Shown in pieces: positions 1 through 64,000 of a stretch of DNA of 64,000 nucleotides. The notes beneath the pieces are model-generated. The model worked only from the letters and a program-made list of their open reading frames with translations, searched no databases and was not told the origin of the DNA. Made by a program: the position numbers and the translations under genes. Every line of letters starts with the position of its first letter. Positions within the stretch are counted from its first letter, which is position 1. This DNA comes from an uncultured delta proteobacterium (GTDB lineage: Bacteria > Myxococcota > Myxococcia > Myxococcales > Myxococcaceae): assembly GCA_963796055.1 (NCBI GenBank), contig CAWCKH010000004.1:1184001-1248000 (forward strand), in the 5' to 3' direction.

Positions 1-876
1 CGGATGCGTCGAGCCGAGGCGACCGAGGAATTCTTTCCAGCGATCGACCGGCGAGTATCCCAGCTCCTTGCGGATGCGCTCGCCGGAGCAGGTGAGGCGA
101 GACGCCGCGGGGGGCACTTCGACCACCGGCTTGCCCAGCACCCGGGCGACGGCGGCCAGGTACTCGGACGTCGGCGCCGACCCGTCGATGACGTTGTAGG
201 CGCGTCCCACGGCGCGTGCGTGCGTCAGCGCGAGGACGATGGCCTCGGCCAGGTTGTCCACGTCGACGTAGGGCATCTCCAGGAGGGGCCAGATGGGCTC
301 GACGGAGGTGCGCGCCCGCTCGAGCGCCAGGGGACCCCAGTGGGAATGGCGGTGCATGGAGAGGACCACCACCGGCCGGAGGATGACCGTCGCCAGGCCG
401 CGCGCCTCCTCCGCGCGCACCAGGCGCTCCCCCTCAGCCTTGGTGAAGCTGTAGGCGTCGCCCGGCTCGGTCCAGAGCGGGCTCTCCTCGTCGAAGGCCG
501 TGCCCCTCCTCCAGTCGTAGACGGAGACCGTGGAGATGTGCACCAGACGCCGGCAGCCCCTGGCCCGCATCGCCGCGAGGACATTGGCTACGCCCCCGAC
601 GTTGATTCGCCGGGAGGCTTCCAGGTCCGGCGACCCGATGGCCGCGCAGTGGACGACGGCCTCCATCCCCTCGAGCGCCTGCGTGAGGCCCTCGCGGTCG
701 ACGATGTCCACCGTCCGCCGCTCCACCCCCGGCGGCGCGTCGCTCCAGGAATTCCGGGCGATGCCGCGCACGGCGCAGCCCGCGGCGGCGAGCCGGGCGG
801 CGACGGCGCTTCCCACCGCGCCGGAGGCCCCGGTGACGAGAATCCGCCTCGGAAGTGGCGACGACCCTGCGTCCAC
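1..876 (-). CDS. NAD-dependent epimerase/dehydratase (extended SDR); 3' end runs off the window
   Basis: Manual translation (not in the ORF track): ILVTGASGAVG Rossmann motif, VVHCAA, HISTVSVY, YSFTK (YxxxK); GTG start at 876. Confidence 0.85.
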   Translation of the reverse strand, partial: MDAGSSPLPRRILVTGASGAVGSAVAARLAAAGCAVRGIARNSWSDAPPGVERRTVDIVDREGLTQALEGMEAVVHCAAIGSPDLEASRRINVGGVANVLAAMRARGCRRLVHISTVSVYDWRRGTAFDEESPLWTEPGDAYSFTKAEGERLVRAEEARGLATVILRPVVVLSMHRHSHWGPLALERARTSVEPIWPLLEMPYVDVDNLAEAIVLALTHARAVGRAYNVIDGSAPTSEYLAAVARVLGKPVVEVPPAASRLTCSGERIRKELGYSPVDRWKEFLGRLGSTHP

Positions 877-1160
877 GGCGCCGGGATCTCTACCACGTTC
901 GGCAACGACCGAGGCCTCACCGGAGCGAGTCGGTGAAGCGCGCCGCTCCGACGTTCAACTCGACTCCGGCGGGGTGCACGTGCGCGGGCCGAAGCGTTCC
1001 GCGCGGGAGTGGCCTTCGGCGGTCAGGTCATGTAAACGGCGCTGGCCCGCTCCTGATTTCACGCTCTGCCTCGGCCGGCTTTACTGGGTGACGCGGGCTC
1101 CCCTGTTCTCGGGTCATCCTCGTCATCCTGGCCTTGGGGTCCGCCAAATCGGAGCAGCCC

Positions 1161-1973
1161 ATGGAACAGCGAAGGAACGTCCTCGTCACCGGCGCCTCGT
1201 CAGGGATCGGGGCCGCCATCGTCTCGCGGCTTGCCAGGGACGGCCACCGCGTCGTCGGGACCTGTCGGAAGGGCGATCTCAAGAACCCCGACGGAACGGA
1301 GATGCTCCCTCTGGACGTCACCTCCGATGACTCGGTCCGGGCCTGCGTCCAGGGATTCCTCGAACGGGAGGGGCGGATCGATGTCCTGATCAACAATGCC
1401 GGGTACCTCCAGGACGGTGCCATCGAGGAGGTCACGCTCGAGCAGGCCCGCGCGGAGTTCGAGACCAACTACTTCGGGGTGCTCCGGATGGTGCTCGCCG
1501 TCTTGCCCGCGATGCGCGCGCAGAAGAGCGGCCTCATCGCTGCCACCAGCTCCCTGGCTGGCCTCGTGCCGCTCCCGTTCTGGGGCCACTACAACGCGAG
1601 CAAGTTCGCCATCGAGGGCCTGATGGAGACACTGCGTCACGAGCTCAAGCCGTTCGGCATCCGAGTGGCTCTGGTGGAGCCCGGCGCGATCAAGACGCCC
1701 TTCTACCAGCGACCGCACGCCCCGGCGATGACCGAGTACGCTCGCTGGCGGGAACCCTTCTTCGATGCCATGCGGAATTTCGAGCGCAAGGCGCCCGGGC
1801 CGGAGGTCGCCGCCGACGTCTTCGCGCGCCTCCTGAGTCGCGAGCATCCGCCCCTTCACAACACCGTCACCCTCGAGGCAAAGCTGTTCCCGTTCCTCCG
1901 CTGGGTCCTCCCGCCGGGCATGTTCGAAGCCACCGTCCGGACCGGGTTCAAGCTCGACAAGTCGAGCGGGTGA
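1161..1973 (+). CDS. Classical SDR oxidoreductase
   Basis: TGASSGIG, NNAG, YNASK motifs; GGAG RBS before ATG 1161. Confidence 0.92.
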   Translation: MEQRRNVLVTGASSGIGAAIVSRLARDGHRVVGTCRKGDLKNPDGTEMLPLDVTSDDSVRACVQGFLEREGRIDVLINNAGYLQDGAIEEVTLEQARAEFETNYFGVLRMVLAVLPAMRAQKSGLIAATSSLAGLVPLPFWGHYNASKFAIEGLMETLRHELKPFGIRVALVEPGAIKTPFYQRPHAPAMTEYARWREPFFDAMRNFERKAPGPEVAADVFARLLSREHPPLHNTVTLEAKLFPFLRWVLPPGMFEATVRTGFKLDKSSG

Positions 1974-1993
1974 GCCGCCGCGGGGCGATCGGC

Positions 1994-3268
1994 TCATCGC
2001 CCTGTCGGAGGCACGAGCCTTCTCCGGTTCGCCGCCAGGCCGTAGAGCACCGAAGCGAGTGCCACGGTCGCCACCCAGAGGACGAGCGCGCCGACGAAGA
2101 ACAGGATGACCACACAGCCGACGAGGCTGACCCCGGCGAGCACCGCCGGAATTCCCTTGAGCAGTCGCACCGCGGCAGCCATCGACATCACGTACGTCGC
2201 GATGAAGGACGATGTCGAAAGAGGCAAGAGTGAGCTGATCCCGAGCTGGTACCGGTAAGCCAGGCCGATCGCGACGACACAGAGGGCGCCCACCACCAGG
2301 AGCGCCCGGTGCGGAACCCTCGTCTTCGGGTGGAGGGCGCCCGCCCAGAACGGCAGATCCCCTGCCTGTGCCAGGGCATAGACGAGCCGGCTCATTCCGG
2401 CGACGTACGCATTGAGCGGCAGGAAGGTGAGGACTCCACCGGCCAGGCCGATGATCGGGAGGGCTCTGGCGCCGAATGCCCTCGCTCCCATGAGCGCGAA
2501 GGGCGGCAACCCGGCCGAGATCACCGTGCCGTAGGCCCGCGTCCCGATGGTCACCACCGCGAGGGCGAGATAGAGGGCTGCCACCAGACCGACGCTGACG
2601 ACGCTGGCTCGCAGCAGGTCACGTTCCGGGTTCCGGAATTCCTCCGCCAGGGGGGTGATCGCCTCCCATCCCACGAAGGCCCAGAACAGCTGCGTGGCCG
2701 AAACTCCCACCGCCGACCATCCCATGGGCGCAAACGGGGTGAATGCGTCCCAGCGCACGCCGCGAGCCGCAGAGGCGAGTATCAGAATGACGAACCCCAG
2801 CACGCCTGCCGTGACGAGCCCCTGAACCGCTCCGGCGATGCGCAGCCCCAGCAGATTGAGCGCGAAGGCAGCGACGACCATGCTCCCGCCGATGAGGAAC
2901 ACTCCCTCGCGCCCCAGGCCGAACGGAGCGGCGAGGTACGAGCCGGCGATCAACCCGGCGACGACGGTTCCAGTCGGCACCTGAGCGAGGAAGAGCCACC
3001 CCGCCATCGCTCCCCACCGACGCCCAAAGGCGCGCTCGATGTACGCCGAAAATCCGCCGGCCACCGGCTCGCGCCTGGCAAGCGCGGCGAAGGTCAGCGC
3101 CAGCGGCAACGACAGCAGGCACAAGACCGCCCAGGCGACGATCGATGCCGGACCCGCCGTTTCCGCCGCGACCGCCGGGAGGACCAGGATTCCGGTCCCC
3201 AGCACCGCGCCGGTGTAGAGGGCCACCGCCGTCCGCAGACCAATGGTTCGTTCCAGCTCGACCTTCAT
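1994..3268 (-). CDS. APC-family amino acid permease
   Basis: GAVLGTGI, FWAFVGWE, EEFRNPERD motifs; many hydrophobic segments. Confidence 0.9.
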   Translation of the reverse strand: MKVELERTIGLRTAVALYTGAVLGTGILVLPAVAAETAGPASIVAWAVLCLLSLPLALTFAALARREPVAGGFSAYIERAFGRRWGAMAGWLFLAQVPTGTVVAGLIAGSYLAAPFGLGREGVFLIGGSMVVAAFALNLLGLRIAGAVQGLVTAGVLGFVILILASAARGVRWDAFTPFAPMGWSAVGVSATQLFWAFVGWEAITPLAEEFRNPERDLLRASVVSVGLVAALYLALAVVTIGTRAYGTVISAGLPPFALMGARAFGARALPIIGLAGGVLTFLPLNAYVAGMSRLVYALAQAGDLPFWAGALHPKTRVPHRALLVVGALCVVAIGLAYRYQLGISSLLPLSTSSFIATYVMSMAAAVRLLKGIPAVLAGVSLVGCVVILFFVGALVLWVATVALASVLYGLAANRRRLVPPTGR

Positions 3269-3363
3269 TGGACGCGTTGGTGTTACCGGCTCGGGTCCTC
3301 GAGTCCAGCCCGACTCGGGAATGGCACCGCGGTCGGACCCAGGCCCTGGCCGGGCCGGCATGC

Positions 3364-3518
3364 CGTTCCCGCCGCGCCAACCCCGCGAGAGCAGTGCCCA
3401 GGGGCGGAATCGAACCACCGACACGGGGATTTTCAGTCCCCGTCGTGGAATGGCCAAGTCCACGGACCGACAGAAGAAAGCGAGGCCGGTGAGCGGGCGT
3501 GCATCGCCGGTGCATCAG
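3364..3518. mobile_element. attP-like junction A: integrase-tail remnant + 47-bp tRNA-Phe 3' copy (3395-3441) + alternative int C-terminus + arm motif
   Basis: 3395-3441 is identical to 19776-19822; 25 of 31 nt to the left match the integrase 3' end; TGCATCGCCGGTGCATCAG at 3500-3518. Confidence 0.88.
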
Positions 3519-4071
3519 TCCTGAGTCAGAGTGGCCCAGCGCGCGGGTCGAAGCCCAGCAGATCCGCTCGTTCCAGATGGAGGCTCGAAGCCCGGGGTGA
3601 GCTGTGCCGTGACCTGCCCCACGAAAACTGGACCAGGTCGCCGTCGATGAAGCGAACCTGTTCGAAGGCCTGTTTGAAGGAGAGATCCGGTCTGCCGCTC
3701 GGACCGACACGGCCTCACGGCTTTCCGACTCGCGGCGGTGGACTCCACATGATGGCGTCCGATCGCCCGGCGCCAGCAGTCCCGTGGATTTTCGCCGGCG
3801 AAGCCCACTTCGGGCAGTTGGCACACCGGGTGCTCTGGAGGCTGCAAGATCCAACGTCGACCTTCGCTCCACCCGAGCGCGCTCACGGGTCGCGCCTTCC
3901 AGAAAGCCGATCGCTCCAGCAGGGCGGAAATGCTGAAGCCCTACCGGCCCTTACGCCCCGCAGGGCTGGGTGTTTCTGGGGGCCGAAACACCGGATGACC
4001 TCGCACGTCATTGATGCGAGCAAGAACAGACCGGGTCTTCGCGGAGGAGGCCCAGCAGGGGACGGGGTCCC

Positions 4072-6987
4072 GTGACAGCGACAGGCCTCGTCAGCAGGCT
4101 CTTTCTGGGCCTTCTGGCGACCGTTGCGACAGGTGTCGCAGCCCAGACCACAGAGCAGTCCCGCGCCTGGATCGGCGAAATGAAGGAGAGCCCGCGCGGT
4201 CCGTTCTCCGCCATCAGGTGGTACTGCAGGGACGGAACCGTGCTTCCGCCGGCCGAGTACGCCTGTGCCAACCATGGCGGGGGGTTCCAGCACGGCGAGT
4301 GGAGCGATCGCACCAAGCAGCTGCGCTCGCAGGGCTACAGGGTGGCGACGCTGCTCGCCGGCATCGACGCGGCAGAAGCGCTGGCTGCGCCCGACTTTCC
4401 CGACGCGTACGGCCAGCTACTGGTCGAGAAGTTCCTGCGACGGATCGACAACGGCTGGATCCTGCGCAGGGCGCTGTTCTATCGCGGCGCCCTGCAGGAG
4501 GAGGACGAGCGCGAAGGAGCGCGAAGTCTCTTGCAGGCAATGGCGGCGCGGCCGGAGTGGATCGGCTACCGTTTTGTCGCGCTGCGCACGGGCGTCCGCA
4601 TGCTGCCGCACGGTCTGGACGCTGCATCGGCGCAGAAGGTGCGGCAGATGGCGGCGGCGCTCTCGGAACGCGACGCTGGCTTCACGGTGCTGCGCGCCAA
4701 GATCCATGGCACACCGGAAGCCAGCGACGCCCTGCGCGTTCGCACCTATGCGGCTGCAGGAAGACCCGAACTGCGCGACAGCTATGAGGAGCTCGCAGCC
4801 GAGATCGATCGCGTCTATCAGCCGAAGCCGCTCGATCAGACGCTGGAAGCCGCGGCGCGAGCATTCAGCCACGAGCCGGCGATTCGGAAGTCGTTGAGCG
4901 ACGCACGGGCAACTTACCTGCGAGACACGGACGCCGTCAGCCGCTATCGCCTCACGGCCGACGTCCTGATGTCGCTCAGGCGCGGTCTGCCGACGATCAA
5001 GTCGGCGCGGGATCGCCTTCGTGCGCTTGACCTCTCCATTGCGGTCGAAGAGGAGAACCTGCGCCTGGGCAGCACGATTCGTACGGCCGTGGACAAGGCA
5101 CAGCGCGGAGGCGACGTGATCCTGATGCGTGCTGCCGCCGATGCCGCGTATGGCACCGGCCTGCTGAACGAGCGCGAGCGCAGCTCGCTTCAAGAGCCCT
5201 TCGAGACGCTGGGTGTCCCCGAGGTTTCGCTGCGCACCTACAAGAGCGTGCTGCGCTCTCTCGGCCTCGTCCCCGGCTGGGGCACCCAGCAGTTGCAGTT
5301 TCAGTTGGGCGAGGCGATGGCCAAGCTGGCAGAAATCGAGCCCAAGTCGGAACTCTTCGTCCAGGACCAGCTGCGTGGCAGTCCCCTGCTGTTCTATTCG
5401 CAGGTGCTCGACGCGCTGAACCACGACGCCAACGGGCTGGCCGGTGTTCGCAACACCGTGTTCGGGAGGGAAATCAGCGTCGGCTTCAACGCGCTGAACC
5501 CGGGCATTGCCCGTGGCGTGCTGCACACGAACCCGGACATGCAGCGTGCTGAGCAGTTTCGGCCGGATGGCATCTATGTGCTCCCGGAGACCATCGCGGA
5601 GTTGCCGCCGATCGCCGGCATCCTCACGGCCGGCGCCGGCAATCCGCTGTCGCACGTGCAGCTGCTCGCTCGCAACCTCGGGATTCCAAACGTCGCGGTC
5701 GATCAGCCAGTGCTCCCGATCCTTCAGCAGGCCAATGGTCGCCGCGCCGTGATGGCGGTGAGCTCTGGGGGGCTGGTCGAGATTGCGGACGACGGTCCGC
5801 AGTGGGACACCGTGTTTGGCACGGCGGAGCAGGCGGGGGCGAACCTGACGTTCGAGCCGGATCTGAACAAGCTCGATCTCTCGGTGCGCAACTTCGTGAG
5901 CCTCGACGCGCTGCGCGCCAAGGATTCGGGCCGCATCGTCGGGCCGAAGGCGGCAAAGCTCGGGGAGATCAAGGCCAGCTTCCCGGATCGGGTCGCGCCC
6001 GGTGTCGGTATCCCGTTCGGCCTTTATCGCGCGACCGTGCTCGACCGCCCGTACAAGAACTCCGGCAAGAGCGTATTCGAGTGGATGGTCCAGAGCTTTC
6101 GCAAGCTCGAGGCCATGCCGGCCGGCTCGAAGGAAGCTGCGGCTTTCGCCGAGCAGCTACGCGCCGAGATCTACTCGACGATCGTGAAAACTGATCCAGG
6201 AGCGCAGTTCCGCGAACAGTTGCGCGCGGCGATAGGCAAGGAGTTCGGCGCCGATTTCCGCGGCGGCGCGTTCATTCGTTCCGACACCAACGTCGAGGAC
6301 CTGCCGGGATTCACCGGGGCAGGACTCAACCTGACGCTCTTCAACGTCGTCGGCTTCGACAACATCGTGAAGGGCATCCTCGAGGTCTGGGCTTCGCCGT
6401 ATACGCAACGCGCCTGGGCCTGGCGCCAGGCGCACATGAAGGGGCCTGAGTACGTCTATCCGGCGGTGCTGCTGCTGCGTACGGTGCCCTCCGACATCTC
6501 GGGGGTGATGATCACGCAGGACGTCGAAAGCGGCGACCGCAACATCCTGTCGGTCGCGGTCAACGAAGGGGTCGGCGGTGCGGTCGACGGCCAAGCGGCC
6601 GAATCGGTTCGGATCGACAAGCGCGACGGTGGTGTTCGAGTGATGGCAGCCGCGACCGCGCCGCGTCGCATGATGCCGCAGGCGTCGGGCGGCGTCGCGA
6701 AGCTGGCGACCACGGGTGCCGAGACGCTGCTGAAGCCCGGCGAGGTCAAGCAATTGATCGACTTCTCCGACGACATCGACAAACGCTTCCAGCAGCGCGA
6801 CGAGCGTGGCCAGCCGACTGCGGCAGACGTGGAATTCGGCTTCGTCGACGGACGTCTCTGGCTGCTGCAGATCCGGCCGCTCAACGAGAGCCGGGAGGCG
6901 CAGGAGAGCGCGTATCTTGCGAAGATGAATCAGGCACTGGAAGAGAACCTGGATCGCATGGTGAACCTTCGCGAGCCCGTCAAGTGA
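4072..6987 (+). CDS. Exported PEP-utilizer/dikinase-like protein (phospho-His domain followed by C-terminal ATP-grasp PEP/pyruvate-binding domain)
   Basis: Signal-peptide-like N-terminus; GNPLSHVQLLARNLGIP; VGPKAAKL, RSDTNVEDLPGFTGAG, DVEFGF..LLQIRP. Confidence 0.85.
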   Translation: MTATGLVSRLFLGLLATVATGVAAQTTEQSRAWIGEMKESPRGPFSAIRWYCRDGTVLPPAEYACANHGGGFQHGEWSDRTKQLRSQGYRVATLLAGIDAAEALAAPDFPDAYGQLLVEKFLRRIDNGWILRRALFYRGALQEEDEREGARSLLQAMAARPEWIGYRFVALRTGVRMLPHGLDAASAQKVRQMAAALSERDAGFTVLRAKIHGTPEASDALRVRTYAAAGRPELRDSYEELAAEIDRVYQPKPLDQTLEAAARAFSHEPAIRKSLSDARATYLRDTDAVSRYRLTADVLMSLRRGLPTIKSARDRLRALDLSIAVEEENLRLGSTIRTAVDKAQRGGDVILMRAAADAAYGTGLLNERERSSLQEPFETLGVPEVSLRTYKSVLRSLGLVPGWGTQQLQFQLGEAMAKLAEIEPKSELFVQDQLRGSPLLFYSQVLDALNHDANGLAGVRNTVFGREISVGFNALNPGIARGVLHTNPDMQRAEQFRPDGIYVLPETIAELPPIAGILTAGAGNPLSHVQLLARNLGIPNVAVDQPVLPILQQANGRRAVMAVSSGGLVEIADDGPQWDTVFGTAEQAGANLTFEPDLNKLDLSVRNFVSLDALRAKDSGRIVGPKAAKLGEIKASFPDRVAPGVGIPFGLYRATVLDRPYKNSGKSVFEWMVQSFRKLEAMPAGSKEAAAFAEQLRAEIYSTIVKTDPGAQFREQLRAAIGKEFGADFRGGAFIRSDTNVEDLPGFTGAGLNLTLFNVVGFDNIVKGILEVWASPYTQRAWAWRQAHMKGPEYVYPAVLLLRTVPSDISGVMITQDVESGDRNILSVAVNEGVGGAVDGQAAESVRIDKRDGGVRVMAAATAPRRMMPQASGGVAKLATTGAETLLKPGEVKQLIDFSDDIDKRFQQRDERGQPTAADVEFGFVDGRLWLLQIRPLNESREAQESAYLAKMNQALEENLDRMVNLREPVK

Positions 6988-8266
6988 GCTCGATCTGCCC
7001 GACACATCGCCCGGCAGGCGCCGCACTGGCGCTTTCGGTAGCGCTGAGCATGTCCGCCGCCAATGCGTATCCGCTCGATGCCTATCCGGAGACGGGACTC
7101 CGCCGGCTCGAGGGTCTTCGCCTGGCCAATGAAGGAAAAGTCGCTGACGTCAAGCAACCCAAAGGAGCAATGCTGCCGCTGAAGGCCGTCGACCTCAGGC
7201 TCGTCGGCTCGACGTTCGATCTGCCGCCGTCCGACCCCGAGCTCGACAAGCAACTCGCCGGGATCCTCGGCGGCGGACTTGCCGGCTACGGAGTCGCCAT
7301 CCTGGATCTGCCGATCCAGCGGAACCGCACTACGCCGAGCACAACAGCACCTATCGCCAGAACGTCGGCAGCGTCGGGAAGGCAGTCGTGGCGCTCTCCC
7401 TGTTCCAGGCGCTCGCCGACACGTACCCCAACGACATCGCGGCCCGGCAGCACATTCTCAAGAACACGGTCGTGACTGCGGACGGCTTCTCGCAGCACGA
7501 CCACCATACCGTGCGCATGTTCAACGTCGAGACCGGGAGCCTCACCCGCCGTGCAATCCGGGTGGGTGACAGGGCCACCCTCTGGGAGTTCGTGGACTGG
7601 ATGATGTCGCCGAGCTCCAACTCCGCCGCTGGCATGGTGATGCGCGAGGCGATGCTGCTGCGGCAGTACGGCACCGCGTATCCGGTGCCCGAGGCCGAGG
7701 CCAGGCGCTTCTTCGGCCAGACTCCGAAGCCCGAACTGACCGCACTGCTGGAGAAGACCTTCTTCGAACCGGTCACGCGCAACGGGCTCGATCTGGAGCA
7801 ACTCAGGCAAGCCAGCTTCTTCACCGCGACCGGCAACCAGACCGTGCCGGGAGCGGGGAACAGCTATGGCACCGCACGAGAATTGATGCGCTACCTGCTT
7901 CACATGGAAGAGGGGCGCCTCGTCGACGAATGGTCGAGCCGCGAGATCAAGCGCCTGATGTATGTGACCGAGCGCCGCATCCGCTACGCCAGCGCGCGGT
8001 CACTCGCCAACGCGGCGGTCTACTTCAAGTCCGGTTCGCTCTACGAGTGCGCGCCGGAGCCCGGCTTCCGCTGTGGGCAGTACATGGGGAACGTGAAGAA
8101 CTACATGAACTCGATCGTGATCATCGAGTACCCGGCAGGTGAGCGAAAGCTCCATTACATGGTGACGCTCATCTCGAACGTACTGCGCAAGAATTCGGCG
8201 GCCGAGCACCAAGTCCTAGCGGGCAGAATCCAGCAAATGATTCTGGCGCGTCGAGCGAGCCGTTGA
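6984..8266 (+). CDS. Class A beta-lactamase-like serine hydrolase, exported; frameshift near 7310
   Basis: Joining ORFs 6984-7475 and 7388-8266 gives SVGK (SxxK), SSN and KSG; start overlaps the upstream stop (GTGA). Confidence 0.78.
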
Positions 8267-9187
8267 TCCGATCCCGACGCTGGAGAAGTTGGAGGCAACG
8301 TGTTCCCGCTCGGGCGGTACGATCAGATCGTGCATCGGGCCCGCAAGCCGGGCGAGCCATTCGCCGCCCTCGGCGTGTTCGGCGATGCCGACCAGCACGT
8401 AGCGCTTGCCGCGGCACTCCACCAGCGCGCTGTCCGCGTGCGTCTGCCTCCACGTCCCGGACTTGCGAAGAATCTCGACACCCGGTCGTCCCTTGAGGCC
8501 CTTGACGAAGTAGTGCTGAATCCCAGGCCTGGACAGAACCTGCCTCATCAATGCGTTCATCGGCGGGCTCAGCAGCTTGTCGGTCGCCAGCATCCAGTAC
8601 AGGCGCGCAACCTGGAAAGCCGTGGCGCCGTGCGAGAGGTTGTGCAGCGGGTCGCGCCGCGTGGCCGGCTCCGGCCCGTAGCCCTTGCCAACCCAGAGCC
8701 CGCCGGCACCTGCCCGATCATAGAGGGCAAAGCGCGAGGACTGCAGGATCTCCGCAAGGCGGTCGACGCCGACCCAGCGGAGCACGCGGCTCGCGTCCGC
8801 GTTGCTCGAGAACCGGATCATGCGGGTCATGGCGGCCACGGTCTCGCCGTTGATCGGCAGCCGACCGACCTCTGCTTCAGCCAAGGCGCCGAGGAGGATC
8901 GCCACCTTTGGCATGCTCGCCGCGTACATCATGCGGTCGCCGTTGAGCATGGCGAGGCGTGGCGCGGCCGGATCGGTCGCATCCACCAAGGCAAGGGCGA
9001 GGCGACCCTGTGCAACCTCGCCACTCAAGCCGGCATCGGCGACGACACGCTCCATCGCCGCCTGCAACTCGGAGTCCCGGGAGTCGCGCAGGCCCGCGAC
9101 GGTGGTTTCCGCAGAAGCCGACGCGGCGATGAGGGTCAGAGCGCAGACGGCGCAGTAGCGGGCGAACGGATTCCGGAGAAGCGACAT
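8216..9187 (-). CDS. Class A beta-lactamase-like serine hydrolase, exported
   Basis: Signal peptide; ASMPK, SSN, KSGTW motifs. Confidence 0.85.
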   Translation of the reverse strand: MSLLRNPFARYCAVCALTLIAASASAETTVAGLRDSRDSELQAAMERVVADAGLSGEVAQGRLALALVDATDPAAPRLAMLNGDRMMYAASMPKVAILLGALAEAEVGRLPINGETVAAMTRMIRFSSNADASRVLRWVGVDRLAEILQSSRFALYDRAGAGGLWVGKGYGPEPATRRDPLHNLSHGATAFQVARLYWMLATDKLLSPPMNALMRQVLSRPGIQHYFVKGLKGRPGVEILRKSGTWRQTHADSALVECRGKRYVLVGIAEHAEGGEWLARLAGPMHDLIVPPEREHVASNFSSVGIGSTARSTRQNHLLDSAR

Positions 9188-9444
9188 CGATCAGCGACCC
9201 AAAGCATGACGCTCACGAGAAGTCGAGCTGGGGCGGGACCGGAGGCGTGGGGCTGGACGGCCGCCACCGGCGGGCTCTGGGGGCTCTCGTACGAAGAGCT
9301 ACGGCAACTGCCTCCTGCCCGGCCCCGGGGCAGGAGCCGAGGTCCAGAAGGACGGCGAGCTCATCCTCGTCCGGGAGCTCCGTCATCCCGGGCGATTGCG
9401 TGGCAGGCGCTGACCGGTCCTGCGCGCCTGTCGGGAATGGGAAC

Positions 9445-9654
9445 TCACTTCATCAGGGCGAGCTCTTCCTGGGTGAAGCTCGGGTCCGGTCCCTCGAACG
9501 CGTCGGCCCGGATCTCACCCCACCGGTCGCGGCTCGGGGCGCGGGCGACTCTCTCCCGCTCCAGCTCCGAGCGGAAGAAGACGCGGGCGATGCGGGCGAG
9601 GAGGCCCGGGCGGCGCTCGAGATGGGATTGGGTGAGGACTTCCTGGGGGTACAT
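9445..9654 (-). CDS. Small hypothetical protein
   Basis: ATG with an AGGAG-like RBS directly after the TPR gene; plausible codon pattern. Confidence 0.35.
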   Translation of the reverse strand: MYPQEVLTQSHLERRPGLLARIARVFFRSELERERVARAPSRDRWGEIRADAFEGPDPSFTQEELALMK

Positions 9655-9680
9655 TCTGCTCTCCTTGGAAGAGGTCCTTC

Positions 9681-10738
9681 TCAGGGCTGCGGCGCCGGTA
9701 TGCCGTCGCCCGCGGGGGGCAAGAGACCGGCGGAGGACGCGGCGGCGGTCCTGAACGTCGGGGGCCGGCGCGTGACCTCCGTGCCCACGTCGGCTCGGAC
9801 ATCGGGCACGGCGGCGGCGGTGGCCGGGCCCTGCGCAACAGTCGACGCCGGCATGGCGGGCGGCGCCACGAGGCGGTGCGCGCGCGTGGTGAGACGCGCG
9901 TCCGCGCTCTCGGCGCCGGGCAGGGCCTGCTTGGCAGGCGAGATCTCGCGGGCGACGGTCGCGGCCTGCTCGCCCTTCCCGGTCTGCTCGTAGGCCTGGG
10001 CGAGCAAGCTCATCGCCACCTCGCGGTTCTTGCTCCCTCTGTCCTTTTCCAGGAAGGTCTTCAGGGGCGCGATGGCCGGCTCGTACTTGCGCTGCCGGAC
10101 GAGCGCGGCGCCCAGACGGAACGAGGCCTCGATCTGCTCGGACTCCGACGGCTCCATCGTCAGGGACCGCGAGAACTCGGCGGCGGCGGCGGCCCAGACC
10201 TTGGCGCGGAACGCTTCCTTGCCTCGCTCGAACGCCGCCTGCCCGAGCTCCCGCCGGAGCGCGGCGGCGCGGTCCGCGAGCGCCTGGCGCTCGAAGGGAT
10301 CAGCTTGCCCTGGTCCATCCTGGCGAGCGCGGTGACGCCCTCCAGCCGCCGTTCCCCCGGCAGATTGGTCATCATCCGGTACGCCTCGGCGGCAGAGCGG
10401 TGCGCGGCGGCGACGGCGGCCCGCTCCGCCCGGTCCTTGTCGACGGACCGGGTGAGCGCCTTCAGCTCGGCCACCGCCTTGTCCCGCTCGCTGTCGGCGG
10501 CGGCGGTGCGAGCGCCCGACAGGAACAGGGCTGCGCCTCCGGCGAGCAGCGCGAACATCGCGTACGCCGCGGCCGAGGAGAGCGTCTGCCGGTGCTCGAA
10601 CGCCTTCTGCCTCGCCCCGAACGCCCTCATCTGGGCGTGAAACGTCTTCAGGAGGTTGTCGGTGCGGATGACGAGGTTCCGCCCCTCGATCACCTCACGG
10701 CGGAGGTCCGCCAGCTCTTGTTCCAGCTCCGTCCTCAA
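9681..10738 (-). CDS. Coiled-coil/TM/TPR protein; frameshift near 10290
   Basis: ORF 10160-10738 (coiled coil + TM) joins 9681-10157 (TPR-like ASFRLGAALVRQRKYEPA). Confidence 0.65.
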
Positions 10739-10812
10739 CGTGTCCTCCCATCCAGCTCACTCGGCAATCGAACGGACCACCTCGGACCTCGGGTCTGTAG
10801 GGGTTCGTCTCC

Positions 10813-11040
10813 TCACCCGCGTTCATGTTTCGCCCGACAGGTGGCGAAACACTTGCCCGCACGAAGTCTCCGCTCCTTTCGCCGGCCCCACCTTTCGGTG
10901 ATGTCCCGGAGCATCCCCACCAGGATCACGAGGAAGAGGGCAGCGCCGATCAGCGCCACGGCCCATCTCGAGGAGTAGCGGTCGAGCTCGGTCGCGTCCA
11001 CGGTCAGGCAGTGCCTCGGCTTGGATGTGAGGAGCTCCAT
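10813..11040 (-). CDS. Small single-TM hypothetical protein
   Basis: MELLTSK...WAVALIGAALFLVILVGML hydrophobic stretch. Confidence 0.3.
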   Translation of the reverse strand: MELLTSKPRHCLTVDATELDRYSSRWAVALIGAALFLVILVGMLRDITERWGRRKERRLRAGKCFATCRAKHERG

Positions 11041-11922
11041 CGCTGGTCGGCTCGAGGCCTTTCGACGACCACGTCGATCCAGCCCAGCAGTTGCTCCAGA
11101 ACCTCCTGGCGGTTGATCTCGTTGAGCATCTCGTGGCGTCCGCCCTGGTAGAAGTCGTAGGAGATGTCGTCGATTCCCGCCCGGCGGTAGCGCTCGATGA
11201 GGAGCACCAGCCCCCGGAGCTGCTGACCCACGGGATCCTCGCTGCCCGAGAACAGGTAGATGGGGAGGTCCCTGCGGATGCGTTGAAGTCTCACGGCGTC
11301 CGACACCCGCGGCGCAGCGCCCAGGAACGACGCGAGGGACGCCGGCCGAAGCGCCGCGAAGCACAGCGGATCGCCGACGAATGCATCCACCACGTCGGGA
11401 TCGCGACTCAGCCAGTCGAACGGGGTCCGCGCCGGCTCGAAAGGGGCGTTGAGGACGTTGACTCCGTGCGCAGCGGAGCTTGCCAGCCGGACGAGTCCGT
11501 CAAGAACGCCCGAGCCGGAGAGTACCAGCGCATCGATCATCCCGCTGTGCTCGAGGACAAACTGCTGGGCTGCGAAGGAGCCCATGCTGTGTCCGAGCAG
11601 GATGAATGGAAGGTCGGGGTCTCGCTCCTGTGCGATCTGGCTCAACCGCACCATGTCCTCCACCAGGAGGTCGAATCCGCCCGTTCCGAGATCGCCGACG
11701 TACCCGGCGGATGGAGCGGTCCGGCCGTGACCACGATGATCGCTGCCGTAGACGGTCAAACCGCTGGACACCAGCGCGTCGATGGTGGCGCGGTACCGAC
11801 CGATGTGCTCGCCCATCCCGTGGGCAATCTGGACCACGCCGCGCTGTGGACCGCGCGCATCCCAGCGGAAGCAGGCGATGCGCAATCCATCCGAGCTGGT
11901 GAATCGGAACTGCGGGTTCCAT
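11004..11922 (-). CDS. Alpha/beta hydrolase (lysophospholipase-like); extra base just after the start
   Basis: HGMGEH, DHRGHG, GHSMG, GSEDPV, RHEMLNE motifs. Confidence 0.88.
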
Positions 11923-11935
11923 GACCCGGTTCTCC

Positions 11936-11951
11936 AGCACTTGGCATGCCA
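11936..11951 (-). promoter_or_regulatory. Putative sigma54 -24/-12 promoter of the hydrolase
   Basis: TGGCATGCCAAGTGCT (GG-N10-GC) on the minus strand. Confidence 0.5.
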
Positions 11952-12213
11952 GCCCGGGTGGCGTGTCGCGTGCGGAAACGACACCACTGACAGGAGCTGG
12001 TGCCCGTGTCGACACGAGCTGCAGTGCCGTCGAGACCGTGACGGGTGCTCCGACCGCCGAAGTTCGGACGGGACTGTCGGCCCCTGCACCCTGACCAGAC
12101 AGAAACCCGGCATTTCGTCGAGCACTCGCTGGGTGAAACATCGCGACGTTTCGCGATCCAAACGAGTGGATGGGCTCCGGTGATCCGGGGCTCCAGGCAC
12201 GGGAGACGGTCAG

Positions 12214-12833
12214 ATGGGCAGGGCAGTGGGGCTGGTGGTGGGCTCCTCGGCGCGGGCGCGCTCGGGGACGGCGTGGCGGGCGGAACGGAAGGAGAGAAGC
12301 AGCCGCTGCTGGCCGCCGCCGGGACCGAGAGTCACCTCGAGCCCGTTTACGCCGGGACGTATGTCTACGCCGGAAGCGAGGCGGAACGCGCCGCGGTGAA
12401 GGCCGCCGTGAACCGGGCCACCGAGGGAATGTTCGGAAAGGTCATCGCTCGCGAGGAACTGATGCAGCGTTCCGAGATCCGCCCGAGCTACACCATCCGC
12501 CTGGACTCCCCGGGGAGGGTGAGCGTCGAGACCCCCGGGTTCCCCCCGGAATCCTCACCTCTCGACGGGACGGAGGTGGAGCTCCGCACCAAGTACGGCG
12601 ACGTGGTCAAGAACAGCCAGCAGTTCGTCTCCGGCTCGCTCCTCCAGGAAGGTCACACCCCCGACGGGAGCGGCTCGACGGAGTTCAAGCTGCTGGCCGA
12701 CGGGAACACGCTACGGGTCACCCGCGTCAGCAGGAGTCCGAGACTGCCCAGGGCGGTCGAGTACCCCGGACCTACGTCCGCAGCAGGCCACGCGCTGAGG
12801 CGAGCCCGGCGCTCGACTGCGGCCTCGCCCTGA
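12214..12833 (+). CDS. Exported hypothetical protein, frameshifted near both ends
   Basis: Coherent beta-rich central frame (YAGTYVYAGSEAERAAV...TLRVTRV); hydrophobic N-terminus lies in another frame. Confidence 0.55.
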
Positions 12834-12889
12834 GGCGAGCGTCTCCGGTCGCCCCGGTCGCGGTCCTCGACGAGACGATGCGAGCCACG

Positions 12890-13157
12890 CCGCCCCTTCG
12901 CCTCGAGTGCCGCCCGATGACCTGGAGAGCCTTGACCGTCGCCGCCCGGCCTTCCGGGTCATCTCGTAGCGCGCTCCCACCTTCCGGAGCGCCCCGAGCA
13001 GGACCAGGCGGTCCACCGTGGCGACGGCCACCGCATCGTCGAAGGCCGGCCCTTCGACGAGCCTCAGCGCGCGACGGGCGATCATCGACTTCTCGAGCGG
13101 CTCCTCGAGGACGGCCGTCAGAACGGCGAGATCTTGCAGTGACAGAGGCGTTCGCAT
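12890..13157 (-). CDS. Small winged-helix-like protein, frameshifted
   Basis: LSLQDLAVL...VDRLVLLGAL...YEMTRK resembles a PadR/MarR wing; end is approximate. Confidence 0.4.
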
Positions 13158-13218
13158 TTCCCATTGGAGACGGATGGCGGTCTCTTGTTTCAGCTGGTGA
13201 CGGCCCGGCCGATGTTCC

Positions 13219-13680
13219 CTTCCGGGTGTTGCGTCCGGGCGCGCGCTTCTCCGGGTACGACTGGTGCCTCCTCGACTCGTTCAATCCCGCGGACCGGACC
13301 ACGTGCGGATCAAGAAGGGCATCGAGCAGGGCAACGGGATGGCCGAGCTCCGTCCGGCCTCCGACGTGCTCGACTCTCTGCTCGACGCGGGATTCGAGGT
13401 GGAGGCGTGCGGTGACTGGGCGGCCACGGCACACCCGCGCTCGCCGTGGTACGGACCTCTCACCAGCGGCCTCTCACTGACTGGCTTCAGGAACAGTCGC
13501 GCCGGCGCGTTCCTCTCTCGCCAGCTGATCCGGGTGCTGGAGGCGCTCCGGCTCGCCCCTCGCGGAACGCTGATGGTCCACGACGTGCTGCGACTCGCGC
13601 AATGGTCCCTGGTGGACGCCGGGCGTCGGGGCATCTTCACTGCCAGCTTCTTCTGGCTGGCGCGAAAGCCTGGGGGATGA
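13219..13680 (+). pseudogene. C-terminal fragment of a sterol C-24 methyltransferase (ERG6/SMT-like)
   Basis: FRVLRPGARFSGYDWCL, IKKGIEQGNG, PWYGPL, LEALRLAPRG, GIFT...ARKP; SAM-binding N-half absent; frameshift near 13297. Confidence 0.75.
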
Positions 13681-13890
13681 CCGCCGCTGGATGTGAAGGC
13701 GCGCTGACGGTCGTGTCCCAAGTCCAGCTGGAGCACGCCCCGAAGCATCGAAGCGTGCCTCGCAATTGGCCACCGCCACTGGGCACCCGGCTGCCTAACG
13801 GTACGGATAGCCGAAGCGGGTGAATTCGTACGTATTCCCCGATGGCGGCGTTCCGGCGAAACAAGCGGCCGGGACGAACCACCCAGGAGC

Positions 13891-14640
13891 ATGCCGTACA
13901 ACGGCACTCCGGCGCACGGAAGCAAGGTCCCGCACGTCACGCTCGCGTCTGGGCGGCGAAGATCCTGGCCACCACTGTGGGCGAGACAGCGGGTGACGCG
14001 CTCTCGATGACCCTGAATCTCGGGTACGCCATGAGCTCGGTCGTCTTCATCGCGCTCTTCGTGGTCGCGGTCTGGGCCCAGGTGCGCGCGCGGCGCTTGC
14101 ACCCGCTGCTCTACTGGACGGTGATCGTCGCCACGACCACCGCCGGCACGACCATGGCCGACTTCGCCGACCGCTCGCTGGGCATCGGCTATGTCGGTGG
14201 CTCGCTGCTCCTCTTTGTGCTCGTCCTGCTCGTCCTCCTCGCCTGGTGGCGAACGGAGGGAAGCGTCTCGGTGGACGGCATTCGCCGACCGCGCGTGGAG
14301 GTCTTCTACTGGGCGACCATCCTCGCCTCGAACACGCTCGGAACCGCGCTCGGCGACCTTCCTGGCCGACGACTCCGGGCTCGGCTACCGCGGCGGCGCG
14401 CTGGTGTTCTGCGCCGCACTCGCCCTCGTGGCGGTCGTCTGGCGCTTCACGTACGTCTCGCGCAGCCTGGTGTTCTGGGCAGCCTTCATCCTTACCCGAC
14501 CGCTGGGGGCGACCCTTGGCGACATCCTCACCAAGCCCACCTCCACCGGCGGGCTGAACCTCGGAAGGTTCGGCTCCTCGGCGGTGCTCCTGGTCTGCAT
14601 GGTCGCGTGCGTGCTCCTCACCTCGCAGCGGTACGGCGGC
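13891..14640 (+). CDS. COG4705/DUF347 membrane protein, two frameshifts (~13948, ~14357)
   Basis: KVPHVT.., KILATTVGETAGD, TTAGTTMAD, NTLGTALGD, FILTRPLGATLGD; end is approximate. Confidence 0.82.
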
Positions 14641-14749
14641 GAAGCGCGGCGCGATGTACGGAAGAAGGGGTCCCTTGAACGGGTGAGGCTTTCGCCAGCG
14701 AAACCCCTCCGCCCAGGAGCCGAGGACGCGCATGGCGCTGCTCACCTCC

Positions 14750-14901
14750 CATCAAACAGCGTGGATTCCGAAAACAATGCCCAGGGGCGAAATCGAACCA
14801 CCGACACGGGGAGTTTCAGTCCCCGTCGTGGAGTGGCCAAGCCCTCGAACGGCCTCCAGAAGACGAAGGAGCTGAACTGGACTGCATCGCCGGTGCATCA
14901 G
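14750..14901. mobile_element. attP-like junction B (right end of module 2, left end of the integrase-bearing module)
   Basis: 14778-14824 matches the tRNA-Phe 3' part with 2 mismatches; CATCAAACAGCGTGGATTC matches the int 3' end; arm motif at 14883-14901. Confidence 0.88.
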
Positions 14902-15013
14902 CTACCGAGCGCGCGACCCGAGGGCGAACGGCCGCGTCGAGTCCGGGCCGGTCCTGCCCGCGGCCGACGGCGGGGCGACCACCTGGACGGCCCGTCCCCA
15001 GCGCGAGACGCCG

Positions 15014-17280
15014 CTACCGCGCGGGAGGGTTGCGCCGGGCCAGCGCCCTGTCGATGGCAGCGCGTAGCAGGTGGGGCGGCTCCCCACCGCTGTGGACCTC
15101 GCCGTCGATCACCAGCGAGGGCGGCTTCACCCCCAGGGCGCGGGCCTGCTTGAGCTGCTCGACCTCCGCGCCACCAATGCCAGTCACCATCACGTAGTCG
15201 AACAACCCCAAATCCGCGCCGATCTGCCGCGCATACCGGCGCAGCACTGCTGGAGACGGGATCTCCGGCGGCGGCCAGGTGAAGTCGTCGCGGCGCTGGT
15301 TCGCCAGGACCAGGTCGTGCAGTTCCCAGAAGCGGGGACCCACGCCGGCCACTGCTCGGGCGAGCCGGGCCCCCTCCGGCTGGTGAAGCTCGGACACGTC
15401 CCACTAGACGAGACGAAGCTCGTCGCCGTAGCTGGCCAGATCGTGTGGAACACCGGCTCCATCAAGGCGCAAAAGTAGCTGACGAGTCGCATGAAGAAGG
15501 ACGGGGAGTGCCGTGCGAGGAGGGCCGCCTCGCGAAGGTCGCGACCCTGGGTCGGGCAGCGCTACCCGCGGCCGATCCTCGCCGTGCTCGCGCGCGCCTC
15601 GCTCGAATTCCTCATAGAAGTGGAGAGCCTGCTCACCCAAGCCGAGCCGGCGCCGGGCCTCGGCCAGCTCGTCAGCAACGACCTGCTCGAGCTCGGCGCC
15701 GTCGTCAGTCATGACCTTCCGCCGGTGAGAAGAAGCCGAGGATGCCCGGAGGCCCACGGGGCGGAGAGGTTGCCCTCGACGACTTGCCGGCCGAGGGGTG
15801 CTCCGTCGAGCGCCGCCAGACCGCCTCCGGCTCGAGCGCAGCGCGCGGGCTTGCTTGATCAGCCGGGTCGGTTCGAGCAGCGGTGAGGCGGCGAAGAGCA
15901 GATCATGGGCACGCCAGAAGGCGGCCGAACCCCGCTGCAGCGCGACCTCCCGGGCGACCTGCGCCGCCCCGTCGGCGTAGCGGTGGACACTCACGGGGTA
16001 GTCCTTCCAGACCAGCCGCAGCTTCTGTGGAAACCGATCGAACAGGCGCCTGAGCCTCGCCTCCGCGGCTTTCGAGTAAGGGCAGTGGAAATCTGCGAAC
16101 TCGATGATGGTCACGGCGGCTTCGGCGGGGCCCCGAGAGGGAGAGTTTCCGATCGGGCCAAGCCAGCGCTCGAAGGGCCCGCGAGCCGGGCCCGGAGACG
16201 TCGGGAGCAACGGCCGAGGCGGCTCGAGGCCGGCGCTGAACGCCCAACTACCCGCCGCGCCAGACCGTGCGTGCTCCGACAGCCGCGAGCCCGAGCACCA
16301 GCACCAGGGCAAGCGCGGCGCCGAGCACCGCGAGGCGAGTGGCCAAAGAGCGCGAGGTCCGGAGAACAATCGGCCGTGCCTTGACGGAGGTCGGGGCGGT
16401 GGCCGCCCCGAGGTCGAAGGCGAGGTCGGCCGCGGACTGAAAACGGCGGGCTGGCTCCTTTTCCAGGCATCGCCGCACCAGCAAATCGACCGAGGGGGGA
16501 ACTGACTCCGGAAGGGGAGGAGGCTCGGATTCCAGGATGGCGTGCCCGCTCTCGATGAAGCTCTTGCCGGGGAACGCGGGGGCGCCGGCCAGCATCTCGT
16601 AGAGCACCGTGCCAAGGCTGAAAATGTCCGTCCGGGCGTCCACGGGGTCGCCGCGTACCTGCTCGGGGGACATGAACGCTGGTGTTCCGAGCACAGCGCC
16701 GGGCCGGGTCCCGAGGCCTTCTGGGGTGAGCGTGGTGTCGAGGAGGTTCCTGGTCCCCTCGATGCCCCTCGGCGCGGTCAGCTTCGCGATGCCGAAGTCG
16801 AGCAGCTTGGCTCGACCACCCGAGGTGAGGAATACGTTCTCCGGTTTCACGTCCCGGTGGACGACGCCGCGCGCAAGACAGCCGCCAGGCCCTCGCCAAG
16901 CGGAGCGCCGAGCTCAAGCGACCTGCTCGACGGCGGACGACAAGGACGACGATGACAGTGACCCGCCCTCAGGCCGGTGCCACCAGGAAAGGAGCGCCGC
17001 CTTCGGAGCCGACGTCGTGCACGACGACCAGGTTGGGATGGTTCAACGAGCCGGCGAGACGGGCCTCCTGCTCGAAGCGTTGAAGGCGCTCGGGGTCGAG
17101 CGCCGCCCCATCGGAGATGACCTTGAGGGCTACCTCCGACCCATCGGGTGTCGAGGGCGCGATACACGTCGACGGCTCCCCCCGGTCGGAGGACAGCGAG
17201 AACTTCAGGACCGACTCGCACCCCAGCTCTAAGCCGCAGGCCCAACCTCCGTCGCGGCAACGCCAACCACCGAGCGGCAT
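15014..17280 (-). pseudogene. Ser/Thr protein kinase-TM-DsbA/thioredoxin fusion, multiply frameshifted
   Basis: VALKV, RFEQEARLAGSLNHPNL, HRDVKPEN, DFGIAK, GTPAFMSPEQ, TM, EFADFHCPYS, FWRAHDLLF; second Trx-like domain (FWELHDLV). Confidence 0.75.
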
Positions 17281-17709
17281 CTTCGCCGATCTGAAGATGG
17301 CGAGGAATTCGCCTTGCTCTCGGGCTCTCCGCACCGGGGCGCAGCACCTCATCCTCCCCGCTCGCCTTTCTCCGCCGCCTCGCCGCTCTCGTCCCCCCAC
17401 CCCGGGTCAACCTCGTCCGGTACTCGGCGTCTTCGCCCCCAATGCCCGACTCCGCCCCCGCCTCCGGCGGCCCTGACCGACGACGCTCCTCCTTCCCACC
17501 CCCAACGCCGGCTCACCCCAGAGGGCCTGGCTGACCTGCCAATGGCCCTCCAATGCGCCCGCAAACGCGCCCGAGAATGCGCTCCCGGATCGGGCGTATT
17601 TCCGAGCTCTTTCCAGGGCACGAACCAGGGCCGATTCGAGGCTCCGTTCTCCAGGACTCTCAGCACTTGCGCCCTCGCCCATCCCATTGTGCGCGCGGCA
17701 GCAAGCGCA

Positions 17710-17775
17710 CCCCCGAGATTCCCGCTCACGCCCTCACAACCACATGACTGAGGGCGTGAGCGGGAATCTCGGGGG
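17710..17775. repeat. Perfect 27-bp inverted repeat with a 12-nt loop
   Basis: CCCCCGAGATTCCCGCTCACGCCCTCA (17710-17736) / TGAGGGCGTGAGCGGGAATCTCGGGGG (17749-17775). Confidence 0.95.
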
Positions 17776-18065
17776 GTACGGACAAGACTGGGTGGGGCGG
17801 GCGAGGGGATCGAGGGGATCAGGTGAGGAGGAGGTAGTGAGAAAGTTCCTGAGGCAAGGAAGCGAGTGGTGAGGAAGCGGGTACGAGGACGGTACGGACC
17901 GGAGAACCGAGGAGCGGCGTCGCGGCTCGAGGTGGAAGCCCAGAGGTGTGTGTCAAGACGTTTGGACGCAAAAGAGCTCTTGGGGCTTCGAGAGAACGGA
18001 GCGAGGCGCGTGCTTGGTGTTGCCGAGATGGACCTCAAACAGGCTGTTTTGGTACTATGTTGGAG

Positions 18066-18380
18066 ATGCAGCGGAGCCAAAGCCAGGACACCAACACGAC
18101 CCGCGTCTCGGTCTACCTGAAGAACTTCCTTGTCGACTGGTGCGACCAGCGCGCCGAGCAGCTCGGGGAGAGTCGACAGGCTGCGGTTGTCGAGGCTGTC
18201 CGCGACCACTGGAATCTCTACGGCCTGCCGGCCCACCTGGAGGAGGTCCTCCTCGCCGAGAAGAAGGCCAAGGGCTACGACAACCGGACCTACCTCCGCT
18301 ACGTCGTGGCGCTCCATGCCCAGGCCCTCTTCGATCGCCGGCAGGCGAGCGAACCCGCCAAGTCACCCCGAAGGAAGTAG
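18066..18380 (+). CDS. Ribbon-helix-helix-like DNA-binding protein
   Basis: TRVSVYL strand then helices (RAEQLGESRQAAVVEAVR); GGAG RBS. Confidence 0.6.
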   Translation: MQRSQSQDTNTTRVSVYLKNFLVDWCDQRAEQLGESRQAAVVEAVRDHWNLYGLPAHLEEVLLAEKKAKGYDNRTYLRYVVALHAQALFDRRQASEPAKSPRRK

Positions 18381-18386
18381 GCCCTG

Positions 18387-18827
18387 ATGACCGACCGCGA
18401 GCAGGACTTCGAGCAGCAGCTCGGGCCGCACTGGCGGATGAAGATCTCTCGGGAGCGGGAGATTTACGCCGAGCCGATGCTCGACGCGGAGAACATCCGC
18501 CGTGAGTTCGGCTGCTCGCGATCGAAGGCCTACGAGCACCTCCACGCCGCTCTCGCGCACTTCGGAATCGTCCCGGAGGCTGGCAAGCAGCTCCGGATCC
18601 GGTGGAGCATCTGGCAGCGGTACAAGCAATCGAGAATCCCATGGGCAAGGGTAGATATCGGCTCACCAGGCGCGGCCTGGTCTGGTACGCGCACGTCTAC
18701 GAGAACGGGGCACGGAGGCAGATCTCCACCCGTTGCACCGACCTCAAGGCGGCCGAGCTTGCGCTCCGACAGCTCGAGCGGGACAGCGCCGATCCGGCCC
18801 ACGCTGCCGCGAAGAAGGCCTCGCTGA
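18387..18827 (+). CDS. HTH excisionase/RDF-like protein overlapping the int 5' end
   Basis: MLDAENIRREFGCSRSKAYEHL HTH-like segment; position upstream of and overlapping int. Confidence 0.6.
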   Translation: MTDREQDFEQQLGPHWRMKISREREIYAEPMLDAENIRREFGCSRSKAYEHLHAALAHFGIVPEAGKQLRIRWSIWQRYKQSRIPWARVDIGSPGAAWSGTRTSTRTGHGGRSPPVAPTSRRPSLRSDSSSGTAPIRPTLPRRRPR

Positions 18828-19837
18828 GCGACGCGCTCGCTCTGCTCCTCGAGCGCCGCACGGAAGAGGCGACCGCCGGCCGGCGCAGCCCGGAGACGGT
18901 GGCGTTCTACCGGCGCAAGGCCGGCCACCTGACCCGCATCTTCGAGCACCTGGACGACGGCAAGTACGAGCCGTTCATTCTCACCCACCTGAGAGCAGCA
19001 GACGTCGACCACTACATCTCGCTCCGGCGCTCGGAAGCGGTGAGCGACCACACCATCGCCAAGGAGCTGGTGACTCTTCGAGCCTCTCTCAAGCTCGCCA
19101 AGCGCGCGGGGCTGTGGCTCGGCGACATCGATGCACTCTTGCCGGTCGGCTTTGCTCCGGATTATCGGCCACGAACCCGTGCCCTCTCGACCGAGGAGCT
19201 CGGGCAACTGCTGGCCCTCCTGCCGTCAGCCCGAGCGGCGCAGGTGGGCTTCATCGTCGCGACCTCCGCGTGCTGGAGCGAAGCGGTGAAGGCTCGCCGA
19301 GGCGACGTTCAGCTCGATTCCGGCTGGGTCCACATCCGCGGCACCAAGCGGGCTGCCAGAGATCGGCACATCCTCGTCCGACACCCAACTCTCGTGAGCC
19401 TGCTCGCGTACGCGCTCAAGCACGCTCCTGGCGAGGACCTGCTCTTCCCGCCCTGGAGCAACGTCCGCCGCGATCTCCTCATCGCCTGCGAGCAGGCCGG
19501 CATCGAGCCCTGCTCTCCGAACGACCTGCGCCGCACCTACGCCAAGTGGATGCGACTCGCACGAGTCCCGGCTGAAATTGTTGCTCCAACCATGGGCCAC
19601 CGCGACACGCGCATGGTCGAGCGCGTCTATGGCCGCCTGTCGCCTGAGGAAATCGGTGCGCTGCTGACCGCCCACTTCGCTCCGGACTGCATCGCCGGTG
19701 CATCAGACAGCGTGGATTCGGCCGGAAAACGTGGACGAAATGGACGTTCGCGTCGCGCCAAGCCAGCGAAAACAGTGCCCAGGGGCGGAATCGAACCACC
19801 GACACGGGGATTTTCAGTCCCCTGCTCTACCAACTGA
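18641..19837 (+). CDS. int: Tyrosine recombinase/integrase; C-terminus encoded by the tRNA antisense strand
   Basis: GTKR, SPNDLRRT, MGHRDTRMVERVY; N-terminal arm-binding-like segment. Confidence 0.92.
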   Translation: MGKGRYRLTRRGLVWYAHVYENGARRQISTRCTDLKAAELALRQLERDSADPAHAAAKKASLSDALALLLERRTEEATAGRRSPETVAFYRRKAGHLTRIFEHLDDGKYEPFILTHLRAADVDHYISLRRSEAVSDHTIAKELVTLRASLKLAKRAGLWLGDIDALLPVGFAPDYRPRTRALSTEELGQLLALLPSARAAQVGFIVATSACWSEAVKARRGDVQLDSGWVHIRGTKRAARDRHILVRHPTLVSLLAYALKHAPGEDLLFPPWSNVRRDLLIACEQAGIEPCSPNDLRRTYAKWMRLARVPAEIVAPTMGHRDTRMVERVYGRLSPEEIGALLTAHFAPDCIAGASDSVDSAGKRGRNGRSRRAKPAKTVPRGGIEPPTRGFSVPCSTN

Positions 19838-19848
19838 GCTACCTGGGC
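19776..19848 (-). tRNA. tRNA-Phe (GAA), CCA not encoded
   Basis: GCCCAGGTAGCTCAGTTGGTAGAGCAGGGGACTGAAAATCCCCGTGTCGGTGGTTCGATTCCGCCCCTGGGCA folds as a cloverleaf. Confidence 0.97.
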
Positions 19849-19893
19849 GAACAACGCCCCCGCGCCGCGAGCGGCCGCACGCGAGGGCGCGCA

Positions 19894-19922
19894 GGAATAG
19901 GACGCGCCTTCCCGGCAGTCAA
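19894..19922 (-). promoter_or_regulatory. Putative sigma70 promoter of tRNA-Phe
   Basis: TTGACT-N17-TATTCC on the minus strand. Confidence 0.6.
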
Positions 19923-20400
19923 GCTGACTGCGGGCGCCCGGACGTCGCCGACTGCAGCCCGCCTGACGACACCTTGACCCGGACCTCGATTGCGGCCGCC
20001 CGGACCTCGCCGACTGCAGCCCCGTCGACACCTTGACCCGGACCTCGACTGCGGACGCCCTGACGACCCGATTTGCGGCCGCCCGGACCTCGCCGACTGC
20101 AGCCCCGTCGACACCTTGACCCGGACCTCGACTGCGGCCGCCCTGACGACCCGATTTGCGGCCGCCCGGACCTCGCCGACTGCAGCCCCGTCGACACCTT
20201 GACCCGGACCTCGACTGCGGCCGCCCTGACCTAGCTGACTGCGGCCGCCCGGACCTCGCCGACTGCAGCCCCGTCGACACCTTGACCCGGACCTCGACTG
20301 CGGCCGCCCTGACCTAGCTGACTGCGGCCGCCCGGACCTCGCCGACTGCAGCCCCCTCGACACCTTGACCCGGACCTCGACTGCGGCCGCCCTGACCTAG
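19922..20400. repeat. 83-bp tandem repeat, ~5 copies plus a degenerate first copy
   Basis: Unit starts at 19991, 20074, 20157, 20240 and 20323; no unique spacers. Confidence 0.93.
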
Positions 20401-20816
20401 TGGAACGTGGCGCCCAGCGAGGAGCTGGCCGAGGCGAGCAGCGACTCGAGCTCCCCCGGCTCCACCGGCTTGGCCAGCCGCCCGGAGACCAGCGGATGCT
20501 GCGGCGCCACCTGGTCCAGCGCGCTGTGCGCCGAGCAGAGAATGAAGCGGACGCGGGCGCCCACCTGGCGGGCCAGACCGTAGAGCAGCTCGATGCCGCT
20601 CATCCCCGGGAGCATCAGATCCAGCACCACGATGACCGGAGTGTCGTCGGCTGCCGCGCGCTCGAAGAAGCGCAGCGTCTCGCTCGCATCGCGCGCACCG
20701 AGCACGGTGTAGCCCTGTCGCTCCACCGTCTCGCTCAGCAGTCGCCGGAAGAACGCCTCGTCGTCGACGACCAGCACGTACGGCGTCCGAACGTCCCGGG
20801 CAGAAGCCTCGTCCAC
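20397..20816 (-). CDS. Single-domain response regulator
   Basis: VLVVDDE, LDLMLPGMSG, CSAH, AKP. Confidence 0.85.
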   Translation of the reverse strand: MDEASARDVRTPYVLVVDDEAFFRRLLSETVERQGYTVLGARDASETLRFFERAAADDTPVIVVLDLMLPGMSGIELLYGLARQVGARVRFILCSAHSALDQVAPQHPLVSGRLAKPVEPGELESLLASASSSLGATFH

Positions 20817-21223
20817 GGCTGAAATGCTAACCCAGCTTCCGCGGCCTGACGATGATCTGGATCCGCGGACGCACGGGGGGATGGCGCGGTGTCCCACCCC
20901 CGCTCAGGCGCACGCAGGGTCATTCCTGGCCGGGCGTTGCCGACTCGTGTCCGCCTCCCCATCCTGCCGACATGTCCTACCTGGGCCAGCTGCTTGCCGT
21001 CTCGGCGGTGGTGATGGGCATCGCCCAGACCATCGCGAGACCTGGCTGGGGTGACGGGAATCTACGGAATCCGGGTTCAGGTGCGCTGGGGCGTGCGGAC
21101 AAGGACGAGACCACGTCCGGCACTGAGGACCGGAGTCCATGGCGCGCCGGGGCTCGGGTCCCGGCGGACTCTCTACACAGACCGGTACCACTCCATGGAT
21201 GATCAGCAGTGAAAGCTGGCTCG

Positions 21224-21592
21224 ATGCACCGCACCACCGTTCTCTTTGTCGACGATGACGACTTCATCCGCGGCGCCTATGGCGACCTGCTTCGCGACGA
21301 GGGCTTCTCGGTGGTCGAGGCCGCAGACGGGTGCGAGGCCCTCCAGGCCGCGAGCGGGATCTCCGGTGACGTGCTGCTGGTGCTCGACGAGATGATGCCC
21401 CGCATGCGGGGAACCGAGGTGCTGGAGCGGCTGGCCCACCAGGCCGACTCCGCCCGCTTCCGGGTGGTGATCATCTCCGGCACCGCGCTGGTGCACGCGC
21501 TTCCCCCGCCTGGGATACGGATCCACGCCGTGGTGGAGAAGCCCTTCACCGCCTCGGAGCTCCTCAGCGCGCTCCACAAGCTCGCGGCCTGA
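21224..21592 (+). CDS. Single-domain response regulator
   Basis: LFVDDD, LDEMMPRMRG, ISG, EKPF. Confidence 0.85.
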   Translation: MHRTTVLFVDDDDFIRGAYGDLLRDEGFSVVEAADGCEALQAASGISGDVLLVLDEMMPRMRGTEVLERLAHQADSARFRVVIISGTALVHALPPPGIRIHAVVEKPFTASELLSALHKLAA

Positions 21593-21604
21593 TCGGACCG
21601 GAGC

Positions 21605-21871
21605 TCAGCGCACGTCGGCTGTTTCCTGCTCCCTACGCTCGAGCTTCCGCTCGTGCCGGCGCACCTCGGCGACCAGGAACGCCGCGGCCGCGGCGAGGAC
21701 CCCCGCGTCGTCGAGCCAGCCGACCACCGGAATTCCATCCGGAATCAGATCCAGCGGCCAGAGCACGTAGGCCACCGCCGCCACCCCGGCGAGCTTCCGC
21801 CACGCCGCCACGCCCGGGTCCCGGAGGTAACGCCACAGCTTGGTCACGGTGCGCGTCCGCTCCAGCGCCAT
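21605..21871 (-). CDS. DUF1232/YkvA membrane protein
   Basis: YVLWPLDLIPDGIPVVGWLDD. Confidence 0.88.
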   Translation of the reverse strand: MALERTRTVTKLWRYLRDPGVAAWRKLAGVAAVAYVLWPLDLIPDGIPVVGWLDDAGVLAAAAAFLVAEVRRHERKLERREQETADVR

Positions 21872-21874
21872 CGC

Positions 21875-24583
21875 TCAGCTCTCTCCGTCGGACGGCTCCG
21901 AGGTCGGCGGCTCGGCGCCGGGCGGCATGATCTCCTCGCCGTTGCCGCTGTCCCCGTTCTCCTCGGTGGCCTCGGGCAGCTTGGAGATGCCGCTCACCTT
22001 CTCCCCGGCGCTCTCCAGGCTGATCAGCCGCACCCCTTGCGTGTTCCGGCCGATGACCGAGATGTCGTGGACCTTGATCCGGATCAGCATCCCGCCGCTG
22101 GTGACCAGCATCACCTCGTCGCGGTCCTTCACCTGGGCCAGGCCAACCACCGTCCCGTTCCGCTCGGTGGTCTTGATGTCGATGATGCCCTTCCCGCCCC
22201 GGCCCTGGATCCGGTACTCGGACTCCTCGGTGCGCTTGCCGTACCCGTTCTCGGTGACGGTGAGGATGGTCGTCCCCCGCTCGACCACGTCGGCGCCCAC
22301 CACCTCGTCTCCGTCGTCGAGGGTGATGCCCTTCACCCCGTAGGCCTGCCGGCCCATCGAGCGAACCTCGGCCTCGGCGAAGCGGATGCTCATCCCCTGG
22401 GCGGTGGAGAGGAGGATGTCCTTGGTCCCGTCGGTGATGAACACTGCCACCAGCGAGTCGCCGTCCTCGACCCCGAGGGCGATGATGCCGGCCGAGCGCA
22501 CGTTGGAGAAGGCGTTCAGGTCGGTGCGCTTCACCACGCCCTTGCGGGTGACGAAGAAGACGAACCGGCCTTCCTCGAACCCCTTGGTGACCAGGATCGA
22601 GGCCAGCTTCTCGCCCTCGCCCATCTGGACCAGGTTGATGATCGGCTTGCCCCGCGCGGTGCGGCTGGCGGCGGGAATCTCGTGCACCTTGAGCCAGTAC
22701 AGCTTGCCCCGGGTGGTGATGGGCATCAGGTAGGCGTGGGTGCTGGCGACGAAGAGGTCGGAGACGAAGTCGTCCTCCTTCATCGACGCGCCGGTCTTGC
22801 CCCGGCCCCCGCGACGCTGGGAGCGGTACTCGGAGAGGGGACTGCGCTTCACGTACCCGGCGTGGGACACGGTGACCACCATGTCCTCCTCGGCGATCAG
22901 GTCCTCGCTGGTCAGCTCGGAGGCCTCGCCGGTGATCTCGGTGCGGCGCTCGTCGCCGAACTTCTCCCGCACCTCGCGCAGCTCGGCCTTCACCACCTCG
23001 AGGAGAGTCGTTTCGACCTCGAGAATCTCGCGCAGCCGGGCGATCTCCCGGGTGAGGGAGATCAGCTCGGTGAATAGCTCCTCGCGCTGGATCCCGGTGA
23101 GGCGCTGCAGCCGCATCTCAAGGATCTGCTTGGCCTGCTCCTCGCTGAAGCCGCCGTCCTCGTAGCGGTGCTGGAGCCCGGCGTACTTCGGCTCCTCGGC
23201 CCGAGCCCGGGCCACCAGCTGCTCCATCTGCGCCTTGGCCGCGTCGAGGTCGAGCCGGGGAAGCTCCCGGAAGCGCTCGTGCTCGTAGAGCGAAGGAGAG
23301 AGCACGTGCATCAGGCCCCACCGCGCCTCGTCCGGATCGTGCGACCGGCGGATGATGGTGATGACCAGGTCGATGATGTCCTGGGCGACCAGCAGGCCTT
23401 CCACCACGTGAATGCGGCGCTCGGCGTTCTTCAGCTCGAAGCGGCTCCGGCGGGTGACCACCTCGCGGCGGTGGCTGATGAACCGCTCCAGCAGCTCTCT
23501 GAGGTTGAGCGTCCGCGGCTGGCCCCCGTCGATCGCCAGGAGCACGATGCCGAAGGTGGTCTGCAGCGGGGTGTTGGCAAAGAGGTTGTTCAGCACCACC
23601 CCGGAGATGGCGTCGCGCTTCAGCTCGATGACCAGACGCATGCCCCGGCGGTCCGACTCGTCGCGGATCTGGCTGATGCCGTCGATCTTCTTGTCCCGCA
23701 CCAGCTCGGCGATCTTCTCGGTGAGCCGGGCCTTGTTCACCTGGTAGGGGATCTCGGAGACCACGATGGCCTCGCGCTCTCCCTTGGCCGCGGTCTCGAT
23801 CTCGTGCCGCGCCCGGAGGGTGATCTGCCCGCGGCCGGTCTCGTATGCGCGCTGGATGCCCTCGCGCCCGAGGATGAACCCAGCGGTGGGGAAGTCCGGC
23901 CCGGGGATGTGCTGCATCAGCTCGCGGACCGAGGCCTTGGGGTGCTCGATGAGATGGAGCGTTCCGTCGATGACCTCCCGCATGTTGTGCGGGGGAATGT
24001 TGGTGGTCATTCCCACCGCGATGCCCGAGCTCCCGTTGACCAGGAGGTTGGGAAAGCGAGTGGGGAGGACCAGCGGCTCCTTCGTCGAGTCGTCGAAGTT
24101 GGGGCCGAAGTTGACGGTCTCCTTGTCGATGTCGGCGAGCATGGCCTCGGCCAGCTCGGTCATCCGGCACTCGGTGTACCGGTAGGCGGCGGCCGAGTCC
24201 CCGTCGACGCTGCCGAAGTTCCCCTGCCCGTCCACCAGGAGATACCGCAGGTTCCAGGGCTGGGCGAGGCGGACCAGCGCGTCGTAGACGCTCGCGTCCC
24301 CGTGGGGGTGGTACTTCTTGAGCACCTCGCCCACCACGCCGGCGCACTTGCTGTACTTGCGGTTGTGGAGCAGCCCCTCGTCCTGCATCGCGTACAGGAT
24401 GCGGCGGTGCACGGGCTTCAGGCCGTCGCGCACGTCGGGCAGCGCCCGGCCCACGATGACCGACATCGAATAGTCGAGGTAGCTCTTGCGCATCTCGTCC
24501 TCGATGTTGATCGGGACGAGATCGCCGGCGCCGCCACCCGGTGGAGTCGGAGGCGCGGGAGGGGTCGGAAGGTCTTCGGACAT
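21875..24583 (-). CDS. gyrA: DNA gyrase subunit A
   Basis: [29 protein letters not shown], GyrA-box QRRGGRG, CTD repeats. Confidence 0.98.
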
Positions 24584-24703
24584 GAGGGGGTTATCCCCTA
24601 CCTAACTGCCCGGAACCCTTAGGTCAATCCGGCTTTCCGGCTTCGAGCCGGCAATGGCCGCAGGGGGTTCCGCATACAGTGCGCGCCCGCCCGGAGGTGG
24701 CTC

Positions 24704-26098
24704 CTGAGACGACTGCCCGCGCTGCTCCTGCTGCTCCCCTCGCTCGCCCTCGCCGAGCCGGTGTACCAGAGCCGGACCCTCCCCAACGGGCTGACGGTCC
24801 TGGTGGCCGAGGACCCGTTCTCCCCGCTGGTCACCGTGGAGATCGGCGTCCGGAACGGCTCGATGACCGAGCCGCCCGAGTACAACGGGCTGAGCCACCT
24901 CTACGAGCACATGTTCTTCAAGGCCAACGCCGTGCTCCCCGACCAGGAGGCCTACCTGGCGCGGGCCCGGGAGCTGGGCCTGGTCTGGAACGGGACCACC
25001 AACACCGAGCGGGTGAACTACTTCTTCACCACCGCGCGTGAGCGGCTGCCCGAGGCCCTCGCGTTCATGCGCGACGCCATCGTCACCCCGCTCTTCGAGC
25101 AGAAGGAGCTGGAGCGGGAGCGAGTGGTGGTCACCGGGGAGATTGACCGGAACGAGTCCACGCCCCAGTACCACTTCTGGCACGAGGTGAATCAGCACGT
25201 CTGGTGGAAGTACCCCTCGCGCAAGGACCCGCTCGGCAACCGGGCGACGGTGCTCGGGGCCACCGTGGAGAAGATGCGGACCATCCAGGCGCGCTACTAC
25301 GTGCCGAACAACTCCATCCTGGTGGTCACCGGAGGCGCGAAGGCCGAGGACGTCTTCTCCCGGGCTGGATCGCTCTTCGCCGGCTGGAAGCCGACCCCGC
25401 GCGATCCGCTCCAGGCCTATCCGCTGGTGAAGCACCCGCCGCTGAAGCGCTCCGAGCTGGTCCTGGTGGAGCAGCCGGTGCAGACCGTGTCCGGTCAATT
25501 CGTGTGGCACGGGCCCTCCACGGTCGCCAAGGAGCTCCCCGCCACCTACGCCGCCGACGTCCAGGGCACGGCGGTCAACCGGCCCGACTCCCGCTTCCAG
25601 CGTGCCCTGGTGGATTCGGGGCACTGCGTCCGCGCCCAGATGTTCTGGATCACGCAGGTCAACACCGGTCCGAGCTCCGTGCAGTTCGAGAGCACGCCCG
25701 AGCGGACCAGGGAGTGCATCGAGGCCATCCAGGCGGAGCTCCCGAAGATGGCCCAGCCGGACTACCTCACCGCGGACGAGCTCCGGGACGCGGTGCACCG
25801 GCTCGCGGTGGACCGGGCGCTCGAGCGGGAGAAGCCGAGCGACCTCGCCCACGTCCTGACCTTCTGGTGGAGCTCGGCCGGTCTCGACTACTACCGGACC
25901 TACCTCGACCGGGCCGCGGAGGTGACCCCGGCAGAGGCGAGCCGGTACGTGCGAACCTACCTGCTCGAGCGACCGTACGTGCTCGGGCTGATGGTCTCCC
26001 CGGAGATGCAGAAGCAGGGCCTGGACCGCACGACCCTGGCAAAGCTGGTGCGCCCGCTGCGCGCCCCTCGCCGCGTGACCCAGGAGGCGAACCGATGA
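24704..26098 (+). CDS. M16 zinc peptidase, catalytic subunit, exported
   Basis: HLYEH (HxxEH) motif; in-frame signal peptide upstream of the track start, beginning at CTG 24704. Confidence 0.9.
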   Translation: MRRLPALLLLLPSLALAEPVYQSRTLPNGLTVLVAEDPFSPLVTVEIGVRNGSMTEPPEYNGLSHLYEHMFFKANAVLPDQEAYLARARELGLVWNGTTNTERVNYFFTTARERLPEALAFMRDAIVTPLFEQKELERERVVVTGEIDRNESTPQYHFWHEVNQHVWWKYPSRKDPLGNRATVLGATVEKMRTIQARYYVPNNSILVVTGGAKAEDVFSRAGSLFAGWKPTPRDPLQAYPLVKHPPLKRSELVLVEQPVQTVSGQFVWHGPSTVAKELPATYAADVQGTAVNRPDSRFQRALVDSGHCVRAQMFWITQVNTGPSSVQFESTPERTRECIEAIQAELPKMAQPDYLTADELRDAVHRLAVDRALEREKPSDLAHVLTFWWSSAGLDYYRTYLDRAAEVTPAEASRYVRTYLLERPYVLGLMVSPEMQKQGLDRTTLAKLVRPLRAPRRVTQEANR

Positions 26099-27456
26099 GA
26101 CCGCTCGCGCTCTGCTCGCTCCTGCTCGCCGCCTGCGCCCTGACCCAGACGCCCCCGCCCGCGCCGGCGCAGGGCCGGGAGGCGCCCGCCGTCCTCGCCA
26201 CACCCGCCCTCGAACCCGCGGACCCGAACACCCGGGTCGAGGACTGGCAGGGAATCCGCGTCCTGGTCCGGCGCCGTCCCCAGGCCGAGCTGGTCACCAC
26301 CGAGCTCGTCGTCCGGGGCGGGGTCACCCTGTCCGACCCGGCCACCGCGGGCGCCGAGTGGCTGGCGCTCTACACCGCGGCGAGCGGAGGGACCGAGCGG
26401 CTCCCCAAGCAGGACTTCCAGGCCAGGCTCGCTCGGCTCGGCAGCTCGCTCGAGGCGCGCGTCGATGCGGATGCCTCGGCGCTGGAGGCCAAGTCATTGA
26501 GCGCCGCGTGGTCCGAGACGTTCGACCTGCTCGCCGATGCGTTCCTCCATCCGGCGCTCCCTCCCACCGAGCTTGCCCTGCAACAGAGACGGCAGCTCAA
26601 CCAGGTGCGCCGGATCGAGGAGGACCCCGACCTTCTGCTCGCCGACCTCGGTCGTCGGACCGTGTTCGAGGGCACGCCGTACGCCCAGCGGGTCCTGGGG
26701 ACGAAGGAGAGCATTCCCCGCCTCACCGCGGAGGTCGTCCGCGGCCAGCTCGATGCGATGCGCGCGCGGAACCGGTTGCTGCTGGTGGTCGTCGGGAACG
26801 TGGACCCCGACCTGGTCCTGACCCGAGCGAAGGCGGCCTTCGGCAGTCTCCCTGCCGGAGCAGCGCTGCCTGCACCTGTCCCCCGGCCGAAATTCGCCGC
26901 CGCCCGGGTGAATGCGCTCCAGCGAACGCTCCCCACGAATTACGTCCTCGCCCAGGTCCCTGGACCGACGTGGGACGATCCGGAATTCGTGCCCGGGCTG
27001 GTGAGCATGCGCATCCTGGCGGATCGAGAGTTCGAGGCGATCCGGACCAAGAGGAACCTCACCTACGCGGTGACCGCGGGGCTGGTGAGCCGGCAGCGGC
27101 TCCCGCTGGCCAACCTATACGTCACGGCGGTGGACCCGCCCACCACTTGGCGGGCGATGCAGGAGGAGGTCCGGCGGCTCCAGGAGCAGGATGTCGAGCC
27201 CGAGCGGCTGAGCGGCGCGGTGGCGGAACTCCGGACCCGCTGGCTCATGGACGGCGAGAGCACCAATGGGGAGGCGCAGCAGCTGGCCCGCGCCGAGCTG
27301 CTCGGCGGCGACTGGCGGCTGCAGCGCCGCATCCCCGACGCATTCCCCTCGGTCACCGGCGAGCAGGTGAAGACCTACGCCCGCCGCTGGCTCAAGGACT
27401 GGCAGGTCGCGGTGGTAGGCGACCCGGCGAAGGTCGACGTCGCGCTGTTCCGCTGA
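26095..27456 (+). CDS. M16 peptidase non-catalytic partner, lipoprotein
   Basis: LAAC lipobox; IRTKRNLTY (R/Y pair); no HxxEH; ATGA coupling. Confidence 0.88.
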   Translation: MRPLALCSLLLAACALTQTPPPAPAQGREAPAVLATPALEPADPNTRVEDWQGIRVLVRRRPQAELVTTELVVRGGVTLSDPATAGAEWLALYTAASGGTERLPKQDFQARLARLGSSLEARVDADASALEAKSLSAAWSETFDLLADAFLHPALPPTELALQQRRQLNQVRRIEEDPDLLLADLGRRTVFEGTPYAQRVLGTKESIPRLTAEVVRGQLDAMRARNRLLLVVVGNVDPDLVLTRAKAAFGSLPAGAALPAPVPRPKFAAARVNALQRTLPTNYVLAQVPGPTWDDPEFVPGLVSMRILADREFEAIRTKRNLTYAVTAGLVSRQRLPLANLYVTAVDPPTTWRAMQEEVRRLQEQDVEPERLSGAVAELRTRWLMDGESTNGEAQQLARAELLGGDWRLQRRIPDAFPSVTGEQVKTYARRWLKDWQVAVVGDPAKVDVALFR

Positions 27457-27487
27457 GGTGACTCGGCCTGCGTGAGAACACCCGCCC

Positions 27488-28021
27488 ATGGCGGAGTACA
27501 CGACGCGGGACCTCGGCACGTTGCCCGAGGGGCTTCCGGTCCCGACGGACGACGGACGGGCGAAGCACCTGACCGGCCTTGCAGTGCCATCCATCCCATT
27601 GCCGGCCACCACCGGCGAGCGGATCGACCGCTCGACCATTCCGGGCCTCGCGCAGCCACCCCTCACCCCGGACTGGGACCTGGTCCCCGGGGCGCGGGGG
27701 TGCACGCCGGAGACCTGCGCCTTCCGCGACCTCGCCGCCGACTTCGGAAGGCACGGCGTCCGCATCTTCGGGCTGAGCACCCAGGAACCCGCCTACCAGC
27801 GCGAGCTCGCCGAGCGGCTCCACCTGCCCTTCCCGGTGCTCAGCGACGCGGCCCGAACGCTGACCGAGGCCCTCCGGCTGCCGACGCTCACCATCGCCGG
27901 CCATATCCTCCTCGCTAGACTCAGCTGGCTCCAGCGCAACGGCCGGATCGAGCGGGTGTGGTACCCGGTGTTCCCACCCGACCGGCACGCCGCCGAGGTG
28001 CTCGCGGCGCTGCCGTCCTGA
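27488..28021 (+). CDS. Peroxiredoxin (BCP/PrxQ-like)
   Basis: PGARGCTPETCAFRD, GLSTQ, YPVFPPD. Confidence 0.85.
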   Translation: MAEYTTRDLGTLPEGLPVPTDDGRAKHLTGLAVPSIPLPATTGERIDRSTIPGLAQPPLTPDWDLVPGARGCTPETCAFRDLAADFGRHGVRIFGLSTQEPAYQRELAERLHLPFPVLSDAARTLTEALRLPTLTIAGHILLARLSWLQRNGRIERVWYPVFPPDRHAAEVLAALPS

Positions 28022-28053
28022 CGTCCGCGCCATCGCGGGCGTACAGTTCTCGG

Positions 28054-28440
28054 GTGACCTCTGCCTCCGCCCCCCGGGGCGCCTCGAATCGCACCGCGGC
28101 GGGCTACCTCGTGGCGCAGGCCGTTGCGGTCCTGCTCTGGTGGGTGGCGGTCTTCGGCTCGGCGAAGGTCCGGGCCTGGTTCTTCCCTTACGGAGGGCTC
28201 GATCCGGCCTTCGCCGCGTTCGTCGTCCCGGATTTGGTGTTCATCGTCGGCGGCTCCCTGGTGGTCGCCCGGCAACGAGCCCGCGGCAAGGCAGGCCCGC
28301 GGGCCTCCGGAATCCTGCTCGGCGCGGTCGGCTACGCCACCTTGTACACGCTGGGGTGGACCTTGGCGCTCCAGGCTCCGGCCGCGGGTGCGATCGCGAT
28401 GCTGTTCATCGCCATCGGAACCTGGCGCGCCTGCCGCTGA
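28054..28440 (+). CDS. Membrane hypothetical protein
   Basis: Four hydrophobic segments. Confidence 0.55.
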   Translation: MTSASAPRGASNRTAAGYLVAQAVAVLLWWVAVFGSAKVRAWFFPYGGLDPAFAAFVVPDLVFIVGGSLVVARQRARGKAGPRASGILLGAVGYATLYTLGWTLALQAPAAGAIAMLFIAIGTWRACR

Positions 28441-28450
28441 CAGGGGCGGC

Positions 28451-28823
28451 TCAGCGCGCGAGCCGCTTGCCGAACGGGGCCAGGGCGAGCATCCCGAACT
28501 TCAGATGCTGGAAGGCGAACGGGATGCCGATGATGGTGAGGGCCAACCCCACCCCCAGCACCAGGTGGCTGAGGAAGATCCGAGATCCCCGCCACCAGCA
28601 GCCACAGGACGTTGAGCGCGAAGCTTCCCACGCCGGTGCCGGGCACCTCGTCGAAGTCGTGACCGAACGGGACCAGCCCGAGCTTCGCCAGCTTGAAGCA
28701 CTGCAGCCCGAAGGGGATGCCGACGATCGTCAGACAGAGCAGGACGCCGGCGGCGAGGTACTCGAGGCAGATCAGCCAGCCGCCACCAAGGACGACCCAC
28801 AGGACGTTGAGGAGAAAGTCCAC
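28451..28823 (-). CDS. YccF-domain membrane protein; frameshift near 28580
   Basis: Duplicated LNVLW...TIVGIPFG / TIIGIPFA units. Confidence 0.85.
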
Positions 28824-28831
28824 TGCTGGAT

Positions 28832-29509
28832 CTACGTCGGACCTGGTCCGGCCATTTCCGGCCCGCCGTTCAGGCCCTGGAGCAGGCGCTCGGCCTCCTT
28901 GCCCACCGCGCCGCCGGGGTCGAGACCCCGCGCCTTCTCCAGCGCGGCGCGTGCGCCAGCGCGATCGCCCTTGAGCTTGAACGCGATGCCGAGGTTCAGG
29001 TGCCCGCGGGGATTGTCGTGCTGCTTGGCGAGCGCAGTGCGGAACTCGGCGATCGCCCTGTCCACCTCGCCGCTGAGCAGCTCCTCCTTGCCCTTCTGGA
29101 CGTGGTGCTCGGAGTCGTTCACCAGCTCGACGTCGAGCACGCTCCGACCCGCCACGTTGACCAGCAGCGCGCGGAGGATCCCGGTCCAGTAGAAGGTGAG
29201 CCCCTCGGCCGCCACCACCGCGGCGAGCGGGAGGTCCGGGAGCAGCGGCTTGCCGCGAAACTTGAAGCGCACCTTGGTGTAGCGCCCGGCGTTGGCCCAC
29301 TGCCGCAGGGTGTCGGACACCTTCCGGAGCGCCTCGTCGACGGCGCCGGGCTGAACGTCCACGGGCAGGGTGGAGGGAGCCTCCTCGGCGGACCTGCTCG
29401 GTCGGGGCGCAGACCGGCGCGAGGCCGGGCGGGATGACTTGGCGGGCGCTCGCTTGCGGGCTGGGGCGGATCGCCGCGCGGGAGCCTTCGGACGCTTGGG
29501 AGGAGCCAT
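28832..29509 (-). CDS. TPR protein with a basic N-terminal tail
   Basis: GHLNLGIAFKLKGD TPR; K/R/P/A-rich N-terminus. Confidence 0.75.
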   Translation of the reverse strand: MAPPKRPKAPARRSAPARKRAPAKSSRPASRRSAPRPSRSAEEAPSTLPVDVQPGAVDEALRKVSDTLRQWANAGRYTKVRFKFRGKPLLPDLPLAAVVAAEGLTFYWTGILRALLVNVAGRSVLDVELVNDSEHHVQKGKEELLSGEVDRAIAEFRTALAKQHDNPRGHLNLGIAFKLKGDRAGARAALEKARGLDPGGAVGKEAERLLQGLNGGPEMAGPGPT

Positions 29510-29616
29510 GGCCGGCAGGACGCTAGCAAGAGCGCAATTTCTGCACCTCGAGACCAGCCCCCTGGGTGAGGAAGGTCCTGGCGCAGACCGTGCAATGGTC
29601 GTCCCGGGCCGACCCC

Positions 29617-29946
29617 ATGCACGAGCTCTCCATCACCCAGGGAATCGTCGAATCGGTGTGCGAGGCCGTGCCCGAGGGCAAGGTGCTCGCGGTGACGGTG
29701 GAGATCGGGAAGCTCTCCGGTGTCGTCGCGGACTCGGTGCGCTTCTGCTTCGATCTCTGCGCTCAGGGCACGCGGCTCGAGGGCGCCCGGCTGGACATCC
29801 GGGACGTTCCCGGACGCGGTCGGTGCGGGAGCTGCCAGCGCGAGACGGACATGGAGGAGCTGGTCACCCGGTGCGCATGCGGCAATCCCTTTCTGGAAGT
29901 CCTCCGCGGGCAGGAGCTCCGGATTCGATCGGTGGAGGTGACGTGA
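29617..29946 (+). CDS. hypA: Hydrogenase nickel metallochaperone HypA
   Basis: MHELSI, CGSC, CACG, GQELRI. Confidence 0.95.
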   Translation: MHELSITQGIVESVCEAVPEGKVLAVTVEIGKLSGVVADSVRFCFDLCAQGTRLEGARLDIRDVPGRGRCGSCQRETDMEELVTRCACGNPFLEVLRGQELRIRSVEVT

Positions 29947-30857
29947 TGTGCGCGACCTGCGGGTGCTCCGGAACGATCGGCGTGGAACTGACGGCACTCG
30001 GGCCGGATGCCCACGACCACGACCACGCTGACCACCCGGCGCACGAGCACGGGCACTCCCACACGCACGAACACGAAGACGGGCACTCCCACGCGCACGA
30101 CCACGAACACGGGCACTCCCACGCGCACGACCACGAACACGGGCACTCCCACGCGCATGACCACGCTGCGAGCTCGACGGCCGCCCGGACCGTGCAGCTC
30201 GAGCAGGAGATCCTGGGCAAGAACCGCCTCCTCGCCGAGCGGAACCGGGGCTGGCTCCAGGGACGCGAGATCTTCGCCGTGAATCTCATGAGCTCGCCGG
30301 GCTCGGGAAAGACCACGCTCCTCGAGCGCACCATCCGCGATCTCGGCAAGCAGGTGGTGGTCTCCGTCATCGAGGGGGACCAGGAGACCCGCCTGGACGC
30401 CGAGCGCATCCGGAGCGCCGGCGCGCGGGTGGTGCAGATCAACACCGGAACCGGCTGTCACCTCGATGCGCAGATGCTCGGCCGCGCGCTTCAGGAGCTG
30501 TCGCCCGCGATCGGCTCGCTGCTTTTCGTGGAGAACGTGGGCAACCTGGTCTGCCCGGCGCTGTTCGACCTGGGAGAGGGAGCGCGGGTGGTCATCGCCT
30601 CGACGACCGAGGGCGAGGACAAGCCCCTCAAGTACCCCCACATGTTCCGTGCGGCGGACCTGATCCTGCTCAACAAGGTGGACCTGCTGCCGCACCTCGG
30701 CTTCGACGTCGGACGGTTCATCGCCCACGTCCGCCTGGTGAACCCCGCCGCGGTCCTCGAGATCTCCGCCACCACAGGCGAGGGGCTCCCCGAGTGGTAT
30801 CGCTGGCTGGCGGCCCGGGGCACCACCGACCGGACGGCGCCCGCTGTGAGACGGTGA
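29946..30857 (+). CDS. hypB: Hydrogenase nickel incorporation GTPase HypB
   Basis: MCATCGC, His-rich linker, SSPGSGKTT, GCHLD, ENVGNLVCP, NKVD. Confidence 0.97.
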   Translation: MCATCGCSGTIGVELTALGPDAHDHDHADHPAHEHGHSHTHEHEDGHSHAHDHEHGHSHAHDHEHGHSHAHDHAASSTAARTVQLEQEILGKNRLLAERNRGWLQGREIFAVNLMSSPGSGKTTLLERTIRDLGKQVVVSVIEGDQETRLDAERIRSAGARVVQINTGTGCHLDAQMLGRALQELSPAIGSLLFVENVGNLVCPALFDLGEGARVVIASTTEGEDKPLKYPHMFRAADLILLNKVDLLPHLGFDVGRFIAHVRLVNPAAVLEISATTGEGLPEWYRWLAARGTTDRTAPAVRR

Positions 30858-30878
30858 GCCGGTCGTCGTTCCGGGCTG

Positions 30879-31097
30879 CTACGGCCGGAACGGACGGCCG
30901 TCGATCAGCAGCTCGCCGATCTCCAGCCGCTTGATCCGTGCGGTGCGAATCGCCAGCGCGTTGATCGCCAGCGCGCCCACCGCGACCGCGCCGATCGCCA
31001 GGGCCCCCATGCTGGTGACCGCAAGCGCCGTCCCGAGCCGGGCCAGCGAGCTCTTCGGCCGCGGCCGCCGGCGGCGAAGGAGATGGACCTGCCTCAT
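30879..31097 (-). CDS. Small hypothetical protein
   Basis: GALAIGAVAVGALAI...IKRLEIGEL; GGAG RBS upstream. Confidence 0.55.
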   Translation of the reverse strand: MRQVHLLRRRRPRPKSSLARLGTALAVTSMGALAIGAVAVGALAINALAIRTARIKRLEIGELLIDGRPFRP

Positions 31098-31222
31098 GCC
31101 GAGCCTCCTAGCAGATCCGCGGCACCGACTCTCATGTCCAGCAAGGGGCCGCCCGGAGCGAGGAGTGTCTGGCACCGCGGCGCCGTGACCGCGGGGGCCT
31201 TCGCCCCTATCCTCGACGCCGG

Positions 31223-31729
31223 ATGGCCCGGTTCACCCTCATCGCCGAGAAGTCCGAGCTGTGGGCCGAGGCCCGCTCCAGCCTCCATCCGGTGCGGGTC
31301 CATACCGCGGGCCTGCGGGGCGTCGTCGAGGCAGTGCTCGGCGCCGGCGAGCCGATGCTCGGCAGGCCCACCCACGTCGAGATCGAGGCAAGCCGGCTTC
31401 GCTCCGGCAACGGGCTGGTCGACGGCGAGCTTCAGCGACGGATCGACACGCGGAGCCACCCGACCATCCGCGCCGAGCTGACCGAGGTCGCGCGTGGAAG
31501 CTCGGGCGGGACGCTCCGGCTGACCGGTGCGCTCACCTTCCACGGCGTCACCCGCATGCTCGACGTGGAGGTCACGGTCCGACAGGGAGCCCCGGGCACG
31601 TTGATCATCGAGGGCGGGCGGGCCATCGACCTGCGGGACTTCGGGCTGTCCCCACCTTCGTTCTTGATGTTCAAGATGCAGCCCGAGGTCCAGGTGAGGG
31701 CGAGGCTGGTGGCGGAACGAGAAGGCTGA
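31223..31729 (+). CDS. YceI-family protein
   Basis: LRSGNGLVD, GALTFHGVTR, IDLRDFGL. Confidence 0.85.
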   Translation: MARFTLIAEKSELWAEARSSLHPVRVHTAGLRGVVEAVLGAGEPMLGRPTHVEIEASRLRSGNGLVDGELQRRIDTRSHPTIRAELTEVARGSSGGTLRLTGALTFHGVTRMLDVEVTVRQGAPGTLIIEGGRAIDLRDFGLSPPSFLMFKMQPEVQVRARLVAEREG

Positions 31730-31789
31730 AGCGGCCAAGCCCCTTCGGGGAGGAGGGGATCGCCTGGGCGCGCCGGACCCAGCCCACCG

Positions 31790-33886
31790 TCAGGAGCCGC
31801 TGAGCCGCTGCGTGGGCTGGATCTCCCGGATGCCCTTCGGGTCGATGGTGAGGAAGAACAGCGGCTTCTCCGCCTCCCGCCGGTCGTTGAAGCTGGTCTT
31901 CCCGGTCGCGCCCTCGAAGTTCTTGGTCGCCGCGAGCCCGTCGCGCACCGAGGCCCGATCCAGCGCCGCGGTCTGCTTGTCGAGGAGCAGCCGCAGCATC
32001 CGCGCCGAATCGAAGCCGACGGCGTCCAGCAAGGTGGGGGTGCTGTCCTTGTAGGCCTCGCTGTAGAGGCGGACGAAGCGCTTCGTCGCCTCGTGGCTGC
32101 TGTCCGCGTAGAAGCCGTCCACGAAGACGCTGCAGAGGACGAACTTCCCGCCCCGCTCGATCAGCTGGGGAATGCCGTCCGCGTTCTTCGGCGAGTTCCA
32201 CCCGTTCCCTCCGAGCAAGGTCACGGTGCGGATGTCCTTCTTGCCAGTGGTCTTCTTGAGGTTCTCGATCTCCTTCGGGTCGCAGGTGTTGGTGATGATG
32301 TCCTCCACCGCCAGCGCCGGCGCCACCAGCCCCACCCGCTGCCACTCGTCGGGAATGAAGAGCGCCTCGAAGTCCACGATGGGATCGAGCTTGCTCTTCG
32401 CCTTCTCCACCGCCTTGCGCCGGCGGTAGCTGTCCTTGACGTCCTTGGTGGCCTCCTGGACCTCCTCGAAGTAATCGCGGCGGTCCTCGAGGTAGTACCG
32501 GCCCACCAGCTTCTTGGCCTGGGCGGTGAACGTCGTCTGGTCGGCGGTGTAGCTCTCGGCGCCGCGCATCGCCCCGCCGCGCTCCACCACGTCGTCCCAG
32601 AAGTCGTTGGTCATCTCCACCCCGTACGGCGTGTTGGGGTAGAGGACGGCGAAGCTCCTGTAGCCCATGACCTTGGTGGCCCAGTCCACCAGCGCCTGGG
32701 TCTGGGCCGAGTAGGTCAGCATGTTCCGGAAGACGAACGGACCGATGTCGGTCACGTCCTCGCTCCGGGTGAGGGTCAGCAGTGGCAGGCCGAGGTCCTG
32801 CGCCACCAGCGCCGCGCGCTTGCTGTCCTCGATGAACAGCGGGCCGATGGCCGCCACCGCGCCATCGTTGAAGACCAGCTCCTCCACCGCGGTGGCCGCG
32901 CGCGTGCCGTCGCCCTGCGTGTCCTTGACCACCAGCTCCACGTCGCTGCCCTTGAGCCCCAGGCGAATGCCGCGCATCACCGCCTCGCCGAAGGCCTTGT
33001 ACTTGCCGGTGAGCGGCAGCAGCACGCCGAGCGTCCGCCCGCGCACCTGGCCCACCCGGTCGGCGCGGGCCAGCATCTCCTGCGCCTCGGTGGTATAGGG
33101 GCTGCCCGGGGCGCTGGAGAGCAGCGACTGCAGGGTGGCCTTCAGCCTCGGCACGTCGCGGGTGTGCTGGTACACCCGCGCCAGCTTGAAGGTGAGGAGC
33201 GGCCAGGCCGGGTGCGAGGGCGACAGGTCCGCCTGCACGCGGGCGACCTCGTCGCTGCCCACCTGCGCGTCCACCAGCTCGCCGAGGTGCGCCAGCGCCG
33301 CGCTGCGCTCCTCGGGGGTGGAGGCCTGCTCGGCCTTCTGCAGCGCCATCTTCATCGCCTGGTCGTAGAGGCGGGCGCCCTCGGCGGAACGGCGCAGGGC
33401 ATCCTCCAGCTGCGCCCGCTGCTCGGCTGGAACGCGGTCCCGGAGTGGAAGCAAGGTCTGGTACGCGTCCCGGTAGGCCTTCAGCTCCAGCGCCGACAGG
33501 CCGAGCTTGAACCGCGCGTCCTGCGCCTGGGGGAAGAGGGGGTTCTCGAAGAGCAGCTCGTTGAACTGCTTCCGGGCGTTGACGTAGTCACCCAGCTCGA
33601 AGGAAAGGACCCCGGCCCGGTACAGCGCATCCTCGCCCGCGGTGGTCGCAGGGTAGGCCTTGCGGAAGTTCAGGTAGATCTCGACCTGCTTCCGCTTCGG
33701 CTGACTCTTCGCGCTGGCCTCGAGCTGGGCGAGCGCCTGGTCGGCGCTGGGGTCGTTGCGGATCTCCGCGCTCGGCTTGCGAGGTGGAGCGCCCGGCAGC
33801 TCCGGCATCGCGCCGGAACCCTGGCTGGCACAGGCGAGGGCGAGCAGGACGGCCAGCGCGGCCGCCGCGAGGCGGAGGTGCATCAT
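31790..33886 (-). CDS. LpoA/LppC-like PBP-activator lipoprotein (TPR + periplasmic-binding fold)
   Basis: LALAC lipobox, TPRs, GVLLPLTGKY, IGPL, FEGATG. Confidence 0.85.
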   Translation of the reverse strand: MMHLRLAAAALAVLLALACASQGSGAMPELPGAPPRKPSAEIRNDPSADQALAQLEASAKSQPKRKQVEIYLNFRKAYPATTAGEDALYRAGVLSFELGDYVNARKQFNELLFENPLFPQAQDARFKLGLSALELKAYRDAYQTLLPLRDRVPAEQRAQLEDALRRSAEGARLYDQAMKMALQKAEQASTPEERSAALAHLGELVDAQVGSDEVARVQADLSPSHPAWPLLTFKLARVYQHTRDVPRLKATLQSLLSSAPGSPYTTEAQEMLARADRVGQVRGRTLGVLLPLTGKYKAFGEAVMRGIRLGLKGSDVELVVKDTQGDGTRAATAVEELVFNDGAVAAIGPLFIEDSKRAALVAQDLGLPLLTLTRSEDVTDIGPFVFRNMLTYSAQTQALVDWATKVMGYRSFAVLYPNTPYGVEMTNDFWDDVVERGGAMRGAESYTADQTTFTAQAKKLVGRYYLEDRRDYFEEVQEATKDVKDSYRRRKAVEKAKSKLDPIVDFEALFIPDEWQRVGLVAPALAVEDIITNTCDPKEIENLKKTTGKKDIRTVTLLGGNGWNSPKNADGIPQLIERGGKFVLCSVFVDGFYADSSHEATKRFVRLYSEAYKDSTPTLLDAVGFDSARMLRLLLDKQTAALDRASVRDGLAATKNFEGATGKTSFNDRREAEKPLFFLTIDPKGIREIQPTQRLSGS

Positions 33887-33936
33887 GGGGGTCGCTCCTT
33901 ACCAGACTGCGGCGGACGGGCGACCCCTTGCGAGCG

Positions 33937-34164
33937 CTACGCCAGTCGCTGGGGCGAGTAAGTGACTTCGCGCATCCCACCCTCGGCGTGGATCTGCTCC
34001 AGGAAACGGGAGAAGGCGTCGAGCGTGCAGGCAGGCCCCGGCGGTCCGAGGCGGCAGACCGCCACTCCGTCCCGCTCGACGAGGATGGTCTCTCCGGCCT
34101 GCGCTCGCTCCAGCAGCTCGGCGAAACGGACGATGGCCTCTGCCTCGGCGACTCGGGTCGGCAT
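33937..34164 (-). CDS. Phd/YefM-type antitoxin-like protein
   Basis: EAIVRFAELLERAQAGETILVERDGVAVCRLGP. Confidence 0.6.
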   Translation of the reverse strand: MPTRVAEAEAIVRFAELLERAQAGETILVERDGVAVCRLGPPGPACTLDAFSRFLEQIHAEGGMREVTYSPQRLA

Positions 34165-34559
34165 GCGTCGCATTTCCTCCTGGGCCGCGCGGGTCGCAAG
34201 CCGCATCGAGTCAACCCCGACACACCGCCCGTCCGGGGTGCGGGCGTGCGAGGCGAACCGCGGTCCTCCGAACGGGGAGCGCGCGCAGCCTGCGCCAGAC
34301 CGGTCGCGATCTGTCGCGCGGGACCAGGGACCGGCGCATCGAGATCGGGAAGCACCCGAATGCGTTCGTGCGGATGAAATTCACTTGCGGTGCCAGGGAA
34401 TCCGCGGCTGGTGATTTGTGCGCAGGAGCGTTCCGGCTCCGCCACACGAGGTTGCGCAGGGTTTGCGCCCACGACACCAACGCCACCAGTGTCGAGAACG
34501 CCGGCGCCGGCGGATGGGCGTCGATCTTCGAGCTGAGCCAGCACAGCGCCAACGCCGAC

Positions 34560-34774
34560 GAGGGCCGGCTCTCGACGAGGGCGACAACGAGGTCACCGGT
34601 ATCCACGTCTCGGACAGCGATCCGAGCGCGAACGGCGTCCTCGGCGCCAAGGTGCTCCGGTTCGGCCACGACGGGTGGCGGATGTTCTGGACCCAGCAGC
34701 ACGGCGACAACGTGACCTGGGAAGTCACCCGGGCGAAGCACGGGGACAACGACGACGACCACGACGACTGGTAG
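34560..34774 (+). pseudogene. C-terminal remnant of a PhoX/DUF839-like protein
   Basis: EGDNEVTGIHVSD...WRMFWTQQHGDNVTWE recognised from memory; no N-terminus. Confidence 0.45.
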
Positions 34775-34862
34775 CTGACCGTCCCCTGCCTTCCATTGGA
34801 GCCGCGGGTCCCTTGCGCCCCGCGCGGCGCGGTCCAGAATCTGCCGACCGGGGAGGAGTTCC

Positions 34863-35903
34863 ATGGGCACGCACCCTCTGACCGCCTGCAGCCTCGCGGC
34901 GCTGCTCGGCGTCGCCTCGAGCACCTGGGCCGGCGAAGACCGCGACCGGCCCGAGCACGACCACGAGCGCGAGCACGTCCTCCGCGTTCCGCAGCGGTAT
35001 GCCACCATCCAGGCCGCAGTGGACGCGGCGAGCGACGGCGATCAGATCGTCGTCGGCCGGGGGCACTTCTGCGGCGCGACCATCACCACCCGGGTGGACC
35101 TGAAGGGAAAGCAGGGGGCGACCATCATCGGCTGCGAGGCGCCGGTGTCTGGCGCGTACCGGGTCGGGTTCCTGCTGCCCGATGCGCGGGCCTCCGGGAC
35201 GAAGGTCCACGGCTTTCGCTTCGACGGCCGGGGCGTGTCGAACGCGAACCTCCTGCCTCTCGGCGCGGGCATCCTCGCCCGGTCCGCCGACGACGTGACC
35301 GTGCTGGACAACGACTTCCAGGGGACGTTCCAGGCGGTGACCAACACCGACGGGAGCCACTGGAACGTCCTCTTCAACCGCATCGAGCATCTGACCGCGC
35401 TCACCTGCGATGGCGGATGCGCGGGCGGTGACGCGATCGTGTTCCAGCAGCGGCTGGTGCTGGACCGCCGCCCCACGGGCAATCTCGCCGCCTTCAACCA
35501 TGTCCAGGGAGACATCCCGGATGGGCTGAACGAGTTCTCGATGACCGGGGTCTTCGTCCTCGGCCAGCACCGGGCGCGGGTGGTGGCGAACGTGTTCGAG
35601 ATCCCCGACAACCCCGCCGCCGCGGGTCAGGGCGTGGGCGTGCTGGTGAGCGACCAGTGCTGCGCCAACGTGGTGGTCTCGACCTCCATCAAGACCGATG
35701 TGCTCTTCAACGACGGCCGCCGCTCCGAGCTCGTCCTGCGCGTGGACACCGACGCGCAGGGCGGGGCGGGGAATCTCGAAGGCGCACGCATCTTCGGGAA
35801 TCGCGGAAAGGTCGAACTGCCGGCACAGACGTCACCGCACGTCGCCGCTGCCCGGGACGGAGCCGCCATCGCCCCTCGGTTCGCCCACGTGATCCTCTTC
35901 TGA
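34863..35903 (+). CDS. Exported right-handed beta-helix protein
   Basis: Signal peptide; VPQRYATIQAAVDAASDGDQIVV; repeated beta-helix turns. Confidence 0.8.
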   Translation: MGTHPLTACSLAALLGVASSTWAGEDRDRPEHDHEREHVLRVPQRYATIQAAVDAASDGDQIVVGRGHFCGATITTRVDLKGKQGATIIGCEAPVSGAYRVGFLLPDARASGTKVHGFRFDGRGVSNANLLPLGAGILARSADDVTVLDNDFQGTFQAVTNTDGSHWNVLFNRIEHLTALTCDGGCAGGDAIVFQQRLVLDRRPTGNLAAFNHVQGDIPDGLNEFSMTGVFVLGQHRARVVANVFEIPDNPAAAGQGVGVLVSDQCCANVVVSTSIKTDVLFNDGRRSELVLRVDTDAQGGAGNLEGARIFGNRGKVELPAQTSPHVAAARDGAAIAPRFAHVILF

Positions 35904-35924
35904 CCCTGCGACGCCGGTCCGGCA

Positions 35925-36026
35925 CGAGTTCTCGCGAGGTCGCGAAAACTCGCGACCGATGTACCGGCTCATCCCGGCGAAAGAACTTGGTTCAGACGGG
36001 CGAACGACACCGGCATGCCCGGTGCT
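35925..36026 (+). promoter_or_regulatory. 13-bp palindrome plus putative sigma54 promoter of the RND operon
   Basis: CGAGTTCTCGCGA-GG-TCGCGAAAACTCG (35925-35952); CGGCATGCCCGGTGCT (36011-36026). Confidence 0.45.
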
Positions 36027-36113
36027 CCGGGGGCACCCGTCATGGCCACCGACCGACGGAGCCCCCACCCATCGACTGCCGCCAACCCCGGGCGTGTCGA
36101 GCGCTCACCTCGA

Positions 36114-37124
36114 ATGCTCTCCACGTCGCTCGCGTTGCTGGCCCTGGGCTGTTCCTGGGCCGGGGAGCCCCCTCCGCGGCCAGGGCCCAGCCTGGCTCCC
36201 AGGGTCGTCCGCGTCGGACAGGCCGACCGGGTTCCCCGAGCGGTCCGGACCGAGGTGGTCGGGACCGTCCGCGCCACGCGCGGCGCGACCATCGCCCCGC
36301 TGATCAGCGGCACGGTGACCGAGGTCCGCGTCGGTCTCGGGAGCTCGGTCCGGGCCGGAGAGGTCCTGGTGAGATTGTCGGCCCGCGAGGTCGAGGCGCG
36401 CCTCGAGCAAACCCGGGCCGTCTCGGCGCAGGCCAGGCGCGACCACGATCGGGCCACCACCCTCAAGGAGCAGGGGGCCATGTCCGTCGCTCAGTACGAG
36501 GCAGCCATGTCGCAATGGAGCATCGCCCAGGCGAGACAGGCCGAGGCGAGCACCATCGCCGACCGCACGGTTCTCCGGGCACCGTTCGCCGGGGTGATCA
36601 CCGCCAAGCTCGCCAACGTCGGAGACACTGCGCTGCCCGGGCAAGCGCTCCTCGTCCTGGAAGCCCGTGCGGCGCTCCGCTTCGAGTCGCAGGTCCCCGA
36701 GACCGCCGCGGATGACCTGGCCGTCGGCGACCGTTTGCCGGTTCGGCTCGACGGTCTGGACCAGGACATCGAGGGACGCATCGCCGAGATCCAGCCCGCC
36801 TCGAACGACGCCACCAGAACCCGGCTGGTGAAGATCGACCTCCCGGAGACACCTGGACTCCGGTCCGGCCAGTTCGGTCGGGTGCTGCTCTCCAGCGGCC
36901 AGTCGCTGGTGGTGACGGTGCCCTCGGAGGCGATCGCCCGCCACGGCCAGCTCGAGACCGTGTTCGTGGTCGATTCGGGAACCGCCCGGCTGCGCCTGGT
37001 GCGCTCCGGCCGAGAGCGCGATGGCCGCGTGGAGATCTCCTCGGGCCTCTCCGGGGGCGAGAAGCTGGCGCTGGCCGGAGCCGCGGACCTCATCGATGGC
37101 CAGCGCGTGGAGGAGGCGCGATGA
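36114..37124 (+). CDS. RND efflux periplasmic adaptor (MFP), lipoprotein
   Basis: LALGC; APLISGTV, LRAPFAGVI, ATRTRLVK. Confidence 0.92.
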   Translation: MLSTSLALLALGCSWAGEPPPRPGPSLAPRVVRVGQADRVPRAVRTEVVGTVRATRGATIAPLISGTVTEVRVGLGSSVRAGEVLVRLSAREVEARLEQTRAVSAQARRDHDRATTLKEQGAMSVAQYEAAMSQWSIAQARQAEASTIADRTVLRAPFAGVITAKLANVGDTALPGQALLVLEARAALRFESQVPETAADDLAVGDRLPVRLDGLDQDIEGRIAEIQPASNDATRTRLVKIDLPETPGLRSGQFGRVLLSSGQSLVVTVPSEAIARHGQLETVFVVDSGTARLRLVRSGRERDGRVEISSGLSGGEKLALAGAADLIDGQRVEEAR

Positions 37125-40100
37125 ACCGCTCGCCTCGTCTGGGTCTGGCTGGAGCCATCGCCCAGGCCTTCGTCGCTTCCAGACTGACCCCGCTCCTGAT
37201 CACCGGCTCGGTCCTCCTGGGTCTACTGGCGATCGTGGCTCTCCCGCGCGAGGAGGAGCCTCAGATCAGGGTGCCGGTGGTGGACATCCTGGTCGCCATG
37301 CCGGGGTCGAGCGCCGCGGAGGTCGAGAGCCGGATCTCCGCACCGCTGGAGCGGCTGATGTGGGAGATCCCCGGCGTCGAGTACGTCTACTCGACCAGCC
37401 AGCCGGGACGCGCCCTGATCGTCGTTCGCTACCGGGTGGGTGAGAACACCGAGCAGTCGCTGGTCAAGCTCTACCAGAAGCTCCAGGCGAACCCCGACCG
37501 GATCCCTCCCGGAGCGTCTCCGCCGCTGGTCAAGGCGCGTTCCGTCGACGACGTGCCCATCCTCGCGCTGACCTTTCACTCGCAACGTTACGACCATCTG
37601 ACCTTGCGGCGGGTCGCGGCGCAGGTCGCTGCCGAGATCAAGCACGTGCCCGAGGTCTCGGAGACCACCCTCATCGGCGGCTACCGGCGACAGGTCCGGC
37701 TCCATCTCGACCCGGCCGCTCTCGCCGCCCGCGGGCTTGGGGTTCTCGACCTGCTGCGGGCCCTCGGCCCGGCCAATCGCCAGGAGGTCGCCGGGGCGCT
37801 GACGACCGGCGACCGCGACCTCATCGTCCAGACCGGCGCCTTCTTCACCAGCGCCGACGACGTGGCCTCCGCCGTCGTGGGCGTCCACGCGGGCAACCCG
37901 GTCTACCTCCGGGATGTGGCAGAGGTGAGGGACGACTCCGAGGAGCCGACGCAGTACGTCCTGTACGGCACCGGGGCGGCCAGCACCCGCCGCGTCGACG
38001 GCGAGGAACCGGCGGTCACGCTCTCCATCGCCAAGCGGCCGGGGAGCAATGCCATCGCAGTGGCCCGGGCCGTGCTGGCACAGACCGAGCGGCTGAAGGG
38101 GACGGCGATTCCCGCTGACGTCTCCATCTCGATCACCCGGCACTACGGGGCGTCGGCGGCGGAGAAGTCGAACGAGCTCCTCCTCCATATGGCCATCGCG
38201 CTGGTGGGAGTCTCCCTCCTCGTCCTCTTCCTGCTCGGCTGGCGCGAGTCGGTGGTGGTCGCGGTCGCGATTCCATCGACTCTGGCGCTGATGCTCCTGG
38301 TCTTCTTCCTGCTCGGCTACACGCTCAACCGGATCACGCTCTTCGCGATGATCTTCTCCATCGGCATCCTCGTCGACGATGCCATCGTCGTGGTCGAGAA
38401 CATCGTCCGGCATCGTGATCTCCAGGGGTCGCAGCGCCGCTCGCTCAGGGAGATCGCGGTGGAAGCGGTCGCCGAGGTGGGCAACCCCACAGTCCTCGCC
38501 ACGCTGACGGTGATCGCCGCCATCCTGCCGATGGCGTTCGTCGGCGGCCTGAGTGGGCCGTATCTGCGGCCGATTCCCGTCGGTGCCTCGGTGGCGATGG
38601 TGTTCTCGCTTCTGGTCGCCTTCGTGGTGACGCCCTGGGCCGCCGCGCGACTCCTCCGGTCGCGCGGTGAAGCTCATGCCCCGCGAGAAGATCAGGAGGA
38701 CCGTGCGACCCGGGCTTACCGCTGGCTCATGTCCCGGCTCGTCGGCCGATCGGTCTGGCGCTGGTCGTTCCTGGGCGGGATCGGCGTCCTCCTCCTCGGA
38801 GCCATGGCCTTCGTTCCCGCCGGCTGGGTGCGGGTCAAGATGCTGCCCTTCGACAACAAGAGCGAGCTGGAGATCGTCCTCAACATGCCCGAGGACAGCT
38901 CGCTGGAACGCACTGCGCAGGTGGCCCGGGAGATCGCCGCCGCCATCCGCCAGGAGAAGGAGGTCACCGACTATCAGGTCTACGTCGGGACGGCGGCTCC
39001 CTACAGCTTCAACGGGCTCATGCGGCACTACTACCTCCGGCAGGGCTCCAGCGTGGCGGAAGTCCAGGTCAACTTGCTCCCCAAGCACCAGCGTTCGGTG
39101 CAGAGCCACGCCTTCGCCCTCCGCATCCGACCCACCGTCGCCGCCATCGCCGCCCGTCACGGAGCCCGTGTTGCAGTGGCCGAGGTACCGCCCGGGCCGC
39201 CCGTGCTTCAGACGCTCGTCGCCGAGGTCTACGGGCCGGACCGCGCGACGCGCCAGCGCCTGGCCGAACGCATGCGAACCCTCTTCACCGCCACGCCCGC
39301 GGTGGTCGACGTCGACTGGTACGTGGAGTCTCCGCACCCCAAGGAGGTCCTCGTCGTCGACAAGGAGAAGGCCGCCCTTCACGGCATCACTGCCGACAGC
39401 GTCGCTCGGACGCTCCGCGTCGCGGTGAGCGGCGAGTCGGTCGGGCGACTGCACGTGCCGGATGACCAGGAGGACGTCGACATCGTGCTCGACTTGCCTC
39501 GGATGCAGCGTGCTCAGCTGGCCGATCTGCTGGCCATCCAGCTTCCCGACGGACGTGGTCAGTCCATGGTTCCGCTCAGCGAGCTGGTCCGCGTCGCGAG
39601 CACCGAGGAGGACCGGAGCATCCACCACAAGAATCTCTTGCCGGTGGTCTACGTCACCGGTGACGTCGCGGGGAGCGCCGGAAGCCCGGCCTACGCCATT
39701 CTCCAGATGAACAAGGCCATCGCCGCGTTCGCCGAGCCGGTCGCCATCTACAACTCCACCCAGCCGCCCAGCGATGCACGACCAGCCATCAAGTGGGACG
39801 GGGAGTGGCACATCACGCTCGAGCTGTTCCGCGACCTCGGCGCGGCGCTGGCGATCGTCCTCCTCCTCATCTACGGCCTGCTGGTGGGCTGGTTTCGTTC
39901 CTTCCTGACGCCCCTCATCGTCATGGCGGCCATCCCCTTCTCCCTGGTGGGGATCCTCCCGGCGCATGCGGCCCTGGGGGCGTTCTTCACCGCGCCGTCG
40001 ATGATCGGTTTCATGGCCGGGGCGGGGATCGTGGTGCGCAACTCCATCATCCTGGTCGACTTCGCCGAGGTCAGGATCCGCCAGGGGGTGCCGGTGGAGC

Positions 40101-40396
40101 AGGCAGTCGTGGACGCCGGGGCGGTCCGCTTCCGGCCGATGCTCCTCACCGCGCTGGCAGTGACCGTGGGCTCGGCGATGATCCTCTTCGACCCCATCTT
40201 CCAGGGCCTGGCAATCTCACTGGCCGCAGGAGAGCTCGCCTCCCTGTTCATCAGCCGGATGGCGGTCCCGGTGCTTTACGCGATGACCCGCGGGCGGGGG
40301 CGGCTCGGGGTCGAGGTCGCGACCCCACCTTCCCCGGGGCGAGCGCCCGGCGGCGAGAACCCGCCCTCGCGTCAGCTGCCCGTGTTCCAGGAGTAG
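37121..40396 (+). CDS. RND efflux permease (AcrB/CzcA superfamily)
   Basis: PREEEPQI, GILVDDAIVVVEN, GIVVRNSIILVDF, RFRPMLLT. Confidence 0.95.
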   Translation: MNRSPRLGLAGAIAQAFVASRLTPLLITGSVLLGLLAIVALPREEEPQIRVPVVDILVAMPGSSAAEVESRISAPLERLMWEIPGVEYVYSTSQPGRALIVVRYRVGENTEQSLVKLYQKLQANPDRIPPGASPPLVKARSVDDVPILALTFHSQRYDHLTLRRVAAQVAAEIKHVPEVSETTLIGGYRRQVRLHLDPAALAARGLGVLDLLRALGPANRQEVAGALTTGDRDLIVQTGAFFTSADDVASAVVGVHAGNPVYLRDVAEVRDDSEEPTQYVLYGTGAASTRRVDGEEPAVTLSIAKRPGSNAIAVARAVLAQTERLKGTAIPADVSISITRHYGASAAEKSNELLLHMAIALVGVSLLVLFLLGWRESVVVAVAIPSTLALMLLVFFLLGYTLNRITLFAMIFSIGILVDDAIVVVENIVRHRDLQGSQRRSLREIAVEAVAEVGNPTVLATLTVIAAILPMAFVGGLSGPYLRPIPVGASVAMVFSLLVAFVVTPWAAARLLRSRGEAHAPREDQEDRATRAYRWLMSRLVGRSVWRWSFLGGIGVLLLGAMAFVPAGWVRVKMLPFDNKSELEIVLNMPEDSSLERTAQVAREIAAAIRQEKEVTDYQVYVGTAAPYSFNGLMRHYYLRQGSSVAEVQVNLLPKHQRSVQSHAFALRIRPTVAAIAARHGARVAVAEVPPGPPVLQTLVAEVYGPDRATRQRLAERMRTLFTATPAVVDVDWYVESPHPKEVLVVDKEKAALHGITADSVARTLRVAVSGESVGRLHVPDDQEDVDIVLDLPRMQRAQLADLLAIQLPDGRGQSMVPLSELVRVASTEEDRSIHHKNLLPVVYVTGDVAGSAGSPAYAILQMNKAIAAFAEPVAIYNSTQPPSDARPAIKWDGEWHITLELFRDLGAALAIVLLLIYGLLVGWFRSFLTPLIVMAAIPFSLVGILPAHAALGAFFTAPSMIGFMAGAGIVVRNSIILVDFAEVRIRQGVPVEQAVVDAGAVRFRPMLLTALAVTVGSAMILFDPIFQGLAISLAAGELASLFISRMAVPVLYAMTRGRGRLGVEVATPPSPGRAPGGENPPSRQLPVFQE

Positions 40397-40513
40397 TCCG
40401 ACGCAAGGCTTGCGCGTCCTGATTCCCGCCGCGTCGCGCTCCGAACCCCCCCGTGACGGCTGTCCACTCCTGACGTGTCGAGGACGACGCTCGGCCGCCT
40501 CCCTGCTCCGGGA

Positions 40514-40529
40514 CGGCACGGGAGATGCT
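40514..40529 (+). promoter_or_regulatory. Putative sigma54 promoter of amrS
   Basis: CGGCACGGGAGATGCT (GG-N10-GC). Confidence 0.4.
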
Positions 40530-40557
40530 ATCGACGGGGTGGATGGGGAGTGTGCCC

Positions 40558-41694
40558 ATGACTCGACCCTCGAGCGCGGCAAGGGCCCTTCGCGAGGAGA
40601 TCGCCCCCGGCGTCGTCCGCGGCGACTGGTGGCATCGCCTCGACGATGGCCGCATCCAGTGCGATGTCTGCCCGCGCTTCTGCAAGCTCCACGAAGGTCA
40701 GAAGGCGTTCTGCTTCGTCCGTGAGGCCCGAGGCGGCGAGATCGTGCTCACCAGCTATGGGCGCGCGACCGGCTTCTGCATCGACCCCATCGAGAAGAAG
40801 CCGCTCAACCACTTCTACCCGGGCTCGAGCGTGCTGTCCTTCGGCACCGCGGGCTGCAATCTCGGTTGCCGCTTCTGCCAGAACTGGGACATCTCCAAGG
40901 CCCGCGAGGACCGCATCCTGTCCGCGAGAGCGTCGCCGAGCCGGGTCGCCGAGGCTGCGCTGGAGGCCGGCTGCAAGAGCCTCGCCTTCACCTACAACGA
41001 CCCGATCATCTTCGCCGAGTACGCGATCGACTGCGCCATCGAGGCGCACGCCCGCGGCATCAAGACGGTGGCGGTGTCGAGCGGCTACATGGCGCCGGAG
41101 TCCCGACGCGCCTTCTACGCTCACATGGACGCGGCGAACATCGATCTCAAGGCCTTCACCGAAAGCTTCTACCGTGGGCTCAGCTTCGCGCACCTCGAGC
41201 CGGTGCTCGACACACTGAAGTGGCTCCGACACCAGACCGAGGTCTGGCTCGAGGTCACGACGCTTCTGATCCCCGGCCGCAACGATTCCGAGGAGGAGGT
41301 GGAGAAGCTCTGCGCCTGGTTCGCCAGGGAGCTCGGACCGGAGGTGCCGCTCCACTTCACTGCCTTCCACCCCGACTTCATGATGCTGGACGTGCCGCCC
41401 ACGCCGGCGGCCACGCTGAGCCGGGCTCGCGAGCAGGGGAAGGCCGCGGGCCTGAAGCACGTGTACACGGGGAACGTCCGCGACGCCCGTGGCCAGTCGA
41501 CCTACTGCGCGGCCTGCGGCCACCAGATCATCGGCCGGGATGGTTACGAGATCCTCGACTGGCAGCTCGACGGAGAGGGCCGGTGCAACACATGTGGAGA
41601 GCGGCTCGCCGGCCACTTCGACCCCGAGCCGGGTCGCTGGGGGTCCAGACGAAGGCCGCTCATCCTCGCCGCCGACGATGCCCTCGAACCCTGA
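40558..41694 (+). CDS. amrS: AmmeMemoRadiSam system radical SAM enzyme
   Basis: CDVCPRFC, DPIEKKPLNHFYPG, GCNLGCRFCQNW. Confidence 0.95.
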   Translation: MTRPSSAARALREEIAPGVVRGDWWHRLDDGRIQCDVCPRFCKLHEGQKAFCFVREARGGEIVLTSYGRATGFCIDPIEKKPLNHFYPGSSVLSFGTAGCNLGCRFCQNWDISKAREDRILSARASPSRVAEAALEAGCKSLAFTYNDPIIFAEYAIDCAIEAHARGIKTVAVSSGYMAPESRRAFYAHMDAANIDLKAFTESFYRGLSFAHLEPVLDTLKWLRHQTEVWLEVTTLLIPGRNDSEEEVEKLCAWFARELGPEVPLHFTAFHPDFMMLDVPPTPAATLSRAREQGKAAGLKHVYTGNVRDARGQSTYCAACGHQIIGRDGYEILDWQLDGEGRCNTCGERLAGHFDPEPGRWGSRRRPLILAADDALEP

Positions 41695-42541
41695 GCGCAA
41701 GGTGCGGCGCCCGGCAGTCGCCGGGTCCTTCTATCCGGCACACGCCGAGGCGCTCCGGAGCGCGGTGGACCGGCTCGTGGAACAGGCGACTCCGCCACCC
41801 ATCCACGGCACGTTGCGGGCGTTGATCGCGCCGCATGCGGGATACGTCTACTCCGGGCCGGTCGCCGCCAGCGCCTATGCCGTGCTCGCCAGGACGTCTT
41901 CGCGCCCTCACCGGATCGTCCTTCTCGGCCCATCGCACTACCTCCCCTTCCATGGGCTGGCGCTCCCGGAAGCCGAGGCCCTCGAGACCCCGCTAGGAGT
42001 GGTGCCTGTCGATGCTCTCGCTGCATCGCTCCCCCAGCGCTTCTCTCAGGTGGTCCGGCTGGACCGCGCGCACCAGCGGGAACACTCGCTCGAGGTGCAG
42101 CTGCCCTTCCTCCAGTGCGTGCTCCCCGAGGGGTTCACCCTGGTGCCGATGGCGGTGGGGCGAGCCACGCCCGAGGAGGTCTCGGAGGTGGTCGAGCTCG
42201 CCTGGAGCCTGCCCGGCACGCTGGTGCTGGTGAGCACCGACCTGTCGCACTACCTGCCCGCCAACGAAGCTCGCCGGATGGACACCCGGACGTCCCAGCT
42301 CGTCGCCGCCGAGGACGTGGAGGCCCTGGATGCGGAGATGGCGTGCGGCTACCACCCGCTCGCAGGCCTGATGCACGCCGCGAGGCGGGCGGGGTTCTCC
42401 ATCGAGCTCCTCGACCTGCGCAACTCGTCCGACACCACGGGAGATCCCCACCAGGTGGTGGGCTACGGCGCGTTCGCCGTGGTCGAGAACCGGAGCGTCA
42501 GTCCTCGTACCGATCGTGATGGCGTACCCAGGCCTGGGTGA
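41678..42541 (+). CDS. amrB: AmmeMemoRadiSam system protein B (Memo-like)
   Basis: RRPAVAGSFYP, PHAGYVYSG, EHSLEVQLPFLQ, STDLSHY. Confidence 0.95.
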   Translation: MPSNPERKVRRPAVAGSFYPAHAEALRSAVDRLVEQATPPPIHGTLRALIAPHAGYVYSGPVAASAYAVLARTSSRPHRIVLLGPSHYLPFHGLALPEAEALETPLGVVPVDALAASLPQRFSQVVRLDRAHQREHSLEVQLPFLQCVLPEGFTLVPMAVGRATPEEVSEVVELAWSLPGTLVLVSTDLSHYLPANEARRMDTRTSQLVAAEDVEALDAEMACGYHPLAGLMHAARRAGFSIELLDLRNSSDTTGDPHQVVGYGAFAVVENRSVSPRTDRDGVPRPG

Positions 42542-42589
42542 AGTCGAGGACGTCCTCGTCGCGACCCTTCGGAACCAGGTCCAGGTAGA

Positions 42590-42958
42590 ATCGGCCTGGC
42601 GGCGGAGCTCGAGCCACGACCCGGTGGGCTGTTCCGGGTCGACATGAATCGGCGGACCGTCGTGCGGGGACAGTACGTGACGGTGGACCCGCCGCGGCGA
42701 GTGGTCTTCACCTGGGGACACGAGGACGGGACGGTGCTTCCCGCCGGTTCGAGCACCGTGGAGATCGTGCTGACCCCTGATCAGGGCGGAACCCGGGTCC
42801 AGCTCCGTCACTCGAACCTCCCCGAGTCCGAGCAACCAGCCCACCGGTTCGGCTGGGGGCACTACCTCGCTCGCCTCAAGACGCGGGTGGAGGGTGGTGA
42901 TCCTGGTCCGGATCCCTACGCAGTCCCGGATGCCGTCCACGGTTCCGGCCGCGTCTGA
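42590..42958 (+). pseudogene. SRPBCC/AHSA1 protein lacking its N-terminus
   Basis: AELEPRPGGLFRVDM, VFTWG, STVEI, GWGHYL; in-frame TAG just upstream. Confidence 0.6.
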
Positions 42959-43000
42959 TCCCCGGCAGGCCGACTGGACCGAGGCCCCGACCTTCGATTC

Positions 43001-43447
43001 CTACCGGGGCAGGCTCGAGTCCTCGGCTGGCCGTCTCTGCACGCCGAGCAGCAGCGCCACCGCATGGCCAGAAGCGAGCACGGCCTGACGGGATAACCCC
43101 ACCCGGGGATCCATCGACTGAACGGGGACGCTGCAGATCCACGCCTCGCCGTCGAAGCCGAGTCCACGGGCGAGCTGTACCACCCGGGTCGGTGTGACGC
43201 CGTGGAGAGGATCGCTGGCCTCCATGGCCACGGGCTGGAGGGTCACCTCCCGCGCCTTGACGTCCGCGTCGACGAAGACCACAGCCTCGTACCCGGGCAG
43301 CTCGACGGCGAACTCCGGGAGCAGGGCGGGCGCGGTCCTCAGCTCCAGCCACCCGACCCGGGCAGCGCGGAGCAGGTCGATGACGAAGGGACCGACCCCG
43401 TCGTCACCTCGCAGCGTGTTTCCGATGCCGACGACCATCGTGCTCAC
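43001..43447 (-). CDS. hoxW: Hydrogenase maturation protease
   Basis: [20 protein letters not shown] motif; follows hoxH. Confidence 0.88.
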
Positions 43448-43450
43448 GAC

Positions 43451-44876
43451 TCACCTCTCCTTCCTGGCCAGCAGCTCGCCCCCAGGCCCCCGCACCTCGA
43501 CCACCATCGCCATCTGCCCGAGCGCGTGGGTGGAGCACGACAGGCACGGGTCGAAGCAGCGGATGGCCGCCTCGACGCGGTTGAGCATGCCCTCGGTCAG
43601 CGCCTCGGGGTTCACGAAGCGCGCCGCGGCCTGCTTCACCGCCTGCTGCATCGGCCCGGCGTTCTGCTGGGTGGCGATGAGGAGGTTGGCCTTCTTCACC
43701 TGCCCCCCGAGGTCCACCTCGTAATCGTGGAACAGAGTGCCGCGGGGCGCCTCGCAGCAGCCCACTCCGGTGGTGTGGTTGGGGCGGGCCCAGCTCCGGA
43801 TCCGCGTCCACTGCAGCTCGGGCTCGGCGAGGGCCTGCTCGATGCGCTCCACGCAGTGGAGCATCTCGATGAGCCGCGCGTAGTGGTAGTGGAACGACTG
43901 CGACACCACGCCCTGCTTGCCGAGCCAGCGAAAGTTGACCAGCTCCGCGTCCGCCTTCGGCGTACCGGTGGCCTTCACCACGTTCAGGCGGGCCAGCGGC
44001 CCCACCCGGTACATCCCCTTCTGCTCGCCGAGCGGGGTGTAGAAGGTCGGCTTGACGTAGGTGTAGGGCTCCGAGACCTCGCTCAGGTAGCCCCGGTACT
44101 GCCGCGGGTCGAGGCCTTCGGCCACCACGGCTCCGACGGAGTCCACCAGCCTCAGCGTGCCGTCGTAGAACTCGAGATTTCCGTCCTCGTCCACCAGGCC
44201 CAGGAAGAGGGAGGGGAAGTCGCCCAGACCGGCGATCTCCGCGCGGAGCGGCTCGAAGGTGCGCTTCAGCCGGTCGAGCGCGAGGCGCATCGACTCGTAG
44301 AGCTCGGGGATCCACGGCAGCAGCTCGTCCACCGCGCTCCGGGTGACGCCGCTGGTCACCCCACCGGGCACTGACCAGCCGGGGTGGACCTTGCGCCCGC
44401 CCACCAGCTCGATGGTGCGCTGCCCGAACTGGCGGAGCCGGATGCCCCGGCGGACGAAGTCGGTGTCGCTGCTCGCCATGGCGAAGAGGTTCCGTCGCGC
44501 CGGCTCGGCATCCATCCCTACCAGGAGATCCGGGCTGGAGAGGTGGAAGAATGACAGCGCGTGCGACTGCAGCACCTGGGCCCAGGAGGCGAGTCGCCGC
44601 TGCTTCACCGCCGCCACCGGCACGTCGACGCCGAGGATGCGGTCGCCGGCCTTCGAGGAGGCCAGCGCGTGCGACACCGGGCAGATGCCGCAGACCCGGG
44701 CCATCAGTCCCGGCATCTCCTCCAGCGGCCGGCCCTCGCAGAATCTTCTCGAAGCCGCGGAACTCGACGATGTGAAAGCGCGCGTCGGTCACCTTCCCCG
44801 AGCCGTCCACGTCGAGGGAGATCTTCGCGTGGCCCTCGATGCGGGTGACCGGGTCGATCAGGATCGTCTTCGCCAT
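43451..44876 (-). CDS. hoxH: Bidirectional [NiFe]-hydrogenase large subunit (group 3d); extra base near 44744
   Basis: [19 protein letters not shown] (L1), DPCLSCSTH (L2). Confidence 0.93.
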
Positions 44877-44880
44877 CGCC

Positions 44881-45417
44881 TCACCCGAACCTTCGCTCCA
44901 GCCGGGGGACCCGACCCTCGAGGAGCGCGGTGATCGCCTCCCAGATCCGGTCCGCGCTCGGCGGGCATCCCTGGAGCCAGAGGTCCACCTTCACCACCTG
45001 GTGCAGAGGCTTCACCTTGGGGAGCAGCCTCGGCACACCCGCGTCGCCGGACGGCACGCCGTGCACCACCGCCGACGTCTCGCGGTAAGCCCGGTCGAGC
45101 ACCTCCTGGACGGGCCAGACGTTGCGCATCGCCGACACGTTGCCCGTGACCGCACAGTCGCCGAAGGCCACCAGCACCTTCGACCGCTGACGGACGAGGG
45201 AGAGCATGTCCACGTGCTCCTCGTTCACCACCGCGCCCTCCACCAGCGTCACGTCCACGTAGGGGAAGTCCCTGGTCTTGGTGTCGACCAGCGGCGAGGC
45301 GAGGAGGTCCACCTTCCCCGCGAGCTCGATCAGCCGCTCGTCGAGATCCAGGAAGGACATGTGGCATCCCGAGCAGCCGCCGAGCCATACCGTGGCCAGC
45401 TTGACCTTGCCGCTCAC
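44881..45417 (-). CDS. hoxY: Hydrogenase small subunit
   Basis: [24 protein letters not shown]. Confidence 0.93.
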
Positions 45418-46133
45418 GGCACACCCCACTGCTTCCGCTCGCGCCCGTAGACGATGTACTTGAGAAATCGGCGGTCCTTGGTCATCTGGCCCACGCCCGC
45501 ACCCTTCACGAACAGCGCGCCGGTCGGGCAGACCTGGACGCACTTGCCACAATCGGTGCAGGCCTCCGAGTCGCCCCAGGGGGCGGCGAGGTCCGCGACC
45601 AGGTGGAGCTTCTCTCCGCGCCCCGCCATGTCCCAGACGTGCGCGCCCTCCACCTCGTCGCAGGTGCGGACGCAGCGGGTGCAGCTGATGCAGCGGTTCA
45701 GGTCCAGTCCGTAGCGCTCGTGCGAGAGGTCCACCGGGCGCGCCGGGTTCCGATAGACGACGCGGACGTGGTCCACCCCGAGCTCGGCGGCCATCTGCTG
45801 CAGCTCGCAGTGCCCGTTGGAGACGCAGACCGCGCAGACGTGGTTCCCCTCGGCGAAGAGCAGCTCCAGCAGCAGCTTGCGGTACTCGCGCAGCTGGGGC
45901 GTGTCGGTGTGGACGACCATCCCCTCCTCGACCTCGGTCATGCACGCGGCCTGCAGCCGCGCCCGCCCCTCCACCTCGACCAGGCAGAGTCGGCAGGCGC
46001 CCACGTCGGTGACTCCGCCGAGGTGGCAGAGCCGGGGAATCTTGATCTCGTTGTGCCAGGCGACCGTGAAGATGCTCTGACCGGCCACCCCGGTGAGCAT
46101 CCGCCCGTCGACGGTGAGCGTCTTGACGGTCAT
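45414..46133 (-). CDS. hoxU: Diaphorase Fe-S subunit
   Basis: [37 protein letters not shown]. Confidence 0.93.
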
Positions 46134-47740
46134 GGCCCCGGGCGCTCCTTCCTCATCCGGGCGGCGAACTCCTGGGGGAAGTACTTCAGGGCCGTCATCA
46201 CTGGATTCGGTGCGCTCTGACCGAGGCCGCAGAGGCTGGTGTTGCGGAGCAGATCGGCCAGCGCCTTCAAGAGGCCCAGGTCCTCCTCGGTCGCCTCGCC
46301 GTCGCAGAACTTCTGCAACAAGAGATGCATCTGCACCGTGCCGGCCCGGCAGGGGACGCACTTGCCGCACGACTCGTCCCGGCAAAACTCCATGAAGTAG
46401 CGGGCCACGTCGACCATCGAGGTGCCCTCGTCCATGACGATCAGCCCACCCGAGCCCATCATCGAGCCCATCGCCACCAGCGACTCGTAGTCGACGGGAA
46501 CGTCCAGTAGCTGCTCCGGCACGCACCCGCCCGAGGGGCCGCCGGTCTGGATGGCCTTCACCTTGCCGCCGCCGGCGATGCCGCCCGCCATCTCCACGAT
46601 CCGCCGCACCGGCGTCCCCATCGCCACCTCGATGAGGCCGGTGAGCTCGGTCTTCCCGGCGACCGCGAACACCTTGGTGCCCTTCGACTTCTCGGTCCCG
46701 ATGCTGGAGAACCACTCGCCGCCTCGATTGATGATCGGGGCGACGTTGGCGAAGGTCTCGACGTTGTTGATCAGCGTGGGCTTTCCCCACAGCCCCTTCT
46801 CCGGCGGGTAGGGCGGCCGGGGGCGAGGCTCGCCGCGCTTGCCCTCGATGCTGGCGATGAGCGCCGTCTCCTCCCCGCAGACGAAGGCCCCGGCGCCGAT
46901 CCGGATCTGCACCGAGAAGTCGAAGGTGGTGTCGAGGATGCGCGCGCCGAGCAGCCCCTCCTTCTCCGCCTGCTTGATCGCGGTCTGCAGCCGGCTGATG
47001 GCCAGGCCGTACTCGCCCCGGACGTAGATGTAGCCGTGCCGCGCGCCCACGCCGTAGGCGGCGATGGCCATGCCCTCCAGCACCCGGTGCGGGTCGCCCT
47101 CGAGGACGCTGCGGTCCATGAACGCGCCCGGATCCCCCTCGTCGGCGTTGCAGACCACGTACTTCACGTCGTTCTGCTGCTTGGCGACCAGCTGCCACTT
47201 CACCCCGGTGGGGTAGCCCGCGCCGCCGCGCCCGCGCAGCCCGGAGCGCGTCACCTCGGCCACCACCTCGGCGGGCTTCATCTGGGTCAGCGCCTTGGCC
47301 AGTGCCGCGTAGCCACCGGCGGCGACATACGAGTCGATGCGCTCGGGGTCCACCCTGCCCGCGTTCTCCAGGACGATCCGGAGCTGGCCGGCGAAGAAGG
47401 GGTGCGTCTCGAAGCTCACCTTCCGCGCCTGCAGCGAAGCGGACGGGGTTCCGTCGACCAGCGCAGGCGCGTCGTCGCCGGCCACCTGGAGGAAGAGCGC
47501 GCCGTCGCTCTCCCGTCTCACCAGCGGGCCCTTGCTGCACAGGCCCATGCAGCCGGTCCCACAGACCTCGACCGACTGACCTGCGGCCTTGGCGCGAGCC
47601 TGCATGCCGGCCTCGAGTTGATCGCTTCCGATGGCCTGGCAGCTGGCGGCGGTGCAGACGTGGAGCCGTTCGCGGAACTTCGCGATGCGCTCCCGCTCGG
47701 CGTCGGCGCGGTCCAGAAGATCGTCGGGGTTCATGCCCAT
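46130..47740 (-). CDS. hoxF: Diaphorase flavin subunit (NuoF-like)
   Basis: GRGGAGYPTG, CNADEGDPG, GAFVCGEETA, CGKCVPC. Confidence 0.94.
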   Translation of the reverse strand: MGMNPDDLLDRADAERERIAKFRERLHVCTAASCQAIGSDQLEAGMQARAKAAGQSVEVCGTGCMGLCSKGPLVRRESDGALFLQVAGDDAPALVDGTPSASLQARKVSFETHPFFAGQLRIVLENAGRVDPERIDSYVAAGGYAALAKALTQMKPAEVVAEVTRSGLRGRGGAGYPTGVKWQLVAKQQNDVKYVVCNADEGDPGAFMDRSVLEGDPHRVLEGMAIAAYGVGARHGYIYVRGEYGLAISRLQTAIKQAEKEGLLGARILDTTFDFSVQIRIGAGAFVCGEETALIASIEGKRGEPRPRPPYPPEKGLWGKPTLINNVETFANVAPIINRGGEWFSSIGTEKSKGTKVFAVAGKTELTGLIEVAMGTPVRRIVEMAGGIAGGGKVKAIQTGGPSGGCVPEQLLDVPVDYESLVAMGSMMGSGGLIVMDEGTSMVDVARYFMEFCRDESCGKCVPCRAGTVQMHLLLQKFCDGEATEEDLGLLKALADLLRNTSLCGLGQSAPNPVMTALKYFPQEFAARMRKERPGP

Positions 47741-47741
47741 C

Positions 47742-48224
47742 TCAGGCCCCCACCTCGTCCAGCTGCTTCTCCAGCGCTGCCACGGAGAGCTTGGGAAGGA
47801 TGCGCCCGTCGAGCACAACCAACGGCGCGAGCCCGCAGGAACCGATGCACCGCGCCTGCTGGATGCCGAGCTTCTCCGGCTGGCCCCGCGCAGCGACCGC
47901 CTGGCAGCGCTTCCGGGCCGCATCGAGCAGCGACTTGGACCCGGCGACGTAGCAGGCCGTACCGGTGCAGACGAGCGCAGTGTGCTCGGCCTTCGGCTGG
48001 AGCGAGAAGAAGTTGTAGAAGGTCGCCACCCCGAGCACGCGGGACGGCGGCAGCTTGAGCTTCCGCGCCACCTCGCGGAGCCGGTCCATGGAGAGGAAAC
48101 CGAAGAGCTCCTGCGCGGTGTGCAGCACCTCGATGAGCGCGTCCGCGGCGTAGCCCTGGCGCGACATCGCGCGCTCGAAGAGCTTGCTCCGGTTGTCCTT
48201 CACGGCCTGAGCCGTGTCCGCCAT
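47742..48224 (-). CDS. hoxE: NuoE-like 2Fe-2S subunit
   Basis: GVATFY, VCTGTACY, RCIGSCGLAP. Confidence 0.92.
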   Translation of the reverse strand: MADTAQAVKDNRSKLFERAMSRQGYAADALIEVLHTAQELFGFLSMDRLREVARKLKLPPSRVLGVATFYNFFSLQPKAEHTALVCTGTACYVAGSKSLLDAARKRCQAVAARGQPEKLGIQQARCIGSCGLAPLVVLDGRILPKLSVAALEKQLDEVGA

Positions 48225-48256
48225 GTGTCTAGTCTCCCGGGCTGCGACCCCATTCA

Positions 48257-48272
48257 TTCAAGGGGCGTGCCG
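48257..48272 (-). promoter_or_regulatory. Putative sigma54-type promoter of the hox operon
   Basis: CGGCACGCCCCTTGAA (GA rather than GC at -12). Confidence 0.4.
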
Positions 48273-48417
48273 GGGCGCGTCAGCCGGAGATCGGCCGCGC
48301 CGGGACATCCGGACGCGCAGAATCCGCGCGCGGGGGCCAGGTCGCTCCCCGGCACGCGGACAGCTCGGCGCAGCTTTCGTGCTCGCCCGGCCGCCTAGGA
48401 GACCTCGGCCCGGGGGC

Positions 48418-49083
48418 TCACGGCGCCACGCCTCGCGACGCCGCGCGCAGCCGGACGATCATCGTGTCCAGCGCTGCCTCGGCGGCGGCCCGCTCCTCGA
48501 GGTACTGAGTGCGGAGTGCCCGCAGCTCCTCGATGAACGCCTCGGGCCGGACCCGCGCCCGCGTCGTGCGGAGCCGGGATTCGGCAAGACGAGCCATCAT
48601 CTCGGTCCGCCGGGTCTCGAGCTGCTGGACAGCCAGCGCCGCCGCCAGCGCCTTTCGGTGACTGCCGTAGACGATGGCAGCCAGGCCGATGCGCCAGGAG
48701 ACGTCCAGGAAAGCGATGAAGGAGCGCACAGCGGCGGACTCGCTCCACCCGTGGAACGGCGCGTGGAGCCCCCATGCGTGACTCAACGCCACGGTCGCGG
48801 TCGCCACGGCCGCCGATCCGAGGAGGACGACGGCCGCGTAGGTCCAGGCCCGATGTCCCCACCTTGCCGATGCCTTCTCCGCGAGGAGAAAGCCAGGAAC
48901 GAAGCAGACCGCCGCCAGGAACCACAGCAGCGTAAACCCTCCGAGCTTGATGGGAATCTTGGCGAGGGGAACATGCGGTGGCACGTAGGTCAGGAGGACA
49001 GCCAGGAACAACGCTCCCGCCATCACCAGCAGCGAGCGGAACGCGCCAGGAGTTGCAAGCGCGCCTGGGCGGGCCCCCGTCAC
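48418..49083 (-). CDS. Membrane protein with a degenerate LytS-type dimerisation helix (paralog 1)
   Basis: 4 TM segments then RLRTTRARVRPEAFIEEL; GTGA overlap with the kinase stop. Confidence 0.75.
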   Translation of the reverse strand: MTGARPGALATPGAFRSLLVMAGALFLAVLLTYVPPHVPLAKIPIKLGGFTLLWFLAAVCFVPGFLLAEKASARWGHRAWTYAAVVLLGSAAVATATVALSHAWGLHAPFHGWSESAAVRSFIAFLDVSWRIGLAAIVYGSHRKALAAALAVQQLETRRTEMMARLAESRLRTTRARVRPEAFIEELRALRTQYLEERAAAEAALDTMIVRLRAASRGVAP

Positions 49084-50126
49084 GCGGCAAGCCTGGGCGT
49101 AAGAGGTAGACGGAGCGCGGCCCGGATACCTCGTGGCTCGTTCAGGCACAGGGTCAGCCTTGCCGCGTCGCCATAGCGGAGCGCCAGCCTGGAACGAACA
49201 TTGGCCAGCCCCGTGCCGCCGCCGCTCCCGGGGGCCATGCCCGCGCCGGTATCGGCGACCGTGACCATCAGGGCAGGACCCGAGGCCTCGGCCCAGAGCT
49301 GGATGGTGCCACCCTCGAGCGAGGGGGCGAGCCCGTGCTTGATCGCGTTCTCGACCAGGGTGAGGAGCACCATGGAAGGGAGCTCGCATCGAAGGAGCTC
49401 CTCGGGGAACGAGATCTCGAAGCGGAGCCGCGGGCCGAACCGAGGCCGATGCAGCCGGAGGTACGCGCTCAGGAGCGCACGCTCCTGCTCCAGCGTGGTG
49501 CTCTCCGACCGGAGGCTGGGGAGTGACGTCTCGAGGTACTCGATGAGGTCCGTGAGCATCTCCAAGCCTGCCGCCGGGTCATTGCGTTGCAGCTGACGGA
49601 CGTTGGCCAGCGTGTTGAAGAGGAAGTGTGGCTCGATCTGGGCCTCGAGCAGACGTGCACGGGCCTCCTGTAGCTCGACCTCGAGGCGGGCGTTGCCCTG
49701 CCGCGCCTCGTGCTCACGCGCCCCGGCACGGACAGCGCGACCATGGAGTTCCACCGCACCGGCCACCAGCGCGAACTTCAGCGAGATGGCGAGCGAACCG
49801 TGGATTGCGGTCCTCCAGTCGAGCGACACGTGGGTGAAGTAGAACGGGAGGCTGAGAGCGGCGGCGGCCGCGGAGTACAGCGCGAGACGAGGAAGTGACA
49901 GCGCTCGCCCGGCCACCATCCGCCGGCGCACCAGCAGGACGAGGACCAGCATGGGCAGGAATCCCAGGACGTCGAGTACGAAATAAACGGCCGCCGCGCT
50001 GAGCGAGAGCTGCCCCGCCAGGAAGTCCGGCGTGAGGTCGATCGCGCTGTCGAGCGCGGAAAAACCCAGGAGCAGCGCGACGTCGAGGCGCGTGGCCGAG
50101 GACGCGAATCTCCAGATGCGGCCCAT
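49080..50126 (-). CDS. LytS/YehU-type sensor histidine kinase (paralog 1)
   Basis: AQIEPHFLFNTL, LVENAIKHG, DTGAG, GTGLAN. Confidence 0.93.
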   Translation of the reverse strand: MGRIWRFASSATRLDVALLLGFSALDSAIDLTPDFLAGQLSLSAAAVYFVLDVLGFLPMLVLVLLVRRRMVAGRALSLPRLALYSAAAAALSLPFYFTHVSLDWRTAIHGSLAISLKFALVAGAVELHGRAVRAGAREHEARQGNARLEVELQEARARLLEAQIEPHFLFNTLANVRQLQRNDPAAGLEMLTDLIEYLETSLPSLRSESTTLEQERALLSAYLRLHRPRFGPRLRFEISFPEELLRCELPSMVLLTLVENAIKHGLAPSLEGGTIQLWAEASGPALMVTVADTGAGMAPGSGGGTGLANVRSRLALRYGDAARLTLCLNEPRGIRAALRLPLTPRLAA

Positions 50127-50390
50127 TGCGAACCCCTGCGCCGTCCGATGACGGTCAGACTCTACCGCTTCGAACCATCGACGGGATGCGGCAACCGGGG
50201 CGCCGGACCCGGAGGGTGGATTCGCCCCCCACCTCGTCCATCAGGCCGGAGGAGGGGTTCGTCGGCCCGGAGCGGCTTCAGGTCGGGTCAGCCTCCAGGT
50301 CACCCGCGGAGGGGAGTACGCGTTCGACGGGGTGCCGCGAGCAGCCCTTCCGGAGGCGAAGAGCAGCTCCCCGTCCCTGCTGCCCGGCGC

Positions 50391-51137
50391 TCAGAGATGC
50401 CGGAACCGGTGGGCGTACGCCTGGCTCACGGGGATACGTTCCGGATGCTCCCGCAGGACAATCTCCGTTGTTCCGCCCGCGACCTTCCGCACCGCGAGGA
50501 TGGCGCGGAGGTTCACCACGTAGCTCCGGTGCACGCGCCAGAACGCGTCGGGGTCCAGCTCCTCCAGCAGCTGCTTCAGCGGGCGGGAGACGAGGTGCTC
50601 GCGCTCGCGGGTGACCGCGGCCGTGTACTTGTGGTCCGAGCGGAAGAAGAGGACCTCGTCGGTGGTCACGAACCGGAGCTCGCGGCCTTCCAGCACGCTG
50701 ATCCAACGGAGCCGCCGGCGGCCTTCCAGCGCCTTCCGCAGCTCTGCCAGTAGTGGCTCGAGCACCGCCGGAGTCTCCCCAATCCGCGCCTGGAGCCGCG
50801 CGACCGTCCGGCGAAGGCGCTCGACCGAGAGCGGCTTCACCAGGAAGTCGATCGCCCCTTCCTCGAACGCCGGGACCGCGTGCTCGTCGTAGGCAGTGAT
50901 GAACACCACGTGACTCCGACCACTGGCGCGACGCGCGACCTCCAGCCCATCCATTCCGGGCATCGCCACGTCGAGGAAGAGGACGTCCGGGTGTTGCTCG
51001 TCGACCACCCGCGCGGCCTCGAGCCCATCATCGACCTCGGCGCAGATGTCCAGCTCGGGCCAGAGCCGCTCCAGCGCCTGGCGAACCTCTGCCCGGAGCG
51101 CGGGCTCATCCTCGGCGATGAGCGCGCGTGGCCTCAT
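50391..51137 (-). CDS. LytTR-family response regulator
   Basis: IAEDE, FLDVAMPG, TAYD, KP, FWRVHRSYVVN. Confidence 0.94.
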   Translation of the reverse strand: MRPRALIAEDEPALRAEVRQALERLWPELDICAEVDDGLEAARVVDEQHPDVLFLDVAMPGMDGLEVARRASGRSHVVFITAYDEHAVPAFEEGAIDFLVKPLSVERLRRTVARLQARIGETPAVLEPLLAELRKALEGRRRLRWISVLEGRELRFVTTDEVLFFRSDHKYTAAVTREREHLVSRPLKQLLEELDPDAFWRVHRSYVVNLRAILAVRKVAGGTTEIVLREHPERIPVSQAYAHRFRHL

Positions 51138-51808
51138 GGAGCGACCCTCGCCGTGGCGGCCCGCAGGCGTGAGATGAGCGCTTCCAGCCCCGCGCCTCCG
51201 GCAGCCGGGTCCTCGACGTAGGTACCGCGGAGCGCTCGGAGCTCGGCGATGAAGGCCTCCGGCCGTACGCGGGCGCGCGCGGCCTCCAGCCGCGATGACG
51301 CGAGGCGTCCCAGCATCTCGTTTCGTCGCGACTCCAGGGCCTGGACAGTCCGGGCTGCCTCCAGCCGTTCCCGGTGACCGGCATAGACGAAGGCCGCGAG
51401 GCCCATGCGCAGGAGGAGCACGCGAAATGCGTTGAACTCCGGCGCGACCGGCGAGCCGGGGGGCGCCCAGGCCTGCGCCGGAAAGCCGAGCCAGCCGCAC
51501 AAAAGAATCGTGAGCGCTGCCACCAGCGCGGACCCCACCAGCACCAGGACCGTGTAGGGCACCGCTCGGCCCCGGGAAGTCGACGCCCGCTCGGCCAGGA
51601 GGAATCCCGGGACGAAGACGAGAACCGCGAGAATCCAGAGGAGCGCCCACGGAGTCAGGTGAATGGGGATCTGACTCGGCCGGACCCCATGCACGAGCTT
51701 CATGAAAGCCCTCTGGCCAACGAAGACGAGAAACAGCACCGCCCCCATGAGCAGCAGCGAGCGGGCGCTCCCGGGCGTCGATGTCTTGCTCTGGCGGGTG
51801 GTCGTCAT
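51134..51808 (-). CDS. Membrane protein with a degenerate LytS-type dimerisation helix (paralog 2)
   Basis: Clear paralog of 48418-49083 (FVPGFLLAE, ARVRPEAFI.ELRALR, VAP*). Confidence 0.78.
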   Translation of the reverse strand: MTTTRQSKTSTPGSARSLLLMGAVLFLVFVGQRAFMKLVHGVRPSQIPIHLTPWALLWILAVLVFVPGFLLAERASTSRGRAVPYTVLVLVGSALVAALTILLCGWLGFPAQAWAPPGSPVAPEFNAFRVLLLRMGLAAFVYAGHRERLEAARTVQALESRRNEMLGRLASSRLEAARARVRPEAFIAELRALRGTYVEDPAAGGAGLEALISRLRAATARVAP

Positions 51809-52848
51809 GCGGTCGGGTGTCGGGCGAGGGGAATCCGGAGCGAGGCCTGCACACCTCGCGGCTCGTTGAGCGACAGCGTGAGTCCCGCGGCATCACCGTA
51901 CCGGAGCGCGAGCCGAGATCGGAGGTTGGCCAGTCCGGTGCCCCCTCCCGTCCCGGCGCCCATCCCTGCACCGGTGTCCGCCACGCGTACCAGGAGCGCC
52001 TCGCCCGAGCTCTCGGCCGAGAGGCGGATGGCGCCGCCCTCCGGCAGCGGACCCAGCCCGTGCTTGAGTGAGTTCTCCACCAGCGTGAGCAGCATCATGG
52101 AGGGCAACTCGCAGCCGAGGAGTCCGTCAGGGAAGGTGATGTCGTACTGGAGGCGGTCGCCAAAGCGAGGACGATGCAGACGGAGGTAGGCGGCCACCAG
52201 CGCGCGTTCCTCGTCGAGGGTCGTTCGTTCCCTTTGCAGGCCGGGAAGCGATCGCTCCAGGTACTCGATCAGGTCGTCGAGCATCTCGAGCCCCGTCTGC
52301 GGATCGCTTCGCTGCAGCTGGCGGACGTTGGCCAGGGTGTTGAAGAGGAAGTGAGGCTCGATCTGGGCCTCGAGCAGTCGCGCTCTGGCCTCCTGCAGGT
52401 CGGTCTCGAGCCGCGCCGTCGCCTCCTTCATCTCGTGCGCGACGGCCTGGCCTCGGACGGCGCGCGCGTGCAGCTCGAGCGCACCGACCAAGAGGGCTGC
52501 CCGGGCCAGCCCTCCGAAGGCGTCCAGGGCCACGGCAGCGATCTCGTAGGGCTCCGGGTAGGTGGTGACGGCCGCCCCGAGCGTCGCGGCGATCCCGATT
52601 CCGAGCGCGAGGGGCCCAAAGGACAGAGAGCGTCCAGCGTCGGTCCGACGGCGCGCGTACCGGACCAGCAGCAGCAGCGGGACGAATTCGAGGACGCTCT
52701 GGATCAGGAGGCTCGGGACCCGGCCCGGCGGTATCCGCACGGTCATGAACACGCCCGCCGTGTCGATGGCCGCGCACCCGAGCAGCAGCGCGACGTCGCG
52801 CTGAAATACCGCCGAGGCGAGTCGTCTCCAGGCACGGCCCATCGCCAT
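51805..52848 (-). CDS. LytS/YehU-type sensor histidine kinase (paralog 2)
   Basis: AQIEPHFLFNTL, VENSLKHG, DTGAG. Confidence 0.93.
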   Translation of the reverse strand: MAMGRAWRRLASAVFQRDVALLLGCAAIDTAGVFMTVRIPPGRVPSLLIQSVLEFVPLLLLVRYARRRTDAGRSLSFGPLALGIGIAATLGAAVTTYPEPYEIAAVALDAFGGLARAALLVGALELHARAVRGQAVAHEMKEATARLETDLQEARARLLEAQIEPHFLFNTLANVRQLQRSDPQTGLEMLDDLIEYLERSLPGLQRERTTLDEERALVAAYLRLHRPRFGDRLQYDITFPDGLLGCELPSMMLLTLVENSLKHGLGPLPEGGAIRLSAESSGEALLVRVADTGAGMGAGTGGGTGLANLRSRLALRYGDAAGLTLSLNEPRGVQASLRIPLARHPTA

Positions 52849-53052
52849 TCCCCCTGCCTTGCTGCGGGGCCGAGCTTATTCGGCTTGAGTGCGATGCGGC
52901 GCGTCGAACCGAGGCCCGAACCAATCCATCGCCCGGACCGCATCGCCTGTCGGGAATCCGCGGTCATTCGTCGGTTCCCCGCCCATCCCGCGGTTGGTGC
53001 GGTTCAGCGTTGCGCCGTCGGTCCCGGCGTCCAGGGGCCGGGGGAGGCGCGC

Positions 53053-54279
53053 ATGATCCGGAAAGATGCAACTGAGATGCTCGTTGCCCGGGGTGGGTGG
53101 GTCGCCGGGTGGTCGGTGCTGCTGCTGGGCCTGGCTCTGGGCTGCGGCGGCGGGGTCTCGGGGGGAGACCAGAGCACGCAGGACGCGCTCGCGGCGGAGT
53201 CGCACGCCGGAGGGGCTCCACCCCAGGCAGTCGTGACGGTCTTTGCGTCGGGGCTCAACAACCCGCGCGGGCTCAAGTTCGGGCCGGACGGCGATCTCTA
53301 CGTCGCCGAGGGAGGACTCGGCGGCTCCGACCTCCCGCCTTCGACCCCGGATTGCACCACGCCTCCCTCGGTGGGGCCGTACCACGGAAGCCCGGTGGGC
53401 TCGCGCATCTCGAGGTTCGATCGCCATGGCCGGCAGACGACGGTCGTCGACAACTTGCCCTCGAGTCAGACCAACGAGGCAACGGGGCATCTCGTGTCTG
53501 GCGTCGCGGACATCGCCTTCCTCGATGCTACGCTGTACGGGATCCTGGCGGGCGCTGGTTGCTCACACGGCGTTCCGGACATTCCCAACCAGGTCTTCCG
53601 TGTCCACCGCAACGGAAGTTGGTCGCTCGTCGCGGACCTGGGCGCCTTCCAGAGGGCCCATCCAGTCGCGAATCCGGAGCCGGATGACTTCGAGCCCGAC
53701 GGCACCTGGTACAGCATGATCGCGGTTCACGGCGCGCTCTACGCTGTCGAGCCCAATCACGGAGAGATCGACCAGATCCGGACCAGCGGTCGGATCACCC
53801 GGCTCATCGACGTGTCGGCGAGCCAGGGTCACGTGGTGCCGACGGCCCTGACTTACCACCGCGGCAACTTCTACGTCGGCAACCTCTCGACGTTCCCGCA
53901 GGCCCCTGGGTCCTCGAAGATCTGGAAGGTCAACCCCGGGGGCCACATCAGCCTGCATGCCACCGGGTTCAACATGGTGCTCGGGCTGACCTTCGACCAC
54001 CAGGGCCGGATGTACGTGCTCCAGGCGTCGGAGGCGCCGGTCCCCACGCCGAACACGGGCAGCGTGGTCCGGGTGAGCCGAGACGGCAGCAGCCGTACCA
54101 CCATCGCCAGCGGGCTGTTCCTCCCCACCGGGATGACCTTCGGACCCGAAGGCGACCTGTACATCTCGAACGTCGGCTTCGGTCCTCCGCCGATCGGGCT
54201 CGGTCAGATCCTCCGGGTGCACCTGCCCCACGACGACCACGACGGCGATCAGGACCACCCGGGCGACGGGGACGACTGA
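53053..54279 (+). CDS. ScyD/ScyE-family beta-propeller lipoprotein
   Basis: LALGC; GLNNPRGLKFGPDGDLYVAEGG, VEPNHGE, VPT, GLFLPTGMTFGP. Confidence 0.82.
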   Translation: MIRKDATEMLVARGGWVAGWSVLLLGLALGCGGGVSGGDQSTQDALAAESHAGGAPPQAVVTVFASGLNNPRGLKFGPDGDLYVAEGGLGGSDLPPSTPDCTTPPSVGPYHGSPVGSRISRFDRHGRQTTVVDNLPSSQTNEATGHLVSGVADIAFLDATLYGILAGAGCSHGVPDIPNQVFRVHRNGSWSLVADLGAFQRAHPVANPEPDDFEPDGTWYSMIAVHGALYAVEPNHGEIDQIRTSGRITRLIDVSASQGHVVPTALTYHRGNFYVGNLSTFPQAPGSSKIWKVNPGGHISLHATGFNMVLGLTFDHQGRMYVLQASEAPVPTPNTGSVVRVSRDGSSRTTIASGLFLPTGMTFGPEGDLYISNVGFGPPPIGLGQILRVHLPHDDHDGDQDHPGDGDD

Positions 54280-54306
54280 CCCGATGGGCCAGGAAGGGAA
54301 CCGATC

Positions 54307-54990
54307 ATGCGAAGGATCATGCTCTTTGTGGTCGCGGGGGTGCTGGGCTGCGGTGGCGGTGGCGGTGGCGGTGGCGGTGGCGACGGCGGCACCACGAACC
54401 ACGCGCCCAGCGTGAAGGTGGACGCGGGACCCAGTCCGATCATCATGGGCCAGACGACACAGCTCTCGACGCAGGCCACCGACCAAGACAACGACACGCT
54501 GACCTATAGCTGGGCCCAGACCGCTCCGGCCTCCCCGCAGGGGACCTTCAGCTCACTGACCTCGGCCAACGAAGCCTGGACGGCGCCCACCGTCTCGGCG
54601 GCCACCCGCTTCACCCTGTTGGTCACCGTCTCGGATGGGCACGGCGGCACCGGCACCGGCCCCGCGACCGCCTACGCCAAGACGTCCACGGATCCATCCT
54701 TCCTCGCGGACGTCCAGCCCTTCCTGGTCGGGTGCTTTGGGAGCTGCCACACGGCGCCCACCGGGCGCCAGCCGCTGGCCGAGTACGCGACGCTGGTGAA
54801 CACTCCAGCGGAGGTTGAGTGCCCGGGGGAGCTGCGGGTCAAGCCAGGCGACCCAGACAACTCCGTGCTCTACAAGACGATGTCCGGCGCAAGCTGTGGG
54901 AACCAAATGCCTCCCACCCCCCCGTACTCCGGCACGGACGACCTCGATTCGATCCGCACATGGATCTCGCAGGGGGCGCTGAACAACTAG
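54307..54990 (+). CDS. Lipoprotein with an Ig/PKD-like domain and a putative c-type cytochrome domain
   Basis: VLGC + poly-Gly; [15 protein letters not shown]...[10 protein letters not shown]...MPP...WISQGA. Confidence 0.7.
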
Positions 54991-56096
54991 CCGAACAGCT
55001 CGCGCACCTTCTCGAAGAAGGTCTTGGTCTGCGGATGCGTCTGCTCGCCGGAGAGCTCGGCGAAGCGTTCGAGCAGCTCCTTCTGCTCGGCGCTCAGGTG
55101 GGTGGGCGTCTCCACCAGGATGCGCACGTGCTGGTCACCGCGGCCGCCGCCGTGCAGGTGCGGGATGCCCTTCCCCTTGATGCGGAACACTTTGCCGCTC
55201 TGCGTCCCGGCGGGAATCTTCATCCGGTGCTTGCCGTCCAGGGTGGGCACGTCGAGCTGGGCTCCGAGCGCGGCCTGCACGAAGGACACCGGCACCTCGC
55301 ACAGCACCTCGGTGTCCTCGCGCACGAAGATGGGGTGGTCCTTCGCGTGGACGACCACGTAGAGGTCGCCGGGCGGGCCCCCGCGCTCTCCCGGCTCGCC
55401 CTCGCCGGCGACGCGGACCCGCGTCCCGGTGTCCACACCGGGGGGAATCTTGACCGTGAGCGTGGTGTGCCCGTCGATGCGCCCCGACCCGCGGCAGTGC
55501 ATGCAGGGCGTGCTCGCGGTCTGCCCCGAGCCGCCGCACGTGGTGCACGGCCGGCTGACCGAGAAGAAGCCCTGCGTGTAGCGGAGCTCGCCTGCTCCCC
55601 CGCAGGCCGGGCAAGTACGCACCCGCTTGTCCGCGCTTCCCGTTCCCTCGCAGGGCTCGCAGCGCTTCGGCTTGGGGATGCGGACCTGCACCTCGGAGCC
55701 GAACGCCGCCTCCTCGAAGGTGACCTCGAGGTTGTAGCGGAGGTCCGCGCCCCGGCTCCGTCCGCCCCGCCGCGCGCGGGTGGCGCCGAAGATGTCGCCG
55801 AAGATCTCTCCCAGCACCTCGTTCAGGTTCGAGGGATTGAACCCGCCGAAGCCCTCGAAGACGTTGCCGCCGTGCCCGAACCGGTCGTAGCGGGAGCGCT
55901 TCTCCGGATCTGAGAGGACCTCGTAGGCCTCCGAGGCTTCCTTGAAGCTCTCTTCCGCCTGGTGGTCTCCGGGGTTCCGGTCGGGGTGGTACTGCAGGGC
56001 CAGCTTCCGGTACGCGGTCTTCAGCTCCGCCGCCGTGCACTCCCGCGCCACACCGAGGACCTCGTAGTAATCCCGCTTGCTCGCAGTGGCCGCCAT
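54987..56096 (-). CDS. dnaJ: Chaperone DnaJ
   Basis: HPD J-domain, G/F region, four CxxCxGxG motifs. Confidence 0.96.
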
Positions 56097-56200
56097 CCGT
56101 CCTTGCTCAACCCTTCATCGCCACAGGGGATTCTCGCCCCGGGCTCGCAGGGCGGCGGGAGCATAATGCAGCGGCGTCGCCGGGCAACGCGCGTGGGGCG

Positions 56201-56653
56201 CTACACCAACCAAATGCGGTTGGGCTGGACGTCCATGTCCCGGAGCCGCCGGCGCAGGCGCCGGTCGATGCCCCCCCGCGAGGTCCAGCGAGGCACCACG
56301 AAGTGCAGCTCGGCCGAGTACAGGCGCGCGGCGCTGGCCAGGAGCGACCAGCGGCTGTCGTTCGCCGGGTCGTCCAGCTCCGAGGGGAGCACCACCTCGA
56401 GCAGCACCGGCGTCCGGGCGCGGTCCCCCTGCCGGCAGGTCATGTCCGGGCGCTGGTCCTCGAGCGTGCCGTTGAGCACCGCCGGTGCGGTGTGCCCCGG
56501 CAGCCGCGCCTTCACGTCCGAGTAGCCCAGGGTGCGGAAGAACTCGGCCATGAGCCACAGGAGGTGGCGGCGCGGGCCTTCGCCCAGCACCGGGGCGCAC
56601 GCCTGCGGTGGCGCTCCCTCGGTCTCCGTCTCCAGGCGGCCTTCCAGCTTCAT
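56201..56653 (-). CDS. Hypothetical protein
   Basis: Coherent ORF with PD..C....LLEV (possibly PD-(D/E)xK-like). Confidence 0.55.
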   Translation of the reverse strand: MKLEGRLETETEGAPPQACAPVLGEGPRRHLLWLMAEFFRTLGYSDVKARLPGHTAPAVLNGTLEDQRPDMTCRQGDRARTPVLLEVVLPSELDDPANDSRWSLLASAARLYSAELHFVVPRWTSRGGIDRRLRRRLRDMDVQPNRIWLV

Positions 56654-56737
56654 CCCGGAGCGGACGGTTTGAATCCCGGAGGATTCCGGCAATCCTTGAC
56701 ACGAGCACGCGCCGGAACGCATGGCTGGTCACCGGGC

Positions 56738-58489
56738 ATGAACTCCACCCTGCGCCGGCTCCTCGGGCTCCTGCGCCCCTCGGCACGCCTCGTCATGGGC
56801 GCGGTGCTCGCTGCGGCGGTGAGCGCCGGGGCCGCCGCCGGCTACGCCTGGCTCATCGGGCCGCTGCTCCGGAGCGTGCTCCTCTCCGAGCGGGTGCACT
56901 TCTGGGGCCTGTACACCTCGCCGGATCGGGCCCGCTGGCTGCTTCCCGGGCTGCTGGTGCTGCTGGCGCTGGTCAAGGCCGGGGCCCAGCTGCTGCAGAC
57001 CGGGTGGATGCAGGTGGCCGGCCAGCGCGCGCTCGCCCGCATGCGCTCGGACCTCTACGCGCACCTGCTCACGCTTCCCCCGGCCACCCACGACGCGCGG
57101 GCCGGGGGCGACGTGCTCAGCCGGCTCACCGCCGACGTGGCGCAGGTGGAGTTCGCGGTGACGCAGGCGCTCACCAGCTGGGTCCGCGACGCGCTCCAGC
57201 TCCTCGCGCTGCTCGCGGTGTGCCTGGTGCTCGACTGGAGGCTCTTCGCCCTGAGCTTCGTGGTCTTCCCCGCGGCGCTGCTGCCCATCACCCGCTTCGC
57301 CCGGGCGGTGAAGAAGACCGCGCGCGCCACGCAGGGCAGCCTGGGGAACCTCACCGCCCTGGTCGGCGAGCAGCTGCACGCGCTGCCGGTGGTCCAGGCG
57401 TACGGGATGGAGCCGCGCGTCCGGACCACGTTCGACGCCGAGCAGGCTCGCTACCTCCGGGAGATGGACCGCTCGCTCCTGCTCCGCGGGGCGGCGAGCC
57501 CGTCCATCGAGCTGCTGGGCATCACCGGGCTGGCGCTTGCGCTGGCGGTGGGCGCGCGGGCGGTGCGCGCCGACGCCTCGCTCGCCAGCCATCTGATGTC
57601 CTACGTGGGCGCGGTGCTGCTCATGTACGGCCCGTTGAAGACGCTCTCCTCCACCGTCACCCAGGTCGTCGCCGGCCTGGGCGCGGCCGAGCGGGTGTTC
57701 GAGCTCGAGGACCGGAACGTCCCACCCGACAGGGGAGATGCCGCGCCTCCGCTCCGCCGCGCGCTGAGGCTGGAGGACCTCCGCATCCGGTACGGCGAGG
57801 TGGAGGCGCTCCGCGGGCTCACCCTCGAGCTTCCCGCAGGGAAGACGGTGGCCCTGGTGGGCGCGTCGGGCGCGGGCAAGACCACCGTCTTCTCGGCCCT
57901 GCTGCGGTTCGTCGACCCATCGGGCGGGCGCATCCTCTGGGACGGCCAGGACGTGAAGAGCTACACCCGGGCCTCGGTGCGCGCGCGCATCGCCTGGGTG
58001 CCGCAGGAGCCGGTCCTCTTCGCCGGCTCGGTGCGCGATGCGGTCCTGGTGGGAAGGCCCGACGCCACCGACGCCGAGGTGTGGAGCGCGCTCGAGCGGG
58101 CCCACGGCGCCGAGTTCGTCCGCGCCTTGCCGCAGGGCCTGAACACGCAGGTGGGCGAACGCGGTGCGCAGCTGAGCGGCGGACAGAAGCAGAGGCTGGC
58201 CATCGCCCGGGCGTTCGTCCGGGAGCCTTCGCTGCTCCTGCTGGACGAGCCCACCAGCAGCCTAGACGCGGCCAGCGAGGCGCTGGTGCAGGCCGGGCTG
58301 GCCCAGCTGAAGGCGGGGCGGACCACGCTGGTCATCGCCCACCGTCTGTCGACGGTCCGCAACGCCGACCTCATCGTCGTGCTCGAGGCAGGCCGGGTCG
58401 TCGAGCAGGGAACGCACGAGCAGCTGGTGGCGCACGGCACGGCATACCGGCGGCTCCTGGACCGGGGAGGCGCCGATGGCGCAGCGTGA
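56738..58489 (+). CDS. MsbA-like ABC exporter (TMD + NBD)
   Basis: GASGAGKT, LSGGQKQR, LLLDEPTS, IAHRLST. Confidence 0.92.
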   Translation: MNSTLRRLLGLLRPSARLVMGAVLAAAVSAGAAAGYAWLIGPLLRSVLLSERVHFWGLYTSPDRARWLLPGLLVLLALVKAGAQLLQTGWMQVAGQRALARMRSDLYAHLLTLPPATHDARAGGDVLSRLTADVAQVEFAVTQALTSWVRDALQLLALLAVCLVLDWRLFALSFVVFPAALLPITRFARAVKKTARATQGSLGNLTALVGEQLHALPVVQAYGMEPRVRTTFDAEQARYLREMDRSLLLRGAASPSIELLGITGLALALAVGARAVRADASLASHLMSYVGAVLLMYGPLKTLSSTVTQVVAGLGAAERVFELEDRNVPPDRGDAAPPLRRALRLEDLRIRYGEVEALRGLTLELPAGKTVALVGASGAGKTTVFSALLRFVDPSGGRILWDGQDVKSYTRASVRARIAWVPQEPVLFAGSVRDAVLVGRPDATDAEVWSALERAHGAEFVRALPQGLNTQVGERGAQLSGGQKQRLAIARAFVREPSLLLLDEPTSSLDAASEALVQAGLAQLKAGRTTLVIAHRLSTVRNADLIVVLEAGRVVEQGTHEQLVAHGTAYRRLLDRGGADGAA

Positions 58490-59244
58490 ACGGCGCGGCG
58501 GTGAGGGCTCCGGGTTCGTGCACCGCTTCGAGAGTCCCGAGGTGCTCGCCGAGCTGCTCGGCATCGCCGGCTCGCTGCTCGGCCCGGACGAGGTGCTGGA
58601 GCGCTTCCGGGCCGGCCGGGCCCGAGGGCGCCGGGGCCAGCGAGGTCATCCCCACGCTGTTCGCCGAGCCGCCGCGCTTCCCGCACCCGGACGTGGCCCG
58701 GCAGCTGTTCCAGAACCTGCTCGGGCTCTGGGACGCCTCCGCCTCGCCCGGCTTTCGCTTCTCCGGAGCGTCGGCGGCTGCACGGCCTCCCCGTCCTCGG
58801 ACGGTGGAGCCCCCGGGTCCCCCGGGACCGGGCGGGCCGGGTGCGTCGTACGTGGACGCCGTTCGTGGGTGGCTGGCGACGGATCGGCGAGCCCGGGAGC
58901 GGCTGACCGATTCGTTCGAGAACCGGCAGGACGCCCTCCTGGGCTCCCTTGACGAGCGGGGGCTCTCGGACGAAGGTTGGGGGGTCCTCCGCCAGCTGGC
59001 GTTCGAGTTGCACGCCGTTCTCGAGCACGCAGATGGCGCCGCCCCGGCGTCGGTTCCGCCCGAGGCGCTCGAGGGCGACCCAGCGACGAAAGGCCCGGTG
59101 GAGCTGATCGGCCTCGTCGACCAGGCGTTCGCCCGTGCCGAGCAGGACGGCACAGGACCGGTGCCGGAGGCGGAACGCGAGACGGTTCGCACCCTCGGCC
59201 GGCAGGTGCTCGGCGCCCTGTGGGAGGCGCGGGCCCGGAGGTGA
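58476..59244 (+). CDS. Hypothetical protein; frameshift near 58628
   Basis: ORF 58476 (FHRFE-like start) joins the frame ending at 59244 (EVIPTLFAEPPRFP...). Confidence 0.6.
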
Positions 59245-59807
59245 TGGATACCATGGTGAAGGACGACGACGACGGCGGCGGCTTCACCGGGAAGCGCAAC
59301 AAGAGCTGGCGGGAGATCGACGCCCGGCGCGGCAAGAGCAAGTACCACTCGCGCCAGGACGACCCCGCGCAGCAGCGCATCGAGCGCAGCGCGACGTACA
59401 CCCGGTACAAGCAGGCCGCGGACGCGCTCTTCACCGGGGGCGCTCTCCCGGAAGGCCTGGCCAAGACGTTCGACCCGGACGGCAAGCGCCAGGCGCAGAA
59501 GGAGGCCATGGCCAAGCTCCGCGAGCTGCCCGACCGGAAGGCCTGGGCCCAGGGCGTGCTCGAATACCTCGAGAAGTACCCGGAGCTGCCGGACGACCCG
59601 TACTTCCTCGACTCGCTGCTGGACCATCCCCGTGAGCGCGTGGTCGGGCAGGCGCTGGGAAAGCTCGAGGGGATGCAGGAGGCCGGGACGCTCAAGGCCA
59701 AGCTGCCCAAGAGCCTCGACCAGCGGCTGAAGGCGCTGGAGCTGACCAGCATGGATCCGGACCTGCAGCAGCGGGCCCGGGTGTTGCGCGAACAGCTGAG
59801 GGCGTGA
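59244..59807 (+). CDS. Hypothetical protein
   Basis: Strong codon bias; coupled to its neighbours. Confidence 0.75.
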   Translation: MDTMVKDDDDGGGFTGKRNKSWREIDARRGKSKYHSRQDDPAQQRIERSATYTRYKQAADALFTGGALPEGLAKTFDPDGKRQAQKEAMAKLRELPDRKAWAQGVLEYLEKYPELPDDPYFLDSLLDHPRERVVGQALGKLEGMQEAGTLKAKLPKSLDQRLKALELTSMDPDLQQRARVLREQLRA

Positions 59808-60271
59808 GCGCCGGCTGGTCGATTCGCCCCGTCCGCCGCGACGACGCGCCGGCCCTGCACCGGATGCGCGAGGAGGCGGGCTGGGAGGCGGAGAAGGTTC
59901 CCGGGTGGATCGCCGCGTCCCTTTCCGGTGAGCGACCGACGTGGGTCGCCGAGCTCGCGGGGGAGACGGTGGGGATGGTCAGCCTCGAGCTGACGGACCC
60001 CGACCCCGAGGTCGCGGACGGCAGAGAGGTCGCGGCAGTGACGAGCCTCTCGGTGCTCGCCAGCGCCGGACGCCGGGGCATCGGCCGCGCGCTGACCGTC
60101 TTTGCCGAGGCTCAGGCCCGCGCCCGGGGTGTCCGGGTGCTGACGCTCAACACCCGCCCGACGAACGCGGCGGCCGTCGCGCTCTACGAGGGCCTCGGCT
60201 ACCGGGCCTGGAAGCAGGAGGAGCGCCCCTGGGGGCTCGCGATCTTCCTCCGGAAGTCACTCACCCCTTGA
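59804..60271 (+). CDS. GNAT acetyltransferase
   Basis: RRGIGRAL, NAAAVALYEGLGY. Confidence 0.9.
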   Translation: MSAGWSIRPVRRDDAPALHRMREEAGWEAEKVPGWIAASLSGERPTWVAELAGETVGMVSLELTDPDPEVADGREVAAVTSLSVLASAGRRGIGRALTVFAEAQARARGVRVLTLNTRPTNAAAVALYEGLGYRAWKQEERPWGLAIFLRKSLTP

Positions 60272-60411
60272 CAAGGTGACGGATCCGTGACGATTTCCGC
60301 CCGAGCCGGTGAAGGAAACCGGCGGCCAGGCGTTCGTTTGGCCGCAGTCCGGGGGGACACCACACACGCTCGCACCCACGCTCACCCGACGGTAGGTCGG
60401 TCGGGCGGCGG

Positions 60412-60945
60412 TGCGAGCAGTGCCACGCGGAGAGCGGCGCGGTGGCGCCCATCGGCCCGAAGACCCACTGGCTGAACGCCGACTACGCTTACCCCGAGGG
60501 TACCGAGAACCAGCTCACCCACTGGTCGCGGATCGGCATCCTCTCCGGGGCACCGGATCCGGCGAACGCGCCGAGGCTGCCGGCGGCGGCCGATCCGGAC
60601 GCGGGCACGGTGGAGCAGCGCGCGCGGTCATACCTCGAGGCCAACTGTGGCTTCTGTCACAACCCCACCGGGAACGCGCGGGCGAGCGGCCTCTACCTCC
60701 GGGCCGACGTGACCGACCCGAACCAGCTCGGGATCTGCAAGCGTCCCGTCGCCGCGGGCCCCGGTGCTGGAGGACGCCCCCACGACATCACGCCGGGCAG
60801 CCCGGACGCGTCGGTCGTCACCTACCGGATCGAGTCCACCTCGCCGGCTTCGGCGATGCCGCAGATCGGCCGGAGCGTGGTGGACACCCACGGTGTCGCG
60901 CTGATCAACCAGTGGATCAGCGAGATGTCCGGCACGTGTGACTGA
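60412..60945 (+). pseudogene. C-terminal fragment of an SO2930-like diheme cytochrome c
   Basis: CEQCH (60412) and NCGFCHNP, RARSYL, MPQIGR; no start or signal peptide. Confidence 0.65.
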
Positions 60946-61097
60946 GGGGGCGCTCTCGCGGCGCTGACCCAGCAGCCGTTCCCGGGGTCGGCCAGGAGCG
61001 TCCTCGACAACCGTGGACTGTCCAGCGGACAGCCGGAGATGCACCCGGCCCTCGCCGGTTGCCTGCAGACCGGGGATCGGGCAGAGCACTGCCCCTC

Positions 61098-63323
61098 ATG
61101 TTCGTCGCCCTGGCCCGCGCCGTCTCCCGGCATCGCCTGCTGGTCCTCGCCGGCACCCTCGCGGTGCTGGTGCTGGCGGCGCTGAGCCTGCTCCGCGGCG
61201 GGAGCCTCACCAGCGGGACCATCGAGGGGACCGAGTCCGTCCGGGCGGCGGCGCTGGCCCGCGGTGCCGCCGCTGCCGACACCGACACCAGCGTCGTGGC
61301 GCTCTTCACTCACGCCTCGCTCCCGGCGACGGACCCGGTGTTCCAGGGAGCGCTGGGGCTCCAGCTGGAAAAGGTGAGCGACCGGCCCGAGGTGGAGGGC
61401 GTCGTCTCCCTGCTCAGCGCGCCCGAGCAGGCGCGGGCGCGCTTCATCTCCCGGGACGGAAGGACCGCGCTGGTGCTGGTCCGGCTGAAGGGCGAGGAGA
61501 AGGCGGCGGTTCGCGCCTTCCCGGCGGTGAAGGCGGCGCTGCGCGACGGGCCCTTCCAGGTCGCGGTCACCGGGAAGCCGGCGTTCCTCACCGACCTCAA
61601 CGCCGAGCTGGAGGGTGACCTGCTCCGCGCCGAGCTCCTCTCCTTCCCGCTCGCGCTGGTGGTGCTGATCTGGGTGTTCCGGACCCTGGTCGCCGCGCTG
61701 CTCCCCCTCGTGGTCGGCGGGCTGGCGGTGCTGGCCGGTGTGGCGGCGGTGCTCGCGCTCTCGCACCACCTGGACATGGCCCAGTACACGCTCAACGTGG
61801 TGACCCTGATCGGCCTCGGGGTGGCCATCGATTACTCCCTGTTCATGGTCAGCCGGTTCCGGGCCGAGCTGCTCGCGGGCGCGACGGTGGAGGCCGCGCT
61901 CGAGCGGACCGTGGACACGGCCGGGCGGGCGGTGGCGTTCTCCGGGCTCGCGGTCGCCGTCGGGCTGTCGGGGCTGCTCTTCTACCGGGGCTCCTTCCTC
62001 GCGGCGATGGGGCTGGGAGGCGCGATCGTGGTGGCGTTCGCGGTCCTCTTCGCGCTCACCACCTTGCCGGCGCTGCTGGGCTGGCTCGGCCCGCGGGTGG
62101 ACCTCGGCCGGGTGCCGCTTCCGGAGTTCGGGCTCCGTCCGGGGATGTGGCGCCGGCTGGCGAGCTGGGTGATGGACCATCCCCTCCGGGTGCTCGTGCC
62201 CACCCTGGGCTTCATCGCCCTGCTGGGCTGGCCTTTCTTCCGCCTCCAGACCGCCGGGACGGACATCACCGCGCTGCCCGAATCGGCCGAGTCTCGCCAG
62301 GGAGCGGGGGCGCTGGCGCGTGCCTTCCCCGAGCAGGCCGCGACGCGCATCCTGGTGGCGGTGAGGTTCCCCGGCCCGCCCTTCACGCCCGAGCGGGTCG
62401 GAGCGCTCTACGACGCGACCCGGCGCTGGGCGAAGGTTCCCGGCGTCCTGGGCGTCGAGAGCATCGTGGACCTCGACCCGAACGTGACCCGCGAGCAGTA
62501 CCTCCAGCTCGCCAGCGCGGGGCCGGCGTTTCGCCCGCCGGAGTTCGCGCAGGCGGAGGCCGCGTACCTGCACGACGACGTGGCGGTGGCGGTGGTGCTC
62601 ACCTCGGCGCCGGCCTCGAGCCCGGAAGCCCGGCGACTGGTCCTGGCACTGCGGCAGGACCGCACGGTGGGGGATGGGCAGGCGCTGGTGGGAGGGCAGA
62701 CCGCGAGCGACGTGGACTCCACCGCCTTCATCCTCGGACGGGCGCCGCAGGTGGTGGGCTTCGTGGTGCTGGTCACCCTGGTGGCGCTCTTCGTCCTGCT
62801 CGGCTCGGTGTTGCTCCCGATCAAGGCGGTGGTGATGAACTTCCTCTCCATCGCCGCGAGCTTCGGGGCGCTGGTTTGGATATTCCAGGAAGGTCACCTT
62901 CGCTGGCTGCTCGACTTCCAGCCCGGCCCGCTCGAGCCGGCGCTCCCGGTGCTCCTCTTCTGCACCCTGTTCGGCCTGTCGATGGACTACGAGGTCCTGA
63001 TGCTGTCGCGGATGCGCGAGGAGTGGATCCGCACCCACGACAACCGGCACAGCGTGGCCGAGGGGCTGGAGCAGACCGGGAGCCTCATCACCAGCGCCGC
63101 GGCGATCATGGTCGCGGTGTTCGCCGCCTTCGCCCTGGCCCGCATCCTGGTGGTGAAGGCGATGGGGGTGGGGATGGCGATCGCCGTCGCCCTCGATGCC
63201 ACGCTGGTGCGCGTGCTGATCGTCCCTGCCACCATGCGCCTCTTCCGGGACGCGAACTGGTGGGCGCCGCGGGCACTGCAACGGCTGACCCTGGCGGCAC
63301 ACGGAGAGAGGAGCACCCCATGA
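61098..63323 (+). CDS. MMPL-family transporter
   Basis: GVAIDYSLF, FGLSMDYE, ITSAAAIM, DATLVR...NWWAP. Confidence 0.94.
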   Translation: MFVALARAVSRHRLLVLAGTLAVLVLAALSLLRGGSLTSGTIEGTESVRAAALARGAAAADTDTSVVALFTHASLPATDPVFQGALGLQLEKVSDRPEVEGVVSLLSAPEQARARFISRDGRTALVLVRLKGEEKAAVRAFPAVKAALRDGPFQVAVTGKPAFLTDLNAELEGDLLRAELLSFPLALVVLIWVFRTLVAALLPLVVGGLAVLAGVAAVLALSHHLDMAQYTLNVVTLIGLGVAIDYSLFMVSRFRAELLAGATVEAALERTVDTAGRAVAFSGLAVAVGLSGLLFYRGSFLAAMGLGGAIVVAFAVLFALTTLPALLGWLGPRVDLGRVPLPEFGLRPGMWRRLASWVMDHPLRVLVPTLGFIALLGWPFFRLQTAGTDITALPESAESRQGAGALARAFPEQAATRILVAVRFPGPPFTPERVGALYDATRRWAKVPGVLGVESIVDLDPNVTREQYLQLASAGPAFRPPEFAQAEAAYLHDDVAVAVVLTSAPASSPEARRLVLALRQDRTVGDGQALVGGQTASDVDSTAFILGRAPQVVGFVVLVTLVALFVLLGSVLLPIKAVVMNFLSIAASFGALVWIFQEGHLRWLLDFQPGPLEPALPVLLFCTLFGLSMDYEVLMLSRMREEWIRTHDNRHSVAEGLEQTGSLITSAAAIMVAVFAAFALARILVVKAMGVGMAIAVALDATLVRVLIVPATMRLFRDANWWAPRALQRLTLAAHGERSTP

Positions 63324-64000
63324 ACACCGCCCTGGTCGCGCTGGCTGCCCTCTCGTTGCTCCTCCTGGTCGAGGGGCACGTGCGGCTCAGCCGCGTCCTC
63401 GCCCGGCGCCCGGCACCGCCTCCGTTCCCGGCGACCGCGCCCTCCATCACCGTCATCCGTCCGGTGAAGGGGCTGGACACCGGGGCGGAGGACAACACCC
63501 GCGCCGTTCTGGAGATGGACTACCCGGGGCAGCTCGAGCTGCTCTTCGTCGTCGACTCGGCGGAGGATCCGGCGTACCCGGTCATCCAGCGCCTCATCGC
63601 CGAGCAGCCCACCAGCGCCCGGCGGGTGGAGGTCCTCTTCTCCGGCTCGCCCCCGCAGGGCTGCACCGGGAAGCTGAACGCGATGCTGGTGGGCGTTGCC
63701 GCGGCCACCGGGGAGCTGCTGGCCTTCAACGACTCGGACAGCCGCCCGACGAGAGATCTTCTGGGCCGGCTCGTCTCCGAGCTGCTCGCCCGGCCCGACT
63801 GCGGCTGCACCTTCGTACCGGTGGTGGGCTCGGCCGATGCCCCCACCGCCGGCGACGTGGCCTACGGGCTGCTGATGAATGCCTGGTATGGCCCCACCGT
63901 CGCCTGGGCCGCCGAGCCGAGAGGCGAGCTGGACTTCATCATGGGGCAACTCATGGTGTGCCGGCGCCAGGCTCTCGACGCGGTGGGCGGGGTCGGCGTG
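63320..64000 (+). CDS. GT2 glycosyltransferase (ceramide glucosyltransferase/HpnI-like); runs off the window
   Basis: Manual translation: TM, SITVIRPVKGLD, DYPG, GKLNAM, FNDSD, IMGQLM; ATGA coupling. Confidence 0.82.
   Translation, partial: MNTALVALAALSLLLLVEGHVRLSRVLARRPAPPPFPATAPSITVIRPVKGLDTGAEDNTRAVLEMDYPGQLELLFVVDSAEDPAYPVIQRLIAEQPTSARRVEVLFSGSPPQGCTGKLNAMLVGVAAATGELLAFNDSDSRPTRDLLGRLVSELLARPDCGCTFVPVVGSADAPTAGDVAYGLLMNAWYGPTVAWAAEPRGELDFIMGQLMVCRRQALDAVGGVGV

Follow-up and report, generated by a model that had tools for sequence, protein, structure and literature searches.

How did one tRNA-Phe gene in a myxobacterial genome come to be followed by two further copies of its 3′ part, each beside a remnant of an integrase gene, and which of the DNA blocks between these copies may still move? 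The question is raised by a stretch of 64,000 nt (here called the window, whose numbering is used throughout) from an uncultured delta proteobacterium of the Myxococcaceae (assembly GCA_963796055.1, contig CAWCKH010000004.1:1,184,001-1,248,000, forward strand). The answer that we regard as quite probable is that decayed integrating elements were stacked serially at tRNA-Phe and that the two internal junctions, A and B, are the fossils of this process.

The tRNA-Phe target and its partial copies

The target gene and the three copies of the attachment core are the following:

19775..19848, reverse strand: tRNA-Phe(GAA), the target gene on the attL side (ARAGORN)
19776..19822: att core of 47 bp, equal to the tRNA 3′ part up to the anticodon stem (repeat search)
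14778..14824: core copy B, with two changes corresponding to tRNA C61U (14790) and A38C (14813, anticodon loop)
3395..3441: core copy A, the same as the tRNA (assembly search and alignment)

Among 59 tRNA calls in the whole assembly tRNA-Phe(GAA) was found once, and the full-length core occurs in it only at the tRNA, at 3395 (identical) and at 14778 (two mismatches), which confirms the recurrence described in an earlier, sequence-only reading. The locus thus combines what is expected of an accretion array, i.e. an intact target gene, co-oriented 3′ fragments downstream of it, an integrase beside the target and integrase remnants in the older members. As the identity of secondary core copies and of those in distant relatives stops at the anticodon loop, the crossover is probably located there (19811-19817). 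An Rfam scan returned the tRNA only, besides two miRNA-family matches far under the cut-off on a hairpin element described below. The copies delimit module 1 (14825-19775, between B and tRNA-Phe, with the sole complete integrase gene, int, of the locus), module 2 (3442-14777, between A and B) and module 3 to the left of A.

Two observations concern the surroundings of tRNA genes. Six tandem 83-nt repeats lie just upstream of tRNA-Phe (19922-20405), with related units scattered over the genome like a REP/BIME-type family, and nine tRNA calls are found within 2.5 kb elsewhere in this genome (G000:C4:3118970-3121462), possibly a tRNA array of mobile origin.

Junctions A and B

The flanks of the cores contain these parts:

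19688..19704, forward strand: left arm, two TGCATC direct repeats inside int, 88 bp from the core
14825..14899, forward strand: right side of B, with the int 3′ end (14825-14875, 16 codons and stop) and the right arm repeat (14883-14899)
14750..14777, forward strand: left side of B, where 19 nt + 9 nt remain of the collapsed left arm of an older element
3442..3516, forward strand: right side of A, with the int 3′ end (3442-3492) and the right arm repeat (3500-3516)
3364..3394, forward strand: int remnant at A, 31 nt without arm repeat (alignment)

That a remnant of the int 3′ end stands left of each copy was seen correctly before: 25 of 31 nt match at A, and at B the remnant is collapsed by an internal deletion. 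The former statement that both junctions carry both arms does not hold. The motif TGCATC-N5-TGCATC is located 88 bp to the left of the tRNA core and 58 bp to the right of the core at A and B; at the left-arm position A and B show 7 mismatches in 12 positions each. Just 31 nt of spacer are retained at A, and B retains 5 nt of one repeat, brought to the core by the internal deletion. The 19-mer left of B occurs twice and the arm motif three times in the window, each in none of 100 shuffles. With no left arm repeat at A and a collapsed one at B, both are attR-like and not attP-like junctions. Repeat symmetry, conservation and a three-strand/helix N-terminal domain in the integrase model suggest that the arm repeats are putative binding sites of the integrase.

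Across the loci compared, none of seven chimeric junctions has the exact left arm, as against 14 of 24 junctions next to the tRNA (p 0.009); if one mismatch is allowed the counts are 1/7 and 16/24 (p 0.03), with two mismatches 2/7 and 16/24 (p 0.10). As the loci are related, the seven chimeric junctions were picked by their int-derived left flank, and junctions with less than 92 nt of left flank as well as exact duplicates were excluded, this asymmetry is to be read as a trend only.

An attachment site inside the integrase gene

The integrase gene does not end before the core:

18641..19837, forward strand: tyrosine integrase (PF00589), 398 aa when integrated, its frame crossing the core into the antisense tRNA

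If this frame is continued from the core into the right segment of either A or B, it yields VVEWPSPR, a basic stretch and a stop, so that the protein is 410 aa long with A as well as with B. Of nine junctions in relatives, eight lead to this length and have their arm repeat at 58 bp from the core. In 15 distinct right segments the differences within codons 1-8 number 4, 1 and 27 at codon positions 1, 2 and 3, and the stop stands at codon 17 in 13 of them. The right-hand segment is thus the protein-coding 3′ end of int plus one arm. The sequence-only reading had recognized the 77-nt right segments as homologous (58/77 nt match) and their arm motif, and had missed their coding nature. From the frame through the core and the coding right segment it follows that attP lies inside int, with the order left arm, 47-bp core, last 16 int codons and right arm. 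Integration would restore the tRNA and exchange the integrase tail for a tRNA-encoded one, and the true tail would be left behind at attR.

Among the 120 listed of at least 394 homologues, 79 possess a tRNA-encoded tail, 23 another tail after the core (12 of these with WPxPR) and 18 no recognizable core frame; the WPxPR tail is kept only in the attP form of this integrase family. In this genome the integrase frames at tRNA-His, -Phe, -Pro, -Arg (C5) and tmRNA all run into or through their targets. An int frame that crosses the core and tails that differ between the attP and the integrated form are as outlined for Mx8/Mx9 and SSV-type elements, with attP inside int and a new C-terminus upon integration (PMC6070905, PMC4383910); in contrast with those, no phage genes are present here and the Box I arginine is absent. 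Intragenic attP sites are also allowed for in Islander, which lists 125 tandems.

The N-terminus of the integrase model (pLDDT 87) comprises strands at residues 8-11, 14-21 and 24-29 and a helix at 35-50, and its fold matches include lambda Int and Tn1549 Int. Together with PF00589 this three-strand/helix domain is the architecture of a tyrosine recombinase with an arm-binding domain. At the Box I position, as assigned by sequence alignment, arginine occurs in only one of the 120 listed homologues (of at least 394) and cysteine in 61 and here, while the His-II position is Asn. Conserved in the family are K236, R297, H320, Y330 and also R240 and R242. Hence the canonical R-K-H-R-H-Y active site seems to be absent, and R240 and R242 are candidate substitutes for the Box I arginine. 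In Cre most changes at this arginine are described to abolish nearly all activity. A precedent is given by IntCTnDOT and IntDes, in which the first catalytic arginine is shifted or absent according to PMC8138268; the integrase described here belongs to a different family. Because Box I lacks its arginine, the case for activity of the enzyme rests on the circular contig discussed below. A sequence search of the PDB gave no match, and phage records included none covering 80% of Int (all 19 matches below 60% identity, no myxophage). Viral contigs gave no match to the hairpin or the core-arm junction and one distant integrase, and a plasmid search gave three weak matches only.

Module 1 and its hairpin element

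Between B and int, module 1 contains:

18387..18827, forward strand: small ORF before int, Xis-like by position only, its first 91 aa 79-93% identical in the family
18060..18380, forward strand: conserved 106-aa protein, a probable DNA-binding regulator
17541..17810: non-coding nested inverted repeats (hairpin element) with a 27-bp perfect stem at 17710-17775
14902..17540, reverse strand: cargo, a Ser/Thr kinase-DsbA-like gene that is nearly duplicated in the tRNA-Pro island

The small ORF has no Pfam match and one weak PHROG match of unknown function. For the 106-aa protein a ribbon-helix-helix fold is a lead only: it comes from one Atlas set (rank 20, score 0.90), and the protein model, of low confidence and without beta strand, does not support it.

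The hairpin element (folding z -9.3) is found in nine copies in this genome and is common to elements with different integrases; five of the copies immediately precede the small-gene/int cluster in elements that occupy different targets. It is present in 5 of 12 congeners and in none of 28 more distant genomes. Among 21 related copies 5 of 30 pairs show two-sided changes, and the 11 named records with the hairpin are labelled Myxococcaceae (7), delta proteobacterium (3) and Thermoanaerobaculaceae (1). It is a candidate transfer origin, packaging signal or structured RNA. Five relaxase/Rep_trans families gave no match in the genome, Terminase_6N is absent from it, and neither the Pfam matches of module 1 nor 14 ORFs scanned from the circular contig include the replication or packaging genes by which phage satellites and tycheposons are recognized. 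Our best guess for the route between cells is an oriT-only element.

The stretch 14809-17793 is nearly copied inside the tRNA-Pro island, the copy reaching from the anticodon stem-loop of the Phe core to the hairpin. It could have arisen if an element first integrated at a secondary site and hairpins then recombined with each other, and we regard the near-copy as a second sign of recent movement. Within it, at 15378-17215, 7 of 10 patches in which the window and the tRNA-Pro copy diverge can be aligned, in the same order, to 540 bp of a multi-copy insertion sequence (G000:C4:1657966-1658507), which we take to be IS1182-like; the tRNA-Pro copy and shuffles lack this match, and contigs of the runs X1 and X6 carry the letters of the tRNA-Pro copy at 15378-17215. 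This region is a garbled mixed consensus, an artefact of assembly or polishing that perhaps hides a real insertion. For this reason it is uncertain how large module 1 is and whether its kinase gene is really broken.

Could the whole row then be an assembly chimera, built from islands of co-occurring strains or from the tRNA-Pro copy? The interleaved insertion sequence pieces, the near-duplication at the tRNA-Pro island and the fact that no run contains half the words of 13000-20000 would fit this. No public contig spans A or B, and since the contigs from runs belong to other strains they speak neither for nor against the order. Against it, the remnant left of B is an allele found in other genomes (G007, L142) and is absent from the tRNA of this genome, the right segments of A and B differ at 19 of 77 nt, and independent assemblies contain junctions of like types. 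A chimera is therefore very improbable in our view, and A and B look biological given that the remnant at B is an allele of other genomes.

Modules 2 and 3

The two outer modules are represented in the window by:

3517..14749: cargo of module 2, with PPDK-like, two beta-lactamase-fold, TPR protein, hydrolase, methyltransferase fragment and DUF347, no integrase
1..3394: right end of module 3, which continues leftwards beyond the window for about 27.7 kb, as far as a shared GNAT gene
922..1027, forward strand: second int remnant (79% nt identity over 76 bp, 65% aa identity over 31 residues), 2.3 kb from the remnant at A

Module 2 has a patchwork structure. The block at 4072-9187 (the PPDK-like and the two beta-lactamase-fold proteins) is seen in 3 of 12 congeners, and the five cargo loci compared showed no tRNA, core or arm. 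A pattern of matches at 12330-12800 had been considered as a second garbled patch and was rejected, as paralogues and relatives explain it.

Module 3 measures about 31 kb in all and carries a PKS cluster (L003:4505-19946, left of the window) with a type I PKS of 2778 aa, a fused biotin carboxylase/carboxyltransferase of 1752 aa and an acyl-CoA dehydrogenase. The search for further junctions or a true attR left of A, recommended by the earlier reading, found none: neither a core search of the whole assembly nor 14-mers with one mismatch revealed a core or arm at the far end of the module. Parts of module 3 (region L002:13086-20000) are 80-90% identical to DNA beside a tRNA-Met island (G000:C4:3644851-3648282), which may be a further sign of cargo exchange between islands.

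The tRNA-Phe locus in related genomes

In 10 of 12 congeners tRNA-Phe was located in the assembly. Two or more cores on one contig are present in four of the 12 (three in G007, two each in G004, G006 and G001), each with different cargo, so the comparison across related genomes that had been advised shows stacking with variable content. A full-length match to the integrase is seen only in G004; elsewhere the match is truncated, has an internal deletion or stops at a contig end. From the backbone GNAT gene to the tRNA the distance is 2.1 kb in G005 as compared to 47.5 kb here, and what lies between backbone and tRNA varies among relatives. No module of this locus recurs at the tRNA-Phe contig of a relative. 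Several genomes possess, at the tRNA itself, an int-like flank of just 9-51 nt or a collapsed arm, and a subsequent insertion would turn such states into fixed junctions of the A and B type. The endpoints of the int deletions differ at each junction, which rules out a programmed deletion of old integrases.

A clean empty tRNA-Phe site was seen in none of the 10 congeners with the gene, and for this reason the 9-10 nt that adjoin the core on its left could be host sequence. All 10 genes keep at least 9 nt of flank, none with an unrelated empty site, and this would suit a different account, in which A is the true attR of one composite island, its 31 nt are host tRNA trailer copied into attP and module 3 is no module at all. 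We consider this very improbable, because accessory DNA extends left of A up to the GNAT gene, 27.7 kb beyond the edge of the window, and includes a further int remnant at 922-1027; none of the 12 congeners contains the PKS cluster, and in G003 core and arm adjoin the GNAT gene itself.

The preferred reading, serial stacking at tRNA-Phe, can be described stepwise. The family would consist of minimal elements of 5-13 kb that target tRNA-Phe and contain hairpin, 106-aa protein, Xis-like ORF, tyrosine integrase and variable cargo. A resident element would decay by deletions from the int side, so that the gene is lost and the left arm disrupted. In this way the tRNA end would again be a plain target, at which the next element inserts and pushes the older remains outwards. 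A and B would accordingly be composed of an old remnant, the core and the attR half of the newer element. Serial integration into one tRNA with loss of the older integrases, as proposed originally, is thus supported by the relatives and by the published accretion model.

Rows are not restricted to tRNA-Phe in this genome: three 3′ copies lie downstream of tRNA-His and two downstream of tRNA-Pro, so three tRNAs bear rows. Those at tRNA-Pro (L152; G000:C4:1659706-1671850) and tRNA-His (L153/L154; G000:C4:4900-31621) are of like design, and in the tRNA-Pro row the arm repeat left of the internal junction is degenerate too.

A probable circular form and predicted mobility

Among 31 metagenome loci, one contig of 12,771 bp from another sample, represented by its two ends L140 and L120, continues from its end into its start within int and holds left arm, core and right segment in one piece without a tRNA. 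It also contains the hairpin and both small genes (82% identity to 17544-19624). The same int module is found integrated at tRNA-Phe in another locus (L115, 100% over 1,952 bp). The contig is best read as an excised circle with full attP, i.e. excision occurs; it could instead be a head-to-tail tandem, as known for SGI1. Its cargo encodes a TonB-dependent receptor, MbnP and a di-haem cytochrome c peroxidase, likely a copper-uptake module. A sequence labelled Thermoanaerobaculaceae (L112:1-7279) is 99.99% identical to the circle over 7,279 bp, which reflects either cross-phylum transfer or misbinning.

For the locus itself, excision from the tRNA to A (16,381 bp) would restore a perfect tRNA and should be viable. 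Excision from the tRNA to B (4,998 bp) would damage the only tRNA-Phe found and appears disfavoured, since B differs in the anticodon loop (A38C) and in the T stem (C61U). The tRNA pair 53-61 is a nearly invariant G-C, and a gene regenerated from B would have G53-U61. Most tyrosine recombinases are described as requiring identity in the overlap region. Excision of module 2 alone, from A to B, is unlikely owing to the missing left arm, and module 3 should be fixed as it has no attR. Re-entry would take place at the tRNA, so the order of modules would be kept.

Integrons also consist of one integrase beside a row of cargo blocks, and this likeness stands behind the former proposal of an integron-like array, in which the proximal integrase excises modules singly and reinserts them beside the tRNA in reshuffled order. 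It agrees with the single complete int of the locus, with the right arm and int tail kept at A, B and 16 of 17 distal junctions, and with an internal junction of G004 whose left arm has one mismatch. In contrast with integrons, we noted here neither attC-like sites nor promoterless single-gene cassettes nor evidence of reshuffling. An intact left arm is present at neither A nor B, module 3 has no distal att site, the deletion endpoints vary at every junction, none of the loci compared had module 2 or 3 next to a core or arm, and the modules are multi-gene patchworks of 5-31 kb. The geometry permits only nested co-excision back into the tRNA site and no reshuffling of single cassettes. An integron-like array is thus very improbable, and nested cis-mobilisation is the mobility to be expected.

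Relation to known systems

The accretion model outlined in PMC5704250 comprises three steps and chimeric internal sites, and describes CIMEs among ICESt1-related elements and the composite IME_Sag2603_tRNAlys. The row resembles these in integration, decay and re-integration at a restored target, in its chimeric sites and in the expected excision of the proximal element or the whole composite, and modules 2 and 3 lack a complete int as CIMEs do. CIMEs keep both attL and attR, whereas module 2 has an attR at A but a collapsed left arm at B and module 3 has no attR; furthermore, the proximal element here is without conjugation genes.

Islands at ssrA of Dehalococcoides are, according to PMC3146451, likewise tandem and bounded by 3′ copies of the target gene, with an integrase overlapping attP/attL, and 15 of them have no integration module; their enzyme is a serine recombinase acting at tmRNA, in contrast with the tyrosine integrase at tRNA-Phe. 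The tycheposons of Prochlorococcus, as presented in 10.1101/2020.12.28.424599, are small cargo elements at tRNAs with older ones pushed outwards, fragmented integrases and partial tRNAs, but in the elements described here no primase, helicase, capsid or terminase gene was seen. The iOriT islands of 10.64898/2026.01.13.699239 are integrative and have no relaxase, and a cis site shared across unrelated integrases would fit them; however, no nick site, helper or relaxase was identified here and the hairpin is only a candidate. The array is thus a case of a known accretion process. A literature search, mainly outside subscription papers and supplements, found no description of the myxobacterial element family, and both family and integrase look unstudied. 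Less ordinary are the switch of the integrase tail, the missing arginine and the shared hairpin.

Biological meaning

The array adds a myxobacterial example of known island growth and illustrates how elements of 5-13 kb can build up an island of 47 kb that includes a PKS cluster, and it gives testable predictions on the blocks that are still mobile. A wider proposal can be formulated, which in its entirety we hold to be conceivable and rather unlikely. According to it these are distinct minimal hitchhiking elements of soil myxobacteria, whose non-canonical integrase without the first catalytic arginine would be switched by the target, the WPxPR tail being restricted to attP and needed for integration. 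The hairpin would be a transfer or packaging signal for an outside helper and also the recombination point by which cargo moves between tRNA specificities, as in the Phe and Pro islands, and the broken left arm would stabilize the stack. The integrase family, with at least 394 proteins, would be well suited to studying how a target-encoded tail controls direction and how catalysis proceeds when the Box I arginine is missing, and is a possible integration tool for myxobacteria, and the hairpin could point to a transfer route of a new sort.
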